Virus record (IMG/VR): IMGVR_UViG_3300043427_001443
Origin: an uncultured virus (IMG/VR IMGVR_UViG_3300043427_001443)
Taxonomy: Duplodnaviria; Heunggongvirae; Uroviricota; Caudoviricetes
Length of the DNA stretch: 64,000 bases
Reading direction: 5' to 3' (one strand)
Within the stretch, counting starts at the first letter, position 1, and each line of letters begins with the position of its first letter. The notes under the pieces were generated by a model. The model was not told the origin of the DNA. It saw nothing but the letters and a program-made list of their open reading frames with translations, and did not search any database. Positions 1-64,000 of the stretch are shown here, piece by piece. Made by a program: the position numbers and the translations under genes.

Positions 1-2
1 CA

Positions 3-233
3 ACCATAGCAGTATTCTATACCATTTGGAGTTATCGTCCTGGTGCTGGACGTAGGCTTATTTTAGATAGTGTAGACCGTATACGCCAAGACAATCCCGC
101 AATCAAAAGATTTGTAACACTGAGTCCTAAAACAGACCTGGCTCGTAAATTTCATCTACGAAATGGTGCACTAATATGTCAGGAAAATCAGGACACTATA
201 AATTACGAATATTTGCTTGACAATATCAGGTAA
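3..233 (+). CDS. Partial ORF (5' end outside window), GNAT/malonyl-CoA-decarboxylase-like fold protein
   Basis: Own translation: TIAVFYTIWSYRPGAGRRLI...KRFVTLSPKT...NYEYLLDNIR*. The FY..S..G.G..LI and F.TLSP motifs resemble the MCD/GNAT catalytic domain. Confidence 0.55.
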   Translation, partial: TIAVFYTIWSYRPGAGRRLILDSVDRIRQDNPAIKRFVTLSPKTDLARKFHLRNGALICQENQDTINYEYLLDNIR

Positions 234-245
234 AGATTATATAAT
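217..245 (+). promoter_or_regulatory. Sigma70 consensus promoter
   Basis: TTGACA (217-222), 17-nt spacer, TATAAT (240-245), upstream of the GGAG RBS of ORF 270. Confidence 0.85.
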
Positions 246-269
246 CATTAAGGTTTTTCAGGAGCTAGA

Positions 270-479
270 ATGAAAAGAGTATTACAACAACGCGATGCAT
301 ACAGTTTACACTTAGAAATCGTGCCCATTGGTGATTTCAACATGGTCAAATTTGAAACCTTGTATGCAGAGGCTAAAATGCCCGATCAACCGTATACCAA
401 ATTGGAAATGTACTTGACTGATCGCGAATTAGAAAACCTTGTGACCTATATAAGTAATTACATAGAACATGGAGCCTAG
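270..479 (+). CDS. Hypothetical protein
   Basis: ORF with RBS after the promoter; overlaps the next gene. Confidence 0.7.
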   Translation: MKRVLQQRDAYSLHLEIVPIGDFNMVKFETLYAEAKMPDQPYTKLEMYLTDRELENLVTYISNYIEHGA

Positions 480-807
480 CATGATCACTGTAACAGAAGC
501 TGCGTTCGATCAAATACGTCAAGTTCAAGTGGAAGAAAACACCACCAGTCCCTTGCGTGTATTTGTCAAAGGTGGTGGATGTTCTGGGTTTCAATATGCG
601 TTTACCTTCGAAGATGGTCCACCCGCTATGGATGATTTCGTCATCGAGGGAAGTGCTGGGACTCGCGTGTTAGTAGATGCCATGAGCATGAACCTGCTGT
701 CGGGTGCTGAAATTGATTACAAGCGTGATCGCATGAGTAGTCAGTTTGTGATACGCAATCCTAATGTTACCAATACCTGTGGTTGCGGTAGTAGCTTTAG
801 TGTTTAA
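469..807 (+). CDS. erpA: A-type Fe-S carrier (ErpA/IscA, HesB family)
   Basis: GGGCSGFQY and C-terminal NPN...CGCGSSF motifs. Confidence 0.9.
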   Translation: MEPSMITVTEAAFDQIRQVQVEENTTSPLRVFVKGGGCSGFQYAFTFEDGPPAMDDFVIEGSAGTRVLVDAMSMNLLSGAEIDYKRDRMSSQFVIRNPNVTNTCGCGSSFSV

Positions 808-931
808 ACTATGACAGATCATCCCTACCAAAATCTAGAAGTAACACCAGAAGAACTAGAGTATTGGCGGCAGTTGATTCAGCAAATTCGCTACGCTGAA
901 CAGTTAAAGATTAAACCCAAGGAGAACCAAG

Positions 932-1387
932 ATGGCTTACAGTCAAGCAGTTCTGGACCATTACGAGAATCCACGTAACGTGGGTTCATTTGCTCGAGAA
1001 GTTAAAAGAGTGGGCACAGGCATGGTGGGCGCACCAGCCTGTGGTGATGTAATGAAACTACAAATACAGGTCAACGAAGATGGCATTATTACAGATGCTA
1101 AATTTAAAACATATGGGTGTGGTTCAGCGATTGCGAGTAGTTCGCTTGTTACGGAATGGGTCAAAGGCAAAACGCTTGACCAGGCAGCAACAATTAGAAA
1201 CACAGCGATTGCACAAGAGCTTGCGCTACCGCCGGTCAAAATTCACTGTTCTATCTTGGCTGAAGATGCGATAAAAGCTGCCATTGCTGACTTCAAAAGT
1301 AAATATCAGGACAACAATAATGAAATCAATAACAGAGAAAATCAACGAGGAACTGAAAAAGATACAGGATATACCACCACTGCCTGA
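932..1387 (+). CDS. iscU: Fe-S scaffold IscU
   Basis: DHYENPRNVG, APACGDVM, GCGSAIASSS, LPPVKIHCS. Confidence 0.95.
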   Translation: MAYSQAVLDHYENPRNVGSFAREVKRVGTGMVGAPACGDVMKLQIQVNEDGIITDAKFKTYGCGSAIASSSLVTEWVKGKTLDQAATIRNTAIAQELALPPVKIHCSILAEDAIKAAIADFKSKYQDNNNEINNRENQRGTEKDTGYTTTA

Positions 1388-1895
1388 AATTCGCGATTCC
1401 GATTCCGACAACATACTGCTTTCGGATAATGATTTTGTTGAACCCTGGGACAATATGTCTAAGTCATTATATCAATTAGATGATCTAATTATACAACCAT
1501 TGGATCTGGCTAACATTGCTCCATTGCTAAACACAGTTAGTTTGAGTGGTACAGGTGCCAGTGCCACATATAATATCGGAGCCCAGGGTTCAGGTGGCGC
1601 CAGTGGTTATCAAAGCATATATAACACGGCCGGCCCTACTTATTCCTGGAACACATTAAATCAACCCAATAAAGTACATATCACTGGTGCAGGCATCGAA
1701 ATGGATGCTGATGCCGACATCACCATTGGTGGTCGCAGCATGAAAAAAATATTAGAAGGCATTGAACAAAGACTCAGTATCCTAGTTCCAGATCCTAAGA
1801 AACTCCAGCAGTACGAAGCACTACAACAGGCCTATGAACACTATCGAACTCTAGAAGCATTGTGCAACCAAGAACCAGACACGGATAAAAAATAA
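1320..1895 (+). CDS. Hypothetical phage protein
   Basis: ORF; ATG at 1320 is the likely start. Confidence 0.7.
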   Translation: MKSITEKINEELKKIQDIPPLPEIRDSDSDNILLSDNDFVEPWDNMSKSLYQLDDLIIQPLDLANIAPLLNTVSLSGTGASATYNIGAQGSGGASGYQSIYNTAGPTYSWNTLNQPNKVHITGAGIEMDADADITIGGRSMKKILEGIEQRLSILVPDPKKLQQYEALQQAYEHYRTLEALCNQEPDTDKK

Positions 1896-2836
1896 TGCCA
1901 AACCTAAGATTTGTCTGTGCTCAGCCTGCTATTCTCTACTATGCCTGGCAGGTTGAAGTCATGCTACATAACTTCAGAGACATGGGCGTGAACCTTAATA
2001 ATGTTGACATAGTATGTAAAATCGACAATCACCATGTGCCCAGTGATTGGAGCAAGTTAGCCAATCATTATCCGGCTAGATTCTTCTTCTACAATGACAC
2101 TAGAGAAACACGCAATTATATCAGCAGTGTGCGACCCAATGTGCTCAAGCAGCACTGGGCAGCACATCCAGAATTGGCCCAAGATGTGATATTTTATCAC
2201 GACTGCGACATAGCATTTACCAAGCCTGTGTCTGAATGGATCACTGAAGACATGCTGTCTGATGTACATTGGTATGGCTCAGACACACGTTGGTATATTT
2301 CACACAGCTATATTCTCAGCAAAGGTCGGGACATTTTAGATGCCATGTGCAGTATCATGAACATGGATCCTGCTGTAATTGAAGCCAATGAACTCAATGC
2401 CATTGGTGCTCAGTACTTGATGAAAGGCATTGACCAAAACTACTGGGCCAGAGTTGAACGTGACTGCGAACGACTGTTTAGAGATATCACGGCTCTAAAC
2501 AACCAAAAGAAAGCCGCTGATCCCAGTTACCATGAATTACAGATTTGGTGTGCAGACATGTGGGCAGTGCTATGGAATGCTTGGCGGCAAGGAATACAGA
2601 CCATATGTCACAAAAACTTTGACTTTAGTTGGGCTACGTCAGGCATTGATGAATACAACCGATGCAATATTTTTCACAATGCTGGTATTACCACTAACCA
2701 AAATCAGCAATTTTACAAAGCCGATTATATGAACAGTTTACCTTATGGTCTCAACTTGACCATACAAGACCACACAGCCACACGTCAGTACTATGACTTG
2801 GTGCAACGTGTTGGTCAACAAACCATACTAAGATGA
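1895..2836 (+). CDS. GT-A fold glycosyltransferase-like protein
   Basis: DxD motif (YHDCD), RPNVLKQHW, WCADMWA; lies next to FkbM and GT2 genes. Confidence 0.6.
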   Translation: MPNLRFVCAQPAILYYAWQVEVMLHNFRDMGVNLNNVDIVCKIDNHHVPSDWSKLANHYPARFFFYNDTRETRNYISSVRPNVLKQHWAAHPELAQDVIFYHDCDIAFTKPVSEWITEDMLSDVHWYGSDTRWYISHSYILSKGRDILDAMCSIMNMDPAVIEANELNAIGAQYLMKGIDQNYWARVERDCERLFRDITALNNQKKAADPSYHELQIWCADMWAVLWNAWRQGIQTICHKNFDFSWATSGIDEYNRCNIFHNAGITTNQNQQFYKADYMNSLPYGLNLTIQDHTATRQYYDLVQRVGQQTILR

Positions 2837-3540
2837 AAAAGCTACCCGTAGAATACGTTGAAACCAAACGTAATTATTTGTTGTTCAAAAATGACTGTGG
2901 TGTAACCAGTGCTGCTCGAGAAGGATGGATGTATGAGCAATTTCTATTTGACTACTGTAAACAGCATTTAGATTTGTCAGGACGCACTGTTATTGACATT
3001 GGTGCCAATTTTGGCTACCATAGCCTAGAGTTTGCAGACATGGTAGCGCATGGGCATGTACACTCGTTTGAGCCGCAGCGTTTGGTTTACTATCAACTAT
3101 GCGGAAATGTATTTGCCAATGGGTATGCTAATGTCACAGCTCATAACATTGCACTGGGTGAAAAGTCTGGTCAACTAAAAATGGAAAACATCGACTATTG
3201 GTCGCAAGATACTATAAATGTAGGAAACAGTCATCTTAATGCTTATACACAAGGCGGTTACAATTGGGTTGATGTACGCACCTTAGATTCATATAACTTT
3301 ACCGACGTGGCCATGATTAAGATTGATGTACAAGGCTACGAACCACAGGTTCTGGATGGCGCAATAATGACCATACAACAGAATCGCCCAACAATTTTCA
3401 TTGAAATTGAAGCACCGCAATTGTCAATTTATGGTTGGCAACCCAATGATGTATTTTCAAGATTAGATCGTTTAGGTTACCGTTATTGGAAATTACATGA
3501 TGCTGATCACTTAGTGGATTATGTTGCTGTAGCTGCTTAA
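2833..3540 (+). CDS. FkbM-family SAM methyltransferase
   Basis: VIDIGANFG, SFEP, IKIDVQGYE motifs. Confidence 0.9.
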   Translation: MKKLPVEYVETKRNYLLFKNDCGVTSAAREGWMYEQFLFDYCKQHLDLSGRTVIDIGANFGYHSLEFADMVAHGHVHSFEPQRLVYYQLCGNVFANGYANVTAHNIALGEKSGQLKMENIDYWSQDTINVGNSHLNAYTQGGYNWVDVRTLDSYNFTDVAMIKIDVQGYEPQVLDGAIMTIQQNRPTIFIEIEAPQLSIYGWQPNDVFSRLDRLGYRYWKLHDADHLVDYVAVAA

Positions 3541-3557
3541 TATTGGACATAGAATAA

Positions 3558-4364
3558 ATGAATTTAGTTAGTTTTGTATGCACCACATATCGACGGTTTA
3601 CCTGTGTCGAAAGAATCGTAGCTCAATTTCATGCACAAACTTACCCCAACAAACAACTGATAATTTTCAACACTGATACCGAACATCCTTATAGTTTAGG
3701 ATTTGAAGACGCTAACATAGTGGTTGTTAATAATTCTATCAATTATGAGACTGGTAATCCTTACCAAAATCGAGGAGAAATTTGTCGCGATGCTGTTACA
3801 CATGCCACTGGTGATTATTTTATGCTGGCTGACGACGACGATGTTTATCTACCATGGCACATTCAACAAGCAGTAGAAGGTATCAAAAGCACCGGGCACC
3901 ATGCATGGAAACCAGAAAAAAGCCTGTTTGCCATGCCCGGTAAAATTGAATTTTGTCAAAATACCTTAGAAGCCAGTGTTATCGTACAAATGAATCGAAT
4001 TAGAGAAATTGGATTCAGAATGGACATCACTGGCTACGAAGGCCTGAGCTGGTACACCCAACTTAGAAATGAAGGCCAACTTGATGAACATAACAAAAAT
4101 TATGTACCTAGTTATGTGTTTAATTGGAGTGATCCACATGACATAGCCGGACACAAGCAAAGCGGAGCTATTGGGTCACCGAACAATTTTGAAGAACATA
4201 AAATACAAAGTCGAGATTTCGCACAAAGGCCATTGCAAAAACTCAATCCGGATGTGATACGAGCATTCTATAAACCTTTTATTGTATTTCTAAATACCAA
4301 TAAGAATTCACTTAACTATGACTATTTCATGAGATATGTAAGCACATACTCAGAAGAATTCTAG
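3558..4364 (+). CDS. Glycosyltransferase family 2
   Basis: VSFVCTTYRR, QTYPN, ATGDYFMLADDDD. Confidence 0.85.
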   Translation: MNLVSFVCTTYRRFTCVERIVAQFHAQTYPNKQLIIFNTDTEHPYSLGFEDANIVVVNNSINYETGNPYQNRGEICRDAVTHATGDYFMLADDDDVYLPWHIQQAVEGIKSTGHHAWKPEKSLFAMPGKIEFCQNTLEASVIVQMNRIREIGFRMDITGYEGLSWYTQLRNEGQLDEHNKNYVPSYVFNWSDPHDIAGHKQSGAIGSPNNFEEHKIQSRDFAQRPLQKLNPDVIRAFYKPFIVFLNTNKNSLNYDYFMRYVSTYSEEF

Positions 4365-4409
4365 CGATCTCGATTTGACTATGCAAATATTTTAGTATAT
4401 AATACGTAT

Positions 4410-4589
4410 ATGAATACTCTATCCACATGTATTGACAATGCCGATCAAGCTACCCGAGCAGCACAATGGTGTAAGCGAAATCGAATCACTTACAACTTAG
4501 AATTCTGGGGGTGGCCTGGCTCAACCAAGTATCGATTTGTATTTGAAAATGATAACGACCTTGTTTTATTTTCCTTGAAATGGGTATAA
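4410..4589 (+). CDS. Small hypothetical protein (59 aa, not in ORF track)
   Basis: MNTLSTCIDN...YRFVFENDNDLVLFSLKWV*; preceded by a TTGACT..TATAAT promoter near 4375-4403. Confidence 0.65.
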   Translation: MNTLSTCIDNADQATRAAQWCKRNRITYNLEFWGWPGSTKYRFVFENDNDLVLFSLKWV

Positions 4590-4903
4590 ATATGGAGATG
4601 CAAGATTTCTGGAGTATCATTGTAAACGCTATCTTATTTTTCCTAGCTTTCAAAGCCGGGCAAATAAGTATTTTAGTCAAAATGGGTTCAGTTGATCGTA
4701 AAGCAATACAAGCTGATTTAGAAGTGAACCCTAGTGTGATAAGAAGACCTGTGATCAAAGTTGAAGAGATCGATGGCGTATTCTATGCTTACGATGGCAA
4801 TGATTTTCTGGCTCAAGGACGCACAGCTGACGAATTAGGTCAACTTATCGCTCAAAGATATCCCAACAAGTACCGTATGGCCAAAGTAGAAATCAAGGCC
4901 TAG
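4580..4903 (+). CDS. Hypothetical membrane-anchored protein
   Basis: N-terminal hydrophobic helix; the true start is probably 4592 or 4598, after TATAAATA. Confidence 0.7.
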   Translation: MGINMEMQDFWSIIVNAILFFLAFKAGQISILVKMGSVDRKAIQADLEVNPSVIRRPVIKVEEIDGVFYAYDGNDFLAQGRTADELGQLIAQRYPNKYRMAKVEIKA

Positions 4904-4929
4904 GCAATAAATAGTACACAAGGAGATTC

Positions 4930-5151
4930 ATGCCCAAAGAAGATAACACGCTCAGGTTAACCGGAGTGGTAGATGAAGTTCTACCAAATGCTATGTTTAG
5001 AGTGGTTTTGGAAAACAAACATCGCATTACAGCCTACTTAGGTGGTAAAATGCGTAAAAATGACATCAAAATCATTGCCGGAGACCAAGTTGAAGTGGAA
5101 ATGAGTCCTTATGACATGACCCGTGGTCGTGTGATTTATAGGAAACGTTGA
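4930..5151 (+). CDS. infA: Translation initiation factor IF-1
   Basis: [42 protein letters not shown]. Confidence 0.95.
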
Positions 5152-5696
5152 TGGACATTAGACAGGCCATAGACCTAATTGAAGCTCGTAGTGCTAAAAC
5201 ACTGGAGTTAAAACGACTGAAATATGATCGTAGTGCTCTGGCGCCTGTGCTTAGTGCTAGTGCCATTAAATATCACTATGATGAACTGGCACGTGGTTAT
5301 GTAGATAGATACAACAATCGAGAAGGTGATGCACAGTTTAATGAAGCCGGTGCATTTTTACATAACTTATTTTTCGAACAATTTACTAGACCTAAACAGA
5401 ATAATCGCCCAGCTGGTCCTGCTGCCACTCTTATAAACAAGAAGTACGGTGACTTTGGCAAATTTAAGGAACAGGTACAAAAAGCAGCCATGGGAATTCA
5501 AGGGTCAGGTTGGGTCTATATGGCCCGCAACGGTGAAATCAAAACTATTAGAAATCATGCCATCCGCTCAGATATTGCACTGTTAATAGATTGGTGGGAG
5601 CATGCTTGGTTTACAGATTACGGAACTAACAAAATTAAATATCTCAACAACATATGGCGCATTATTAATTGGGGCGTGGTCAATTCTAGACTGTAA
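5151..5696 (+). CDS. sod: Fe/Mn superoxide dismutase
   Basis: ALAP..S, YHY...Y, HNLFF, GSGW, DWWEHA: all four metal ligands present. Confidence 0.85.
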   Translation: MDIRQAIDLIEARSAKTLELKRLKYDRSALAPVLSASAIKYHYDELARGYVDRYNNREGDAQFNEAGAFLHNLFFEQFTRPKQNNRPAGPAATLINKKYGDFGKFKEQVQKAAMGIQGSGWVYMARNGEIKTIRNHAIRSDIALLIDWWEHAWFTDYGTNKIKYLNNIWRIINWGVVNSRL

Positions 5697-5716
5697 ACCA
5701 CAATTATGAGGGCTTT

Positions 5717-7117
5717 ATGTTATTTGGTTACGTTACCTTATTTGTTGCTTTTATTCTCAGCGCCGTAGCAGCCTACTACTCAGTGCTTGGCCTAGTGGCC
5801 ATATTTTCAGCTGCGGCTATACCTGTAATTGTCATGGGCGGTGCCCTAGAAACCGGTAAAGTCATTGCGGCCATGTGGCTACATCGTAATTGGCAACGTG
5901 CACCCTGGACCTATAAAGCCTACTTATTACCCAGTTTACTGGCACTTATGCTATTAACCAGCATGGGCACATTTGGATACCTGAGTAAAGCACATTCAGA
6001 CCAAAGCCTAGTATCAGGCGATGTAACCAGTAAGATGGCCATATATGATGAAAAAATTCGAATATCAAGGGAGAACATCGATGCTAGTAGGGCAGCACTT
6101 AAACAGTTGGATGCAGCAGTGGACCAAATTATGGGGCGCTCAACGACAGAACAGGGTGCGGAAAGATCAGTACAGATTAGACGACAACAGGCACCAGAGC
6201 GTCAAAGGCTTATCCGTGAAATCGAAGCCGAACAAAAGAAAATTAGTGAGCTTAATGAAGCAAGAGCTCCTATTGCTGCGGAAGTTAGAAAGGTCGAAGC
6301 TGAGGTTGGTCCTATAAAATACATTGCTGCCTTGCTTTATGGCGACAATCCAGAAAATAACTTATTAGAATCTGCTGTACGTTGGGTTATTGTATTAATT
6401 GTAACGGTATTTGATCCACTGGCCATAGTGTTGATCCTGGCCGGAACAAGACATTTAGAATGGGAACGTGCAGCCAGAGTATCTAAACCGACGGCGCCAG
6501 ATAATACCGACATAGTTGCTGTAGATGAACCCACGACTACTAGTACATCAACAACTAGTACAACTACTACTAGCAGCAGCACCACAACTACAACCACAAC
6601 AACTACAGAACCACCACCTATAGAACAGGTGTATCTTGCAAGACCTGGCACATGGTTCAAGTGGGCACCTTTGCCAAGCGAAACAAGTACAACCACAACG
6701 GAACCTGTAGAGTACAATATTATAAATGATCAGTACATAGAAATTAACGGCAAAACCATGTCACAGAGTGCGTTGGCTAACTCTGAATATTCACATCTGC
6801 TGCCAGAAATAAAGCGTCGTAGCAATGAACTATTTGATACGCAGCCTCCAGCTACCTTTGGCGTTAACTATCCTGCTAATCCCATGAAAGGGCATTTACA
6901 TGTTCACACCGGTGTGTTACCTAGCAAATTATACAAATATAACGGTACTACCTGGATTGAGGTTGACAAATCAATCAGTGATAGCTATACTAGCAATGAA
7001 CAGTACATTAAATTTTTAATCGGTCAACTTGATCAAAACATAATTACTGTTGATGACCTCACTGTAGCCGAACAAGAAATGGTTTCTGAATATTTAAAAA
7101 ATAATCCCAATGCCTAG
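5717..7117 (+). CDS. Membrane protein with coiled coil and Thr-rich linker
   Basis: N-terminal TM helices, coiled coil, one more TM, then a poly-Thr/Ser tract (about 6530-6610). Confidence 0.75.
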   Translation: MLFGYVTLFVAFILSAVAAYYSVLGLVAIFSAAAIPVIVMGGALETGKVIAAMWLHRNWQRAPWTYKAYLLPSLLALMLLTSMGTFGYLSKAHSDQSLVSGDVTSKMAIYDEKIRISRENIDASRAALKQLDAAVDQIMGRSTTEQGAERSVQIRRQQAPERQRLIREIEAEQKKISELNEARAPIAAEVRKVEAEVGPIKYIAALLYGDNPENNLLESAVRWVIVLIVTVFDPLAIVLILAGTRHLEWERAARVSKPTAPDNTDIVAVDEPTTTSTSTTSTTTTSSSTTTTTTTTTEPPPIEQVYLARPGTWFKWAPLPSETSTTTTEPVEYNIINDQYIEINGKTMSQSALANSEYSHLLPEIKRRSNELFDTQPPATFGVNYPANPMKGHLHVHTGVLPSKLYKYNGTTWIEVDKSISDSYTSNEQYIKFLIGQLDQNIITVDDLTVAEQEMVSEYLKNNPNA

Positions 7118-7454
7118 TCAATTAATTACTCCCCCAGATAAAGTTTTCGAAACTCCATCATATTTGATCATCAATGCTGTTGACGCAGATGTAGAGTCCT
7201 TGGTAGTGTACATAAAAGCCAATGACAATAACTATAACATACATCTATGGCATGTTGAAATGGACGATGAGCCATGGGTTCTAAAAGTTATTGATAATGT
7301 TGATACTATATTGTTAAATTCAAAATTTATTAGTGCTATCAAGGATCCTGTGCAGGGTGCACTGCAACAGCACCTGGATAAAATTTACACATATGGTTCA
7401 GATCAAAGCGACTTTATAGACCTAGTAGATCATTTCGCTAATTTCAAAAAATAA
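7110..7454 (+). CDS. Hypothetical protein
   Basis: ORF coupled to the upstream gene. Confidence 0.7.
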   Translation: MPSQLITPPDKVFETPSYLIINAVDADVESLVVYIKANDNNYNIHLWHVEMDDEPWVLKVIDNVDTILLNSKFISAIKDPVQGALQQHLDKIYTYGSDQSDFIDLVDHFANFKK

Positions 7455-7485
7455 TTGACAAATTTCTAGCAGTCAAGTATAAATA
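7455..7485 (+). promoter_or_regulatory. Dual sigma70 / T4-late-type promoter of dnaK
   Basis: TTGACA-17-TATAAA, where the -10 is also TATAAATA. Confidence 0.75.
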
Positions 7486-7489
7486 CACT

Positions 7490-7539
7490 TATAAGATGCT
7501 CTAGTGAGGTCTTATACATATCTTGCTTAATAAAGGAGA
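7490..7539 (+). promoter_or_regulatory. ROSE-like RNA thermometer in the dnaK 5' UTR
   Basis: Hairpin TATAAGATGCTC-TAGT-GAGGTCTTATA, then TCTTGCT-TAATAA-AGGAGA (UUGCU anti-SD with bulged G). Confidence 0.7.
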
Positions 7540-7544
7540 ATACA

Positions 7545-9452
7545 ATGAGCAAAGTCATTGGTATCGACTTAGGTACCACTAATAGTTGCGTTGCTGTAGT
7601 TGAAAATGGTACAACTCGTGTACTGGAAAACTCAGAAGGCGCAAGAACAACTCCCAGTATCGTTGCTTACAAAGATGATGAAATCCTAGTAGGTGCACCG
7701 GCAAAACGTCAAGCAGTAACCAATCCTAAAAACACAATTTATGCCGCAAAGCGTCTTATTGGTCGCCGCTTTGAGGAATCAGCAGTACAGAAAGACATTG
7801 ACCTCATGCCCTATAGCATTGTCAAAGCTGACAACGGCGATGCTTGGGTTGAAGCCAATGGTGAGCGGATGGCACCACCACAAATCAGTGCCGAAGTACT
7901 GCGTAAGATGAAAAAGACCGCAGAGGACTACTTAGGCCATGATGTTACCCAAGCTGTTATTACTGTTCCGGCCTATTTTAATGATAGTCAGCGTCAAGCT
8001 ACTAAAGATGCTGGCCGTATTGCTGGTTTGGAGGTACTTAGGATCATTAATGAACCCACTGCTGCCGCGTTGGCTTATGGCGTTGATAAATCGGATAAAG
8101 CGGATCGTAAGGTAGCTGTATACGATTTAGGTGGTGGTACATTTGACGTATCAATCATTGAAATCAGTGATGTTGATGGTGACAAGCAAATTGAAGTACT
8201 CAGCACCAATGGTGACACATTCCTGGGCGGTGAAGACTTCGATCAACGCATCATGGACTATGTTATTGCTGAGTTTAAAAAGGAACAAGGCATTGATCTT
8301 AGCAAGGATGTGCTGGCACTACAACGATTAAAAGAAGCTGCTGAAAAAGCCAAGATTGAGCTTAGTAACAGTGCACAAACCGAAGTGAATTTGCCTTATG
8401 TTACCGCCGATGCCACCGGTCCTAAACATCTTAATGTCAAACTAAGTCGTGCCAAGTTAGAGAGTCTAGTTGATGAGTTAATTCAGCGTAGTGTTGGCCC
8501 ATGTCAAACTGCTATGAAAGATGCTGGTGTTGCAGCAGGTGACATCGACGAAGTAATCTTGGTTGGTGGTATGACTCGCATGCCCAAGGTACAGGAAACT
8601 GTAGAACGGTTGTTTGGTCGTGCCCCAAGAAAAGACGTCAACCCAGACGAAGCTGTAGCAGTTGGCGCTGCTATCCAAGGCGCAGTACTAGCAGGAGATC
8701 GCAAGGATGTGCTGTTACTTGATGTAACACCATTGAGCTTGGGCATTGAAACACTAGGCGGCGTGATGACCAAGTTGATTCAAAAGAATACCACTATTCC
8801 TACCAAGCATAGCCAAGTGTTTTCAACGGCCGAACATAATCAGCCTGCGGTGACTATTAAAACTTTCCAAGGTGAACGCGAAATTGCACTACACAATAAA
8901 CTACTTGGCGAGTTTACTTTAGATGGTATTCCGCCTGCTGCCAAAGGTGAACCGCAGATTGAAGTTACTTTCGACATCGACGCCAATGGTATACTCACTG
9001 TTAGTGCTCGTGACAAGAACACTGGCAAAGAAAAGAACATTACCATCAAAGCCAACTCTGGTCTTAGTGAAGCTGAAATCCAACGCATGGTCAAGGATGC
9101 TGAAGAAAATGCCGAAGCAGATCGTAAGTTGATTGACCTGGTTGAAGCTCGTAACAGTGCTGAACGTCAAATTGATTTCATCAAGAAAGACTACGATCAG
9201 TATCGTGACAAGCTAGACGCAGAAGTAGTAGCAAAGCTAGACAAAGCCATGGCTGACCTTGAAGAAGCCAAAAAGGGCGATGATCCAGAAGTGATCCGTA
9301 CCAAGATCACTGAAATGATGCAGAGCAGCAATGAACTGTATCGTGTAAAGAGCGAGGCTGAAAAGGCAGCAGCCGAAGCTGAGAAACCTGCAGAAGCCAG
9401 TGAACAAACGGTAGATGCAGAGTTCAAAGAAAAACCTGCCGACAACAAGTAA
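7545..9452 (+). CDS. dnaK: Hsp70 chaperone DnaK
   Basis: [40 protein letters not shown]. Confidence 0.98.
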
Positions 9453-9466
9453 TTAAATCAGTGTAA

Positions 9467-9514
9467 GGGGATGCCGATGTTCGGGTCCCCGCTCATACTT
9501 GCTTAAGAAAGGAG
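9467..9514 (+). promoter_or_regulatory. ROSE-like RNA thermometer in the hsp20 5' UTR
   Basis: Hairpin GGGGATGCCGA-TGT-TCGGGTCCCC, then CTTGCT-TAAGAA-AGGAG. Confidence 0.75.
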
Positions 9515-9520
9515 AATAAC

Positions 9521-9973
9521 ATGAGTACACTTACATTAAAATCGTTTGATATTCCTACTCTACATCGTTACAGCGTGGGTCTAGATGAGATCTTTGACAC
9601 TTTAATTCGTAGTGCTTCGGCTACCAGTAACAGTAACTATCCTCCATATAACATTATTCGCTACGACGAAAATCGTTATAGTGTAGAAATCGCCTTGGCG
9701 GGTTTCAAAGAGGATGAAGTTGAAATTACTGTACACGAAGGCTACCTTACAGTAGAAGGGCAGCAAAAGACTAAGACCGGGGAACTCGACGGACCCGTTT
9801 ACCTGCATCATGGTATCAGTAAACGTGATTTCCGTAAAACATGGCCTTTGGGCAATCATGTGGAAGTTACCGCAGCTAATTTTGTCGACGGCATCTTAAC
9901 GGTAAATCTAGAACGCCGTGTTCCGGAAGAAATGAAACCAAAAAAGATTGCAATTACCAGTAAAAAGCGTTAA
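9521..9973 (+). CDS. ibpA: Small heat-shock protein (IbpA/Hsp20)
   Basis: NYPPYNI, EIALAGF, YLHHGIS.R.F, DGIL...L. Confidence 0.93.
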   Translation: MSTLTLKSFDIPTLHRYSVGLDEIFDTLIRSASATSNSNYPPYNIIRYDENRYSVEIALAGFKEDEVEITVHEGYLTVEGQQKTKTGELDGPVYLHHGISKRDFRKTWPLGNHVEVTAANFVDGILTVNLERRVPEEMKPKKIAITSKKR

Positions 9974-9976
9974 TAT

Positions 9977-10000
9977 AGTGGCAGGGGCAACCCTGCCACT
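9977..10000 (+). terminator. Strong hairpin after hsp20 (terminator or stability element)
   Basis: AGTGGCAGGG-GCAA-CCCTGCCACT; no clear U tract. Confidence 0.5.
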
Positions 10001-10014
10001 GTCAAAGGATTATT

Positions 10015-10317
10015 ATGAGTAGCGAAACTGCTGTAAAGACCAGAGCCTTGGTTGATATCAAAGAACCCAGTCTTTATCGTGTGATTTATCTTAATGATGA
10101 CACCACTACCATGGAATTTGTCATTGAAAGTTTGGTAATCATTTTCAATATTGCTAGACCAGATGCCGAAGAAATCACACACAGAATTCATGAACATGGA
10201 TCAGCTGTGGTGGCTGTATTACCTTACGAGATCGCAGAACAAAAGGGCATTGAAGTCAGTATAATGGCTAAACGTAATGGATTCCCACTTGTAGTTAAAC
10301 TGGAAGCCGACGAATGA
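10015..10317 (+). CDS. clpS: ClpAP adaptor ClpS
   Basis: YRVIYLNDDTTTMEFV, IHEHG.AVV, YEIAE.K, FPL. Confidence 0.92.
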   Translation: MSSETAVKTRALVDIKEPSLYRVIYLNDDTTTMEFVIESLVIIFNIARPDAEEITHRIHEHGSAVVAVLPYEIAEQKGIEVSIMAKRNGFPLVVKLEADE

Positions 10318-10604
10318 AAGATGCACGAACACTCACTGATGAAGAACTTGAAGACTGTGTCAACGGTTCAACCAATATTGCAATGTTGCGAGATATTTTA
10401 ACTAAGCATGGTGTAGTTGATGAGCAAGGTTGGATTGATCCTGAAATATTTGCAGATTGGTTTGCACACGGTATTGAAGGATTCATTGATGCTGTACCTG
10501 ACACTGATGAATGGCAAGAGGCCTATGACACCAACTGGACTTGGGGATACGACATAGGTGACAACATCAACAGCTATATCAGTGACAATTTTCAAAATGA
10601 GTAA
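10314..10604 (+). CDS. Hypothetical acidic protein
   Basis: Coupled ORF. Confidence 0.65.
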   Translation: MKDARTLTDEELEDCVNGSTNIAMLRDILTKHGVVDEQGWIDPEIFADWFAHGIEGFIDAVPDTDEWQEAYDTNWTWGYDIGDNINSYISDNFQNE

Positions 10605-10992
10605 TTACGGTGCAAATCGAGCCTCAGTTAAGCCAGCTCGTGCTCTTGGTTCTGTAGTAGAAACTCGATCATCCACAATCAAACGACCTGTTAAAAAAAT
10701 GAATATTATCAAACGACTTTTTATTCGAGCAGTTACATGGGCACATGAACATCGTCACTTCGATAGAGAAAGCGAAGCAAAACCCGTACTAGAATCAGGA
10801 TCTCACACACCAGACACCCATCCTTTGCGTCTACAAATTTGGTATGGGCAAGGTGGTATTGCCATTGAAACTGCCAGCTACGATCGCAGAGCGGACGAAA
10901 ACCGTAGGCAATTTTTTATTATTCCTGAGACTGCTAACTTACCAGAAGAGCTAGATCGAATCTTAACCTTAGCTAATTTATCGAGAGCCTAA
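10597..10992 (+). CDS. Hypothetical protein
   Basis: Coupled ORF; ATG at 10597. Confidence 0.65.
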   Translation: MSNYGANRASVKPARALGSVVETRSSTIKRPVKKMNIIKRLFIRAVTWAHEHRHFDRESEAKPVLESGSHTPDTHPLRLQIWYGQGGIAIETASYDRRADENRRQFFIIPETANLPEELDRILTLANLSRA

Positions 10993-10993
10993 C

Positions 10994-11245
10994 ATGACCT
11001 ATGCATGGAAAGATGAGAATACTACCACGCAACACTTTTATCGTGTCACCGATGGGCGTATTTTAGGTACTGTTTGGCAATACTTTAATAATAAGGTTAT
11101 TGTGTGCAGCAAGATCATAGAAGACGAATTTCCTTATACCGATGCCAGTGAAAAACATCTTGGCCAGTTCGTCAGCCAAGACCATGCTCGTCGTAGTGTG
11201 GAACATTACTGGAATGTCCAAGACCGTACCCTGATCACACAATGA
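10994..11245 (+). CDS. Hypothetical protein
   Basis: Coupled ORF. Confidence 0.65.
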   Translation: MTYAWKDENTTTQHFYRVTDGRILGTVWQYFNNKVIVCSKIIEDEFPYTDASEKHLGQFVSQDHARRSVEHYWNVQDRTLITQ

Positions 11246-11781
11246 CTACCGCTGTAATGCTGGACCTAGAAACACTAGGGACTAGACCCGACTGCGTGAT
11301 AATGACCTTAGGCGCAGTTAAATTTGATCCTTTTGATTCAGATCGTGAGCCCGGTCCTGGTATATATCTACGCATGGACATTGAAGAACAATTGAGTCTA
11401 GGGCGTACAGTAGACGATAGCACTATTACGTGGTGGGCCGAACAGGATCCTAGAGTACGTGCTGAAGCATGGGAAGATGGTGATCGTAGTAGCATACAAG
11501 ATCTCAAACGCGAATTAAATCGTTTTCTAGTAGGTGTAGATGACATTTGGTCTCAGGGTCCGGTGTTTGATATTGCTATCCTAGAGGACCTATATCGCAG
11601 CCAAAAGTGGGGGTTTCCTTGGTATTTCTGGCAGATTCGTGACTCAAGAACCTTATTTAAGGTACACGGGGATCCTAGAGCTCGAGGCAGGGATCAAGCA
11701 CACAATGCCTTACTGGACTGTGTTTACCAAGCTGAAGCAGTTCAAAGTATCTATCGGAGTTTAAAATTACAGCCTAGATAA
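11242..11781 (+). CDS. DEDDh 3'-5' exonuclease
   Basis: MLDLETLG, FDIAIL, RDSRT, HNALLDC. Confidence 0.88.
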   Translation: MTTAVMLDLETLGTRPDCVIMTLGAVKFDPFDSDREPGPGIYLRMDIEEQLSLGRTVDDSTITWWAEQDPRVRAEAWEDGDRSSIQDLKRELNRFLVGVDDIWSQGPVFDIAILEDLYRSQKWGFPWYFWQIRDSRTLFKVHGDPRARGRDQAHNALLDCVYQAEAVQSIYRSLKLQPR

Positions 11782-11825
11782 AATCAATTACCCATAATAA
11801 ATACTAGATATTATGGGATTAATTG

Positions 11826-12551
11826 ATGTCCAGTGCGTTTGAAAAGTACAGCGATATTTTGCTTGATGCCTTTGAAAGCAATTCTAGGTCGGGTGAAGTT
11901 GCTGCTAAGAAAAAAGAGATCCTAGACGAACTGTTTGGTCATTATGATATTGACCCAGACACCGTGTTGTTTGTGGGTTTTAGTCCAGGTCTGCTCAAAT
12001 TAGATCATGCCAAACTGTATGTCACTGAAGTCAGTGACACAGTTATGAACTATCTCAGATCCTCTGGCCGTTCGGTCGAATATGTTGATCGTAACAAAAT
12101 CAAAGATAAACAATTCAACGCAGTAATTGCTGTTGATGAGTACCTTACTTTTGCCGACAGTGACCAAGACCAGCGTGACAAAGTCAATTGGTTAGCTAGA
12201 ATAACCAAAGACTTTGTGATTACCACACTGCGTGATTACAAAAACCAAGATTTCAAAGATCGCGAATTCAGCCAACCTATTGCTGTACGCAATGGTTCAG
12301 CCAAGAAGATCTACTTTGAACACTATGACTATGACACTGTGGATCGCAATGCTTGCATGGGTACCAGCTACACTGTAGAGGACGATGCTGTAACGGTTAC
12401 TGGACCATTTACTAGACGCAACATGTTCTTCAAGCAGCTGGCTAAATTTAGCCTTGATGCAGGTGCAGAATCGTTCTTGGTGCATAAGAATCTCATGCAC
12501 AAAAGCATTATCAAAAAGAACTATGAACATATAATAACTATAAAGTTCTAA
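11826..12551 (+). CDS. Class I SAM-methyltransferase-like protein (degenerate)
   Basis: VLFVGFSPG, ..TEVS, FNAVIAVD pattern. Confidence 0.45.
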   Translation: MSSAFEKYSDILLDAFESNSRSGEVAAKKKEILDELFGHYDIDPDTVLFVGFSPGLLKLDHAKLYVTEVSDTVMNYLRSSGRSVEYVDRNKIKDKQFNAVIAVDEYLTFADSDQDQRDKVNWLARITKDFVITTLRDYKNQDFKDREFSQPIAVRNGSAKKIYFEHYDYDTVDRNACMGTSYTVEDDAVTVTGPFTRRNMFFKQLAKFSLDAGAESFLVHKNLMHKSIIKKNYEHIITIKF

Positions 12552-12555
12552 CACC

Positions 12556-13860
12556 ATGGACATCAATCAAACATCACAACAGTTTATCAAAGCGTTAACC
12601 GACGACTTTCTAAACTCTGTTACTAATCAGATACGTAACCAAGTTACCACAAATGTAACTAGAACCATTACCGACTTTGATATTAAGACCGAAATACATC
12701 AACGTGTCAAAGATGCGGTGGCCAATGCGGTTAATTACTATCACTGGCCCAATGATCTAGCAGGTCCTAACACACCTAGTGAAGATTCTGTGGTAGTAGG
12801 AGTAGTAGCCGAATTCAAATCACAAACTGATTTATTCCTTAAGAAATTAGTCATTGCCATTGAAACGCAGATCATACAAGACATGCGTGATAAAATCAGT
12901 GCGCTAGACGTTAACACACTGGTTCAGCAGCAGGTATCGGGTATAGTAAACAGTAGACTTGATAGACTTAACTTTCCTGTACACAGCATACCTGGATCCG
13001 CGGTGCATCCAGAATCACTTACAGTGTCTGCCAACAATATCACTCCAGGTAGAATCGCCCGGTTTGAAAGCACCGGCATACAAGATAAAGCCACTGACTG
13101 TCAAGTTACTATTTTAGATGTAGCAACTGTATTTGAAAACAAGTTAGTTAGTAAAGACTTAGAAATTGCTGGCGATGCAGTGTTCACTGGTAATGTGCAT
13201 ATTGAAAATGAATTACCAGAAACCAGTAAGCTGTTTAATCAAATACTGCAAGCAGTGCTAGGACGCATCAAGTCTGAATACTCAGACGGCACTTATGATA
13301 ATTTTGTTGATCGTGTGATCAGCAAGCTCAATACCGACGGTATTGATGCGCCCATGGTCAAAGTAGGTGGCTCGCCGTTGATTGAACAAGATGGTTTGGC
13401 CACTAGCATTGTTAACAGTAACCTACAACGTGTAGGTGCCTTGCGTGAATTGCAGGTAGTAGGCGAAACTCTACTAGATGAAACCCTGTATGTAAGTAAT
13501 AAGCGTCTAGGTCTGAATACCTTAGAACCAGAGCGTACTTTAGATATTTGGGACCAGGAAGTGCAGATTGTAGCTGGTAAACGCTCCAAAGATGTTGCTT
13601 ATATAGGAACTAGCCGTCCACAAGCCTTGATACTTGGTGCTGCCAACCGTGACCAACTCACTGTAAATCCCGACGGCACAGTTACCATAGCCAGACTGAA
13701 CATGGGTAGACTAAGTCATAGCAGTGCCGCCGTACAACCCACTGACAATCGTCCACAAGGACATATAGTGTGGAATGAAAACCCACAAGTAGGCAGTGCC
13801 ATTGGTTGGGTCAGTTTAGGTGGCGCTCGCTGGGCTCGTTTTGGTACAATAGCCGAATAA
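12556..13860 (+). CDS. Probable virion structural protein
   Basis: Helical N-terminal half and fibre-like C-terminal half (LGLNT.EP, GWVS.GG..WARFG); in a late operon. Confidence 0.5.
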   Translation: MDINQTSQQFIKALTDDFLNSVTNQIRNQVTTNVTRTITDFDIKTEIHQRVKDAVANAVNYYHWPNDLAGPNTPSEDSVVVGVVAEFKSQTDLFLKKLVIAIETQIIQDMRDKISALDVNTLVQQQVSGIVNSRLDRLNFPVHSIPGSAVHPESLTVSANNITPGRIARFESTGIQDKATDCQVTILDVATVFENKLVSKDLEIAGDAVFTGNVHIENELPETSKLFNQILQAVLGRIKSEYSDGTYDNFVDRVISKLNTDGIDAPMVKVGGSPLIEQDGLATSIVNSNLQRVGALRELQVVGETLLDETLYVSNKRLGLNTLEPERTLDIWDQEVQIVAGKRSKDVAYIGTSRPQALILGAANRDQLTVNPDGTVTIARLNMGRLSHSSAAVQPTDNRPQGHIVWNENPQVGSAIGWVSLGGARWARFGTIAE

Positions 13861-13921
13861 TTTGATCTTGATCTAGTTGCATGCTATACTAGGGCATGTT
13901 TACACTTTTGACTGTACTGCC

Positions 13922-14941
13922 ATGATTAAACGAATCGGTTTCGCTTGCAAATGGATTGATCGCCCAGATCAAGTTGATGCAATCAAACCCAAAGACGACT
14001 GCAAACGCTACAACACCGGTTCTACCACTGTGGCCTGGCTTAATCGTCAAAGTCGTGAAGCAGCCGAACAGCGACTATGGGATCTTATGGAGCAGAACAT
14101 TGAAGCTGCCAGATTGTTGGTAGAACGTGTAGGACAACTGCCCTTAGAACGCAGAATGGTGCGACTCAGTAGCGATATCTTGCCGGTGTTTACTGAACCT
14201 AGCTGGCGTTACTTTTGGCAACAGGCTGATGTTAGACATCGTGCTGAATGGTTGTTTAGGCAGGTAGGCGAAGTAGCTAGAACATACAATGTAAGATTAA
14301 GTTTTCATCCTGGGCAGTTTTGTGTGCTGGCCAGTGAATCAGACGAAATTGTGGAGAGATCAATTGAAGAATTCGAATACCACGCAACTATGGCGGCGTG
14401 GATGGGTTACGGCCGTCAATTCCAAGATTATAAGATTAACGTACACATCTCAGGTCGTAGGGGGCCTGCGGGCATCCGAGCAGTGCTTGGACGACTCACC
14501 CCCGAAGCTCGCAACTGTCTTACCATTGAGAACGAGGAAATAACACATGGACTCACTGATTGCCTTCAACTTAGTGATGTTGTTCCTATTGTGCTTGACA
14601 TTCATCATCATTGGATTCGTGAAGGCGAATATATCCAGAGAGGAGATGATCGTATTAAGAGGGTTATCGATAGTTGGCGCGGTCGGCGCCCTGTTTGCCA
14701 TTATAGCGTTAGTCGCGAAGATATTCTAGTAGAGCACGATGCTGACACTTTACCCGATCATGCTAGTCTACTAGCTGCTGGCTTCAAGAAACAGAAACTA
14801 CGAGCACACAGTGACTTTTGTTGGAATCGTGCTGTAAATGCATGGGCCCTAACTCACAACGAATGGGCCGATATCATGGTCGAAGCCAAGGCTAAGAATT
14901 TGGCCAGTGAACAACTATACCAACAACTAAAGTCTAGCTAA
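13922..14941 (+). CDS. uvsE: UV-damage endonuclease
   Basis: RIGFAC, RLSSD, RLSFHPGQF, IENEE, LDIHHH, RAHSD, IMVEAKAK; TTGATC-17-TATACT promoter at 13862-13890. Confidence 0.93.
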   Translation: MIKRIGFACKWIDRPDQVDAIKPKDDCKRYNTGSTTVAWLNRQSREAAEQRLWDLMEQNIEAARLLVERVGQLPLERRMVRLSSDILPVFTEPSWRYFWQQADVRHRAEWLFRQVGEVARTYNVRLSFHPGQFCVLASESDEIVERSIEEFEYHATMAAWMGYGRQFQDYKINVHISGRRGPAGIRAVLGRLTPEARNCLTIENEEITHGLTDCLQLSDVVPIVLDIHHHWIREGEYIQRGDDRIKRVIDSWRGRRPVCHYSVSREDILVEHDADTLPDHASLLAAGFKKQKLRAHSDFCWNRAVNAWALTHNEWADIMVEAKAKNLASEQLYQQLKSS

Positions 14942-14970
14942 TCATTACATGCATATCAGTATATACTGGT

Positions 14971-15189
14971 ATGCGTGACTTTATTTGGATTTGGCAATTA
15001 GGTGTTGGTCCTACAGCAGTTAGGTACGCTGAGATATCTCATATGGAAACTCTGGCCAGTGGTTGCACCAGAGTCTATCTAAGTTTAGGACTACCAATAA
15101 TAACAGAACTTAGTCAATATCAAATACTGTGCCTAATTGACGCACAAGATCGGCTAAACGAAAGTCTAGATGATTCCGGTGCTGCCTAG
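14971..15189 (+). CDS. Hypothetical protein
   Basis: ORF. Confidence 0.5.
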   Translation: MRDFIWIWQLGVGPTAVRYAEISHMETLASGCTRVYLSLGLPIITELSQYQILCLIDAQDRLNESLDDSGAA

Positions 15190-15214
15190 CGTAAGTATTA
15201 AGAAAGAGGCCGTA

Positions 15215-15487
15215 ATGGACAACGAAAGACTACGTCAATATCTCAGGTTAGTCGAAACTCATCTTAAAGAAATAGCAGATCAGCTAGATGAAAAATGGGG
15301 TAAACCTACCACAGTTAGCCCCGAAGAACGCGGCAAGTATCGTAGTAAGTCAAAAGCAGAGCTGCTAGCCGCTTATAACAAGCTAAAGGCATCAGGTCCA
15401 CATCCACGTGGCAGCGCCGAATTTGGCCGTATGCGAGAACTCGCTTTTGCTATCCGAGCCAAAAGCGGTTGGGGCAAGGTAGAATAG
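15215..15487 (+). CDS. Small basic protein, probable internal head protein
   Basis: Leader LRQYLRLVE..LDE followed by a basic domain; GAGG RBS. Confidence 0.65.
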   Translation: MDNERLRQYLRLVETHLKEIADQLDEKWGKPTTVSPEERGKYRSKSKAELLAAYNKLKASGPHPRGSAEFGRMRELAFAIRAKSGWGKVE

Positions 15488-15889
15488 TTACTTCTTGGCT
15501 CTAGATTTTGTAGCAGCTTTGGCTGTTTTAGCTGCTTTGTCTGCTGCTGCATTAGCACTTTTACGAGCACGACTTGCGGCTACCTTAACATCTTTTACAG
15601 TAACACGGCCGTCTCCGTCTAGATCAGCAGCCTTTTTAACTCTGGCACGAGTCTTTTTCACTACCGATTTAACATCAGCTAGGTCAACCTTGCCATCATG
15701 ATTTACATCAAGCTCACGCTTGACTTCTGCTACCACAGTAGGTGCAGGTTGTGGCTCAGGCATGGGTGGTACAGTTGGTACACCATGTGGAGCTGATGCT
15801 GTAGAGTCCATGTTACCATCCTGCATCATTTTTCTATACAAATAGAAAAGAACGCCGCCGCCAATTAATAGTACTAGTAGAATTTCCAT
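15488..15889 (-). CDS. Membrane-anchored protein with two DxDxDG Ca-binding loops and a Lys/Ala tail
   Basis: DVNHDGKVDLAD and DLDGDGRVTVKD; AGGAG RBS before ATG 15889. Confidence 0.75.
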   Translation of the reverse strand: MEILLVLLIGGGVLFYLYRKMMQDGNMDSTASAPHGVPTVPPMPEPQPAPTVVAEVKRELDVNHDGKVDLADVKSVVKKTRARVKKAADLDGDGRVTVKDVKVAASRARKSANAAADKAAKTAKAATKSRAKK

Positions 15890-15892
15890 TTT

Positions 15893-15949
15893 AATCTCCT
15901 TGAAACTCAGTCTAGTATTTAGTTGATTAAATACTTGAGTAGGAGATTT
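15893..15949. promoter_or_regulatory. Palindromic divergent late-promoter/RBS region
   Basis: AATCTCCT..ACTCAG..AGTATTTA / TAAATACT..TTGAGT.AGGAGATT. Confidence 0.65.
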
Positions 15950-15951
15950 CA

Positions 15952-16437
15952 ATGACTGCTTACTCTCAACTTCGGCGTCTATTAGAAACGCCATTGCCTA
16001 GTATTAGTCAACAACGTAGAAAACCATATAGACCTACGGAACAGGAAATCAACCGCATCTACAGCCTTATTAATCGTGCTGTATTTGATGGGCAAATGAC
16101 CAAACCCGGTATTGTAACCGGCAGAGAAGTTAATGCTCTAGGTTGGTGCATAGGCCTAAAACCGCCACAACGCCGCCGCAGTGGTTGTCTAATAAGACTA
16201 ACTGACAAATGGTACAGCGTACATTGGTTGATATTTGTTATGGCACATGAGATGTGTCACCAATATCAATGGGACATAATTGGTCCCGAACGTCTAGCAA
16301 AGGGACGTAGACCATTGATCAGCCACGGTCCTAGTTTCTTTCAACATCGTGAACGGTTATCTGAGATAGGTGTTCCTTTGCTAAAAGTAGTGCATATGTA
16401 CCGTTGGTTCCAGTATCAAGATCTCAGAAAATTATAA
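15952..16437 (+). CDS. SprT-like zinc metalloprotease
   Basis: HEMCHQ, HG.SF, N..VFDG. Confidence 0.85.
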   Translation: MTAYSQLRRLLETPLPSISQQRRKPYRPTEQEINRIYSLINRAVFDGQMTKPGIVTGREVNALGWCIGLKPPQRRRSGCLIRLTDKWYSVHWLIFVMAHEMCHQYQWDIIGPERLAKGRRPLISHGPSFFQHRERLSEIGVPLLKVVHMYRWFQYQDLRKL

Positions 16438-16457
16438 ATAAGGTATAGGAGATCTCG

Positions 16458-16907
16458 ATGCAGACTGTAATAAAATTTCTAGCAGCAGCAGTATTTGCTG
16501 TGAGTTTTGGTCATGTTCAAGCCCAGAAGGCACCACAAGGAGCAACTTATGATGCTAAAATTGTCAGAGTTAATGACGGAGATACTGTGGTCATTGCAGC
16601 ACCATTCTTGCCAGCACCTTTGAAACCTGAACTGGCTGTACGTGTGTACGGAGTAGATACTCCTGAAAAAGGTCATAGAGCACAATGCCCAAGTGAAGCA
16701 CAGCGTGGTGAGGCTGCTACAGCCTTTACTAAAAATGCTGTAGCCAGTACCCAAAAGCACCAAGTGGTGCTGTACGGTTGGGACAAGTTTGGTGGTCGTG
16801 TGTTAGGTGACATGATCCTAAATGGTGTGAGCCTAAGGGCTGAGTTGATCAAAAACGGATTCGCCCGTGAATATTATGGCGAAGCAAAACAATCATGGTG
16901 TAATTAA
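16458..16907 (+). CDS. Secreted thermonuclease (SNase family)
   Basis: Signal peptide; DGDT, VRVYGVDTPE, DKFGGRVLG. Confidence 0.9.
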   Translation: MQTVIKFLAAAVFAVSFGHVQAQKAPQGATYDAKIVRVNDGDTVVIAAPFLPAPLKPELAVRVYGVDTPEKGHRAQCPSEAQRGEAATAFTKNAVASTQKHQVVLYGWDKFGGRVLGDMILNGVSLRAELIKNGFAREYYGEAKQSWCN

Positions 16908-16909
16908 TT

Positions 16910-18451
16910 ATGCGACTACAAGACATTCCTGAAGATATTGAACCCCGAGTAGGTGACATCATTGAAATTGAACAAGGTGATGTCTGCTTTGAAGTACGCA
17001 TTATAGGCATTACAGCAGACGGCTATCTTTGCGAGCAAGACAATGTTCAAGGTGCCGTACTGCTAGAAGGGGTCGCACTAGATCAAGACGATGTCACAGA
17101 CATCACCGGTTATATAACTGAGGAAAAGGTACGCCTAGATCCCAAGTGCTGGAAGGGTAAAAAGATTGGCAACCCTAAAACCAAGATCAAGGGTGGAGTG
17201 CGTGTTAATAACTGTGTACCCGAAGGTCAAGAGGAAATTGAGGAAGCAGGTCCATTCTCCTACGGTTACAAGAAGCCTCGTAAAGGTAGCGTGGCATACT
17301 GGGCCGAAAAAAAGCGTAAGGAACAAGAAAAAGGTAAACCACCAATTGAGCCAAAAGATCAGATGGTTGGTGTTGCCAAGGTCACAAAAGGTGTGGCGGA
17401 AGGCTATACCGGTCGTGAAACCAAAGACGGAACCTGGCGGGTGTTCAAGGATGGCCAAGCAGTGGCGGTGGCAGGACCATTCAAGAGCAGAGATGAAGCA
17501 CATGCCTGGATTAAAAAACACAAGCAAGGTGTGGCGGAAGGCTGGGGATTTGACCAATGGGGACACGACACTTGGACAGATGCTCAAAAAGAAGTAGCAC
17601 GAAAGAAAAAGTACGAAATGATGATGCGTAATGGACAAGTAAAAAAGTTCGTTGCCAAAGACGATGCTGATGCCAAACGAATTGCTAAAGGTCACGGTGC
17701 TAAAAGTGTTATTAAGATGAAAGGTGATCTTCCTGGTAACAAGATAGCAGAGCAAGGTGTCTCGGAAGCCAAATCATTGAAAAAGCGTGTGCGTGTGGTA
17801 CAGGGTGAACACGCAGGCAAAACAGGTTGGATCCGTGAAATAAAGCATGGTATACACAGTACTGCCCCCAAGCGATACTATGTTGACATCGACGGTGGCG
17901 GTCAGGCCGACAACTTGCCTGCCTCAGCATTGAGACTATTAAAGAATCAATCCGATAGCCAGACGGGTATGGCGGAAGGTGGCCACGACGATCAGTTTAG
18001 TCTCAGTGGTCGTATGCCTGCCACAGATAGAATACCTCAAGATTCCACACGGCACCAGGATCGACAACTGGCCATGGTCGACAAAATTAAGCAACAAACC
18101 ATTGGACATATACTAAACCTCAGACCAGAATTTGAACGCAGTGATCTAGAATTAGCAACAACACCTGAACTAATTCAAATGCTAAGAGATATCCAGTCTG
18201 GTAAAATGACCGAAGCAGAATATCAAGGACGCAAGGTCCCATTGGGCAAGCCCATGGCAGGAGATGTTAAAAAATCCAAAGTCTATGTGCGTAAGCCAAA
18301 TGGCAAAGTGGTCAAAGTAAACTTTGGCGACAAGAACATGAAGATCAAAAAGTCTAATCCCAAGCGTCGTAAGAGTTTCCGTGCTCGGCATAACTGTGAG
18401 AACCCAGGACCTCGTTGGAAAGCGAGATATTGGTCGTGCAGGGCTTGGTAA
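16910..18451 (+). CDS. Modular polyprotein-like internal head protein
   Basis: Short modules separated by GVAEG/GVSEA/GMAEG junctions; basic C-terminal module ending ARYWSCRAW. Confidence 0.7.
   Translation: MRLQDIPEDIEPRVGDIIEIEQGDVCFEVRIIGITADGYLCEQDNVQGAVLLEGVALDQDDVTDITGYITEEKVRLDPKCWKGKKIGNPKTKIKGGVRVNNCVPEGQEEIEEAGPFSYGYKKPRKGSVAYWAEKKRKEQEKGKPPIEPKDQMVGVAKVTKGVAEGYTGRETKDGTWRVFKDGQAVAVAGPFKSRDEAHAWIKKHKQGVAEGWGFDQWGHDTWTDAQKEVARKKKYEMMMRNGQVKKFVAKDDADAKRIAKGHGAKSVIKMKGDLPGNKIAEQGVSEAKSLKKRVRVVQGEHAGKTGWIREIKHGIHSTAPKRYYVDIDGGGQADNLPASALRLLKNQSDSQTGMAEGGHDDQFSLSGRMPATDRIPQDSTRHQDRQLAMVDKIKQQTIGHILNLRPEFERSDLELATTPELIQMLRDIQSGKMTEAEYQGRKVPLGKPMAGDVKKSKVYVRKPNGKVVKVNFGDKNMKIKKSNPKRRKSFRARHNCENPGPRWKARYWSCRAW
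17388..17980 (+). repeat. Junction repeat AAGGTGTGGCGGAAGGCT
   Basis: Identical 18-mers at 17388-17405 and 17526-17543; variants near 17754 and 17965. Confidence 0.8.
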
Positions 18452-18501
18452 TGCTTTGGGACTTTTACTGGCGCCGTAAAGGCTACCCGCCCAAAACCTA
18501 A

Positions 18502-18590
18502 TGTTGTTTTTAAACAACATCTACGAAAAACCCTGTGGTCGACAGGGTTTTTTCTTTTTGCTATACTAGGGGTACAGTAAACAAACGGAG
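18502..18590 (+). promoter_or_regulatory. Early promoter cassette, copy 1
   Basis: TGTTG-N8-CAACA; AACCCTG..TCGACAGGGTT; TGCTATACT; GGTACAGTAAACAAACGGAG. Confidence 0.8.
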
Positions 18591-18596
18591 TTGGAA

Positions 18597-18884
18597 ATGC
18601 GTCAAGCAGAAACCCTGGAATTCCGCAGTATAGTTAATCGTGTGTTGCGTGAAAACAACACTATGGTTATCAAAACCTACACTGATACCACTCCCGGAGA
18701 CAGAGCCAAGAACTCTGACCGGCGTATTGTGACATATTGGGTTGGCTATGGATTTAACGAATCAAAAGTATTAAAGAGCATTCGTGAGTGGATGCTGTTA
18801 GCAGGTATTGAGGCTGATCTGCGTATGAGTAGAGGATACTTGCGTGGCACCTGTGTGTTGTCAAAACGCAACATTACACAATAA
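18597..18884 (+). CDS. Early hypothetical protein
   Basis: ORF between cassettes 1 and 2. Confidence 0.7.
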   Translation: MRQAETLEFRSIVNRVLRENNTMVIKTYTDTTPGDRAKNSDRRIVTYWVGYGFNESKVLKSIREWMLLAGIEADLRMSRGYLRGTCVLSKRNITQ

Positions 18885-18945
18885 CCCGCCATTTGACAGG
18901 GTTATCCGTTTTTGCTATAATAGTGGTACAGTAACAAAACGGAGC
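18856..18945 (+). promoter_or_regulatory. Early promoter cassette, copy 2
   Basis: TGTTG-N8-CAACA; TAACCC..TTGACA.GGGTTA; TGCTATAAT; GGAG RBS. Confidence 0.9.
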
Positions 18946-18949
18946 AATT

Positions 18950-19237
18950 ATGCAAGTTGCACAGTTTGTACGCAAGTATACTATCTCTAGCAACGGCAAA
19001 AAAAGTGGCGTTAAACGCGATCGTATCAATTCTACAGTAAAATGGGTTGAATATAGTACAGATCTCATCAAAATGACTGAATTGTTAAAAACAGCTAGTT
19101 TTGAGGAAAAGTGTAATTTAGCCACTGCTATGCAAGTAGCAGAGCGCAAAAAAAATTGGCACTACAAGCAAGAGAATTTTGACTTGCGACGTGCAAGTTA
19201 TCTTGTGTCGTGTTGGAAAAATGCAACAAAGCAGTAA
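18950..19237 (+). CDS. Early hypothetical protein
   Basis: ORF between cassettes 2 and 3. Confidence 0.7.
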   Translation: MQVAQFVRKYTISSNGKKSGVKRDRINSTVKWVEYSTDLIKMTELLKTASFEEKCNLATAMQVAERKKNWHYKQENFDLRRASYLVSCWKNATKQ

Positions 19238-19275
19238 CCCTAGGCTTGACAGGGTTATCGAAATTTGCTAAAATA
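19211..19275 (+). promoter_or_regulatory. Early promoter cassette, copy 3
   Basis: TGTTG-N8-CAACA; TAACCC..TTGACAGGGTTA; TGCTAAAAT. Confidence 0.85.
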
Positions 19276-19301
19276 TGGGTATGATGAAACAAAGGAATGA
19301 A

Positions 19302-19532
19302 ATGATTAATAAAGAAGCCGCAGGTAACACTGCAAAGATTATTGGCATTATCACTGCAACCAGCGTAGGGTTAAACGCTCTTTTATTTTACAGTCCAGAG
19401 TTGTTTATGACCTTACTAGCAGTTGGGTTAGTTGCTTTTGTGGTCAAGGTGATCTACGACATTCAACTCAGCCATATTGAGTGCCAAAAGCATATTCGCG
19501 AACTTGACGAAATCAGGGCACGGTACAAATAA
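19302..19532 (+). CDS. Early two-TM membrane protein
   Basis: Two hydrophobic helices. Confidence 0.7.
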   Translation: MINKEAAGNTAKIIGIITATSVGLNALLFYSPELFMTLLAVGLVAFVVKVIYDIQLSHIECQKHIRELDEIRARYK

Positions 19533-19593
19533 CCCGTCGGTTGACAGGGTTATCCATTTTTGCTATAATAGTGGTACAGTAACAAAACGGAGC
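19530..19593 (+). promoter_or_regulatory. Early promoter cassette, copy 4
   Basis: 19541-19593 matches 18893-18945 at 52 of 53 nt. Confidence 0.9.
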
Positions 19594-19598
19594 CATAA

Positions 19599-19877
19599 AT
19601 GACTACTCGTTTCGCTGATATGACTGAATCCCAAAAGCGTGAAGTCCGCATGTATGGTTGTACCCAAGACCAAATGCGTGAAGCAGTTGAACAGAGTTTG
19701 ACTTATCGTTTTTCAGGTGCTGCTATGTATGCCATGAGTATGATGAGTGATGCTCAAGAAATGGTGGCACATGGTCCTTATGATTCGGACACGCTGGCTA
19801 ACATACTAGAAGACCAGCGTCAGTTGTTAAATCGTGCTAAATGGATCTTGTCAACTTATGCAATGGAGCAGAGATAA
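19599..19877 (+). CDS. Early hypothetical protein
   Basis: ORF with RBS. Confidence 0.7.
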   Translation: MTTRFADMTESQKREVRMYGCTQDQMREAVEQSLTYRFSGAAMYAMSMMSDAQEMVAHGPYDSDTLANILEDQRQLLNRAKWILSTYAMEQR

Positions 19878-20080
19878 TGTGGGGTTTTGATCATAGACAG
19901 AGTCGTCCAGTTACTAATGAACTCCTAGACTTAGCCGAACAAGGTGTGCTAACATGGGAACAATTGGCTCGTGACGCACTTGGTTGGATGAGTGAAGCAG
20001 AAGTACAGAGGTTTGCCCAAGCTAACGATTATTTACAGGAGCAGGAAGATGAAGAAGATCATGCAGATGCGGATGCTTAA
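19877..20080 (+). CDS. Hypothetical acidic protein
   Basis: TAATG-coupled ORF. Confidence 0.65.
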   Translation: MWGFDHRQSRPVTNELLDLAEQGVLTWEQLARDALGWMSEAEVQRFAQANDYLQEQEDEEDHADADA

Positions 20081-20207
20081 GAGTCCCAATCCTAGAATTC
20101 ATTTTATGTTGTTTCAGAACAACAGTCCCTTTCGTGCTAGGACTGTTGAGAATAAAAAGCAGTTCCAGCGGCACGAAAAGCATCGTAATCAATCACTTGG
20201 AGATTAA
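20049..20207 (+). CDS. Small basic protein, weakly ArfA-like
   Basis: PFRARTVENKKQFQRHEKH. Confidence 0.5.
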   Translation: MKKIMQMRMLKSPNPRIHFMLFQNNSPFRARTVENKKQFQRHEKHRNQSLGD

Positions 20208-20209
20208 TC

Positions 20210-20407
20210 ATGGCAAAATATGAAGTTACTTATAATTTAGGTCAGCGCAGTCCTAGCGGCGCTAGTTGGTCTGGTAGTACTGCCACAGAAGGACTTAAGA
20301 TGGTGGTTGAGGCCACTGGACCCAACCAAGCTCGAGAAATTGTAGAAGCTATGTTTGGTGGACGAGATCGTTGTCAAGCCTACAATGGCTGGAAAATCAG
20401 CGATTGA
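20210..20407 (+). CDS. Hypothetical protein
   Basis: ORF with GGAG RBS. Confidence 0.65.
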   Translation: MAKYEVTYNLGQRSPSGASWSGSTATEGLKMVVEATGPNQAREIVEAMFGGRDRCQAYNGWKISD

Positions 20408-20423
20408 GTGACCAATATTCTGG

Positions 20424-20464
20424 TTGACCACTAGCCAGTTTTGCTGTAAACTAGTGGTACAGTA
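20424..20464 (+). promoter_or_regulatory. Degenerate early promoter cassette, copy 5
   Basis: TTGACC-17-TAAACT followed by the conserved AGTGGTACAGTA. Confidence 0.65.
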
Positions 20465-20501
20465 GTAAATTTAAATCACTTTTCATCATGGGGTAGTAAA
20501 A

Positions 20502-20945
20502 ATGTCAGACGACAACAAACTTTTCAAAGTAGCAGGTGTTTCAGCAGTCAAGGGTCAGTACAAGGTTCGTTTTGCCAATGATATGGCTCGTGTCAAAGTG
20601 TTGATCAAGACTGATCATACCGATATTGAGCTTATGGAGTTGCCCAGCGCAATGAGCAAAGGTCAGGCTGCGACCTTCCTTAAGACCACCAGTCTTATGG
20701 ACAAAGAGCAATACCGTCATGCCATTGAGGCAGCTGACGCCAAGTACAACTCAGCAGACAAGCCTGCTGTAGCCAAGGTTAAGGTAGCTAAGGCTGCTAA
20801 ACCCAGCAAATCCGCTGCCAAGGCAGCACCCAGCATCGCGGAAATCCGCGCTCGTGCCAAAGCTAGTTCAGCACCTGCTGACATGTTAGGTGAAGCTATT
20901 GCTGCCCTGGTAGCCGAAAGTAAGAAAGAAACCGTGGCCGAATAA
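20502..20945 (+). CDS. Hypothetical protein with Lys/Ala-rich tail (possibly DNA-binding)
   Basis: ORF; hairpin AGGGCAC..GTGCCCTTTT follows. Confidence 0.7.
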   Translation: MSDDNKLFKVAGVSAVKGQYKVRFANDMARVKVLIKTDHTDIELMELPSAMSKGQAATFLKTTSLMDKEQYRHAIEAADAKYNSADKPAVAKVKVAKAAKPSKSAAKAAPSIAEIRARAKASSAPADMLGEAIAALVAESKKETVAE

Positions 20946-21010
20946 GTTGTGCTGGATTAAATACACAGGGCACCAAGTGTGCCCTTTTCACACATCTAAA
21001 GGAGACAGCA

Positions 21011-21709
21011 ATGTTTGATACAGTGGCAGATTGGAATCAGCGTAGTTATAGATCCGCCGCAGAAATAAATGCGGCTATGGCTCGTGTTTATAATTACATG
21101 TTTCTAGCAGTAGCAGTGAGTATGATTGTGAGTTTGGCAGTGGCCGCTAGTCCCGCTGCAATGGCCGTATTCTTCGGTCCCATTACCAAATGGATCACCA
21201 TGTTTGCACCCTTGGTGTTTGTGTTTCTAGTGCCCATGGCTATCAATTCTGGTATTGCTCGAGAAGGGGCTATTGCGTTATTGCTAGCGTTTGCCGGCAT
21301 AATGGGTCTTAGCCTAAGTGCATTCATGGCAGTGTTCACCGGCACGAGTGTGGTCACAGCATTCTTAGGCGCAAGTGTGCTATTTGGAGTCATGAGCCTA
21401 TATGGTTACTTTACTAAAAGCAGTCTTGATAGCATGGGCAAGTATCTTTTTATTGGTCTTATCGCTATTATTATTGCCAGCGTTATTAATATTTTTATCG
21501 GTAGCAGTGTTATGGCCATGGTTATTAGTGCTGTGGCTATTGTTATTTTTCTGGGCTTAACCGCCTACGATACGCAGCAAATTCGTGAGCAAGTAAGTTA
21601 CGCAGATGAAGATCATCGTGCTGAGGTGTTGGGTGCGTTGAGTCTATACTTGAATTTCATTAATATCTTTACCAGCCTACTTAACCTCACAGGATCACGT
21701 AATGATTAA
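21011..21709 (+). CDS. yccA: Bax inhibitor-1/YccA family membrane protein
   Basis: About 7 TM helices; GLTAYDTQ.I, GALSLYL.FIN.F. Confidence 0.9.
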   Translation: MFDTVADWNQRSYRSAAEINAAMARVYNYMFLAVAVSMIVSLAVAASPAAMAVFFGPITKWITMFAPLVFVFLVPMAINSGIAREGAIALLLAFAGIMGLSLSAFMAVFTGTSVVTAFLGASVLFGVMSLYGYFTKSSLDSMGKYLFIGLIAIIIASVINIFIGSSVMAMVISAVAIVIFLGLTAYDTQQIREQVSYADEDHRAEVLGALSLYLNFINIFTSLLNLTGSRND

Positions 21710-22148
21710 ATCTTTGAAAGAGTACATTGAATCTGTGCAAGGCGATACTGTTGGTGAGGAATGGTTTAGTAAAGGTGCGTTTATGGCATATAAACGACCA
21801 GCTCGTGAGCCTTATGAAATATCAGATCAGGCAGGTACCATTGATACCTTAGAAGGGCCAGTACGATATCCTGCGGGATACTATATAATGACTGGTCCCA
21901 AGGGTGAGCGTTATCCTATCAGTCCAGAGCGGTTTAGAGAGATCAAAGTGGACAATGGTGATGGCACTGCTAGTCCAAAGCCTATTCGAAAGTTGGCCAA
22001 AGTAGCAGACCATGCAGGCACAGTTGACACATCCTGGGGAGAAAAGTTACAATATAATCCCGAGGTTGATGTAATTGTGCGTCATGGTCCCGGTGACTAT
22101 GGTGTAGTTAAAGCAGATATTTTCAAACAGACTTACGAAAGAGTGTAA
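21702..22148 (+). CDS. PGDYG-family protein
   Basis: TLEG, GPKGE.YP, HGPGDYGVV...IF..TY. Confidence 0.75.
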   Translation: MIKSLKEYIESVQGDTVGEEWFSKGAFMAYKRPAREPYEISDQAGTIDTLEGPVRYPAGYYIMTGPKGERYPISPERFREIKVDNGDGTASPKPIRKLAKVADHAGTVDTSWGEKLQYNPEVDVIVRHGPGDYGVVKADIFKQTYERV

Positions 22149-22990
22149 TGCCTACTAGATCCAGTTACTGGTCCTGCTCAAAATTTGCCGATTGGCTGCG
22201 AGGCAAACCTAAGGGTGGGCCCAAGACCAGCTCAGAGTGGCAGTCTTGGCGTGAGCAGGCTAAAACTGCTCATGCCATCCGGTATTGGATCGCCGAAGAA
22301 GCCTTGGATCGGATTCAAGATACCTTAATGTGGCCTGTGGATAAATTATATGACCTTAAGTATTACGTTAATAATCGTTGGGTTACTAGTACTCATGCAC
22401 TCACTGCACACCGCCGTGACATCCCTAGAGGACAGTGGTGTGACCTGGGCAACCGTTTTTTACCTTGCTTGTTTAATGAGCTCGTTAATTTTGTTGAAGT
22501 TGAACTAGCATGGAAACATGTGGCCTGTGATCAATCTGTTAGGGCGAAGTATCAAGTTCCTTGGTATGGTCTGGGTTGGTTCCGTTGGCGTACCTGGCGG
22601 AGTGCCCAAGCCGGCATCGACTATCTTAACTGGGAAATCAATCTTGTCAAAGATCGAAGCTGGGGGCTAAGTACCGACGATGCCGAATATGGTGAACCCA
22701 CTGATCAGGCTCGAGCGGCGCTCGAGATCTTGTCGTTATATACGTGGTGGACTCAGGTATATACCAAGCGACAGGATCCGCATGATGAAAGTGGCTGGAG
22801 CGAGGCCTGTGCATTTGGCAGAAAGGAAGGGGGCGACTTTCTCAGTATGTTGGACAATACCGATCCCGAATATGTTGCCATGCGAGATCGTGCTCATGAA
22901 CGCCTGCGCGAGATCGAGGCCCAGCGTGAACAAGAAGATACAGACATGTTGATTCGTTTGATTAAGATTCGCGAACGACTCTGGACATAA
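22148..22990 (+). CDS. Trp-rich hypothetical phage protein
   Basis: Long coupled ORF. Confidence 0.75.
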   Translation: MPTRSSYWSCSKFADWLRGKPKGGPKTSSEWQSWREQAKTAHAIRYWIAEEALDRIQDTLMWPVDKLYDLKYYVNNRWVTSTHALTAHRRDIPRGQWCDLGNRFLPCLFNELVNFVEVELAWKHVACDQSVRAKYQVPWYGLGWFRWRTWRSAQAGIDYLNWEINLVKDRSWGLSTDDAEYGEPTDQARAALEILSLYTWWTQVYTKRQDPHDESGWSEACAFGRKEGGDFLSMLDNTDPEYVAMRDRAHERLREIEAQREQEDTDMLIRLIKIRERLWT

Positions 22991-23045
22991 TTTATCGAGA
23001 CCTGTGTATTCAATTAAATATTTTATCTAAAGGAGATTTTCAATT

Positions 23046-24170
23046 ATGATGTCAATCAAACGTAGGCTAGTGCATTTAGCCGTAGCCTCACTTACCGCTG
23101 TAGCATTAGCGGCTTGTACAAAAAAGGAAGAAGCCAAACCCGCAGAGGCTCCTAAAGCAGCAGAGCAGTTAAAAGTGGGATTTATCTATGTAGGACCAGT
23201 GGGCGATGCTGGATGGACATTTGCACACGACAATGGACGCAAACATATCGAAGCTAAATTTGGCGATAAGATCCAAACCACATTTGTAGAGAAGGTACCC
23301 GAAGGCGCTGACGCAGAACGTGTGATTCGTGACTTGGTAGCACAAGGGCACAAGTTGATTTTTGCAACATCATTTGGATTTGGTGATGCCATGGAGAAAG
23401 TGGCCAAGGACCATCCTGATGTCAAGTTTGAACATGCCACTGGTTATAAAACAAGTGAAAACTTGCGTGTATATGAAGCTAAGTTTTATGAAGATGCTTA
23501 CATGGCTGGTGTAGTAGCAGGTACAGTGACCAAGACCAACACAATTGGATTCGTGGCCAGTTTTCCAATTCCTGAAGTCTTGCGTAATATCAACGCATTT
23601 ACTCTAGGTGCTCGCAGTGTTAATCCTAAAGTAACTACAAAAGTTGTATGGGTAAACACATGGTTTGATCCACCAAAGGAAAGTGAAGCAGCACAAGCAC
23701 TAATCAATCAACGAGCTGATGTATTACTACAAAACACTGACTCCACCGCTGTACTACAAACCGCAGAAAAGAATGGCAAGTTTGCCTTTGGGTGGGATAG
23801 TGATATGAGCGCATTTGCTCCTAAGGCACATTTGGGTTCAGCTGTGGTTAACTGGGGTCCTTACTATGAGAAAGCAGTAAACGATGTGCTTAATGGTACA
23901 TGGAAAACGGCGGATACAAAATGGGGAACCAAAGAAGGCGCTAATGACTTGATCAAGGTCGCCGATACCGTGCCCGAAGCAGCAAAGAAGCGTGTTGACG
24001 AAATCAAAGCAGGATTGAAGGCTGGCACGTTCAATGTGTTCCAAGGTCCGTTAAAGGACAATACTGGTAAGGTAGTATTAGAGAAAGATCAAGCAGCAGA
24101 TGATGCTTGGAAAGGTCGTATTAATTTCTACATCGAAGGTGTTGAAGGTCGGGTTCCAAGCGGCAAATAA
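23046..24170 (+). CDS. BMP-family ABC substrate-binding lipoprotein
   Basis: Lipobox LAAC; VGFIYVGP.GD.GW, FATSFGF, W..TWFDP. Confidence 0.9.
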   Translation: MMSIKRRLVHLAVASLTAVALAACTKKEEAKPAEAPKAAEQLKVGFIYVGPVGDAGWTFAHDNGRKHIEAKFGDKIQTTFVEKVPEGADAERVIRDLVAQGHKLIFATSFGFGDAMEKVAKDHPDVKFEHATGYKTSENLRVYEAKFYEDAYMAGVVAGTVTKTNTIGFVASFPIPEVLRNINAFTLGARSVNPKVTTKVVWVNTWFDPPKESEAAQALINQRADVLLQNTDSTAVLQTAEKNGKFAFGWDSDMSAFAPKAHLGSAVVNWGPYYEKAVNDVLNGTWKTADTKWGTKEGANDLIKVADTVPEAAKKRVDEIKAGLKAGTFNVFQGPLKDNTGKVVLEKDQAADDAWKGRINFYIEGVEGRVPSGK

Positions 24171-24177
24171 ATATTAG

Positions 24178-24530
24178 TTATTGTTGTATGAAGCAAGCAG
24201 AAACGTGCTGCGGACGAGGGTTCGAATCCCTCCCACTCCACCATAAAGAGATTGGATGACAGAAGAAGAAATCAATAAACGGAATTTTAGAATTAACATT
24301 GTTATAATTTCGTTAGTTTATATCGTTGGTTTAACTGTTAACATAGTCTTTTTATGATGGGGTGGTATTAGGTTTCGACGGGGCAAATAGTAAGTAAGTG
24401 GACAACACGAGAGGCGAAGAACGTAATTCTAGCAAAAGCAATAAATGCAAACGATGCATATTTCGGAGATGTTCGCCTAGCAGCGTAACCTCCGCGAGGT
24501 AGGAAAAAGGCCTTGTAACCAAACCAACCT
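24178..24530 (+). ncRNA. ssrA: Circularly permuted (two-piece) tmRNA
   Basis: T arm GAGGG-TTCGAAT-CCCTC plus CCACTCC-ACCA (ends 24243) lies upstream of the 5' strand GGGGTGG (24359), giving G3:U70; tag ANDAYFGDVRLAA* at 24447-24488; outer ends are approximate. Confidence 0.92.
24256..24357 (+). CDS. Putative 33-aa membrane peptide inside the tmRNA intervening segment
   Basis: MTEEEINKRNFRINIVIISLVYIVGLTVNIVFL*. Confidence 0.45.
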   Translation: MTEEEINKRNFRINIVIISLVYIVGLTVNIVFL

Positions 24531-24547
24531 GGGCACTTCGGTGCCCA
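24530..24547 (+). terminator. Terminator hairpin after tmRNA
   Basis: TGGGCAC-TTCG-GTGCCCA then TTCTCTT. Confidence 0.75.
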
Positions 24548-24679
24548 TTCTCTTAGCAGTTATTGGTAATATAACCCTAGTTAATACCATTAACTTATTT
24601 GTTTACTCAGAATATTTGACTTTAAATAAAGTACCGTGTACAGTATACGGGTAGTAATTAGATTTGAAAGGAAATTTTA

Positions 24680-25225
24680 ATGAAGAAACTAATTGCAGTT
24701 TTAGCTCTAGCAGCATCTACTACAGCAGGTGCCACTGGCTGGGCCAGTTTTGATGTAGACTCAGTAAGTGGTCGTAATGGTGCCAAGGACAGTACTGCTC
24801 AATACCTAAGAGTCGGCAAGAGCTTTGGTGATCTTAGCTTAATGGTACAAGGTCGTACCGCAAGGTTCGACGGTGGTGGCTTAGTCAACAGCGTAGAAAC
24901 CACAGTAAGCTCACGCAAAGTCAGCTTAGGGCCAATTAGCCCATTTGTAGGCTTTGGCTATGACAATGGTTTCAACGGTGGTCCAGATTTCAAGTATGGA
25001 CTAGTTGGTGCCACTATGGGTGCTAAAGTAGGTCCCGGTTTCGCTATGTTAGGAGCCAAGACTCGCGTTGGTAGCACTCAAGACAACATGACTAACCAGA
25101 CTGTGGCTTTCGCTAGCTACAGTATGCCAGTAACAAAAAGCCTGGGTGTAAACTTTAATGTAAGTCGCAGTAGCCAAGACATTAAAGAAAACGCAGTTGG
25201 TCTAGGATTAGGCGTCAAGTTCTAA
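24680..25225 (+). CDS. Small outer-membrane beta-barrel protein
   Basis: Signal peptide, amphipathic beta strands, C-terminal Phe (GLGLGVKF). Confidence 0.75.
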   Translation: MKKLIAVLALAASTTAGATGWASFDVDSVSGRNGAKDSTAQYLRVGKSFGDLSLMVQGRTARFDGGGLVNSVETTVSSRKVSLGPISPFVGFGYDNGFNGGPDFKYGLVGATMGAKVGPGFAMLGAKTRVGSTQDNMTNQTVAFASYSMPVTKSLGVNFNVSRSSQDIKENAVGLGLGVKF

Positions 25226-25240
25226 ATCTTGTTCCAGAAG

Positions 25241-25267
25241 AAAAACCTAGGCAAGCCTAGGTTTTTC
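25241..25267 (+). terminator. Intrinsic terminator
   Basis: AAAAACCTAGG-CAAG-CCTAGGTTTTT. Confidence 0.8.
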
Positions 25268-25284
25268 TGTGACTAAATATCTGC

Positions 25285-25929
25285 ATGAAGCGACCCCGAG
25301 CGGCCATATTCGTCAATCATCCAGAATGCAGTGTACAATCAGCCCATGGTATAATACGAGCGTTAAGTTCTGAATATGACACTGCTTGTTTTACAGTTAA
25401 CGACATTCGCGATAATTATTTTCGACGTTTTCAATTAATAGCCTTCCCGGGTGGTATTGGCGACAGCAGTACCTGGCACAGTATTTTAGCACCAACTCAA
25501 GATGTAATTCACAACCAAATTGCACAAGGCAAACATTATCTAGGAGTTTGTATGGGTGCCTACTGGGCCGGACCTCATTATTATAACTTGTTACGTGACA
25601 TTGACACTGTGCAGTATATAAAAAGACCTGATGCCGAAGTGCGACGCAGTTTCAGTACAACTGCGGAAGTCATATGGCGTGGACGTTCTGAACAAATGTT
25701 TTTTTATGACGGATGTAGTCTTGTAGGTCGTAAACGCAATTTTAGGACAATTGCACACTATACAAATGGTGATGCTGCTGCTATAATACAAGGACAAATC
25801 GGTGTTATAGGACCGCATCCTGAGAGCGATAGTTATTGGTACAATAAACCATACCTAGCGCCTTATTGGCATGAGTACAAACATCACAAATTACTTTTAG
25901 ATTTTGCGAACGAATTACTAGGTCGTTGA
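25285..25929 (+). CDS. Class I glutamine-amidotransferase-like (BPL_N type) protein
   Basis: FPGG, YLGVCMGAY, GPHPE triad. Confidence 0.8.
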   Translation: MKRPRAAIFVNHPECSVQSAHGIIRALSSEYDTACFTVNDIRDNYFRRFQLIAFPGGIGDSSTWHSILAPTQDVIHNQIAQGKHYLGVCMGAYWAGPHYYNLLRDIDTVQYIKRPDAEVRRSFSTTAEVIWRGRSEQMFFYDGCSLVGRKRNFRTIAHYTNGDAAAIIQGQIGVIGPHPESDSYWYNKPYLAPYWHEYKHHKLLLDFANELLGR

Positions 25930-25984
25930 CTTTTGTCCAGGACTAAGTATATACTTGTAACACCCACACACAAAGGAGAATAAT

Positions 25985-26518
25985 ATGAAAACCGTAGGTG
26001 ATAAACTCGAACCCTTCGTAGTAACCGGAATCAATCCAGGTAGTGATCAATTTTTTGATATTACCGAACGTTCATACCCAGGCAAATGGAAAGTTGTTGT
26101 ATACTATCCTAAGGATTTTACATTCGTTTGCCCCACAGAAATCGTAGCATATGATAAACTAGCACGAGACTTTGAGGATCGTGATGCAGTATTGCTCACA
26201 GGTAGCACAGACAACGAGTTTTGTAAACTAGCATGGCAGAACGCACATGAGGATCTAAAGAAAATTGTTCATACACAATTTGCAGATACTCAGCGTGGTG
26301 AATTAAGTTTGATCAACCAACTAGGAGTATTTTATGCACCTGCCGGGGCTGCTCTTCGCGCTACTTTTATCATTGATCCTGATAATGTTATTCAGCATGT
26401 TACAGTGAATAACTTGAATGTTGGTCGTAGCCCAGAAGAAACACTGCGTGTATTAGATGCTTGCCAGACTGGTGAACTCTGTGCTTGTAATCGTGCAGTG
26501 GGCGGAGAGACTCTGTAA
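25985..26518 (+). CDS. ahpC: Peroxiredoxin AhpC
   Basis: YPKDFTFVCPTEI, RATFIIDP, VGR, GELC. Confidence 0.95.
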   Translation: MKTVGDKLEPFVVTGINPGSDQFFDITERSYPGKWKVVVYYPKDFTFVCPTEIVAYDKLARDFEDRDAVLLTGSTDNEFCKLAWQNAHEDLKKIVHTQFADTQRGELSLINQLGVFYAPAGAALRATFIIDPDNVIQHVTVNNLNVGRSPEETLRVLDACQTGELCACNRAVGGETL

Positions 26519-26637
26519 TGTTTGAATACGCATCGATTTTGGATGTTTATGAAATCAAGCTCTATATCCTTTGTTTAAGTATTGCTGTGGCTATATGGTT
26601 AGGCAATAAGTTTTACGATAATAGGAATAAGAAATAA
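26518..26637 (+). CDS. Small single-TM protein (39 aa, not in ORF track)
   Basis: MFEYASILDVYEIKLYILCLSIAVAIWLGNKFYDNRNKK*, TAATG-coupled at both ends. Confidence 0.6.
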   Translation: MFEYASILDVYEIKLYILCLSIAVAIWLGNKFYDNRNKK

Positions 26638-27239
26638 TGCTTGAACTCATATGGGCATTAGGTGCCATTATCTTAATTGATGTTGTCTTAGGCGGCGAAA
26701 ATGCTATCGTTATCGCTATGGCCAGTCGTCGCCTACCACCAGACCTACGTAAGCAAGCCATGTTATGGGGTACCGTTGGTGCAGTTGGTGTACGCTTCGC
26801 TTGCGTGGCTGCGCTGACCTATTTGCTGATGATTCCTGGCCTAAGGCTTATCGGCGGTCTGGCCTTGTTGTACATTGCTTGGACCTTGGTACGCACCACA
26901 GAAGAAACTGAGCATGAAGTTGCTGCTGCAAGTACCTTTTGGGGAGCCATGGCTACCATTGTCTGGGCCGATGCTGTAATGGGTTTGGATAATGCTCTTG
27001 CTATTGCTGGAGCAGCAGGCGGTAATTGGTGGCTGATTATATTTGGGCTATTAGTTTCTGTACCTATCATCTTGTTTGGTAGTACCGTAGTAGCCAGGAT
27101 CATGGAACGCTGGCCTAAAACAATTTGGGTAGGTGCTGCTGTTTTAGTTGCAGTTGCTGGCCAAATGATTTATGAAGAACCGTTATTAAAGGAATATATC
27201 AATGCAATGGGTAGACCAACTCAAGGAAGCGATTCCTGA
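26637..27239 (+). CDS. TerC/YjbE-family membrane protein
   Basis: IDVVLGGENA, ADAVMGLDN.LAIAG, FGLLVSVPII. Confidence 0.88.
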   Translation: MLELIWALGAIILIDVVLGGENAIVIAMASRRLPPDLRKQAMLWGTVGAVGVRFACVAALTYLLMIPGLRLIGGLALLYIAWTLVRTTEETEHEVAAASTFWGAMATIVWADAVMGLDNALAIAGAAGGNWWLIIFGLLVSVPIILFGSTVVARIMERWPKTIWVGAAVLVAVAGQMIYEEPLLKEYINAMGRPTQGSDS

Positions 27240-27714
27240 CTACGCCAAAGACACTCGTCTTAACATAGACGCAGTCGTCAAGCGTAGCACACTAGATCCA
27301 GTGGAAGCAGAATGTGTAGCACTTGCTGCTACCTTTGCCACTGGTAACACAAAATTATGGACTTGGATTCAAAGCCAAATCTCAGACACCAAAGAAAGCA
27401 CTGCGGCTATTACAGCGGCTAGTCTCATGGGTATGAACAATGTCTGGTACCCATTTGTGGAAATGGCCAAGGATCCGGCACTAAAAGGACTACCAGCACA
27501 GTTGCGTATGAACGCAATAGCCAGTCATGGCGGAACCACCAAGGTGAGATTTGAATCATACAGCTTGGCTGCTAGTATTGTAGGAAAATGTGAGTTTTGC
27601 GTAAAGGCGCATTACGACACTCTGAAGAAAGAAGGTTACACAGTTGAACAACTAAGAGACATTGGACGCATTGCTGCGGTTATGACTGCTGCGAGTCGTG
27701 TTATGGTAAATTAG
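27202..27714 (+). CDS. ahpD: Alkyl hydroperoxide reductase AhpD
   Basis: IPDYAKD.RLN, MGMNNVWY, LRMN, GKCEFCVKAH. Confidence 0.92.
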   Translation: MQWVDQLKEAIPDYAKDTRLNIDAVVKRSTLDPVEAECVALAATFATGNTKLWTWIQSQISDTKESTAAITAASLMGMNNVWYPFVEMAKDPALKGLPAQLRMNAIASHGGTTKVRFESYSLAASIVGKCEFCVKAHYDTLKKEGYTVEQLRDIGRIAAVMTAASRVMVN

Positions 27715-27789
27715 TTGTCAACTTTTTACACACACAGGCGTTAATATATATGTAGCCTAGGCTACGCAACTTTTCAAAAGGAAATCAAA

Positions 27790-27933
27790 ATGAAATCAGT
27801 TATCGCAACCCTTATCGCTGCTTTTGCAGTAACCTCAGCTTTTGCAGCAGACGCTAAGAAAGAAGAGCCTAAAAAAGATGCACCCAAGGCCGAGGCCAAG
27901 AAAGACGAAAAGAAAGCCGAAGCAAAGAAGTAA
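27790..27933 (+). CDS. Small secreted Lys/Glu/Ala-rich peptide (47 aa, not in ORF track)
   Basis: MKSVIATLIAAFAVTSAFA|ADAKKEEPKKDAPKAEAKKDEKKAEAKK*, AAGGA RBS. Confidence 0.8.
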   Translation: MKSVIATLIAAFAVTSAFAADAKKEEPKKDAPKAEAKKDEKKAEAKK

Positions 27934-28151
27934 TTCTAGCACGTCGTAGTACAGCACAATTTCTGCATTTAAAGGGCGAAGTTGACGATACCGAAGTTGT
28001 AGTATTTGATGATTCAATTGCACGTAATCTTAATCGGTTACGTGTCAAAAATCTCGAAGATGACAGCCAAGAACTTCCGGAACCTATTAGAAAGAAATTG
28101 TGGTTGGCTCGACAATTAGCATTACTAAAATTTGATGAATTACATTCATGA
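27930..28151 (+). CDS. Start-less -1 frame ORF, putative frameshift extension of the 27790 gene
   Basis: Frame open 27873-28148; VILARRSTAQ...KKLWLARQLALLKFDELHS*. Confidence 0.5.
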   Translation, partial: VILARRSTAQFLHLKGEVDDTEVVVFDDSIARNLNRLRVKNLEDDSQELPEPIRKKLWLARQLALLKFDELHS

Positions 28152-28157
28152 AATTAT

Positions 28158-28183
28158 CAAAGGCTCTAAGGAGCCTTTGTTTA
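28158..28183 (+). terminator. Intrinsic terminator
   Basis: CAAAGGCTC-TAAG-GAGCCTTTG-TTT. Confidence 0.8.
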
Positions 28184-28190
28184 TGATTGC

Positions 28191-28787
28191 ATGCGACTGA
28201 TCTTATTCAGCGGCGGTGTTGAAAGCACTGCTTTATGTACCATGGCCAATCACAATGATATACTATTGGTATCAGATCGTGTGCACGATCGAGAAGGTGG
28301 CATTTGGCACGAAGAATCTGCCAGAGCCATTGCTGACTATTTCGGGCTCGTCATTGAACGTTTTACCATGTCAGGACCACCAGCACAGCAATGGGTGCAT
28401 CAAAGATATCACTTGTTTTCGGTGGCTCATATTGTTGTAAGTAGAAATCCTGCTTTTACAGAAGTTTGGTATGGAGAGAATTCCAGTAATGCAGATGAAT
28501 CTGAACGCCTTCGAGAATACTCAGCCCAAGTATTACATGATCAAGCATGGAAAATTTTACATCCCACTGTGAACTATTCGAGTCCATTGGAACATCTTAC
28601 CAAGCGGCAACAGTGGAATCTGATACCAGACCAAGTCAAGCCCATGGTAGTAACATGTACGCAACAATTTCATAATTATCCTGTGGCAACACCACCAACA
28701 ATCAGTTTCGAAAATATCACAATACGCGGCTGCGGGCGCTGTGGTAAATGCCGTGAGTTTGATCGATTTGTTATATCAGCTGTTTAG
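28191..28787 (+). CDS. QueC-like PP-loop ATPase
   Basis: LFSGGVEST, PL.HLTK, TC...GCGRCGKC. Confidence 0.7.
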   Translation: MRLILFSGGVESTALCTMANHNDILLVSDRVHDREGGIWHEESARAIADYFGLVIERFTMSGPPAQQWVHQRYHLFSVAHIVVSRNPAFTEVWYGENSSNADESERLREYSAQVLHDQAWKILHPTVNYSSPLEHLTKRQQWNLIPDQVKPMVVTCTQQFHNYPVATPPTISFENITIRGCGRCGKCREFDRFVISAV

Positions 28788-28934
28788 GCCTGCAAAATTT
28801 GCACCTTGAGATAAATAGACCTGCAAAAATTACAGGGTTTTGTGTGTACATTAGTAGACCATATTATGGTCTTAAATAATAGATGTTAATTCAACGAGGT
28901 CGGGAGTTCGATATGAGTGATTAGAGGAAAAATC

Positions 28935-30812
28935 ATGCTACAGCGTTTTATGATCATTGTTATGATCGCCGGTTTTATGTCAGTGTCACAAGCACAGACG
29001 TATGACAGCAGAAGTTTAGTAGATACCAATTCTACTAGTACTAGTACCAGTTCGGTTACCACAAACAATACCACCACTAGTACAACCACAAGTACTAACA
29101 CTAATAATAATATTCAAAGTGGTGAAGTAACTAACAACACAGTAATGAGTGGTTCGGTTACATATACCAATAATAATGTACAGAGTGGTACGCTGACTAA
29201 TATCAATCAAAACACCAATAATACAACTACCACTTCTAATAATACCAACAATAACATTCAAAGTGGCACAGTGACTAATAATAATGTCATGTCGGGATCT
29301 GTGACCTATACTAATAATAATGTGCAGAGTGGTACGCTGACTAATATCAATCAAAACACCAATACCAATACCAGTACTAACGTCAATACCAACAATAATA
29401 TTCAAAGTGGTGATGTAACCAATCGTACTGTTATGTCAGGGTCTGTAACCTATACTAATAATAATGTGCAGAGTGGTACGCTGACTAATATCAATCAAAA
29501 TACAACTGATAACACTAACAGAAATATCATGTCAGGATCGGTTACCTATACCAATAATAACAATAATGTACAAAGCGGCACAGTAACTTACAATAACAAT
29601 AATGTACAAAGTGGTACTTTGACCAATATCAACCAAAACACCAATACCAACACAAGTACTAACGTCAATACCAATAACAATATTCAAAGTGGAGATGTAA
29701 CCAACCGTAATGTTATGTCGGGGTCAGTGACCTACACCAATAACAATGTACAAAGCGGCACTTTGACCAATGTTAATCAAAATACTAGTAATACCACATC
29801 GGATAATACCAACAGAACTATCATGAGTGGTAGTTTGACTAACACCAACATTAATACCAATAACAATATCAACTCAGGTGATCAAACTATTCGAAATGTA
29901 CAAAGTGGCACAGTGACCTACAACAACAATAATGTCAATGCCACAACATCAACCAGTGACAACACCAATCGCAATATTATGTCAGGTTCAGTAACCTATA
30001 ACAACAACAATGTCACCACCAGTAATAATGTCAATCAAAACATTAATTCTGGTACAATGACCTATAATAACAATAATACAAACTCTAATACCAGTACTAG
30101 TACCAGTACCAACACCAATAATAATATTCAAACAGGTGACATGACCAATCGTAACATTAACACATCAACTAGTACTGCGGTCAATACCAATCAAAACAAT
30201 AATGTTAATACCAGCACCAGCACCAGCAGCAATGTCAATACCAATAATAACATCAACACTGGCGATCAAACTGTGCGTACTGTTCAAAGTGGTGGAACCA
30301 ATAATGTTAATACCAACAATAACACCAACTCAAGCACCAGCACCAATACCAATGTAAATAACAATATACAGACTGGTGACATGACCAATCGCAATATCAA
30401 TGACACTAGAATCACACAAACTATCAAGCAACCTCCTCCTACAGCGGTGGCACCTGCTATGATGAGTATGGGGCAGGATCTGTGTGTAACTGGTGTGAGT
30501 GGAGCAGCACAAACACAGATCATTGGTATGAGTTTTGGTACCACACAGCGTGATTTTAACTGTGAAAGACTACGCCTAAGCAAGACTCTTTACGACATGG
30601 GCATGAAGGTCGCAGCAGTTGCTACCATGTGTCAGGATCGTAGGATTTGGGACGCTATGATGGCTGCAGGAACACCATGTCCCATAGAAGGCAAGATTGG
30701 TGATCAGGCTCGTGAGTTTTGGGAACGGAACCCACATCTAATCCCGAATCCTGTTGAAGCAGTGCAAATAGTAGAAGAATCGTATCAAGATAGAACAAGG
30801 AATCGAAGATAA
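28935..30812 (+). CDS. Secreted Asn/Thr-rich repeat protein with Cys-containing C-terminal domain
   Basis: Signal peptide; about 470 aa of NxN/QSG/MSG repeats; four Cys at the C-terminus. Confidence 0.85.
   Translation: MLQRFMIIVMIAGFMSVSQAQTYDSRSLVDTNSTSTSTSSVTTNNTTTSTTTSTNTNNNIQSGEVTNNTVMSGSVTYTNNNVQSGTLTNINQNTNNTTTTSNNTNNNIQSGTVTNNNVMSGSVTYTNNNVQSGTLTNINQNTNTNTSTNVNTNNNIQSGDVTNRTVMSGSVTYTNNNVQSGTLTNINQNTTDNTNRNIMSGSVTYTNNNNNVQSGTVTYNNNNVQSGTLTNINQNTNTNTSTNVNTNNNIQSGDVTNRNVMSGSVTYTNNNVQSGTLTNVNQNTSNTTSDNTNRTIMSGSLTNTNINTNNNINSGDQTIRNVQSGTVTYNNNNVNATTSTSDNTNRNIMSGSVTYNNNNVTTSNNVNQNINSGTMTYNNNNTNSNTSTSTSTNTNNNIQTGDMTNRNINTSTSTAVNTNQNNNVNTSTSTSSNVNTNNNINTGDQTVRTVQSGGTNNVNTNNNTNSSTSTNTNVNNNIQTGDMTNRNINDTRITQTIKQPPPTAVAPAMMSMGQDLCVTGVSGAAQTQIIGMSFGTTQRDFNCERLRLSKTLYDMGMKVAAVATMCQDRRIWDAMMAAGTPCPIEGKIGDQAREFWERNPHLIPNPVEAVQIVEESYQDRTRNRR
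29090..30400 (+). repeat. Imperfect coding tandem repeats
   Basis: Recurring unit MSGSVTYTNNNVQSGTLTNINQN, with near-identical DNA copies. Confidence 0.85.
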
Positions 30813-32971
30813 TGGAACCCAACTACGGCTACAAACATACTCGCGGATTCATCGTATTTTTAATAATCATATTCTGCGGGTGGGTCATTGTAGCCCACAG
30901 TCAAACCAGTTACACTGAAAATCTTGTAACTGGTACCTGGACAAACGGATATTCGGTACCCGAGCTAACCTGTTGGGGCAATGAACAAGGAACAACTAAC
31001 TGTAGTCCTGGTGGCACTCCATATGTTAGGCCTGGTGGTGCAATAAATTTCAGTTATAGTTTTACTGAATTATACCAAGCCCGAGCCTTGGCTGATGTAT
31101 TGCCTTACTCAGGATCAGGTCTTATGGTCACAGGATTTCAATTTAACTGGATGAGTAAAAATGGCAATGGTTGGGACGATGGTAGACAAGATCAACTCTC
31201 AGCTTATGTTCAACTCTATAGTAAAAGCGGGCAATGGCTTGAAGCACAAAGTTATAATCTCAATTTCATACACGATTGGACTAATTTTTCATGGACAGGT
31301 ACATTTAGCAAAGAGCGCAGAGGTAGCGACCTAGGCACCGTACTTTATGGCTTCGCAGGCAAGGACAATAATTACTGGTTAGGTCCGTATGGCCCAGAAA
31401 TAACTAATGTCAGTTTTAGCCTGCGTTATCAACCTGATCCTTGTGTAGTCAACCCCTTGCATAGCACAGAGTGCCCGGGATTTATGTCTGCTATAAACCG
31501 ACCTATACCCGGCATTCAATCCGAAAACACAACCAGCACGGTTTCAACTAGCACTGCTAGTTTAACTTCTAGTATTACGTCTACAGCAGTAGGCACAGCC
31601 ATGAGCGTGATCAAACTAAATGCTCAAAGAGAGCAAGGCATTGTTGATGCTGCTGTAGAATTAGCTACTACTATGATTGCTAGCGAAAGTCGTCAAACAA
31701 CTACAGTATCTTCTGCCGGTATTACTCTAAACCAATCCCAACAACGAGCAACAACGTCAATGCTAGAGTCAGGTTCTGCTGGGCAAGAACAGGACACTTC
31801 GGTTTCTAGTTCGTCTTCAAGTGCTATGCCTGCACTAGTTCAAAATCAACCGAGCACAGGTCAACGAGTTCAAAACACTGCGGCGAATTCATCACAGACC
31901 AACACAGATATAGAATCAGTAGCTACATCGTCTACAGTATCTGCTGTGTCAACCTTGGCTCCAAACCAATTGAGCCAAGCTCAAAGAACCAATACTAAAA
32001 TGGTTGATACCACCGGGCAACAAGATCAAGAACAATTTGCAACACCTCCTGCTCAATCAACCATGGCATTTACTTTACCGGCTCCAGCAGTTGCAGTGGC
32101 TAGAACGGCGACTCGCAACCAAGATTCACAGACTAGCGCGATCGAGCAAGAACAAACTCAAACAGTTTCAATAGCTTCTAGTACCGCCATTGTGCCTGTT
32201 CAACTGCCCACTATTCAAAAAGTCGTTCAACGCTCTGAATCACAAACCAAAACCGAAGTTACCAGTGATACCACTAACATTGTTGATCAATTTATCGCAC
32301 AAAATACTGCTGCAAGCCAAGCGACAGCATCAGCAACTCCGGTCTTGCAACCTGGCCCAGCTCGTGCCACTGACTTTGGCACTAATTTAGATGCAGAGTC
32401 AAACAATCAAGTACAAATCGTCATGATCAAAATGCCTGAAATTGCCGCCACTGTTCAAGCAGATCAAGTCAACACAGGCATACCAGAAAGACCTCTAGTT
32501 GAGTCACAATCACCATTACCTAACATGGCCACTGTTGCCACTATATCTGCGCCCGTTGTTACAGAAGTATCCCTTGTAACAGAACCCATAAGACCACCGC
32601 AGACAGAAACTCCAGCAGTTGATACACCTACAAATACCATTGCTAATGCCTTGATAGATCGTACTAATCCCTTAAATGATATGTTAAATGGGCAACAGCA
32701 AGTACCACAGTCTAATACAGTGTTTGCAGGACCTGCTGTTAAATCAAACACCGCAGACAATGACTTGGCCAGTGGAGTTAGTATCAGTCAAATAGCTCGA
32801 GTCCCAGCAGGATTTGATGTGTATCAGACTTTGGCTATACGAGAAATAGCCTTTTATCAACCACGAGAAATATATCGTGGACAGCGTACAGTAGATAATG
32901 TTAGAGCTTTGCGTAGTTTAGGACAGGACGCAAGACATCAAGAAATGGTTGATCAACAATACAGGAGATGA
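30812..32971 (+). CDS. Secreted/anchored protein: beta-rich N domain plus long Ser/Thr/Gln linker
   Basis: N-terminal hydrophobic segment, DPC...CPG, low-complexity stalk. Confidence 0.8.
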   Translation: MEPNYGYKHTRGFIVFLIIIFCGWVIVAHSQTSYTENLVTGTWTNGYSVPELTCWGNEQGTTNCSPGGTPYVRPGGAINFSYSFTELYQARALADVLPYSGSGLMVTGFQFNWMSKNGNGWDDGRQDQLSAYVQLYSKSGQWLEAQSYNLNFIHDWTNFSWTGTFSKERRGSDLGTVLYGFAGKDNNYWLGPYGPEITNVSFSLRYQPDPCVVNPLHSTECPGFMSAINRPIPGIQSENTTSTVSTSTASLTSSITSTAVGTAMSVIKLNAQREQGIVDAAVELATTMIASESRQTTTVSSAGITLNQSQQRATTSMLESGSAGQEQDTSVSSSSSSAMPALVQNQPSTGQRVQNTAANSSQTNTDIESVATSSTVSAVSTLAPNQLSQAQRTNTKMVDTTGQQDQEQFATPPAQSTMAFTLPAPAVAVARTATRNQDSQTSAIEQEQTQTVSIASSTAIVPVQLPTIQKVVQRSESQTKTEVTSDTTNIVDQFIAQNTAASQATASATPVLQPGPARATDFGTNLDAESNNQVQIVMIKMPEIAATVQADQVNTGIPERPLVESQSPLPNMATVATISAPVVTEVSLVTEPIRPPQTETPAVDTPTNTIANALIDRTNPLNDMLNGQQQVPQSNTVFAGPAVKSNTADNDLASGVSISQIARVPAGFDVYQTLAIREIAFYQPREIYRGQRTVDNVRALRSLGQDARHQEMVDQQYRR

Positions 32972-33070
32972 TTATGGAAATAGGTAACAGTAACTATACA
33001 GCATTATTTCATGTAATTCTATTCATATTTGGTTTATGGATATTAGCAACAATTAGATTTGGGAACAAAG

Positions 33071-33766
33071 ATGAGTGAAGAAAAAGTAGAAAAACAAGAA
33101 AAAGTCGAAGAAGTCAAAACCGAAAAGGTCGATGTCAACAAAAAGATTGACGACCTAGAAGCTGCTGCTAAGAAGTACGCCAGCAAAGACACTGTAATCA
33201 GCATAGGTGGTTACGAGTTTACACCAGCTAAGTTGATGGTGGCTGCTACCATTGTTAGTTCAACACTAGGTGGTTTGTACGGCGTTTTCGAAGTTTATAA
33301 AGACTACGTGGGCATGAAAAAGAAGATAGCCGAGTATGTTACTCCAGATCTATCAGAATTCGATAAGCGTTTAGCAGTGCTAGAAGAAGGCAATGCCAAA
33401 GCACAGAAAGCCATTGAAGAAGGCGCTAACAAAACAGCAGACTATACCAGAGATATCAAGAATGACCTTAAGAACGATATACGCAGACTAGAAAAGGTCG
33501 TCGAAGATGTTGAACGCAGCAACAAGCAGATTGGGCGCGATGTAGATCGCACTGTAGCCGAAGTCAAAACCGAAGTACGTGCTATCCAAAAAAGCAGTGA
33601 TGCTGCTATAAATACAGCTACTAAAGAAATCAATAGAATGGCAGCAGAAAACTCTAAAGCCATTGCTGCTAACAACAAGGAAGTTGATGCTCGAATGAAA
33701 GCTCTAGATAAGAAGATCAACGATGATTTAAAGAAGGCCTTAGACAACCCATTGGCTAATCGATGA
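33071..33766 (+). CDS. Single-TM coiled-coil protein
   Basis: TM segment then a long heptad-rich region. Confidence 0.75.
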   Translation: MSEEKVEKQEKVEEVKTEKVDVNKKIDDLEAAAKKYASKDTVISIGGYEFTPAKLMVAATIVSSTLGGLYGVFEVYKDYVGMKKKIAEYVTPDLSEFDKRLAVLEEGNAKAQKAIEEGANKTADYTRDIKNDLKNDIRRLEKVVEDVERSNKQIGRDVDRTVAEVKTEVRAIQKSSDAAINTATKEINRMAAENSKAIAANNKEVDARMKALDKKINDDLKKALDNPLANR

Positions 33767-34050
33767 GCGACGAAATCTCCTTAATCAGCCAACTACTAGA
33801 ACAAGGCACCGCAGTAGCTGGTGCCTGTGTGGCCGGCTATTTTGGATACCAGGCCATCAAGTTTATCCTTGCCGGTGTTACTAGCAGCATTGCTAGTCAA
33901 AAGTTAACTATTAGTAGACTTGAAAAACGTGTAGATACTATGACTAATCAACTGATTAGAATAGACGTTAAAACCAGTCACGCACTAGGACTACAAGCCG
34001 ACTACGAACGTCTTAGTCGTGCTAGCCGCGAAGATCAAAGGAAAGACTAG
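33763..34050 (+). CDS. Small membrane protein
   Basis: TM plus coiled coil. Confidence 0.7.
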   Translation: MSDEISLISQLLEQGTAVAGACVAGYFGYQAIKFILAGVTSSIASQKLTISRLEKRVDTMTNQLIRIDVKTSHALGLQADYERLSRASREDQRKD

Positions 34051-34364
34051 TGGATATCATCACCATGCTGAACAAATATGGCTTTCCTATAGTCATGTTG
34101 TTTGGCTTGGCATGGTTGATCTGGTACATATGGAATTGGGTTACCAAAGAAATCAAACCACTATTAGGCGAAAGTAATGAAACCTTACTGGCCTTGATTG
34201 ATCGTATACGTATGCTTGATAACGATCTAATTAGATTAAATCAAAAATTAGAAACTACCTTAGAACTGCGTGGAGAAAAAATAGCTCACGAAACCGATGA
34301 GCATTTTGAAAAAATCAATCGTAAACGATCTGCGGCTAAAGATAAACGCATAGATATGTCATAA
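34050..34364 (+). CDS. Small membrane protein (holin-like GFPI motif)
   Basis: KYGFPI, TM, LIDRIRMLDND. Confidence 0.7.
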   Translation: MDIITMLNKYGFPIVMLFGLAWLIWYIWNWVTKEIKPLLGESNETLLALIDRIRMLDNDLIRLNQKLETTLELRGEKIAHETDEHFEKINRKRSAAKDKRIDMS

Positions 34365-34554
34365 CTGGGAACATGCTGATTACCATCATGATCAGTCCCA
34401 CAAGACAACGATATTGTAATTCTTCATATATTAATTCAACATCCTCAGGAGCGAGATTTTTCCTTACATCTGGTGCTAGTTCAGCCTGTCCAGAAATCCA
34501 AATTATCAATCCATAAACAAATACAATTGCAGTTAGTACAGCAACATAAATCAT
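34336..34554 (-). CDS. Small two-TM protein
   Basis: Coupled to the cyclase stop codon. Confidence 0.6.
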   Translation of the reverse strand: MIYVAVLTAIVFVYGLIIWISGQAELAPDVRKNLAPEDVELIYEELQYRCLVGLIMMVISMFPVMTYLCVYL

Positions 34555-35792
34555 TGACGCATCCTGTTGTCATCTATAAACTTGATTTGATCTACTAGAG
34601 CATCGGCATCGGTTTTATAATTATTAAAATCTGTTTTTGTTATAGTCTTGTTTAATTCTTCTAATAACCGTTGTGCCTCGGCGTTATGTTGAGCACGAGC
34701 AGCATACAACCATCTAAAAGCATTGCGTTTATCGCCTGTTTTAGTATAATATTCACCCAATCGCAGCATGGCAGGTACTTGCTTTCGCATGGCAGACTCT
34801 TGTAAATCACCTATAACAGCGTCAATTTCTGCGTCACTACTAGTGGGATCATTAAACACCATCATGGCATAACGATGTGAGGCTTGTTCATTTACTCGTG
34901 CTGCAATTTTAACAAATTGTACAGCCAAAGCAGCATGATTCATAGTTTTTGATTCGAGGAAATCTGCCACCTTCAAAGCACGATCACTGTCAATTTTCAT
35001 ACAGCATTCTCGTAGCACAGCAGCCACATAATTTTTCAATTCCGCAGGAATGAGATCTTTCATGCCCATGCTTAATAATTCATCTAAGGCTTCACGATCA
35101 TTTTTTGTTAAACGCCACATTAGAATACGAGTAGCCGGTCCGAATTTTTGTTCGCGTCTAAACATTTGTGCATCATGTAAGGTGCGATTACGAGCGGCTT
35201 GGTCATTGACTACTGCTGCTATCATTTCAGCATGACTCTTGGTAGTGGTAGTAACACTTGGTTTAGCTCGTTTTGCCAAGTTGGGATTGGGTTCAGCACC
35301 GTCGAGTACAACACTCCAAATTTCCATTGGTGCTACATTTTTGAACTCTTGCAGTCCACGACTAATAAATTCATGATCTTTTATCTTGCCTGCAACTAGC
35401 CTATACACAGCATCAGTCATGGTGACACCGCCGTAGTCGGCTAGACTTTCGCAACGAGCAGCCAAGTTTACAGCATCGCCCATTAGGTTAGTACCGTATA
35501 CCCAGACTTCGCCTACATGCATACCCACACGCCAACGCAGACCATTTTTAATTTTAGACATTCGAGTCTGCATGTCTACACCAAAGCGTACAGCATCAAC
35601 AGCACTGGCAAATTCAACTAAGATACTGTCACCACCGGTATTGAATAATCTACCGCGACTAGAATCTATTAGTGGATCAATTACAGCGCGAGCATTGTCA
35701 AGGCGGCGTAAAGTACCTTCTTCATCTTGCTGCATTAGAGTGCTGTAGCCGATTACATCGCTACAGATTATAGTGGCTAATTTGGTATCCAT
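34551..35792 (-). CDS. Class III nucleotidyl cyclase with C-terminal Sel1-like repeats
   Basis: SDVIGYS, NTGGDS, RVGMHVGEV, GDAVNLAAR; AMLRLGEYY..AFRWLYAA; ATG at 35792 coupled to the upstream TGA. Confidence 0.88.
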   Translation of the reverse strand: MDTKLATIICSDVIGYSTLMQQDEEGTLRRLDNARAVIDPLIDSSRGRLFNTGGDSILVEFASAVDAVRFGVDMQTRMSKIKNGLRWRVGMHVGEVWVYGTNLMGDAVNLAARCESLADYGGVTMTDAVYRLVAGKIKDHEFISRGLQEFKNVAPMEIWSVVLDGAEPNPNLAKRAKPSVTTTTKSHAEMIAAVVNDQAARNRTLHDAQMFRREQKFGPATRILMWRLTKNDREALDELLSMGMKDLIPAELKNYVAAVLRECCMKIDSDRALKVADFLESKTMNHAALAVQFVKIAARVNEQASHRYAMMVFNDPTSSDAEIDAVIGDLQESAMRKQVPAMLRLGEYYTKTGDKRNAFRWLYAARAQHNAEAQRLLEELNKTITKTDFNNYKTDADALVDQIKFIDDNRMRQ

Positions 35793-36229
35793 CAAGCACC
35801 TTCTTCGCGACTCCATCTATACTCAGGTAAACACTGTCTCGGTACAATCTTTTTATCCACAGTGATTACCATGACATATTCGCATAAGCGTTTGAAAGCT
35901 TCGGTATGAGCTTGTAATCTTCGCTCTAGTCTTTGATTTACTCTTTCCTGTTGATCATGCTGTGCTGCTAGCGACTGATTAGCTTTGGTCTGACGCTCTA
36001 GAGCTTGTTCTAACTGTTCTATGCGTTTTGTTAATGGTTCAATGTCAACTTTGGGTTCTTCAACCACTGGTTGTGGCGGTGCTGCTACTGGAACCGGTAC
36101 AGGATTTTGTTTGCGTACTATACCTACAGCCAATAAAATTAACACAGTAAAATACACTATTGCCAAGTAAAAACGCCAATTTGTTTTGAAGTGATCTTGT
36201 ATCATCGTTGATTTTATATCCATATACAT
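35792..36229 (-). CDS. Single-TM coiled-coil protein
   Basis: TM, Pro-rich linker, coiled coil, two Cys. Confidence 0.7.
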   Translation of the reverse strand: MYMDIKSTMIQDHFKTNWRFYLAIVYFTVLILLAVGIVRKQNPVPVPVAAPPQPVVEEPKVDIEPLTKRIEQLEQALERQTKANQSLAAQHDQQERVNQRLERRLQAHTEAFKRLCEYVMVITVDKKIVPRQCLPEYRWSREEGA

Positions 36230-36273
36230 ATTTAGTGGTGTTTTAGATAAGTAACTTATAAGGAGGCCTCAAC

Positions 36274-36801
36274 ATGAGCGAATCAAAACCAGCAGAAAAG
36301 AAACCCTTGACTCGTAGCGAAAAAGAAGCTGCTATCAAAGACAAAGCCGGCTTTGTTATTGTATTTCTAGCCGCATTACTAGCCATAAACACCATGATTG
36401 GTGGCTCGAATTCAAGCAAAATCCAAAACAATACTATTCAAGCCAATAATATGTGGGCCTGGTACCAAGCTAAAAATGTTCGTGGAGTACTCTATGAAAT
36501 CAGTGCTGCTGAAGCTCAAAAGCCAGAAAATAAAGAAAAATTTCTTGCTGAAGCTAAACGAATGAGTGACGACAAAAAAGAAATACAAGAAAAGGCCAAA
36601 GCCTTAGAAGCCGAACGTGATGAAGCTAAGAAACGTTCACCATGGTTTACCTGGGGCGGCAGTATACTACAGATTTCAATTGTGTTACTAACTGCTAGTA
36701 TTTTAGCAGCCAGTATGCCTATGTTTTATGTAAGCACCATAGTAGGTGCTGTGGGTTCAGTGATTGTAAGCCAAGCCTTATGGATGTGGTTGCCGTGGTA
36801 A
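36274..36801 (+). CDS. Membrane protein (DUF4337-like)
   Basis: WAWYQAK.V, LQISIVL..ASIL. Confidence 0.7.
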   Translation: MSESKPAEKKPLTRSEKEAAIKDKAGFVIVFLAALLAINTMIGGSNSSKIQNNTIQANNMWAWYQAKNVRGVLYEISAAEAQKPENKEKFLAEAKRMSDDKKEIQEKAKALEAERDEAKKRSPWFTWGGSILQISIVLLTASILAASMPMFYVSTIVGAVGSVIVSQALWMWLPW

Positions 36802-36977
36802 GACTGCTGACCATTGTCAGTTTGATATTCTTGGTAGGGTGTGCGGATCGTTATCGCTATCCCTGTCAAGATCCTAACAACTGGGATTCAGACATGTGTA
36901 AAAAACCATACTGTGAGGTAAATCGATCATGCCCCGAGCACATATTCAAGGACGAAAACCCATGCAAAATAAAGTAG
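36780..36977 (+). CDS. Small Cys-rich lipoprotein
   Basis: Lipobox LVGC; RYPCQDP.NW. Confidence 0.65.
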   Translation: MDVVAVVRLLTIVSLIFLVGCADRYRYPCQDPNNWDSDMCKKPYCEVNRSCPEHIFKDENPCKIK

Positions 36978-37363
36978 ATACTGTGATTGATAAGGTACTT
37001 AATACCATGGAACCTAAAAATGACTCAACACCAAAAACCAGCAGGCCCGGCGAACGCTACACCGAAAATGAACTTATGGTTAGACTTAAATTCTTTATCG
37101 GAGTCTGCTTGGCGCTCACTCTTATTGGTATTGTTTTTACTGTGCTTTATAGTATCATGTTTGTCACGCAGCCACTTAATGCTATAAGTCCTATAGATCA
37201 GAAATTTTTTGAATTAATTATCCCTGTAGCAACATTTTTATGCGGTACACTGTCAGGCATCATGCTGGCTGGTACTGGTAAAGAAGCTGCTATGGCTGGT
37301 GCTGCTGCCCAAAGAGCAGCAGACAAAGATGCCAAGGATAAGGAGGCTAGCAAAAAGGAGTAG
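36962..37363 (+). CDS. Two-TM membrane protein
   Basis: Two hydrophobic helices. Confidence 0.7.
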   Translation: MQNKVDTVIDKVLNTMEPKNDSTPKTSRPGERYTENELMVRLKFFIGVCLALTLIGIVFTVLYSIMFVTQPLNAISPIDQKFFELIIPVATFLCGTLSGIMLAGTGKEAAMAGAAAQRAADKDAKDKEASKKE

Positions 37364-37367
37364 TGCA

Positions 37368-37553
37368 ATGACTTGGTTCCGTAGAAGACCACATGTTCCT
37401 GAGCGTACTGGTACACAACCATACCGTGATACTAGTACTAAAGTAGTAGATCCAGTAATGGAAGAAATTAACCGAGAGTTTCGTAGAATGCAGGGGCACA
37501 AGACCCCTGATTCTTTGGATAAAATCAATGAACCAACTCGAAAAGAAACATAA
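37368..37553 (+). CDS. Hypothetical protein
   Basis: ORF with AGGAG RBS. Confidence 0.5.
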   Translation: MTWFRRRPHVPERTGTQPYRDTSTKVVDPVMEEINREFRRMQGHKTPDSLDKINEPTRKET

Positions 37554-37764
37554 AGAAGTTGTAGATGGTATATTACAAGTAATTGAACTTTGTTATCAGC
37601 AAGGTGTCACTACCACATGGCGTGACATCTTTTTATTCCTTAGGTTTCCTGAGACTGCATGGCAGGACATGCCGGACATTGATGAGCCTATTGTAATTAA
37701 CCAAGAGTCAGATTTGGTTATCATGCGAGCGATGATTTCTAGTTGGTTTGCCGTAAAACACTGA
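37528..37764 (+). CDS. Hypothetical protein
   Basis: ORF. Confidence 0.55.
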   Translation: MNQLEKKHKEVVDGILQVIELCYQQGVTTTWRDIFLFLRFPETAWQDMPDIDEPIVINQESDLVIMRAMISSWFAVKH

Positions 37765-37786
37765 TTGTAATAATTCTGTAATAATT
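37765..37786 (+). promoter_or_regulatory. Pho box (PhoB site) upstream of pstS
   Basis: 11-bp direct repeat TTGTAATAATT CTGTAATAATT. Confidence 0.7.
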
Positions 37787-37833
37787 AAATGCTAATATAA
37801 CGGTAAATATTTTGACACACAAGGAGATCGTCA

Positions 37834-38844
37834 ATGAAAAAAATATTTGCTTTGTTAGCAGCAGCGGCATTTTCAGCAGCAGTAACCGCAGCAGAAATCA
37901 CCGGAGCCGGTGCTACCTTTCCCTATCCTATCTACGCCAAATGGGCTGAAGCATATAATAAGGCCACTGGCAATACACTAAACTATCAAAGCATTGGTAG
38001 TTCAGGTGGTATCCGTCAAATCAACAATAAGACAGTCGCATTCGGAGCAAGTGATGCACCAGTCAAAGGAGAAGACCTTGACAAATTGGGACAAGTTCAA
38101 TTCCCTGCTATCATCGGTGGTACAGTGCCAGTGGTCAATCTTGATGGCTTCAAACCAGGTGAACTTCGAATCACAGGACCTGTGCTTGCTGAAGTGTTTA
38201 TGGGTAACATCACCAAGTGGAATGATGCAAAACTACAAGCATTAAACCCAGGTAAGAAGTTGCCTGACCAAAACATCACTGTGGTTCATCGTGCTGATGG
38301 ATCCGGCACTACTTTCAATTGGACTGACTACCTTACTGTGATCAGCCCAGAGTGGGAAAAGCGTGTTGGTCGTGGAGCAGCAGTAAAATGGCTTGCTACC
38401 AGTTCAGTTGGTGGTAAAGGCAATGAAGGTGTTGCTGCCAATGTAAATAGAGTAAAAGGCAGTATTGGTTATGTTGAATACGCCTATGTTAAAAAGAACA
38501 ATATGAATTACATGTTGTTACAAAACCGAGCCGGTAACTTTGTTGCCCCTGATGATGCAACTTTCGCAGCAGCCGCAGCGGGAGCAGATTGGTTCTCAGT
38601 TCCAGGAATGGGCTTGAGTATTGTAAATCAGGGCGGCAAAGATACTTGGCCTGTGACTACTGCTTCGTTTATAATTATGTACAAGGAACCAGCAGACAAG
38701 CGGGCCAGCCAAGAAGTCGTCAAGTTTTTCGATTGGGCATTCAAGAACGGTGCTAAGTTAAGCGCAGAACTTGACTATGTTCACTTACCAGATAAGTTAC
38801 AGGCTGATATTCGCAGTCGTGTTTGGAGTCAAATCAAACACTAG
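37834..38844 (+). CDS. pstS: Phosphate-binding protein PstS
   Basis: GAGATFPYP, YQSIGS.GG, FGASD, RADGSGTT, GKGNEGV. Confidence 0.97.
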   Translation: MKKIFALLAAAAFSAAVTAAEITGAGATFPYPIYAKWAEAYNKATGNTLNYQSIGSSGGIRQINNKTVAFGASDAPVKGEDLDKLGQVQFPAIIGGTVPVVNLDGFKPGELRITGPVLAEVFMGNITKWNDAKLQALNPGKKLPDQNITVVHRADGSGTTFNWTDYLTVISPEWEKRVGRGAAVKWLATSSVGGKGNEGVAANVNRVKGSIGYVEYAYVKKNNMNYMLLQNRAGNFVAPDDATFAAAAAGADWFSVPGMGLSIVNQGGKDTWPVTTASFIIMYKEPADKRASQEVVKFFDWAFKNGAKLSAELDYVHLPDKLQADIRSRVWSQIKH

Positions 38845-38853
38845 GAGTAATCA

Positions 38854-39069
38854 ATGGGTGATGCAGCGGGTGGATTTTTAGGTGTATTTGAACAAAGAGT
38901 TGGTCAATTAAGAAAAAGACTCAAGGATGAATTAGACAAAGACAAACCCATCCGCTGTCGTAGAACTTTGAAAAAGATCATAAAAGAAATCAAAGAGTGG
39001 GAAGATGTTTTACATCAACATCGTAAGGAAACTAAACGATGCCCACATTGTGGAGAGAGGTTAGAATGA
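38854..39069 (+). CDS. Small protein with C-terminal CPHCG
   Basis: ORF with GGAG RBS. Confidence 0.6.
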   Translation: MGDAAGGFLGVFEQRVGQLRKRLKDELDKDKPIRCRRTLKKIIKEIKEWEDVLHQHRKETKRCPHCGERLE

Positions 39070-39160
39070 CCACAGAATTATGGATATTTGTAGGTGTGAC
39101 TTTCGCTGCTACTGCCGCCATAGTAGTTCCTAATATCGTAGTATGGCGGCGTAGACGTCG

Positions 39161-39514
39161 TTAGCCAGCATTGCGAGTGATATAATTCACTCGCATTTTC
39201 TTAGGATCAAAATGTTGCTGTACCACTGCTTGTGCTTCTAAGATGTCAAATATCTTACAACTAAAAATGTCAATGTAAGCACTGGAATCAGGCTCTATAA
39301 AATGAGCACAGATATTACTGGTGGTAATTAACTGCATCAAACTATATCCCTGTTTGGGATCCCCCGGCAACAAATACTCGATCACAGGCTCGCCATGAGC
39401 TGTCATGTCTATACGTTTTACTAAATCTCTGTTAAAATTGTAAATGCAGTCACGACTTTTGATCGCGTCATTACAACCACTGATGTCCAACATAAGGTGA
39501 TAACCCCAGTACAT
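39161..39514 (-). CDS. speD: S-adenosylmethionine decarboxylase proenzyme
   Basis: GYHLMLD..GC, QLITTSNICAHF, YIDIFSCK; AGGAG RBS before ATG 39514. Confidence 0.8.
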   Translation of the reverse strand: MYWGYHLMLDISGCNDAIKSRDCIYNFNRDLVKRIDMTAHGEPVIEYLLPGDPKQGYSLMQLITTSNICAHFIEPDSSAYIDIFSCKIFDILEAQAVVQQHFDPKKMRVNYITRNAG

Positions 39515-39555
39515 ATGTGTTCTCCTAAACAATTACTATTTACTAAATACTCAAC

Positions 39556-39870
39556 ATGAAAAAATTAATATACTTACTGTTTTTAACACTGTGTTCTATA
39601 TCATGGGCTCAATCTAACGCCCGTAATGTACGAGAAGTTGATTGGAAAATTGCTTGTGCTGACCAAACACAAGTAATTGACTTTCTCAAAGAATTTGAAG
39701 AGCGCCCGGTGTTAACTGGTAAAATGGGTCGCGCTGGTCGTATGGCCATGCTAATAAATACTGAAACAGGAACTTGGACCTTGATTGGTTACACTGAACG
39801 AGGTGCTTGTATTATGGCATCAGGAGAAGATGTACAACAACTTGACCGACCCACTAGAAATTCCCAATAA
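39556..39870 (+). CDS. Secreted hypothetical protein
   Basis: Signal peptide; N.ETGTWTL...ACI..SG. Confidence 0.7.
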   Translation: MKKLIYLLFLTLCSISWAQSNARNVREVDWKIACADQTQVIDFLKEFEERPVLTGKMGRAGRMAMLINTETGTWTLIGYTERGACIMASGEDVQQLDRPTRNSQ

Positions 39871-40132
39871 GCTAATGGATGCTTATGTGGGTGTATGGGT
39901 CACCACATGGTTTTGGCCTTACTTTGTTATGGGCAATGCCGATGACTGGCAAAAACTAGGTATTACCATGAATGGTGTTAAGAATATTAAATGGTGAAGT
40001 AAACCTACTTATTACCATGTAATTGTTCCGGTGCCACACCAGGAAACCAAAACCGTCCGTTATAAGTCTAGGAACGTCCGTTATTGGTATATATTTGGCC
40101 TACTGTGGGATTGTCGGGAAATAGTATTGGCA

Positions 40133-43100
40133 TTATCTTACCCAGATTTCAGCTTTTGCGGTAGTAATAACAGAACCACTAGGACTAGAGCCTCCTGCGT
40201 TAGTTCTTGAATTTACATACCCAAATCCTGTGCTAGCAGCATAACTACCACCACCTAAGGTTGATTTTACACCGAGTCCACGACCGTTGTTACTGTAAAA
40301 ATAACTTTGATAATTTTCTGTGGCCATTGCTTGACCTAATCTGGCATATGAAAGTCCGTTACTGTAACTTTGTGATTGATTGTAACGCCATTGATTCCCT
40401 GGCGTGCCCCACTGTGGAAAACCTGAACCTGCTGCACCACCTTCCAAGCTATATGAATAATCTCTTACACTATCACCGTCGCTGTTTGCCCCAGTTTTAG
40501 TCATAGTTAAACCAACACTGGTGTATGCAGTCAGTAGTTGACTACTATTATTTGTAGAAGATCCTATTAGGTATGTTGATAAATTCAAATCTCTACCATA
40601 AAAACTACAGGCAAGATATCTAAAAGGAAATGCATTAACGATGTCCGTTGCTACATCTGTACCAGTATTACTTACATAATTAAGATTACCCGAAGAAACA
40701 TTTAGTGGATTCCTGGTAGTCCAATAACTGGCATCATATGAAAATGCGCCCGATGAAGTGGCATCACGTACTAAAAACATCAACATCCAATGGAATCCAC
40801 CAAAGCTATTCATCAAGCAATAAGTTTGGAAAGCAGTACCATAACCAGTGGGTTTTATCCAATAAACACCACTGGTAGTTTGTCCTAAAGAATAGATAGA
40901 GGCTGCACTAGCGCCTGCTTGAGCTTGACTACTTCCATCTAGTCTGCGACTAATTATATTAAATGCACGGTCTGTGCTATTACTACCAACATCGGTGGCC
41001 CTGATAGTAAAATTAGTAGTAAGGGTGCTGGCACCAGGTTCAAGTAAACTTCCCGAAATAACACCAGTTGAGCTGGCTAAAGAAAGACTGTTTGGTAAAG
41101 CGCCAGAAACTACGCTGTAACTAACCGAACTATTAGCATCAACATCAGTGGCTACCACAGTGATACTAACTGACTGACTATTAGTGTTAGCAAAATCATA
41201 TGTACCAATTGTGCCAGCAGCAGTGGTCCATGATGGAACTGCTCCGCAATCTATAGCAGCCAATTTCGTAAATGTGCCCGATGCTTGAATAATTTTAACA
41301 TCCAGTGGTTCCTGCGCTACAGTAAAATCCTGCGGTGTAGTGGCTCTGATTGTGGTTTGATCCACAAACGCCACAGTCTGAGCTGAATATTCTGTGCCGT
41401 TGTTGGTAATAAATTTTACTATGACATCGTTGGTAAAATTAGCACCGGTTATGGTAAATTGTGTTCCAGCATCTCCATTGTATGTAGCAGGACTTACACC
41501 ACTGATTACCGGCGGTTGTGCACCAAAACTTCCCCACCCTGATGGGGTATAAACTTCAGCGAAGCCAGTAGTCGAATTATACCTCACTGCACCATTTGGT
41601 GGGCTTACAGGTCGTTGAGCTGTGGTACCTGCACTAATCGCGAAATATCCTGTGCTAGTTGTAGTGACATCATACCCTGCACCTGCTGGTCCAGGACTTC
41701 CTGGCGCACCTGTGGCACCAGTAGCACCCACTGTACCTGCCGCTCCATTGGCACCGGTAGCTCCTTGTATACCAGTAGCACCAGTTAGTCCAACATTACC
41801 CTGTATACCAGTGGCTCCTGTTAAACCTATAGTCCCGGCTGGACCAGTAGCACCAGTGGCTCCGAAAGATTCACCATTGATTACTGTGCCTGCTGGTAGA
41901 ATAATTGCATTTCCGGTAGCAGTGATCACAGCATTACCTAAATGTAAAGAATTTCCTGACAAATACAGATCACGCCATCGATTAGTAACAGTGCCTAGGT
42001 CATAGGTTATGTCTGCAATAGGTACAACAGAACTTGTTACATTAGTCAAATCAACAGCAGAACCTACTGATACAGTAGTTCCACCTAGAGATTCTCTCCG
42101 TAAATCAAAGATACTAGTGAATCTCGCTTTTGGAGAATTACTGTAGTTGGTTTTACAATCATATACTAATCTATATAAAACTCTTAATTCTACAACAGGA
42201 AATCCAGTCAAATCCAAACTACTAAATTGCTCAGATTCGGCTGCGGTTTGATTGTCCCGTTGATTCTGCCCTATGATCCCAATCACAGGATAATTTATGT
42301 TATTAGTTGCAACAATAAAGGTTACACCGAACTTGTTATTATCAATGTCCTGTGTACTCCAAGTGCCTGCACTATATAAATTATATTGTGGTCTAACGGT
42401 ACCTTGTTTAACAGGAAAATCAGTAGGATTGTCTCTAACCCACCCAGTTCCACTATGATAGAACATGGGTATTCTAGCTGGATTTAATAAGTCCTGTTCC
42501 CAGGTATTGGCTGTTGGTGTTTGTGTGGCAACAATGTCAACCTGTAAATCCTCATCAAAAAATGTGCCACTATCAAGTGTCAATTGTAGATGTGCATTGC
42601 TAGAACCATCTCCCAATAACACATAACCCGATAACTCAAACCCATTTGCAAATGAAGCACCACGAGTTCTATGTAGATATTCATGTGTTTGCCAATCCAA
42701 CACTATACCATGTCGTTCATCTGCCACAAAAGGTGCTGTACCTGTAGCAGCATTGTAGTAAATGTATGCCACCATACAGTCATTGGGCCAATCGTAAAAT
42801 GTAGTTCGGTACTGTAAGACACCGTTGGTGTCAAAATAGATATAGTATAGTCCAGTGGTGTCAGAAATTGACACCGATCTAGTATCAGTTATCGTGCGCT
42901 TAACTCCACGAGTGTAAATTGTATATGATGTTGACAACGGAGAGATAATAAATGATCGAGAACCGTTATCAAAACTAATAACACTATCTGGACGATTCAC
43001 AAAGCCCATGGGCTCACCAGTGTCTGCAATTATCGTCTGTATGGCACCAACATCGGGTTTGTTTTTGATATAATCTACACGACTAGTATCAGTTTGTGTC

Positions 43101-43285
43101 CAGTCACTTTGAATTTGTGCTAGTGCACCACCACCAGAAACAATTATACCACCTGGTGTATTACCATCTCCAATACGTATAGTATTGGTAAACTTGTCAT
43201 ACCAAAGCCTATCGGTTTGACCAATCCTTGTGTTGCCATCAGTGTAATTACGTCGACTGGTAAAGAAATCCTGTGTAAAACTCAC
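40133..43285 (-). CDS. Tail fibre/virion adhesin with collagen-like, Ig-like and fibrinogen-like regions
   Basis: GxT/GAT triplets; YDLG...[22 protein letters not shown]...YC.M...W. Confidence 0.8.
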
Positions 43286-43295
43286 AGTTAAATCC

Positions 43296-43505
43296 TCACT
43301 CTAAAGGATCATCGTCGTCGGCTTGTTCGTCGTAGACGTTTGGCAGTCCTGAATTACGTTTAAGTAATTCTATCTTTTGCTGCAATGGAGGTACCATGGT
43401 ATCGGTTTCAGTGTCTTCTGCGTCTTGTGCAGTGACTTCGGGATCACCGTCACCATTTATCTTAATGGTAATAGGTACATTTATAACAAATTCACGAGCT
43501 CTCAT
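43296..43505 (-). CDS. Small acidic late protein
   Basis: MRAREF.., [19 protein letters not shown] upstream. Confidence 0.7.
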
Positions 43506-43536
43506 AGTAAAGTATTTACCAATTTATTGGCAACCA

Positions 43537-43671
43537 CTATCCTTGTCCCCGACTGGGCTTGTAACTGCGGCGCCGATGTTTATTCATTGAACTGGTTTTG
43601 GGATTAGACCCACCTTGACTGGTACGCTTGACAAGTTTTCTACGGTTTGCATTTACTTGAGTTTTGGCCAT
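43537..43671 (-). CDS. Small basic protein (44 aa, not in ORF track)
   Basis: MAKTQVNANRRKLVKRTSQGG...YKPSRGQG*; AGGAG RBS and ATAAATA upstream. Confidence 0.7.
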   Translation of the reverse strand: MAKTQVNANRRKLVKRTSQGGSNPKTSSMNKHRRRSYKPSRGQG

Positions 43672-43703
43672 TATTGGTCTCCTTGATCAACTATTTATTG
43701 CTG

Positions 43704-43752
43704 TGTTGCTGAAAAACAACAGGTTGACCTGTGCAAAATAACCCTGTATAAT
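43704..43752 (+). promoter_or_regulatory. Early promoter with TGTTG-N8-CAACA palindrome
   Basis: TGTTGCTGAAAAACAACA, TTGACC-17-TATAAT. Confidence 0.8.
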
Positions 43753-43782
43753 TGATTTTGTGTACTTAATTTGGAGGTCAAT

Positions 43783-44160
43783 ATGTCAATGCATCTCGAA
43801 GGTCCGTGGCTTAGCACCACAGGCCGGCGTAAAGGCAAGTTCAAATGGACCAGTGCCGAGCAGAAACGTCAGCATGAACAGTTGCAAGCAGAATGGCAAA
43901 GTCTTAAGGAACGTACTATGACCACCAAACCTGTACCCGCCCGCCCACTTACTCGTGCCCTCCCACGTTTAGGTCCTCCGCCCGGTCGTGAGACCCCGCA
44001 TATTCCCAGTCGTGATTCTGGTGTTGGTGTCGCTGCCAAGAAAGATGTTCCTGTGTATACCGGCGACAAAATGCTAGGCGTCACCATCATGCACAAGAGC
44101 TGCCTACAACCTGTGTTTAGTGAACAGGCTGCTGTAGACGCTGCTCATATGCGTAGGTAA
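43783..44160 (+). CDS. Phage hypothetical protein (YTG...MHKS type)
   Basis: VYTGDKMLG...MHKS.LQPV. Confidence 0.7.
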   Translation: MSMHLEGPWLSTTGRRKGKFKWTSAEQKRQHEQLQAEWQSLKERTMTTKPVPARPLTRALPRLGPPPGRETPHIPSRDSGVGVAAKKDVPVYTGDKMLGVTIMHKSCLQPVFSEQAAVDAAHMRR

Positions 44161-44209
44161 CTGTTGTCCATGGGTGTACCGATAAATATTACACTATCGG
44201 TACACATCC

Positions 44210-45961
44210 ATGATTATAGGTCCCTATGTTCCTAGTACTTTTGATCAAAGTACTATATTAAGATACCCCAATCGCTATGAAATTCAGATGCGTAGTGGTG
44301 TTATTAACAGCACCACTGGCCAAATCTGGCGATTGGTGTCAGGGTCCTTGCCTCCAAATTCTACTCTGACCTCCACTGGAGTAATCACTGTAAATTTTAA
44401 CAATAACCTGTTACCGTTTAGCCCAGAACAATTTATCATATCCGGTGCACCGTCTATTCCCAGTCTTAGTCGAGCAGCCTGGGATCGGTGGTTAGCAGAA
44501 TTCGTTTCACGCCCGCAGATTTTAGATTATGAATTTCAGGTAGAAATCAGTGATGGCACTGGACCGGCTCAACTTGGCCATACTGTACGTATTGTTCATT
44601 TAAAACCTCCGGTAAATGTAAACTTTGATATGGCCAACTATGATCGTGACTTATACGATCAAACAGCTGGCATTACCAGCTGGTTCAGTATTAACCAAGC
44701 CTATCTCAATGTTGACCCAGCGCAAGAGTATTATTTGGTGATGACCACATCACCTGATGACTTTACTTGGATAACACCCAATAATTTAGGTGACGTTGTC
44801 AACGGCTCTATTAGCAGAATAGACTTTCAAGCACTAACACAGTCTGGGCGCCGAACATACTATCAGGTCAGACCCTTTAGTGTAAGCCGTGTACCACAAG
44901 GTGTTGAACTATTACCTGATGGGTATCTGTCAGGCAGATTCAGTTTCCGTTGTTACCAGGATGATCCTGCTAACCTTCCTGTTAACGATGTTTATACTTT
45001 TACAGTTAGAACCGGCGTTGAAAATTTTAGATCGTACTCAGATCGTGTGTTTACACTGCGTGTACAAAGACTCAACCTAAAACCTTATGATAGCTTGTGG
45101 ATTAATGCTTTTCCGCCAAGACCACAGCGGTTAGAACTTTACAACATACTCAATGATCCAAATGTAGTCCCGGACGAGTTAATTTATAGACCTTCGGACC
45201 CATGGTGGGGCAGAGCAACATTTTTCAGAATCTTGATGTTGCCGTCAATGAATTTAGCATCTCAGAATGATTATGAATTGTCCATGCAGACCAATCATTA
45301 TTTTAAAAGACTGCTGTTTGATCAGCTCAGAATGTCTGTGATGCTGGACCAAAATCTCAACAGTATCTATGAAGTCATATATCTTACTGTGCGTGATGAA
45401 ATGCTGGGCAGATACTATCTAGACGGTAATTTTCGAGCACAGCCTGAGACCATTGACCTTAGACCATTTATTAGAAATTATCACATAGACAAAGGCCAAA
45501 CCTATTATACACTGCACCCAAATGCTTTAGAAAACATGCGCCGTATTGTGGGCAACTACATAGGCATATACAATCCAGGGATAGCCCCTGAATGGATGCT
45601 GAGTTTTCAGCCAATTGAAGATCAACCTGGTGTGTTTACTGCTCCGGTTGGATTCTATCCAGTGGTGGTGCTGGCATATTGTAAGCCAGGTATGGGACGA
45701 GTAGTATATCATAGATTAAAAGATATTAACTTTAATAACTTCGAATTTGAATCTGAGCGTTTTAACCTCGAAGCCAGACTCAGCCTTAACTATAATCGCA
45801 CTACTAATTTGTTTACTCCAGGTAGCCCGGCTGTGTTTGAAAATGATAATACCACATTCGATCATGGCACCACTCGTGTAGTAGACGGCATGGAGTATGC
45901 AGCCGAGCCCACAGAGCTCGATAAATATCTAATATTTCCACGATTCGGAGTATTTAGATAA
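44210..45961 (+). CDS. Probable baseplate/structural protein
   Basis: SG.LP Ig-like units, LAYCKPG, DKYLIFP; late promoter. Confidence 0.6.
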   Translation: MIIGPYVPSTFDQSTILRYPNRYEIQMRSGVINSTTGQIWRLVSGSLPPNSTLTSTGVITVNFNNNLLPFSPEQFIISGAPSIPSLSRAAWDRWLAEFVSRPQILDYEFQVEISDGTGPAQLGHTVRIVHLKPPVNVNFDMANYDRDLYDQTAGITSWFSINQAYLNVDPAQEYYLVMTTSPDDFTWITPNNLGDVVNGSISRIDFQALTQSGRRTYYQVRPFSVSRVPQGVELLPDGYLSGRFSFRCYQDDPANLPVNDVYTFTVRTGVENFRSYSDRVFTLRVQRLNLKPYDSLWINAFPPRPQRLELYNILNDPNVVPDELIYRPSDPWWGRATFFRILMLPSMNLASQNDYELSMQTNHYFKRLLFDQLRMSVMLDQNLNSIYEVIYLTVRDEMLGRYYLDGNFRAQPETIDLRPFIRNYHIDKGQTYYTLHPNALENMRRIVGNYIGIYNPGIAPEWMLSFQPIEDQPGVFTAPVGFYPVVVLAYCKPGMGRVVYHRLKDINFNNFEFESERFNLEARLSLNYNRTTNLFTPGSPAVFENDNTTFDHGTTRVVDGMEYAAEPTELDKYLIFPRFGVFR

Positions 45962-46962
45962 TGCCAAGTTCACTTGATCCCAGTGAGATCAATATAAATT
46001 TTCCTGCCGCAGGACAAAACAACAATAGCCAAGGATTCAGGACGAACTTTTCATTGATTAAGGAAAACCTTAATCGTGCCAAGACCGAATTAACCGAAGT
46101 TAGAGCAGAAGGAATCTACAAAAAGCAGCTTTCCGGTGAAGTCCTTAACAACGACATGGACTACACTCAGCTTAAGAGACCACAGCTGATAGCCTACAGT
46201 GAAACCATTTACGACCATGGCACAGTGGGTTTAGTAGTTAACCTGGATTTTCTCAAGGGTAATTTTCAAAAGATCAGTACCACCAATGATCTCAGCGTTT
46301 CATTTACTAATTTTCCTGATGCCAACCAAATTGGACGCATGACGCTTTGGGTCTACTGTAGTCATTCTGATCATCAAATACAGTTACCTTCTAGTGTGGC
46401 TTATGGAGTAGGGTCAGACTTTCTAGACAATCGAAAAATTGTATTCCCTACCATTGGTGATTATCTCATTGATTTTATCAGTGTAGACAATGGTGTAAGC
46501 TATTGGGTCATCAGTATTTCTGGTCTAAATGAATTTGGTGGTAATGCCTACGGTGGCGCTGGTAGCATACAATTACCCATAGCCAGTACCAGTCAGCTAG
46601 GTGCAGTTAAAATTGATGGTACTACCATTGGTATACAAAATGGCGTAATCAGTATTATTGGTGGGATTCCGGCTACCAGTGACCAAAATCTCAAAACCAA
46701 TATTACCACTATCACCAACAGTGTTGACACTGTTAAACAGCTACGTGGTGTAGAGTTTGATTTCAAAGACACTGGTGCACACAGTATTGGAGTGATTGCA
46801 CAAGAAGTTGAAACAGTGCTGCCTGAATTGGTAGCCGAACACAATGGCATCAAAACTGTGGATTATGGCAAGTTTGCTGGTGTGTTTATTGAAGCCATCA
46901 AATCATTGGAATTGCGAATCACTGAACTAGAATCTGAGCTAGCCGCGCTCAAAAACCGTTGA
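45961..46962 (+). CDS. Tail protein with C-terminal intramolecular chaperone (peptidase S74)
   Basis: SDQNLKTNI, GVIAQEVE.VLPE, VDY....IEAIK.L. Confidence 0.85.
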   Translation: MPSSLDPSEININFPAAGQNNNSQGFRTNFSLIKENLNRAKTELTEVRAEGIYKKQLSGEVLNNDMDYTQLKRPQLIAYSETIYDHGTVGLVVNLDFLKGNFQKISTTNDLSVSFTNFPDANQIGRMTLWVYCSHSDHQIQLPSSVAYGVGSDFLDNRKIVFPTIGDYLIDFISVDNGVSYWVISISGLNEFGGNAYGGAGSIQLPIASTSQLGAVKIDGTTIGIQNGVISIIGGIPATSDQNLKTNITTITNSVDTVKQLRGVEFDFKDTGAHSIGVIAQEVETVLPELVAEHNGIKTVDYGKFAGVFIEAIKSLELRITELESELAALKNR

Positions 46963-47006
46963 CAACTGTCAACTATTAATTTACACTTAGATACCTACAG
47001 GAGATA

Positions 47007-47447
47007 ATGATGCCTCAAGTTGATCTAGCCGCCTATTCAAAATTTGTTGCTGCGGTAACCAGCGAAGCCAGCCGAGACCTTACTACATTTATGAATAGAC
47101 TAGATGTCTTAGACGGTAATTACGACTTTGCCAATAACCAACACGGCCCTGATGTTAATGTACCACTGATGTTGACCGGTGTTATGGGTTTGTGCTCTGA
47201 ATCTGGTGAACTCATGGAAATTGTAAAGAAAATCACATTTCAAGGTAAACCATTAAATGAAGATAACTTATTTCACATGAAACGTGAACTAGGTGATATC
47301 ATGTGGTATTGGATCAACATGTGCAGAGCGTTGAATCTTGATCCTAATGCAGTGATTGCTGAAAATGTAGAAAAACTTAAAAGCCGTTACCCTGGCGGTG
47401 AATTTGATGTATATCACAGCGAAAATCGACAACAAGGAGACTTGTAA
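47007..47447 (+). CDS. MazG-like NTP pyrophosphohydrolase
   Basis: GL.SESGE..E.VKK, ELGDIMWY, N.EKL..RYP. Confidence 0.88.
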   Translation: MMPQVDLAAYSKFVAAVTSEASRDLTTFMNRLDVLDGNYDFANNQHGPDVNVPLMLTGVMGLCSESGELMEIVKKITFQGKPLNEDNLFHMKRELGDIMWYWINMCRALNLDPNAVIAENVEKLKSRYPGGEFDVYHSENRQQGDL

Positions 47448-47680
47448 TGCACCCATTGGCACCAGATCTCAGCGGGTTAAGTAACGATGAATTATTAACC
47501 AAGTATAATGAACTCAACACCAAGTTTATGATGGCCTCTAGAACCGGCAGCGGTGTGGTCATGCAAATGAACATGTTACTGGAAGACTATCGTGCAGAAC
47601 TACGTCGTAGACAAGAAAAAATGCTGTCTGATGCTACCAACAAAAATCCCAACTTCAAGAATATCATTGACATTAAATGA
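47447..47680 (+). CDS. Hypothetical protein
   Basis: Coupled ORF. Confidence 0.65.
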   Translation: MHPLAPDLSGLSNDELLTKYNELNTKFMMASRTGSGVVMQMNMLLEDYRAELRRRQEKMLSDATNKNPNFKNIIDIK

Positions 47681-48189
47681 ACGTTGATCAGTATGGGCAA
47701 GCGCATGTTTCTGCCAAACAGCTGGCTGACTTGTTGTATGCTAATCCCGACTTAGACATTGCTCAGTTTCAGGTTGATGATCCCGAGCAGTACAATCGCA
47801 GTCGTGCAGAACTACATGCTGAATTACCAGAGTTGGTAAAATACACGGAACAAACCTGCGATCTAGAAGAGTTTGATCGCGGTCACCAACAATGTTGGTA
47901 TATGCCAGCGAGTTATCGAGAATTAGATATTGCTCGATGGGTGTTGGATCAGTGCAGCAACGATACAGAATTACAGCGTAGTGGCCAAGAGTTACTGCTG
48001 TATCAAGAGAGAAATCTCTTTGATTTACTGCGTTATCTTAAATACTTAGTAGATACCATGCGTGAGCATGGTGTAGTTTGGGGAGTAGGGCGTGGTTCCA
48101 GTGTAGCCAGTTTTGTGTTATATCTAATAGGAGTACACAGAATCAACAGCATCTACTATGACCTAGACATCCAAGAATTTCTAAAGTAG
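47677..48189 (+). CDS. Stand-alone fragment of DNA polymerase III alpha (DnaE)
   Basis: R..QEL, WGVGRGSSVAS.VLYLIG. Confidence 0.8.
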   Translation: MNVDQYGQAHVSAKQLADLLYANPDLDIAQFQVDDPEQYNRSRAELHAELPELVKYTEQTCDLEEFDRGHQQCWYMPASYRELDIARWVLDQCSNDTELQRSGQELLLYQERNLFDLLRYLKYLVDTMREHGVVWGVGRGSSVASFVLYLIGVHRINSIYYDLDIQEFLK

Positions 48190-48197
48190 AGGCAACA

Positions 48198-48536
48198 ATG
48201 GCAAAAATTTACAGAACAGCACTAGGGCGTACTATAGACATGGATTCGCTTAGACTCAGCAATGAAGAAACCATTGCAGTAGGTAATATGAAAGTCAATG
48301 CAAGAGGCGATGAGCTAGGACCTGGTGGCGAAGTAATTAGAACACGTAATCAGGTCATGAACGACTATTACAAATTAAACACCCCCTTGGTTGAAACATC
48401 AACACCAGTAGTAGCCGATGAAGCAGGTATGTTGGCGGATATTCAAGCACATGAAGCAGCGCAGCCACAGCCACCTATTCGAGGCACTTTAGCAGATCAA
48501 ATAGCAGCACGACGCAGAACTAACCCTTCGGAGTAA
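48198..48536 (+). CDS. Phage hypothetical protein
   Basis: AVGNM.VNARGDELG.GG. Confidence 0.7.
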   Translation: MAKIYRTALGRTIDMDSLRLSNEETIAVGNMKVNARGDELGPGGEVIRTRNQVMNDYYKLNTPLVETSTPVVADEAGMLADIQAHEAAQPQPPIRGTLADQIAARRRTNPSE

Positions 48537-48546
48537 TCTATAACTT

Positions 48547-48891
48547 ATGTACAAACATCGAATTCAAAAATTAAAAGCACTGCATGACAGTGTGTTAGTA
48601 TCCGAAATGAAGTTTGAGGAACGCCGTACCAGCAGTGGCATTGTGATCCCCAACGACAATGCCAAAGACAGTGGCATTAGACCACGCTGGGCCCGAGTCT
48701 ATGCTGTGGGCCCAGACCAACGAGACGTGGTAGTAGGGCAATATGTCTGCGTAGCACATGGCCGTTGGACTCGTGGTGTAACCATTGAAGATGAATCTGG
48801 ATCACGAGAAATCAGGCGTGTAGACAATAACGACATACTTTTGGTCAGTGACACCGAACCAATGGACGAAACATTCAGTGACAAAGTCTAA
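48547..48891 (+). CDS. groES: GroES-like co-chaperonin
   Basis: L.DSVLV, TSSGIVIP, V.AVGP, V.VG, DIL. Confidence 0.8.
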   Translation: MYKHRIQKLKALHDSVLVSEMKFEERRTSSGIVIPNDNAKDSGIRPRWARVYAVGPDQRDVVVGQYVCVAHGRWTRGVTIEDESGSREIRRVDNNDILLVSDTEPMDETFSDKV

Positions 48892-48932
48892 CAACTTGTG
48901 CTATAATTCAATTACTGAGATTTCAAGGAAAC

Positions 48933-49865
48933 ATGATGTTAGCTTCACAGCTTTGGGTAGAGAAGTATCGCAGTCGCACCATTGACGACTATGTGTTCAC
49001 AGATCCAGCAGTACGCACACAGGTAGAGCACTGGATCGCCGACGGTCGATTTCCACATTTGTTATTGTATGGTCCAGCTGGTACCGGTAAAACCACCTTG
49101 GCCAAATTGTTGATTGGTAATCTAGGCATTGAAGATTCTGATGTGATGATAGCCAATGGCAGCAAAGAAGGTCGTAAAATTGAATGGGTAGATCGGCTGA
49201 TTGGCTTTTGTCAAACCATGCCTTTTGGCCCGTTCAAGGTTGTGCTCATTGACGAAGCTGACTACCTTAACAAGGATTCAGTACAGCCGGCCATGCGTAA
49301 TCTCATGGAAGACTATGCTGACAGTGTACGATTTATCTTAACCTGTAATTATCATAATCGTATTATTCCACCGTTACGTAGTCGTTGTCATGAATTACAC
49401 ATTGACAAAACTGATCAAACTGAATTTACTGCTCGTGCAGCCACGGTGCTGGTCAATGAAAACGTAGAATTTAACCTAGATGACCTAGACAGTTATGTCA
49501 AGGCCACTTACCCAGATCTGCGTAAGTGTTTGAATTTGTTGCAAGCCAACAGTATCACTGGTACTTTAAAAGTGGCTGCTGTGAGCAGTGCTGGTGGTGA
49601 TTTTAGATTAGACGCTGTAAAACTGTTTAAATCTGGTGATGCACGTAAAGCGCGGCAACTGCTGTGTAATCAAGCCAGGCCCGAAGACATGGAAGAAATC
49701 TTTCGCTGGGCCTATGACAACTTGGATCTATGGAGCAACAACGAAGAAGGTCAAGACGAAGCCATTGTGATCATACGTCGTGGCTTGGTTAACCATGTCA
49801 GCTGCGCCGATCCAGAAATCAATCTCAGCGCCACTATCACTGAACTTATTTCAATTGGAAAATAA
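48933..49865 (+). CDS. Clamp loader AAA+ subunit (RFC/gp44-like)
   Basis: LWVEKYR, GPAGTGKTT, IDEAD, FILTCN, LRSRC, DLRK. Confidence 0.92.
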   Translation: MMLASQLWVEKYRSRTIDDYVFTDPAVRTQVEHWIADGRFPHLLLYGPAGTGKTTLAKLLIGNLGIEDSDVMIANGSKEGRKIEWVDRLIGFCQTMPFGPFKVVLIDEADYLNKDSVQPAMRNLMEDYADSVRFILTCNYHNRIIPPLRSRCHELHIDKTDQTEFTARAATVLVNENVEFNLDDLDSYVKATYPDLRKCLNLLQANSITGTLKVAAVSSAGGDFRLDAVKLFKSGDARKARQLLCNQARPEDMEEIFRWAYDNLDLWSNNEEGQDEAIVIIRRGLVNHVSCADPEINLSATITELISIGK

Positions 49866-49867
49866 CA

Positions 49868-50250
49868 TGCGAAACATTTACCTAGTAGCTTACTATTTTA
49901 AACGTCCACGTGACAATCGAGTGCGTACTCAAATTGCCGGTTGGCAAAACAACCAAAACAATGTCAGCTACGATGAACAAGTGGCTGTAACACATAGTCT
50001 ACGTAAACGCGACGAAACCATGGCTAGTATTATTTTGGACATGGTTAATCGACGTGTGGTTAAAAATCGTTGGCAGTCAGGTCGCTCATTTGATGAACTC
50101 TTGGATTATTTTGCCAAGAGCTATCCACAGCATACCACAGAGTTAATGCGAAGCATTGACGCTGCCAGGCCCAATCCAGGCTTGGCCAAAGTCGAAGCTC
50201 CAGTCATCACTGTACCCACTGGGGAAATACGCACTGTAGATACACAATAA
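49868..50250 (+). CDS. Hypothetical protein
   Basis: ATG at 49868. Confidence 0.7.
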
Positions 50251-50258
50251 ATATCTAC

Positions 50259-50504
50259 ATGAATCCAGCCTTTGCTCGCTTACTGAAGAATCGTAAAAAA
50301 CGCGAACGTGATCCTAATGCGCCACCTGCTCCTACCTTGTTAGGACAGGTCAAAGAACTGCGTTTGACCAAAGAAGAACAGGACAGGCAAGGGTTGGAAC
50401 TAGTGGTCATGCGTCAACGTTTGGAATACATGGAAGCCAAAAATAGACGACTAGAAATACAGTTAAAAGACCTAGAAAATTATATACGCAGCAGAATCAA
50501 GTAA
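50259..50504 (+). CDS. Small coiled-coil protein
   Basis: Follows ATAAATA. Confidence 0.65.
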   Translation: MNPAFARLLKNRKKRERDPNAPPAPTLLGQVKELRLTKEEQDRQGLELVVMRQRLEYMEAKNRRLEIQLKDLENYIRSRIK

Positions 50505-50661
50505 CTTAGACCCAATTTAATGTTTTCAAAAAAGAACTTCCCCAGCTGGTGTTGTCAGCAGTGTGGTGAGCACATAGGATGGCTGGGACGTTTTCTCACT
50601 GTGTTATTACCAAAATGGCATCGTTGCCAAAATCATGATAATTCACATTTAGGAATTTAGC

Positions 50662-50877
50662 ATGCCTTACACTACTGTAGAAGTCGAAGTTAATTTAGAT
50701 GATTTTACTACCGAGGATCTAGTAGAAGAATTACGGCATCGTGGCGCCGATCGGCGAGAACTACCCGAGGAGATTATCGAGAAACTAGCACATATACATC
50801 ATGCTAGACTATGTGGACAGCCCTGGGAAAACGACCTAGATCGTTTCCTCAAGGATGTGCTAGGTCGTGCTATTTAG
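50662..50877 (+). CDS. Hypothetical protein
   Basis: VEVNLDDF...L..EL. Confidence 0.6.
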   Translation: MPYTTVEVEVNLDDFTTEDLVEELRHRGADRRELPEEIIEKLAHIHHARLCGQPWENDLDRFLKDVLGRAI

Positions 50878-51674
50878 TTTTCACCATATAATTTAAGCAC
50901 TTCAGCCACGGCGGGATGTCTTTGTACATCTCGTCGGCCAAAATTCACACTGGCTATCATAGCACTGTCGGTGGCCGCAAGGCGTGCTAGAAAATCTCTT
51001 AATCCATTATCGGTATTGAATTTCCGATCCATTTGATTAAGATCACCAGTAACTACTAATTTCGACCCCTCGCTAAGGCGTGTAAGAACCATCTTCATCT
51101 GGTTTGTTGTTGCGTTTTGGGCTTCATCAAAGATGATCCAGCTTCGCTTAAAGTTTCGGCCTCTCATATATGCTAGTGGAGCTATCTCTAAGGTTTGTTC
51201 ATCTAGCATACTCGCGATATCCCGAGTCGAATAGTACTCTTGAACTACATCCATGATGGGCCTGGTCCAAGGCTCCATCTTTTGATATAGGTCACCGGGT
51301 AAAAACCCGTGTTCTTCATCATCTACACCTACTGCTGGCCGTGTAATAATCAGTCGATCGATTTTCCTTTCCTTAAAGGCTTTGATTCCGGCCATTACTG
51401 CTAACATGGTCTTGCCAGTTCCTGCTGGTCCAGTGGCTAATACAATTAGCCTTTGAGGATCTATTAATAAGTCTATATACTCTTCCTGTTTTAGTGTTTT
51501 AGGGATTAAATTAACTGCCTTTTGCTTGTTTTGAACATAACTGTTCATGCCGATTACGTTATTACTAGTCGTGTCGATATCACGAACAGCACGGTTTGAA
51601 TGTGCTCGTCTTTTACCTGCCAAGTCTTTTTCTCCTATGGTATTAATAGATATCATCCTTGAACCCATGTGCAC
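50874..51674 (-). CDS. phoH: PhoH-family ATPase
   Basis: GPAGTGKT, GFLPGDL..KM.PW, PLAYMRGR, DEAQN, GD..Q.D; start uncertain. Confidence 0.93.
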   Translation of the reverse strand: MHMGSRMISINTIGEKDLAGKRRAHSNRAVRDIDTTSNNVIGMNSYVQNKQKAVNLIPKTLKQEEYIDLLIDPQRLIVLATGPAGTGKTMLAVMAGIKAFKERKIDRLIITRPAVGVDDEEHGFLPGDLYQKMEPWTRPIMDVVQEYYSTRDIASMLDEQTLEIAPLAYMRGRNFKRSWIIFDEAQNATTNQMKMVLTRLSEGSKLVVTGDLNQMDRKFNTDNGLRDFLARLAATDSAMIASVNFGRRDVQRHPAVAEVLKLYGEN

Positions 51675-51825
51675 TAGTGCACACAGGTATTTACGGATCA
51701 GAAAAAGCTATTTCTACACCATGAAAATACAGTTTTATTTGAGATAAGTATTTGGCTATCCCCAGACAAAACCCTAGGTACCCCCAAATAGCTAAATAAA
51801 ATAAATAACATAAACGAGAGTACCT

Positions 51826-52380
51826 ATGGTCGCCAAGATCAAAGACATTTTAGATAACACCAAGTCAGTGTACATGACAGACAGTGCACTAGAAAGCCTT
51901 ATGGATTTTGAACGTGTACTAGACGAGTTAGACACTTATGTGTTTGATAATTGGTCTAAAGGCGAACTAGTAGAAGGTCCAATTTATGAAAAATACTTTG
52001 TGACCTGCACTTTTATGTGGCCTTACAGGCTCATGCCTGACCCACGTGGTGGTGAACGCTTGTTAGACTATAACTGTCAAGTAAGATATCGTAAAACACA
52101 TTTTGAATACCCGGTGGTAGTCAAAGATCAAGATGATTTCAGACCAGGTACACGTCATCCTAAAATGGTCAAGCGACCAGTGTGGTTAGTGGAAATAGTC
52201 ATGCCTAAACAACTAATGCGTGACATTGAGCGTGGCAGTATTGAACTAGAATCAGAAACCGTGGACCTAGAAGACATTGAACAAGCCTATGAAGTAGGTC
52301 TAGATGATGATGTCTATAAACAAGATGAAGATGAAAATGCACAACAACCAACTGCTCCAGCAGCCCAACCCGCTATCTGA
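51826..52380 (+). CDS. Late hypothetical protein
   Basis: ORF after tandem TAAATA motifs. Confidence 0.75.
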   Translation: MVAKIKDILDNTKSVYMTDSALESLMDFERVLDELDTYVFDNWSKGELVEGPIYEKYFVTCTFMWPYRLMPDPRGGERLLDYNCQVRYRKTHFEYPVVVKDQDDFRPGTRHPKMVKRPVWLVEIVMPKQLMRDIERGSIELESETVDLEDIEQAYEVGLDDDVYKQDEDENAQQPTAPAAQPAI

Positions 52381-52915
52381 AGGCCTCGAAGCCCAAGACC
52401 TTAAACGCTTGGTTAATACTCGCGTAACCATTGACGAGTATAAAAGCAAGGTTGGCTCAGACGAAGAAATAGTGGTTGTGAGTTTTATGGTACAAGGCAA
52501 AGATCCAGCCTTGGACTTGGTTAGTTTTGTAGAAAAAAGTTATGATTGGGTCATTGATGCTGATGCCAGCTCCGGTGAACTAGAAGATGGCAGCTATGTG
52601 GTATTCATTGAAATGGACCGCAATCAAGAGATTCCTGCTAATCTAGCACAGTTATTTGCAGATCTTGAACCATTGACCGACCTCAGCATAGAGGATTGGT
52701 CTGTGGTGTATGCTAAGCCAGAACGTGAAGGCACTGCTGATCAAGAAAGTCTAGCCAGTATTATACCATTATCGCCCGAAGCTTATCGTGGTTTACAGCA
52801 ACAAGAAAAAACAGAATTAGATCAGCTGAAAACAGCAGCTGGCATCAAAGTAGAAACACGAGCACCAAAAAATGATTTTACAGAGAGTCTGCGTATAGCT
52901 GCTGGTATACGTTAG
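52337..52915 (+). CDS. Late hypothetical protein
   Basis: IDEYKSK.G...; leader ending in LSE|G. Confidence 0.7.
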   Translation: MHNNQLLQQPNPLSEGLEAQDLKRLVNTRVTIDEYKSKVGSDEEIVVVSFMVQGKDPALDLVSFVEKSYDWVIDADASSGELEDGSYVVFIEMDRNQEIPANLAQLFADLEPLTDLSIEDWSVVYAKPEREGTADQESLASIIPLSPEAYRGLQQQEKTELDQLKTAAGIKVETRAPKNDFTESLRIAAGIR

Positions 52916-52937
52916 ACATCAAGGGGGTATTTCGATT

Positions 52938-53477
52938 ATGGACCAACTTTTATTTTTATTTCAGTTTTTCCCTGACATAATGTGGCATATCTTGCTACTA
53001 GTCACTGGGTTATTAACCTTTTTATGTGTGGGATTTAATTTTGTCCCTTACCGATTGCCTGTTGGTGCACTGGCAGGCATAATCTTTATAATGAGCGTTT
53101 GGATGGAAGGTGTTATCAGCAACGAAGCCAAGTGGCAAGCTGAACTAGATGCCATGAGAATCGCACTGTCTGAAGCTGAAAAGAAAGCCACACAAAAGAA
53201 TGTAGAAATACAAGAAAAGGTAGTGTACAAAGACAAAATCATCAAAGAAAAAGGTGCAGCTCAAATTCAGTACATTGATCGTATCGTACAAGGTGATACC
53301 ATCAAAGAAACCGTAGTCAAAGACATGACTCCTGAACAACGTGCAGAGTTTGAAAAGAAAGTTGCTGAACTACAAACATCGATTAAAAATTGTCCTGTGC
53401 CCAAGATTGTTATAGAAGAACACAACAAGGCAGCTATCCGAGCCATCAATGACGCAGCCAAAGGAGAAAAGAAATGA
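52938..53477 (+). CDS. Inner-membrane spanin-like protein
   Basis: TM, coiled coil, Cys; sits before a lipoprotein and the endolysin. Confidence 0.65.
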   Translation: MDQLLFLFQFFPDIMWHILLLVTGLLTFLCVGFNFVPYRLPVGALAGIIFIMSVWMEGVISNEAKWQAELDAMRIALSEAEKKATQKNVEIQEKVVYKDKIIKEKGAAQIQYIDRIVQGDTIKETVVKDMTPEQRAEFEKKVAELQTSIKNCPVPKIVIEEHNKAAIRAINDAAKGEKK

Positions 53478-53764
53478 GATACATTTTGATTGCTCTAATG
53501 GCATTGGTCATCACTGGGTGTACTGTAAAGAAGCCAGTACTAATGATGCCTGAGTTTCCTACACCTATCAAAGAGCTTACTGAAAAGTGCAATGAGCTTA
53601 AATTAATAGAAGCAGACGCTGTGGCTATCACAGAAATGCTAAAAACCATTGTGCATAACTACACACTGTATCATCAGTGCAGTTTGAAAGTCGATGGATG
53701 GAACGAGTGGTACACAGAACAGAAAAAGATCTACGATGAACTACGTAGCAAAGGCAAACAATGA
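53474..53764 (+). CDS. Outer-membrane spanin-like lipoprotein
   Basis: Lipobox ITGC, Pro-rich, NY..Y..C. Confidence 0.7.
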   Translation: MRYILIALMALVITGCTVKKPVLMMPEFPTPIKELTEKCNELKLIEADAVAITEMLKTIVHNYTLYHQCSLKVDGWNEWYTEQKKIYDELRSKGKQ

Positions 53765-54384
53765 GCGATTTTATTTTATCCAAAGAACAACTAGCACAAT
53801 TGATTCCAGGCAATCCTTACGTGGATTATTGGCACTCAGCCATGGAACGCTGTTTGCCGGACTATGACATCAATACACCGAAGCGTGTAGCAGCATTTAT
53901 GGCGCAGTGCGGACATGAGTCAGGCAATTTTAAGTTTCTAAAAGAAAATCTAAAATATCGCGCTCAAAGCCTGGTCAAAGTTTGGCCCAGATATTTTCCT
54001 AACATGGACATTGCCAATCAGTATGCTGGCAAGGAAGAAATGATTGCCAATCGTGCTTATGCTAATCGCATGGGCAATGGTCCAGAAGAGTCCGGAGACG
54101 GCTGGCGCTTTTGTGGTCGAGGATTAATTCAGCTTACAGGACGCAACAACTATCAGTCCTTTGCTGACAGCATCGAAACTGACATTAACGATATTCCTGC
54201 ATACCTAGGTACCTTTGAAGGCGCTGTACAATCAGCTTGTTGGTTTTGGGAAACTAATAATCTTAACAAATTTGCTGATGCCGGAGACATGCTGAATTTA
54301 ACCAAACGCATCAATGGCGGAACACTGGGCCTAGACGATCGCATCAAGCACTATCAACATGCATTACATGTTTTAGGAGTTTAG
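53761..54384 (+). CDS. GH19 endolysin
   Basis: AAFMAQCGHES, ENL.Y, GRGLIQLTGR.NY, TKRINGG..GL.DR. Confidence 0.93.
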   Translation: MSDFILSKEQLAQLIPGNPYVDYWHSAMERCLPDYDINTPKRVAAFMAQCGHESGNFKFLKENLKYRAQSLVKVWPRYFPNMDIANQYAGKEEMIANRAYANRMGNGPEESGDGWRFCGRGLIQLTGRNNYQSFADSIETDINDIPAYLGTFEGAVQSACWFWETNNLNKFADAGDMLNLTKRINGGTLGLDDRIKHYQHALHVLGV

Positions 54385-54385
54385 C

Positions 54386-54949
54386 ATGGGAATATTTTCT
54401 AAAAAGAAAGGAACAGTGAAAGTGGCCGAAGAAGAAAAGAAAGAAGACGCAGTTGAACCAAAATCAGCTGAAAAGAAACAAGAAGATTGGATGAATTCAA
54501 AATGGCGTCCAGCTATGGGTTGGATGTACATGATGGTTTGTGTGTTTGATTTTATTGTATTCCCCATCATGTTCACCATTGTGCAGTTTTGGGAAACCGA
54601 AGCTGCCAATGATGCATTTCGCCAATGGCAACCACTTACTCTAGCTGGAGCAGGCTTGTTCCATATGGCCATGGGTGCTGTACTAGGTTTGAGTGCTTGG
54701 GGACGTACACAAGAAAAGCTAAATGGTGCCAACAACGGTGGCATGCAACCAGTTAGTCAAAGTGTAACTACTACATATGGTGCAGCACCTAGTGGTGGAG
54801 GAATGGGAAATTTCTCAAGCGCCCCGGCGGATAATTTTGGTGCCAGCGCCGGCGGCTTTGGGGCACCTCAACCAAACAACTGGGGACAGGTAGTAACCGG
54901 CTTCGGCGGCAAGCCTGCTCCAGTGGAACCACCCAGAGAATGGATTTAA
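54386..54949 (+). CDS. Holin (WRP.MGW type)
   Basis: KWRPAMGW, two TM segments, GRTQEK. Confidence 0.7.
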   Translation: MGIFSKKKGTVKVAEEEKKEDAVEPKSAEKKQEDWMNSKWRPAMGWMYMMVCVFDFIVFPIMFTIVQFWETEAANDAFRQWQPLTLAGAGLFHMAMGAVLGLSAWGRTQEKLNGANNGGMQPVSQSVTTTYGAAPSGGGMGNFSSAPADNFGASAGGFGAPQPNNWGQVVTGFGGKPAPVEPPREWI

Positions 54950-54958
54950 GGAGCAATC

Positions 54959-55339
54959 ATGCAATTAGTTAAAGGTCTTGTAGTAGTATTATTTGGTGCC
55001 TTATTGGCTACCAACCTTAGTGCTTGCAGCAAAGAAGCCAAGCCCGGTGATGCCGGCAAAGCAGCCAAAGCAGCAACATCAAGTTCAGCTGCTCCAGCTG
55101 CTGAGCCTGTTAAGCCTGTTGAACCTGCCAAGGTTTCGGAACCTGCCAAAGCAGCCGAAAAGAAGGATGAAGGTGCCGATCGTGCAGGCAAAGGCGAAAT
55201 GAAAGAAGTTTGTCATGACAAAATTGGCAAGGATGGTCAGCCGGTGTTAGACAAAGAAGGCAAAGCAGTACGTGATTGTAAAATGATCCGTGTGCGCCAG
55301 AAATTAGAAGCTCACGAAATTCCACCAGCCAAGAAGTAA
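54959..55339 (+). CDS. Ala/Pro/Lys-rich lipoprotein
   Basis: Lipobox LSAC; two-Cys C-terminal domain. Confidence 0.7.
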   Translation: MQLVKGLVVVLFGALLATNLSACSKEAKPGDAGKAAKAATSSSAAPAAEPVKPVEPAKVSEPAKAAEKKDEGADRAGKGEMKEVCHDKIGKDGQPVLDKEGKAVRDCKMIRVRQKLEAHEIPPAKK

Positions 55340-55412
55340 TCAAGTTTGACATTACCCAAAAGGTATAGTATTATTAATACTGTACCTTTTTCTGTTTACG
55401 ATATATACATAT

Positions 55413-56246
55413 ATGAAGGACTATTTTAATATACTAGGTGTAGATCCCGGAGCCAGCGAAGATGATATTCGCCGGGCTTATAAACGTCTGGCCATGCAGC
55501 ATCATCCGGACCGTGGTGGCGATCAAGGCAAATTCCAAGAGATTCAAGAAGCACACAGTGTGTTAACCGATCCGGGTCGTAGAGCGCAATGGGAGCAACA
55601 ACGTGCGTTTAGTCAAGGTGGACATCCAGGAAATTTTGGATTTCATTTTAATTTCGGGCCAGACCTTAATGACATACTGCGTCAATTCCACGGTAATCAT
55701 CCATTCGGCGGTATGTTTAAACAACCGCAGCGCAATAGAGATCTTAGAGCCACTGTAGAATTGGATCTTCAAAGTACCATGACTGCTCAAGAGCGCCATA
55801 TAGAAATCAGGCACATGAATGGACTGGTACGCACAGTCAAGATTGATATTCCACGTGGTATACAAACAGGCATGCAGATGCGCTGTGCAGGCCATGGCGA
55901 TCACAGTAATAACACACTACCAGCTGGTGATCTTTATGTGGATTTTGTGGTGCTTACACCGCCAAATTTCAGCATTGATGGCACTAATTTGCGTCAAAAA
56001 GTCACCATAAATTGCTTAGATGCCATACTGGGTACTAAGATAACTGTCGACAGTGTAGACAGTAAACAATTTGAAATCAACATACCCCCGGGTACCCAAC
56101 ATGGTACTCAATTTAGAATGGCCCAATGTGGGCTATGGGACGTGAATCATCCCACTAGAGGTGATATGTTTGTGGAAGTTGAACTCAGCGTTCCACGCAC
56201 TATCACTGCCGATCAACTTGAAAGACTATATAAACTAGGTCCATAA
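55413..56246 (+). CDS. dnaJ: DnaJ/CbpA-type co-chaperone
   Basis: J domain with HPD, G/F region, C-terminal domains, no Zn finger. Confidence 0.9.
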   Translation: MKDYFNILGVDPGASEDDIRRAYKRLAMQHHPDRGGDQGKFQEIQEAHSVLTDPGRRAQWEQQRAFSQGGHPGNFGFHFNFGPDLNDILRQFHGNHPFGGMFKQPQRNRDLRATVELDLQSTMTAQERHIEIRHMNGLVRTVKIDIPRGIQTGMQMRCAGHGDHSNNTLPAGDLYVDFVVLTPPNFSIDGTNLRQKVTINCLDAILGTKITVDSVDSKQFEINIPPGTQHGTQFRMAQCGLWDVNHPTRGDMFVEVELSVPRTITADQLERLYKLGP

Positions 56247-56254
56247 AGGTAACT

Positions 56255-58567
56255 ATGAACTCGCCCATGCGTAACAACAGCGAAATTGAAGAAATCATTC
56301 AACGAGCTGGTGAAATGGCCAAATTCATGAATCATGAATATGTAACACTAGAACATTTGACACTGGCTATTTTTCAGTATAAACCTTTTCAAGACATTGT
56401 TAGAAAACTTAAAATTGATGTAGATGGTTTGATCAATGATCTTGACAACTACATACAACGCCAAACTCACTTGGTAGTAGACAATGACATGCCACCACGC
56501 AAGACCATGAGTCTGGAGCGTGTGTTTAATCGTGCACTTACACAGGTCTTGTTTCAAAGCCAGAAATGGATCAGAATCAGTGATCTGCTACTCAGTATCA
56601 GCATAGAACAAAACAGTCATGCAGCATACTTTATGGCTCGTGCAGGCTTAGATAAAAATGCCATTGTATATCTTTATCGCAAGTTGGCCACTGAGTTAGA
56701 TGAAAACAGTGTGAATGTCAACAATACCAAAGAAGCTGATGGTATTCTGGCAGAACACTGTACCAATCTCAATGAACAAGCACGTGAAGGGCGCATTGAT
56801 CCCATTATCGGCCGTGACACAGAATTACAAGAAATAGCCGAAATCATGGCCAAGCGCAACAAGGCCAATGTACTATTAGTGGGCGATCCTGGTGTGGGCA
56901 AAACCATGTTAGCTGAAGGTTTGGCACGCAACATTGTAAATGGTGATGTACCAGAATACCTTAAACCTTACACTGTGTATAACCTAGATATTGGTAAGCT
57001 ATTGGCCGGCAGCAAGTATCGCGGCGACTTTGAGGAAAAGCTCAAGAATGTGATCAAGGCATTAGAAGTCAAAGAACGTGCTATATTGTTTATTGACGAA
57101 GCACACCAGATGCGCGGCGCAGGTGGTAACAGCAACAATGGTAGTTTGGACTTTGGTAACATGATCAAGCCTGCGCTAACACGTGGTAAGATCAAGGTCT
57201 TGGCCAGTACTACCTGGGAAGAATACACGCAGAGCTTTGAAAAAGATCGTGCACTGATGCGTAGGTTTTATCGACTGGCCATAGAAGAACCCACTGCCGC
57301 AGTGGCCAAGAAAATCCTACGTGGTATAAAATCACAGTATGAGCGTTTTCACAATTTGCACATCACCGACGATGCCATTGACTCAGCAGTGGATTTCAGT
57401 GTGCGTTATCAAGCAGATCGTAAACTGCCTGACAAGGCCATTGATCTTATTGACACTGCTGCTGCCAGAGAGCGCATCAAAGCCAATGCAGATGCTGTGA
57501 TCGATCGAGTACATATTGTAAGTGCTATTAGTCGTGCTACCAAAATTCCCGTAGATCAAATTGGCACTGAAGCCAAACCTAATAGCTTGTTTGACATGGA
57601 AGCTGTGATTCGCACAAATCTTCATGGTCAAGATTCTGCTGTGAACACAGTGTTAGAAAAGATCTATGTGGCCAAAGCTGGTTTAAAATCTATCAACAAG
57701 CCCATGGGCAGTTTTCTGTTTCTAGGACCCACTGGCACTGGTAAGACTGAACTGGCCAAGTTGCTGGCACAAGGCCTTAACATGCGTCTGCTGCGATATG
57801 ACATGAGTGAATACCAAGAAAAGCACACAGTGGCCAAGCTAATCGGAGCACCTCCTGGTTACGTAGGTTATGATGACGGTAACATCGGTGGAGGATTGTT
57901 GATCAGTGCCATTGAAAAGAATCCCAATAGTATAGTGCTATTTGATGAAATTGAAAAGGCACATCCTGATGTCAGCAATGTGCTGCTGCAATTCATGGAC
58001 GAAGGTTTTATTACCAGCAGCAATGGCAAACGTGCTGATGCTCGTAACTGTATACTGATAATGACTTCTAACCTAGGTGCACAAGACAACGAACGCAATA
58101 CCATTGGGTTCTCTACAGATCTTGCTCGTACTGGTGAAGATGATCGTGCAGTTAAAGAGTTTTTCAGACCTGAGTTCCGAAATAGATTAGATGCCATCTG
58201 TAAGTTTAAACATCTAGATAGTCAGAGCATGACCAAGATTGTAGACAAGTTTATCACCGAGTTGAATGTATTGCTCAGTGAAAGACATATCAAAATACGC
58301 TTAACAGACGCAGCCGTACAGCATGTACTCAAGCTAGGATTTGATCGTAAGATGGGCGCACGACCCTTAGCTAGAACTATCAATGACTTGATCAAGGTAC
58401 CTGTCAGTAAAAAGATCTTGTTTGATGGTGTGTTGGACCGTTCAATAATCACAGTGGATTTGGTTGACAATCAGTTGACCTTTGATACTATCTTGTGTAA
58501 TATCTATCCAGCCTTGGAGGCAAATACATCAAATGTGGACGAAAACGGATTTATCACGGTGGCATGA
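56255..58567 (+). CDS. clpA: ClpA AAA+ unfoldase
   Basis: Two Walker A motifs (GDPGVGKT, GPTGTGKT), GAPPGYVG, IGF loop, no ClpB middle domain. Confidence 0.93.
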   Translation: MNSPMRNNSEIEEIIQRAGEMAKFMNHEYVTLEHLTLAIFQYKPFQDIVRKLKIDVDGLINDLDNYIQRQTHLVVDNDMPPRKTMSLERVFNRALTQVLFQSQKWIRISDLLLSISIEQNSHAAYFMARAGLDKNAIVYLYRKLATELDENSVNVNNTKEADGILAEHCTNLNEQAREGRIDPIIGRDTELQEIAEIMAKRNKANVLLVGDPGVGKTMLAEGLARNIVNGDVPEYLKPYTVYNLDIGKLLAGSKYRGDFEEKLKNVIKALEVKERAILFIDEAHQMRGAGGNSNNGSLDFGNMIKPALTRGKIKVLASTTWEEYTQSFEKDRALMRRFYRLAIEEPTAAVAKKILRGIKSQYERFHNLHITDDAIDSAVDFSVRYQADRKLPDKAIDLIDTAAARERIKANADAVIDRVHIVSAISRATKIPVDQIGTEAKPNSLFDMEAVIRTNLHGQDSAVNTVLEKIYVAKAGLKSINKPMGSFLFLGPTGTGKTELAKLLAQGLNMRLLRYDMSEYQEKHTVAKLIGAPPGYVGYDDGNIGGGLLISAIEKNPNSIVLFDEIEKAHPDVSNVLLQFMDEGFITSSNGKRADARNCILIMTSNLGAQDNERNTIGFSTDLARTGEDDRAVKEFFRPEFRNRLDAICKFKHLDSQSMTKIVDKFITELNVLLSERHIKIRLTDAAVQHVLKLGFDRKMGARPLARTINDLIKVPVSKKILFDGVLDRSIITVDLVDNQLTFDTILCNIYPALEANTSNVDENGFITVA

Positions 58568-59219
58568 TCTAAGCCCAGCTATAAACATAGTGCCTACTAG
58601 TAAAAAGTTTTATGGGTGCTATTCGCATAAAATGGTGTTCACTGTGGCAAATAGTTATCTTATAACCAAGTATGGTGGCACAACACTGGATTGGCTAACA
58701 GCAAAACCGCAATCAGGTTCAGATAACCTTGACACGCTACGATGTTTTCGCAGTGTATTACGTGCCCCTGATTCAGGATTTAGACTACGCAGCGAAGGCA
58801 GCACTCTTGGTGTGTTTCACACAGATATTGATTTTATGTACGACACTGTGATCAATAAACTGCGACCATATGCACATCGCCTAAAATTAGTTAGCACAGT
58901 AACCAGTCAAGCTCAACACGACGCACTAGAAAACAATTACATTATAACCAATCAACCCACAGACTATCCTTGGCGTGTTTATGTGCGCGACGGTTTCTAT
59001 CGTGACTTTAAAGAACGAGTAGCCTTGGCCGCGTATTTAGAAAACATAGGAGATCAAGCTCGAGTAAGCAAATATTTTATCAAGGACCTCAAAGGGACCA
59101 ATAAATATCTTAAGGGTAATTATTTTCATGTCAAAGATCCAAGATTAGTTGACATGCTGCATTTAATCATGCCTAAGATAGTAAGATCGGTTCAACAAGT
59201 AGTAACAATATCAACTTAA
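58533..59219 (+). CDS. Hypothetical protein
   Basis: ORF; start probably at MWTKTDL. Confidence 0.65.
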   Translation: MWTKTDLSRWHDLSPAINIVPTSKKFYGCYSHKMVFTVANSYLITKYGGTTLDWLTAKPQSGSDNLDTLRCFRSVLRAPDSGFRLRSEGSTLGVFHTDIDFMYDTVINKLRPYAHRLKLVSTVTSQAQHDALENNYIITNQPTDYPWRVYVRDGFYRDFKERVALAAYLENIGDQARVSKYFIKDLKGTNKYLKGNYFHVKDPRLVDMLHLIMPKIVRSVQQVVTIST

Positions 59220-59227
59220 AGAAATTT

Positions 59228-60079
59228 ATGGACAATCAAGAAAAACCCAAATCCGATATCGAGCTGCCAGGAAAAACTGCCACAGAAGTTGTAGCAAAAA
59301 TTTCCGAGTTAATGAAACAACAGCAGCAACAAAAACCAACTGCTACTACCAGTCAAGGCACTGGACAGCCCTATGACTTTAGCAAGATTCACTTGCACAT
59401 AGGTATTCCTTGCTACGGCGGCATGATGAGTGAACCCACTGTTACCAGTTTACTAAAGTTTATCTTAATGGCAGCTAGAGCTGGACTAAACTGGAGTCTA
59501 GACACCATGGTTAATGAAAGCCTTATTACTCGTGGCAGAAATAACCTAATGGCCAAGATGATGAGCAATAAAGCTGCTACACATTTTATGTTCATTGATG
59601 CTGATATTAGATTTGAGCCTGAAGCTATTTTTCAAATGTTGGTCTATGAAAAAGACGTAATCGGCGGTCTTTACCCTAAGAAAAGTATCCCTACTAACTA
59701 TGTGATTAACCTGTTGCCACAAACACAGATCCAAGGTGATGTGTTTACTGTGGACACCATGGGCACAGGGTTTCTGATTTTCAAACGTGATGTTTATCAA
59801 AAGCTGTGCGATGCACATCCTGAAAGCAAGTATGTGGATGACGTAGGCTTGGGCAAACAATACGAGCCTTACATGTATGCTATCTTTGACACTGAGATTG
59901 ATCAGAAAGGCCACTATCTCAGTGAGGATTGGCTGTTTTGTCGTCGTTGGCAAGAACTAGGTGGTACTATTTGGGCACACAGCAAGGTATTGTTAAACCA
60001 TTGCGGTCACTATGAATACAAAGGAGACCTCAGCCAAATGCCAGACTTTACCAGAGCTAAAACTGCTACAGCAGCTTAA
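59228..60079 (+). CDS. GT-A fold glycosyltransferase-like protein
   Basis: IGIPCYGG, ESLITRGRN, FIDADI, GTGF, LSEDW.FC. Confidence 0.8.
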   Translation: MDNQEKPKSDIELPGKTATEVVAKISELMKQQQQQKPTATTSQGTGQPYDFSKIHLHIGIPCYGGMMSEPTVTSLLKFILMAARAGLNWSLDTMVNESLITRGRNNLMAKMMSNKAATHFMFIDADIRFEPEAIFQMLVYEKDVIGGLYPKKSIPTNYVINLLPQTQIQGDVFTVDTMGTGFLIFKRDVYQKLCDAHPESKYVDDVGLGKQYEPYMYAIFDTEIDQKGHYLSEDWLFCRRWQELGGTIWAHSKVLLNHCGHYEYKGDLSQMPDFTRAKTATAA

Positions 60080-60128
60080 ATCGAGTCCGCCCAGGCGGTC
60101 TTTATTCTAGGACCATAAATATGTTATT

Positions 60129-60875
60129 ATGTTCCTAACCGAGTTATTTGAAGCCGCTACACAGCCATATTTGGTAGTCTATCCAGGTAGATTTCAACCT
60201 TTTCACAAAGGGCATCGTGCAGTCTACGATTACCTAGTAAAGAAGTATGGTCGTGATCATGTGTTTATTGCTACCAGCAACAAGGTAGACCCTCCTAGAA
60301 GTCCTTTTACGTTTAGTCAAAAGGCACAGTTTATGCAGTTAACTGGTGTGCCCATGGATCGTGTGGTAGAAACACGCGATCCATATCGTGCACCAGAGCT
60401 AACGCAACATTACCCAGAAAACACTAGACTGATATTTGCGGTCAGCGAAAAAGACATGTCAGAAGATCCACGGTTTTCAAAGTGGACTAAAAAAGATGGG
60501 TCACCTAGCTACTTTCAACCCATGCCCAGCAGTGCCAGCGACATGGTAGGCATGAATCAACATGGTTATATTATGACTGTGCCCACGTTTAATTTCACTG
60601 TCTTGGGCGAGCCCATGCGTAGTGCTACTCAAGTACGAGCACAATTTGCTGCTGCCGACGACGAAACACAAAAGGCCATTATACGAGACCTATTTGGATC
60701 CTATGATGAGCATGTACATCAAATCATGAAACAGCACATACATGAAGATGCTGCGGGCGTAGGTGTAATTGCCAGCAATAAACAACGCCGGGATCCACGC
60801 TATCTTAATAGTCTAACAGTAGATGTTCAACCAGGCACACAGCGCAAGATGATGCGAGCCATGCGTTTAATATAA
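60129..60875 (+). CDS. HxGH nucleotidyltransferase (cytidylyltransferase-like)
   Basis: YPGRFQPFHKGH, SATQVR. Confidence 0.8.
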   Translation: MFLTELFEAATQPYLVVYPGRFQPFHKGHRAVYDYLVKKYGRDHVFIATSNKVDPPRSPFTFSQKAQFMQLTGVPMDRVVETRDPYRAPELTQHYPENTRLIFAVSEKDMSEDPRFSKWTKKDGSPSYFQPMPSSASDMVGMNQHGYIMTVPTFNFTVLGEPMRSATQVRAQFAAADDETQKAIIRDLFGSYDEHVHQIMKQHIHEDAAGVGVIASNKQRRDPRYLNSLTVDVQPGTQRKMMRAMRLI

Positions 60876-60901
60876 ATATAGTTTATTAACTCTGGACCAC
60901 T

Positions 60902-61384
60902 ATGAAACCTACCGACTTTATCACAGAAAATCACAACATTGTACAGGCTGTTGTCGAAATGCATGATGATCATGAGATTCAAATGGCTCGCGAACAGTGC
61001 TATAATGCTGCCAGCAATGCCATTGAACTGCATCGTATGCTCAAACAGATCACTGAGCGTGAAGGCTTAGAAGGCTGGGTACAAGAGAAAATCACACTAG
61101 CCAATGACTATTTGCGTCAGGTCAAAGAGTGGATGGAACATGATCTACTACAGCGCAACGCCATGCCAGTTGCAGCCATGGGCGAAGATGCCAGTGCTGG
61201 TGCTAGTTCAGCTGGAGCAGTAGCAACCAGTACTGCTGTACCAAAAAGTCGTATTCCTGCTTATCAACGTAAAAAGTTTGGTGGCAAAGATTGGAAAGTT
61301 ACTGCCAAGGACATAGAAAAAGAACCCAGTCAAAAGAACTTAATCAGTCACCCGCAGGTGCTGCGTCGTAACATTGGTGCATGA
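60902..61384 (+). CDS. Probable internal head protein
   Basis: MKPTDFITE leader; LEGWVQEKIT.A.DY; TATAAATA upstream. Confidence 0.7.
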   Translation: MKPTDFITENHNIVQAVVEMHDDHEIQMAREQCYNAASNAIELHRMLKQITEREGLEGWVQEKITLANDYLRQVKEWMEHDLLQRNAMPVAAMGEDASAGASSAGAVATSTAVPKSRIPAYQRKKFGGKDWKVTAKDIEKEPSQKNLISHPQVLRRNIGA

Positions 61385-61385
61385 T

Positions 61386-61706
61386 ATGAGTCGTATACTA
61401 TCTGTGCTCAAAGAAGTTGATCAGTTAAAAGAAATAGGACCTATACAGCCTATTAAACCTGTCGGCATGGCCACTGCACCCAAGCCAGCACCAGGTGCAC
61501 AAACACAGCAGGCAGTAGCACCAACTACACCTGCAGCCAATGTACAAGTAACAGGTACACAAACTGGTTCGCAGCCTGCTCCTCAGTCCAGTGCTACCGC
61601 AAATCCAGCAATGAATGCCAAGAATTTTTCAGACACACTCAAGGACATAATGACCAATGCAGGTCTACGTTCTGAATTTGAAAAATTGATAGCCAAGGTA
61701 AAATAA
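61386..61706 (+). CDS. Hypothetical late protein
   Basis: ORF. Confidence 0.65.
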   Translation: MSRILSVLKEVDQLKEIGPIQPIKPVGMATAPKPAPGAQTQQAVAPTTPAANVQVTGTQTGSQPAPQSSATANPAMNAKNFSDTLKDIMTNAGLRSEFEKLIAKVK

Positions 61707-61707
61707 C

Positions 61708-62115
61708 ATGCGAGTACATGACCTATTCCGCGAAGACGAGGATCAGCCCGTCAGCAAACCTGCCATGCCTAATCCTGAAGATCGTGTAAGCATGGATGTA
61801 CCCTTACTGCTGCGTATCATGGAATACGCCAGAGAAGATGCCAAAACAGACATGGATCTACACGTAGTAGCAGATCGCATGGTCAAGCTCAGCGGAACCG
61901 GTAACACCTTAGGCATGCAACACTACAATCAAATAGTACCACAAGCTCAAAACGAAGGTGATGCTGCTGCTGAAAAACTTATTCATGATGTCGAGTACGA
62001 TCCTGATGACTACCAGGATGACGAAGAAGATGTGCAAGAAGGTTATGGTCGTTATTGGTGCAGTACTGACAAACGTTGGAAGGAACGCAAGGGTCCTAAG
62101 CAGTCAAGGAGCTAG
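61708..62115 (+). CDS. Probable internal head protein
   Basis: MDVPLLLR.MEYAREDAKTDMDLH; basic module after VQE|G. Confidence 0.7.
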   Translation: MRVHDLFREDEDQPVSKPAMPNPEDRVSMDVPLLLRIMEYAREDAKTDMDLHVVADRMVKLSGTGNTLGMQHYNQIVPQAQNEGDAAAEKLIHDVEYDPDDYQDDEEDVQEGYGRYWCSTDKRWKERKGPKQSRS

Positions 62116-62118
62116 ACC

Positions 62119-64000
62119 ATGCGAGCTCGTAATTTTATAGCAGAAGCAGAACTATTTGAAATAAACATGAGTCCTGGCAACCTTAAACAGTTGGCCAGTA
62201 AAATAGACGCTCGTGTGGGCATGGAATTTGAAATGATTGTGCCCAATGTTGAATCCGATGAAAGTAGCGAAAGCGAACCCGATTATACCAATGATGAGCG
62301 TGTACGCGGTTGGAGTTCCATTGAACAATTTTTCAACGACGGTGAATGGAACTCGAGATCGTCAGTGTCTGATCTACATAACGAACTGTTTCAAGAATAC
62401 ACAGAAAGTGACTACTGGCGGGAAGCCGAAGACTCGTGGTGGGAAGAAAACCAAGAATACTATGTAGAACAAGCAGTTGAAAAAGAACTAGGCGAAGAGC
62501 TATGGGCACAGGCCGCAGAACAATTAGGCGACAAGAAGTTTGCCGACGAGCGTGACCGTAAGAATGCCATACAAGAGATATACAGCACTCTGGTCTCGGA
62601 TCGTAGAGATGAAAGTATACAAAACACAGACGAGATCTATGACCTCGCTCAAGACGAAGCCATGGAGGAGTCTGAGCCAGACCATGGCACCGGATTTGAT
62701 CGTTTCCTACGTGGCACATACAGCTACATGACAGACATTGAAAGTAATTTTGCTAGTATAATAACTTGGCCGCATTGGGAAATGGCCGGCGATGCTGATG
62801 TTGATGTTGGCACAGTAGCCAACGATTTTTCACCTTATGTGGGCATGAAGGTTGACTACAGCCAAAGTTATCACGGTGCCAAGCGTAAACCAGACACTTA
62901 TGTGGTCGAACCCGACTCGAGTTTGAGTGGCGACAATCCCGGTGACGCAGGCTTAGAGTTTGTGAGTCCACCACTGACCCTAGAGCAAATGGGCAAACAC
63001 TTGGAAGGTGTGCGAGAATTTGCTCGCGACCATAACTGCTACACTAATCGTACCACTGGCCTACATATCAATGTCAGCGTGCCCAACATGAACTTAGAAA
63101 ACCTAGACTATGTGAAATTGGCTCTGCTGCTAGGTGACAAGTATGTACTAGAACAATTTGGTAGGTCGGCTAATACCTATACCAAGAGTGCCATGGATGA
63201 AATACTGACCCGGGCCAAAAGCAATCGTGATCAAGTTCCTGGCCTGTTAGACATGATGAAAAATGGCCTAAACAAAATGGCCAGCAAAATGATACACAGT
63301 GGCATAACCGGCAAGTATACCAGTATTAATACCAAAGACAAATACATTGAGTTTCGCAGCCCAGGTGGCGACTGGCTCAATGAAGACCTAGACAAGATTG
63401 TAGCCACTATGAATCGCTTTGCTGTGGCCTTAGACGCCGCAGTTGATCCAGAAAAGTACAAAGAGGAATACAGTAAAAAATTATACAAAGTCATAGCACC
63501 AGAAGATGCTGATGATACTATCAAGTACTTTGCCAAATATGCAGCAGGAGCCATGCCCAAGGCAGCACTAAAGAGTTTCCTCAAGCAGGCTAAACTAGAA
63601 CGCGAAGTCAAGCGTAAGCCAGATGATGGTAAACGCTACTGGTGGAAGGTCACAGTGGCAGGTAGTGGTGCAGGAGCGGAAGTAGTTGCTGCTAATCGGG
63701 ATGAAGCCATTGATGCTACCATAGCCTCTAACTCGGCGCTGGCACGATACAATCGCGGTGCGTTTACTGCCAAGGTCCTTAGACCCTACGAAGGACCCGA
63801 GACTCCACAAAACAATACACCTGTAAGTGGTACAGGTAGTGCCCAACCGCCGGCACAGGAACAACCTCGTAGACAAGATGGATCAATGACTGCACCCGAA
63901 AGTGATCCTGATGCTAACTTTGCTGTTATAAGATCCAGTGACAATGCTGTAATCAACTATTTTACTCGTAATACCAGACAGGAAGCAGATCAAGCATTTA
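62119..64000 (+). CDS. Large protein with putative amidoligase (COOH-NH2 ligase) domain; runs off the window end, not in ORF track
   Basis: Own translation: VGMEFEM, EPDSSL, GLEFVSPPL, TTGLHINVS, KY.SIN, YIEFRSPGG; no stop before 64000. Confidence 0.8.
   Translation, partial: MRARNFIAEAELFEINMSPGNLKQLASKIDARVGMEFEMIVPNVESDESSESEPDYTNDERVRGWSSIEQFFNDGEWNSRSSVSDLHNELFQEYTESDYWREAEDSWWEENQEYYVEQAVEKELGEELWAQAAEQLGDKKFADERDRKNAIQEIYSTLVSDRRDESIQNTDEIYDLAQDEAMEESEPDHGTGFDRFLRGTYSYMTDIESNFASIITWPHWEMAGDADVDVGTVANDFSPYVGMKVDYSQSYHGAKRKPDTYVVEPDSSLSGDNPGDAGLEFVSPPLTLEQMGKHLEGVREFARDHNCYTNRTTGLHINVSVPNMNLENLDYVKLALLLGDKYVLEQFGRSANTYTKSAMDEILTRAKSNRDQVPGLLDMMKNGLNKMASKMIHSGITGKYTSINTKDKYIEFRSPGGDWLNEDLDKIVATMNRFAVALDAAVDPEKYKEEYSKKLYKVIAPEDADDTIKYFAKYAAGAMPKAALKSFLKQAKLEREVKRKPDDGKRYWWKVTVAGSGAGAEVVAANRDEAIDATIASNSALARYNRGAFTAKVLRPYEGPETPQNNTPVSGTGSAQPPAQEQPRRQDGSMTAPESDPDANFAVIRSSDNAVINYFTRNTRQEADQAF

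Follow-up and report, generated by a model that had tools for sequence, protein, structure and literature searches.

A candidate membrane-peptide gene in the spacer of a phage two-piece tmRNA

Does the spacer that a permuted tmRNA gene discards at maturation hold a protein gene? The question is raised by a stretch of 64,000 nucleotides of phage DNA (here called the window), in which a small ORF lies between the two pieces of such a tmRNA. Comparisons with related loci suggest that the ORF is very likely a genuine small protein gene located in the intervening segment (IVS), and that its product would be a 33-residue single-pass membrane peptide with selection acting on the peptide sequence.

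Anatomy of the two-piece tmRNA gene and its spacer

ARAGORN called a permuted tmRNA on the plus strand (24151-24579) with the tag ANDAYFGDVRLAA, and the same region matched two Rfam models, tmRNA_permuted (RF04321, 117 bits with a cut-off of 47, 24182-24488) and beta_tmRNA (RF01850, 89.7 bits with a cut-off of 84, 24128-24551). The features of the locus are collected in Table 1. The order of the pieces is permuted: the 3' acceptor strand CCACTCC-A-CCA (24233-24243) is found upstream of the 5' strand GGGGTGG (24359-24365). In the alignment fold these strands pair with each other (columns 52-58 with 178-184), including the G-U third pair (U56-G180), and a T arm is present, one pair of which (columns 36-50) is changed from A-U to C-G in two of six relatives. 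By analogy with known permuted-tmRNA biology, as described in the accessible text of PMC11915505, two activities are expected to remove the IVS: RNase P would cleave at its 3' side, and 3'-end trimming back to CCA would clear its 5' side.

Table 1. Features of the tmRNA locus and of the neighbouring genes mentioned in the text (positions in the window)
Feature	Position	Strand	Description
Bmp gene	23046-24170		Upstream of tmRNA
Permuted two-piece tmRNA, whole	24182-24551	+	Rfam, ARAGORN
Acceptor piece	24182..24243	+	5' pairing segment, T arm, 3' acceptor strand; Rfam RF04321/RF01850 alignments, ARAGORN
Discriminator and CCA	A24240; 24241-24243	+	End of acceptor piece
Closing stem, 5' strand	24242-24253	+	CATAAAGAGATT; predicted to pair with 24345-24356; contains AAAGAG
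Intervening segment (IVS)	24244..24358	+	115 nt; Rfam insertion between CCA and GGGG
Small ORF	24256..24357	+	ATG to TGA, 33 codons, encodes MTEEEINKRNFRINIVIISLVYIVGLTVNIVFL; nearly fills the IVS
Closing stem, 3' strand	24345-24356	+	AGTCTTTTTATG; also encodes the C-terminal V F L and supplies the first two stop bases
Coding piece	24359..24551	+	5' acceptor strand GGGGTGG, tag frame, terminal hairpin; ARAGORN, Rfam
Tag reading frame	24447-24488	+	ANDAYFGDVRLAA, stop TAA; hydrophobic C-terminus (ARAGORN)
Terminator-like hairpin	24530-24547	+	Followed by TTCTCTT
Glyco_hydro_19-like gene	53761-54384		~30 kb from the tmRNA locus
GTA_holin_3TM gene	54386-54949		~30 kb from the tmRNA locus

The window is a large freshwater phage and was treated as a virus record. 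It has 42.6% G+C and densely packed genes, mainly on one strand, which include genes for a tail fibre (Peptidase_S74), PhoH, MazG, a clamp loader, a GroES-like protein, DnaK, DnaJ, a ClpB-like protein, ClpS and Hsp20, as well as lysis genes; the tmRNA locus is thus set in a proteostasis-rich phage region. The Bmp gene had relatives with 65-83% identity in 80 Burkholderiales-type loci. ARAGORN detected a tmRNA in none of these 80, which made host loci unsuitable for comparison. A permuted tmRNA was lacking from the nearest virus record (G001, 36.5 kb, 10% complete), and a blastn search with the tmRNA region found no match among GenBank phages.

The ORF had been predicted to run from the ATG at 24256 to the TGA at 24357 and to fill the 115-nt spacer, and these coordinates were confirmed; a single base, T24358, separates its stop codon from GGGG. 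The predicted peptide also has the expected layout of a charged N-terminus and one transmembrane helix, in that ~12 polar or charged residues are followed by a hydrophobic helix of ~21 residues, and the maximum 15-residue Kyte-Doolittle hydropathy is 2.40. The ATG is preceded at a distance of 5 nt by a weak SD-like sequence, AAAGAG (24245-24250; AAATAG in the related locus L324), for which base pairing is predicted. Viewed in isolation, the ORF is not very remarkable: dinucleotide shuffling of the near-identical L138 loop gave an equally long or longer ORF 7.5% of the time (p = 0.075). The caution of the original prediction, that AT-rich DNA may give hydrophobic ORFs by chance, was therefore justified for the single sequence, and the case for a gene rests on the relatives and on the enrichment of such ORFs across phage loops, both of which disfavour chance.

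Searches for known homologs gave little. Pfam-A and PHROGs profiles yielded nothing credible for 20 loop peptides (best E-values, 0.014 and 0.011, respectively), tblastn with the window peptide found no match in GenBank phages at E-values up to 1, and the exact peptide was absent from a collection of 15 billion proteins. A profile search of 1.84 billion protein representatives detected the family once (P0001), as a 44-residue call in which the TGA was misread as W and the frame ran on into the tmRNA. Annotation pipelines mask tmRNA genes as non-coding, and the loop peptides are effectively invisible for this reason. In the ESM Atlas, the best scores (0.81-0.78) belonged to unnamed clusters and to YniD-like and YkgR-like small membrane proteins; because shuffled sequences reached the same scores in one third of the cases, this similarity was set aside as a lead only. 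We also considered a holin or other lysis cassette protein. Such proteins are encoded beside an endolysin and usually have at least 60 residues; the peptide has 33 and the lysis genes are distant (Table 1), and this assignment was rejected.

Reading frame and selection in related loci

Two scans of IMG/VR for CCA, a spacer and GGGG identified at least two loops with the same length of 115 nt (L145 and L138) among the matches listed. Searches of IMG/VR and JGI metagenomes with the back-translated peptide and one DNA pattern scan extended the set to eight loci, i.e., the window, L321 (the same as L138), L322, L323, L324 (the same as L145), L325, L326 and L327. Two tests had been set beforehand, frame conservation in homologous loops and a dN/dS-type comparison. 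In the first, all 33 codons were retained in eight of eight loci (the window and seven others), with no indel, premature stop or other frame-breaking change. L322 is cut off by the contig end after codon 33; six loci have TGA as their stop codon and L327 has TAA. Multiple alignment showed that the codon of Arg9 varies synonymously (CGG, CGT, CGA and AGA), and further synonymous series were present (ACA/ACG/ACT, GAA/GAG, ATC/ATT, AAC/AAT, GGT/GGG and GTT/GTC/GTA). The variable columns, 22 in all, were found in the third (13), first (6) and second (3) codon positions. The locus was matched in DNA runs from several studies and in no listed RNA run. Four runs labelled RNA-Seq were classed as probably DNA and are uninformative on expression; their contigs mostly cover the conserved T arm, and two contigs (X17 record 1 and X18 record 14) extend over parts of the ORF and contain substitutions only.

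The second test gave a consistent result. NG86 estimates pooled over 21 pairs from seven sequences were 0.282 for pS and 0.041 for pN (ratio 0.146), and frames +1 and +2 of the same alignment had pN/pS values of 1.16 and 2.20 and contained 4-7 stops each. The family is shallow, with seven distinct sequences that are mostly 91-97% identical and pairs that are not independent, and most of the selection signal therefore comes from the divergent L324 and L327. Between the window and L324, 18 of 102 bases differ (pS 0.55, pN 0.083), resulting in only six residue changes (R/K, I/V, S/L, I/V, V/I and L/I). When 18 random substitutions with the same number of transitions were simulated, six or fewer residue changes were obtained in 0.1% of 100,000 trials (P = 0.001).

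These data bear on the possibility that the ORF is a chance product of an AT- or U-rich spacer, a functionless hydrophobic frame which persists through recent common ancestry. The frequency of such frames in the L138 shuffles and the high identity of most relatives are in line with this explanation, as is the fact that 63% of random sets of 18 substitutions created no stop. However, chance does not readily account for a pair as divergent as the window and L324 with so few residue changes, for the preference for third codon positions, for four synonymous Arg codons and a stop retained as TAA, or for the enrichment among the matches listed that is described below (~20-fold over shuffles and ~37-fold over the antisense strand). 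We consider a chance ORF extremely unlikely. The kept frame in all eight loci and the pN/pS of 0.15 instead support the original proposal that the processing loop of a permuted tmRNA may carry a cargo gene, and the ORF is very probably translated, with selection acting on its product.

The IVS also differs from its surroundings in the degree of conservation. IVS identity was 83-97% where that of the tag and pseudoknot part of the same tmRNA dropped to ~60%; for example, L325, L326, L321 and L327 are 91-97% identical to the window in the IVS and 60-66% in the rest of the coding piece. The IVS is thus kept as well as the tRNA-like domain, and the tags differ across these loci (ANDAYFGDVRLAA, ANDDYFGEVRLAA and ANDELFAMAA). 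The next-closest tmRNAs among the matches listed (L148, L284, L270 and L259, ~80% identical in the conserved parts) had unrelated IVS of 61-92 nt without such an ORF. Since these close relatives carry unrelated segments, processing needs no particular sequence in the IVS interior, and the IVS behaves as a variable slot. ORFs swapped within a conserved stem, another sign that had been looked for, were observed in that related tmRNAs carry unrelated loops, some of them with other small ORFs.

Small hydrophobic ORFs in phage and cellular spacers

To place the window family among other phage loops, we used four pattern scans, two with a TTTCGAC 5' domain (beta-like) and two with a GATCGAC 5' domain (alpha-like), which together with the family loci gave at least 430 unique phage IVS of 61-123 nt. 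ATG-initiated ORFs of at least 20 codons with a 15-residue hydropathy of at least 2.0 were present in 37 of the 430 among the matches listed (26 beta-like and 11 alpha-like). This proportion is a sample value and not a census, because the scans sampled loops of ~62-123 nt with two fixed 5' motifs only and the 430 include loci fetched for holding the window ORF. Such ORFs numbered 1.7 on average in dinucleotide shuffles (30 rounds, maximum 6) and one in the antisense strand, which corresponds to the enrichment given above. With a stricter layout (ATG at nucleotides 5-25 of the IVS and an ORF covering at least 70% of it), the numbers were 35 versus 0.8 among the matches listed. Because loops fetched for this ORF had been included, the test was redone by sequence cluster: among the matches listed, 21 of 294 cluster representatives passed, compared to 1.06 in shuffles (maximum 6 in 100 rounds), and in 22 of the 22 clusters with such an ORF all members kept it (L088 and L170 were inspected by hand). 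Loops overall were not enriched in long ORFs, with a mean length of 18.0 codons in the sense strand versus 17.7 after shuffling (among the matches listed); the excess is confined to an AT-rich subset whose hydrophobic ORFs start with ATG.

The encoded peptides form roughly 15 unrelated families among the matches listed, each with a short polar head and one hydrophobic helix. Examples are MSNQ[DN]LFWAF..., MKTPDIIVV..., M[KR]YI[FL]LL..., MEKSFMW..., MDDDLTRF..., M[AHS]D[VI]VTYL..., MD[NR][QE][LI]W... and MNDTSRLALW.... The U-richness of the loops contributes to the hydrophobicity of their peptides. Values of pN/pS were 0.06-0.09 in the MSNQ family, 0.33 in MKY/MRY, 0.45 in MDN/MDR and 0.41-0.53 in MFD. 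Constraint was weak in the divergent members of the MEK family (0.80-0.88) and between L172 and L179 or L163 (0.82-1.05). Pooled minimum-spanning pairs had a pN/pS of 0.42 in the ORF frame versus 0.81 and 1.36 in the control frames, and the pooled value is blurred because single-linkage grouping merged unrelated hydrophobic peptides. In the MFD family, the ORF extends across the RNase P cleavage site. The SD had been described as weak, which is true of the window family with its AAAGAG and not of loop ORFs in general: several families have a textbook AAGGAG, and a canonical SD core of 4 nt was found 4-17 nt before the ATG in 18 of 37 loops with an ORF versus 58 of 393 without one (among the matches listed). 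The architecture appears to be widespread among aquatic phages.

Cellular tmRNAs had a different profile. A permuted tmRNA scored over the cut-off in 44 of 151 sampled Pseudomonadota genomes, and in the order around the Bmp-donor lineage the count was 7 of 151 genomes, one of which is the unpublished G032. Thirty-seven cellular loci were passed to ARAGORN, which parsed 30 and missed three long ones; the other four were weak matches. No ORF of note was present in the 30 parsed IVS (5-49 nt), and no hydrophobic ORF in the three long IVS (~76, 118 and 144 nt). Within these samples, the ORF-bearing IVS is therefore a phage trait (0 of 33 cellular IVS). The published literature that we searched on permuted or two-piece tmRNA, including the accessible text of PMC11915505, PMC9004378 and PMC4131195, described no protein-coding ORF in an IVS, which agrees with the earlier statement that no described example was known.

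Closing stem, possible expression scheme and known analogues

The spacer had been proposed to be closed by a stem, and a stem of 12 pairs, including one G-U and one U-G, was indeed predicted both from the single-sequence MFE structure and from the alignment fold (columns 61-73 with 163-175). In three of six sequences, U24252 is replaced by C, which converts the U-G pair to C-G, and the 3' strand is invariant in all six aligned sequences except for G24356, which is A in L327 (TGA to TAA). The SD-like leader is predicted to lie inside the closing stem and the AUG inside the next helix.

A second alternative is that the constraint acts on RNA only, i.e., that RNase P or 3'-end processing requires the IVS to keep its fold or sequence, the open frame arising incidentally. 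Several observations fit this explanation. The closing stem is conserved and general, with leader-tail pairing averaging 10.2 of 12 pairs in loops without an ORF (among the matches listed); the IVS folds somewhat better than shuffled sequences (z = -2.05, with 10 of 200 shuffles as stable); and a UGAU motif is also general. However, RNA constraint does not yield a three-base periodicity or codon series that are synonymous only. The alignment fold contained a compensatory change in one of 64 predicted pairs, which belongs to the T arm and leaves none within the IVS, and interior IVS pairs are broken in the divergent L324, L326 and L327. The unrelated IVS of L148, L284, L270 and L259 also argue against a required interior structure. 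RNA constraints account for the ends of the IVS, not for its interior, and as the sole explanation they are very improbable.

The ends of the ORF are a different matter. Among loops that lack such an ORF, TGAT occurs right before GGGG in 132 of the 179 beta-like and 167 of the 214 alpha-like ones, and a stop derived from this motif is used by 22 of 26 beta-like and 4 of 11 alpha-like ORFs (all among the matches listed). The window ORF thus borrows a general UGAU motif as its stop. The claim that the stop lies 1 nt before the predicted RNase P site was exact in position, but this position is not specific to the ORF; because TGAT is general even where a loop has no ORF, the short distance from stop to cleavage site reflects inheritance from the RNA rather than adaptation of the peptide. 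In the same way, V-F-L (or V-F-F and S-L-F) at the C-terminus is the translation of the U-rich 3' strand which pairs with the purine-rich leader, and the stem and the UGAU motif, rather than peptide function, impose the sequence V-F-L-stop.

A third alternative assigns importance to the act of translation: a ribosome might open the stem, delay RNase P and tune tmRNA output in the manner of a leader peptide, with the peptide itself being thrown away. The end of the ORF 1 nt from the cleavage site, the use of the stem 3' strand as the last codons, the MFD ORF that crosses the cleavage site and the proteostasis-rich phage region are all compatible with such a role. On the other hand, residues are conserved and replacements are conservative (I/V/L and R/K) along the entire peptide, at least 15 unrelated families share the polar head and hydrophobic helix, though U-richness contributes to this, and most phage IVS (among the matches listed) and 33 of 33 cellular IVS examined do without an ORF. 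We consider this alternative quite unlikely and prefer a selected protein product; that the product is a membrane peptide is likely.

How such a peptide might be made is suggested by the predicted folds. We put forward a stem-gated scheme, a tentative one that we would not quite expect to hold in full. The tmRNA gene would be transcribed as a single precursor from a promoter just upstream, and most ribosome loading would take place during transcription, at a time when the stem still lacks its 3' strand, which is possible because the SD and AUG emerge ~90 nt ahead of their pairing partners. Once formed, the closing stem would extend the acceptor helix and sequester the SD-like leader, and the next helix would sequester the AUG; this would shut the ORF and offer the extended acceptor helix to RNase P and the 3' trimming enzymes. 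Peptide output would then track transcription of the phage tmRNA and yet stay limited, and expression of the peptide may be coupled to, or compete with, tmRNA processing, as was originally suggested. The peptide would insert in the inner membrane with its KRNFR segment in the cytoplasm. Because of its size and shape, our best guess is that it acts at the membrane as an accessory infection protein, for example by modulating a host membrane protein or as an exclusion or lysis-timing factor, and is not a component of trans-translation.

A broader version of this scheme is speculative, and we think it rather unlikely to be correct. The phage tmRNA spacer might be a dedicated, exchangeable slot for small membrane-active peptides whose synthesis is gated by tmRNA biogenesis, with the SD locked in the stem, so that each precursor would be translated only during a brief interval ahead of stem formation or once processing has released the SD. 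The switching on of ribosome rescue and proteostasis would thereby be linked to an event at the membrane (depolarisation, exclusion or lysis timing, much as with type I toxins), and ORFs that cross the cleavage site would be cut into non-stop mRNA, whose product would be tagged by the same tmRNA.

If the loop genes are real, small membrane proteins are hidden again and again in phage tmRNA spacers; at least ~15 unrelated families were present in a limited sample, and they would form a new class in the phage small-protein repertoire. The locus would also be a clean natural example of a stable-RNA precursor whose discarded part encodes a protein and whose processing stem includes the ribosome binding site of that gene. 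It allows one to ask in what way ribosomes and RNase P compete for a single RNA, and it bears on why aquatic phages so often carry two-piece tmRNAs.

The arrangement is kin to two known kinds: dual-function RNA genes, and stable RNAs whose excised spacers have ORFs nested inside them. In dual-function RNAs, such as SgrS/SgrT, RNAIII/hld and SR1/SR1P, the ORF lies within the mature functional RNA. As in these, one transcript of the window would give a functional RNA and a small protein, whereas the window ORF is in the part discarded at maturation. The mRNAs of type I toxins (hok, tisB, aapA1 and zorO) encode hydrophobic one-helix peptides of 20-50 residues; long-range pairing of the 5' with the 3' RNA end occludes their SD, and translation needs processing or a kinetic window. 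The window resembles them in its small hydrophobic peptide and in the predicted sequestration of the SD by long-range pairing. However, Pfam and PHROGs profiles showed no sequence similarity, and no antisense RNA or promoter was seen (a consensus scan of the minus strand at 23900-24800 found no promoter).

Circularly permuted tmRNA genes are reportedly the subject of Keiler 2000 and of Sharkady and Williams 2004. They are found in Alpha- and Betaproteobacteria, cyanobacteria and aquatic phages and are represented by Rfam RF04321 and RF01849-51 (accessible text of PMC11915505 and PMC9004378). The window shares with them the order of acceptor piece, IVS and coding piece, the tRNA-like domain, the G-U third pair and a tag ending in LAA. 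It differs in that cellular IVS are mostly short hairpins, the three longer ones included in our sample having no such ORF, and in that the IVS contents reported in the accessible text of the 2025 tmRNA database paper are a tRNA gene and a repeat element, with no protein-coding ORF mentioned there (PMC11915505). The same text describes group I introns with homing-endonuclease genes in the tmRNA T loop (PMC11915505). Like the window ORF, these protein genes sit inside a stretch of the tmRNA gene that the mature RNA lacks; unlike in those cases, the tmRNA gene here has no intron or splicing, and its tiny ORF encodes no mobility enzyme and lies between the two pieces.

The nearest published analogue that we found is the 23S rRNA intervening sequence of Coxiella burnetii with its S23p ORF, as described in the accessible text of PMC4990558. 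There too, a stem-closed spacer in a stable-RNA gene is excised without religation, leaving a fragmented mature RNA, and has an ORF inside. The Coxiella element has 428 nt and is described in that text as selfish, with results suggesting that the protein is not made (PMC4990558). In contrast, the window ORF has 33 codons under purifying selection, is predicted to encode a membrane peptide and belongs to a phage tmRNA gene.

Sequences bordering the tmRNA and its intervening segment

The tetranucleotide TGAT was found immediately 5' of the GGGG at the tmRNA 5' end in 132 of 179 beta-like loops (phage intervening segments sampled by the TTTCGAC 5' domain) and 167 of 214 alpha-like loops (sampled by GATCGAC), all among the matches listed and all devoid of a transmembrane-peptide ORF. 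Since TGAT at this position was nearly universal across the sampled phage intervening segments among the matches listed, a stop triplet occupied positions -4 to -2 in most loops that lack such an ORF (312/393 among the matches listed). The TGAT may act as a barrier that keeps stray ribosomes off the tmRNA, or it may reflect a leader preference of RNase P.

Two promoter-like sites were also observed (see the table). The first, AATAAATA, was conserved in all seven loci for which upstream sequence was available, despite differing contexts further upstream, and in the window phage it is similar to the T4-type late promoter TATAAATA, whose TATAAAT form is given in PMC9004378. The second is a sigma-70-like site with 9/12 matches, from which transcription would be predicted to start approximately at the tmRNA 5' end; 1.5 such sites were expected by chance in the scanned region.

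Features of the window discussed in this part
Feature	Window position	Strand	Remarks
AATAAATA	24166-24173		Overlaps Bmp stop; ~8 nt 5' of tmRNA 5' end
TTAACT-16-TATGAT, sigma-70-like	24331-24358		Within ORF end
Bmp/PnrA-like lipoprotein (ABC substrate-binding) gene	23046-24170	+	Directly 5' of tmRNA
DnaK, Hsp20, ClpS, GroES-like, DnaJ, ClpB/ClpA-like double AAA+ protein	7545-10317 and 48547-58567		
Adenylate/guanylate-cyclase-domain protein	34551-35816	-	Host-like accessory gene
Bax1-I family membrane protein	21011-21709		Host-like accessory gene
TerC	26637-27239		Host-like accessory gene
Fe/Mn superoxide dismutase	5148-5696		Host-like accessory gene

Other occupants of the intervening segment and variation of the tag

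The only database protein of the membrane-peptide family, P0001 (44 aa), had TGA read as W and its frame extended into the tmRNA; it probably stems from gene prediction with an alternative genetic code. A different ORF family, beginning MF[DEN][EDN]W[HQ]W, was present at five loci (L094, L098, L133, L170 and L088) with intervening segments of ~98 nt. It lies outside the UGA frame, continues past the RNase P site and on into the 5' end of the tmRNA, and would yield a non-stop message once RNase P has cleaved. In L148 and L270, two of the closest tmRNA relatives, the segment contained T-arm-like motifs of the form GGTTCGAA(C/T)CC, as though the slot were occupied by a fragment resembling a tRNA. 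An intact tRNA-Ala gene within one intervening segment is described in the tmRNA database paper (PMC11915505).

The part of the tmRNA carrying the tag and pseudoknot was hypervariable. In four relatives that keep the 33-codon ORF (L325, L326, L321 and L327), it showed 60-66% identity to window 24385-24551, whereas the tRNA-like domain and intervening segment of the same phages were almost identical to those of the window (91-100%). This difference suggests modular exchange or rapid evolution of the tag.

Genomic neighborhood and distribution

The phage Bmp/PnrA-like protein was 65-83% identical to proteins from freshwater Burkholderiales-type MAGs. Adjacency of its gene and the tmRNA was also found in L323, L324 and L325, which likewise keep the 33-codon ORF; among 80 host loci, none had a tmRNA adjoining a Bmp gene.

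DNA nearly identical to window 24100-24700 (at least 93% of sampled words) was detected in metagenome runs from freshwater, lake, estuary and drinking-water samples. These runs belong to several studies and are additional to the four possible source samples; the phage lineage is therefore widespread in fresh water.

Besides the tmRNA, proteostasis genes are dense for a phage in two parts of the window, and several host-like accessory genes were present (see the table).
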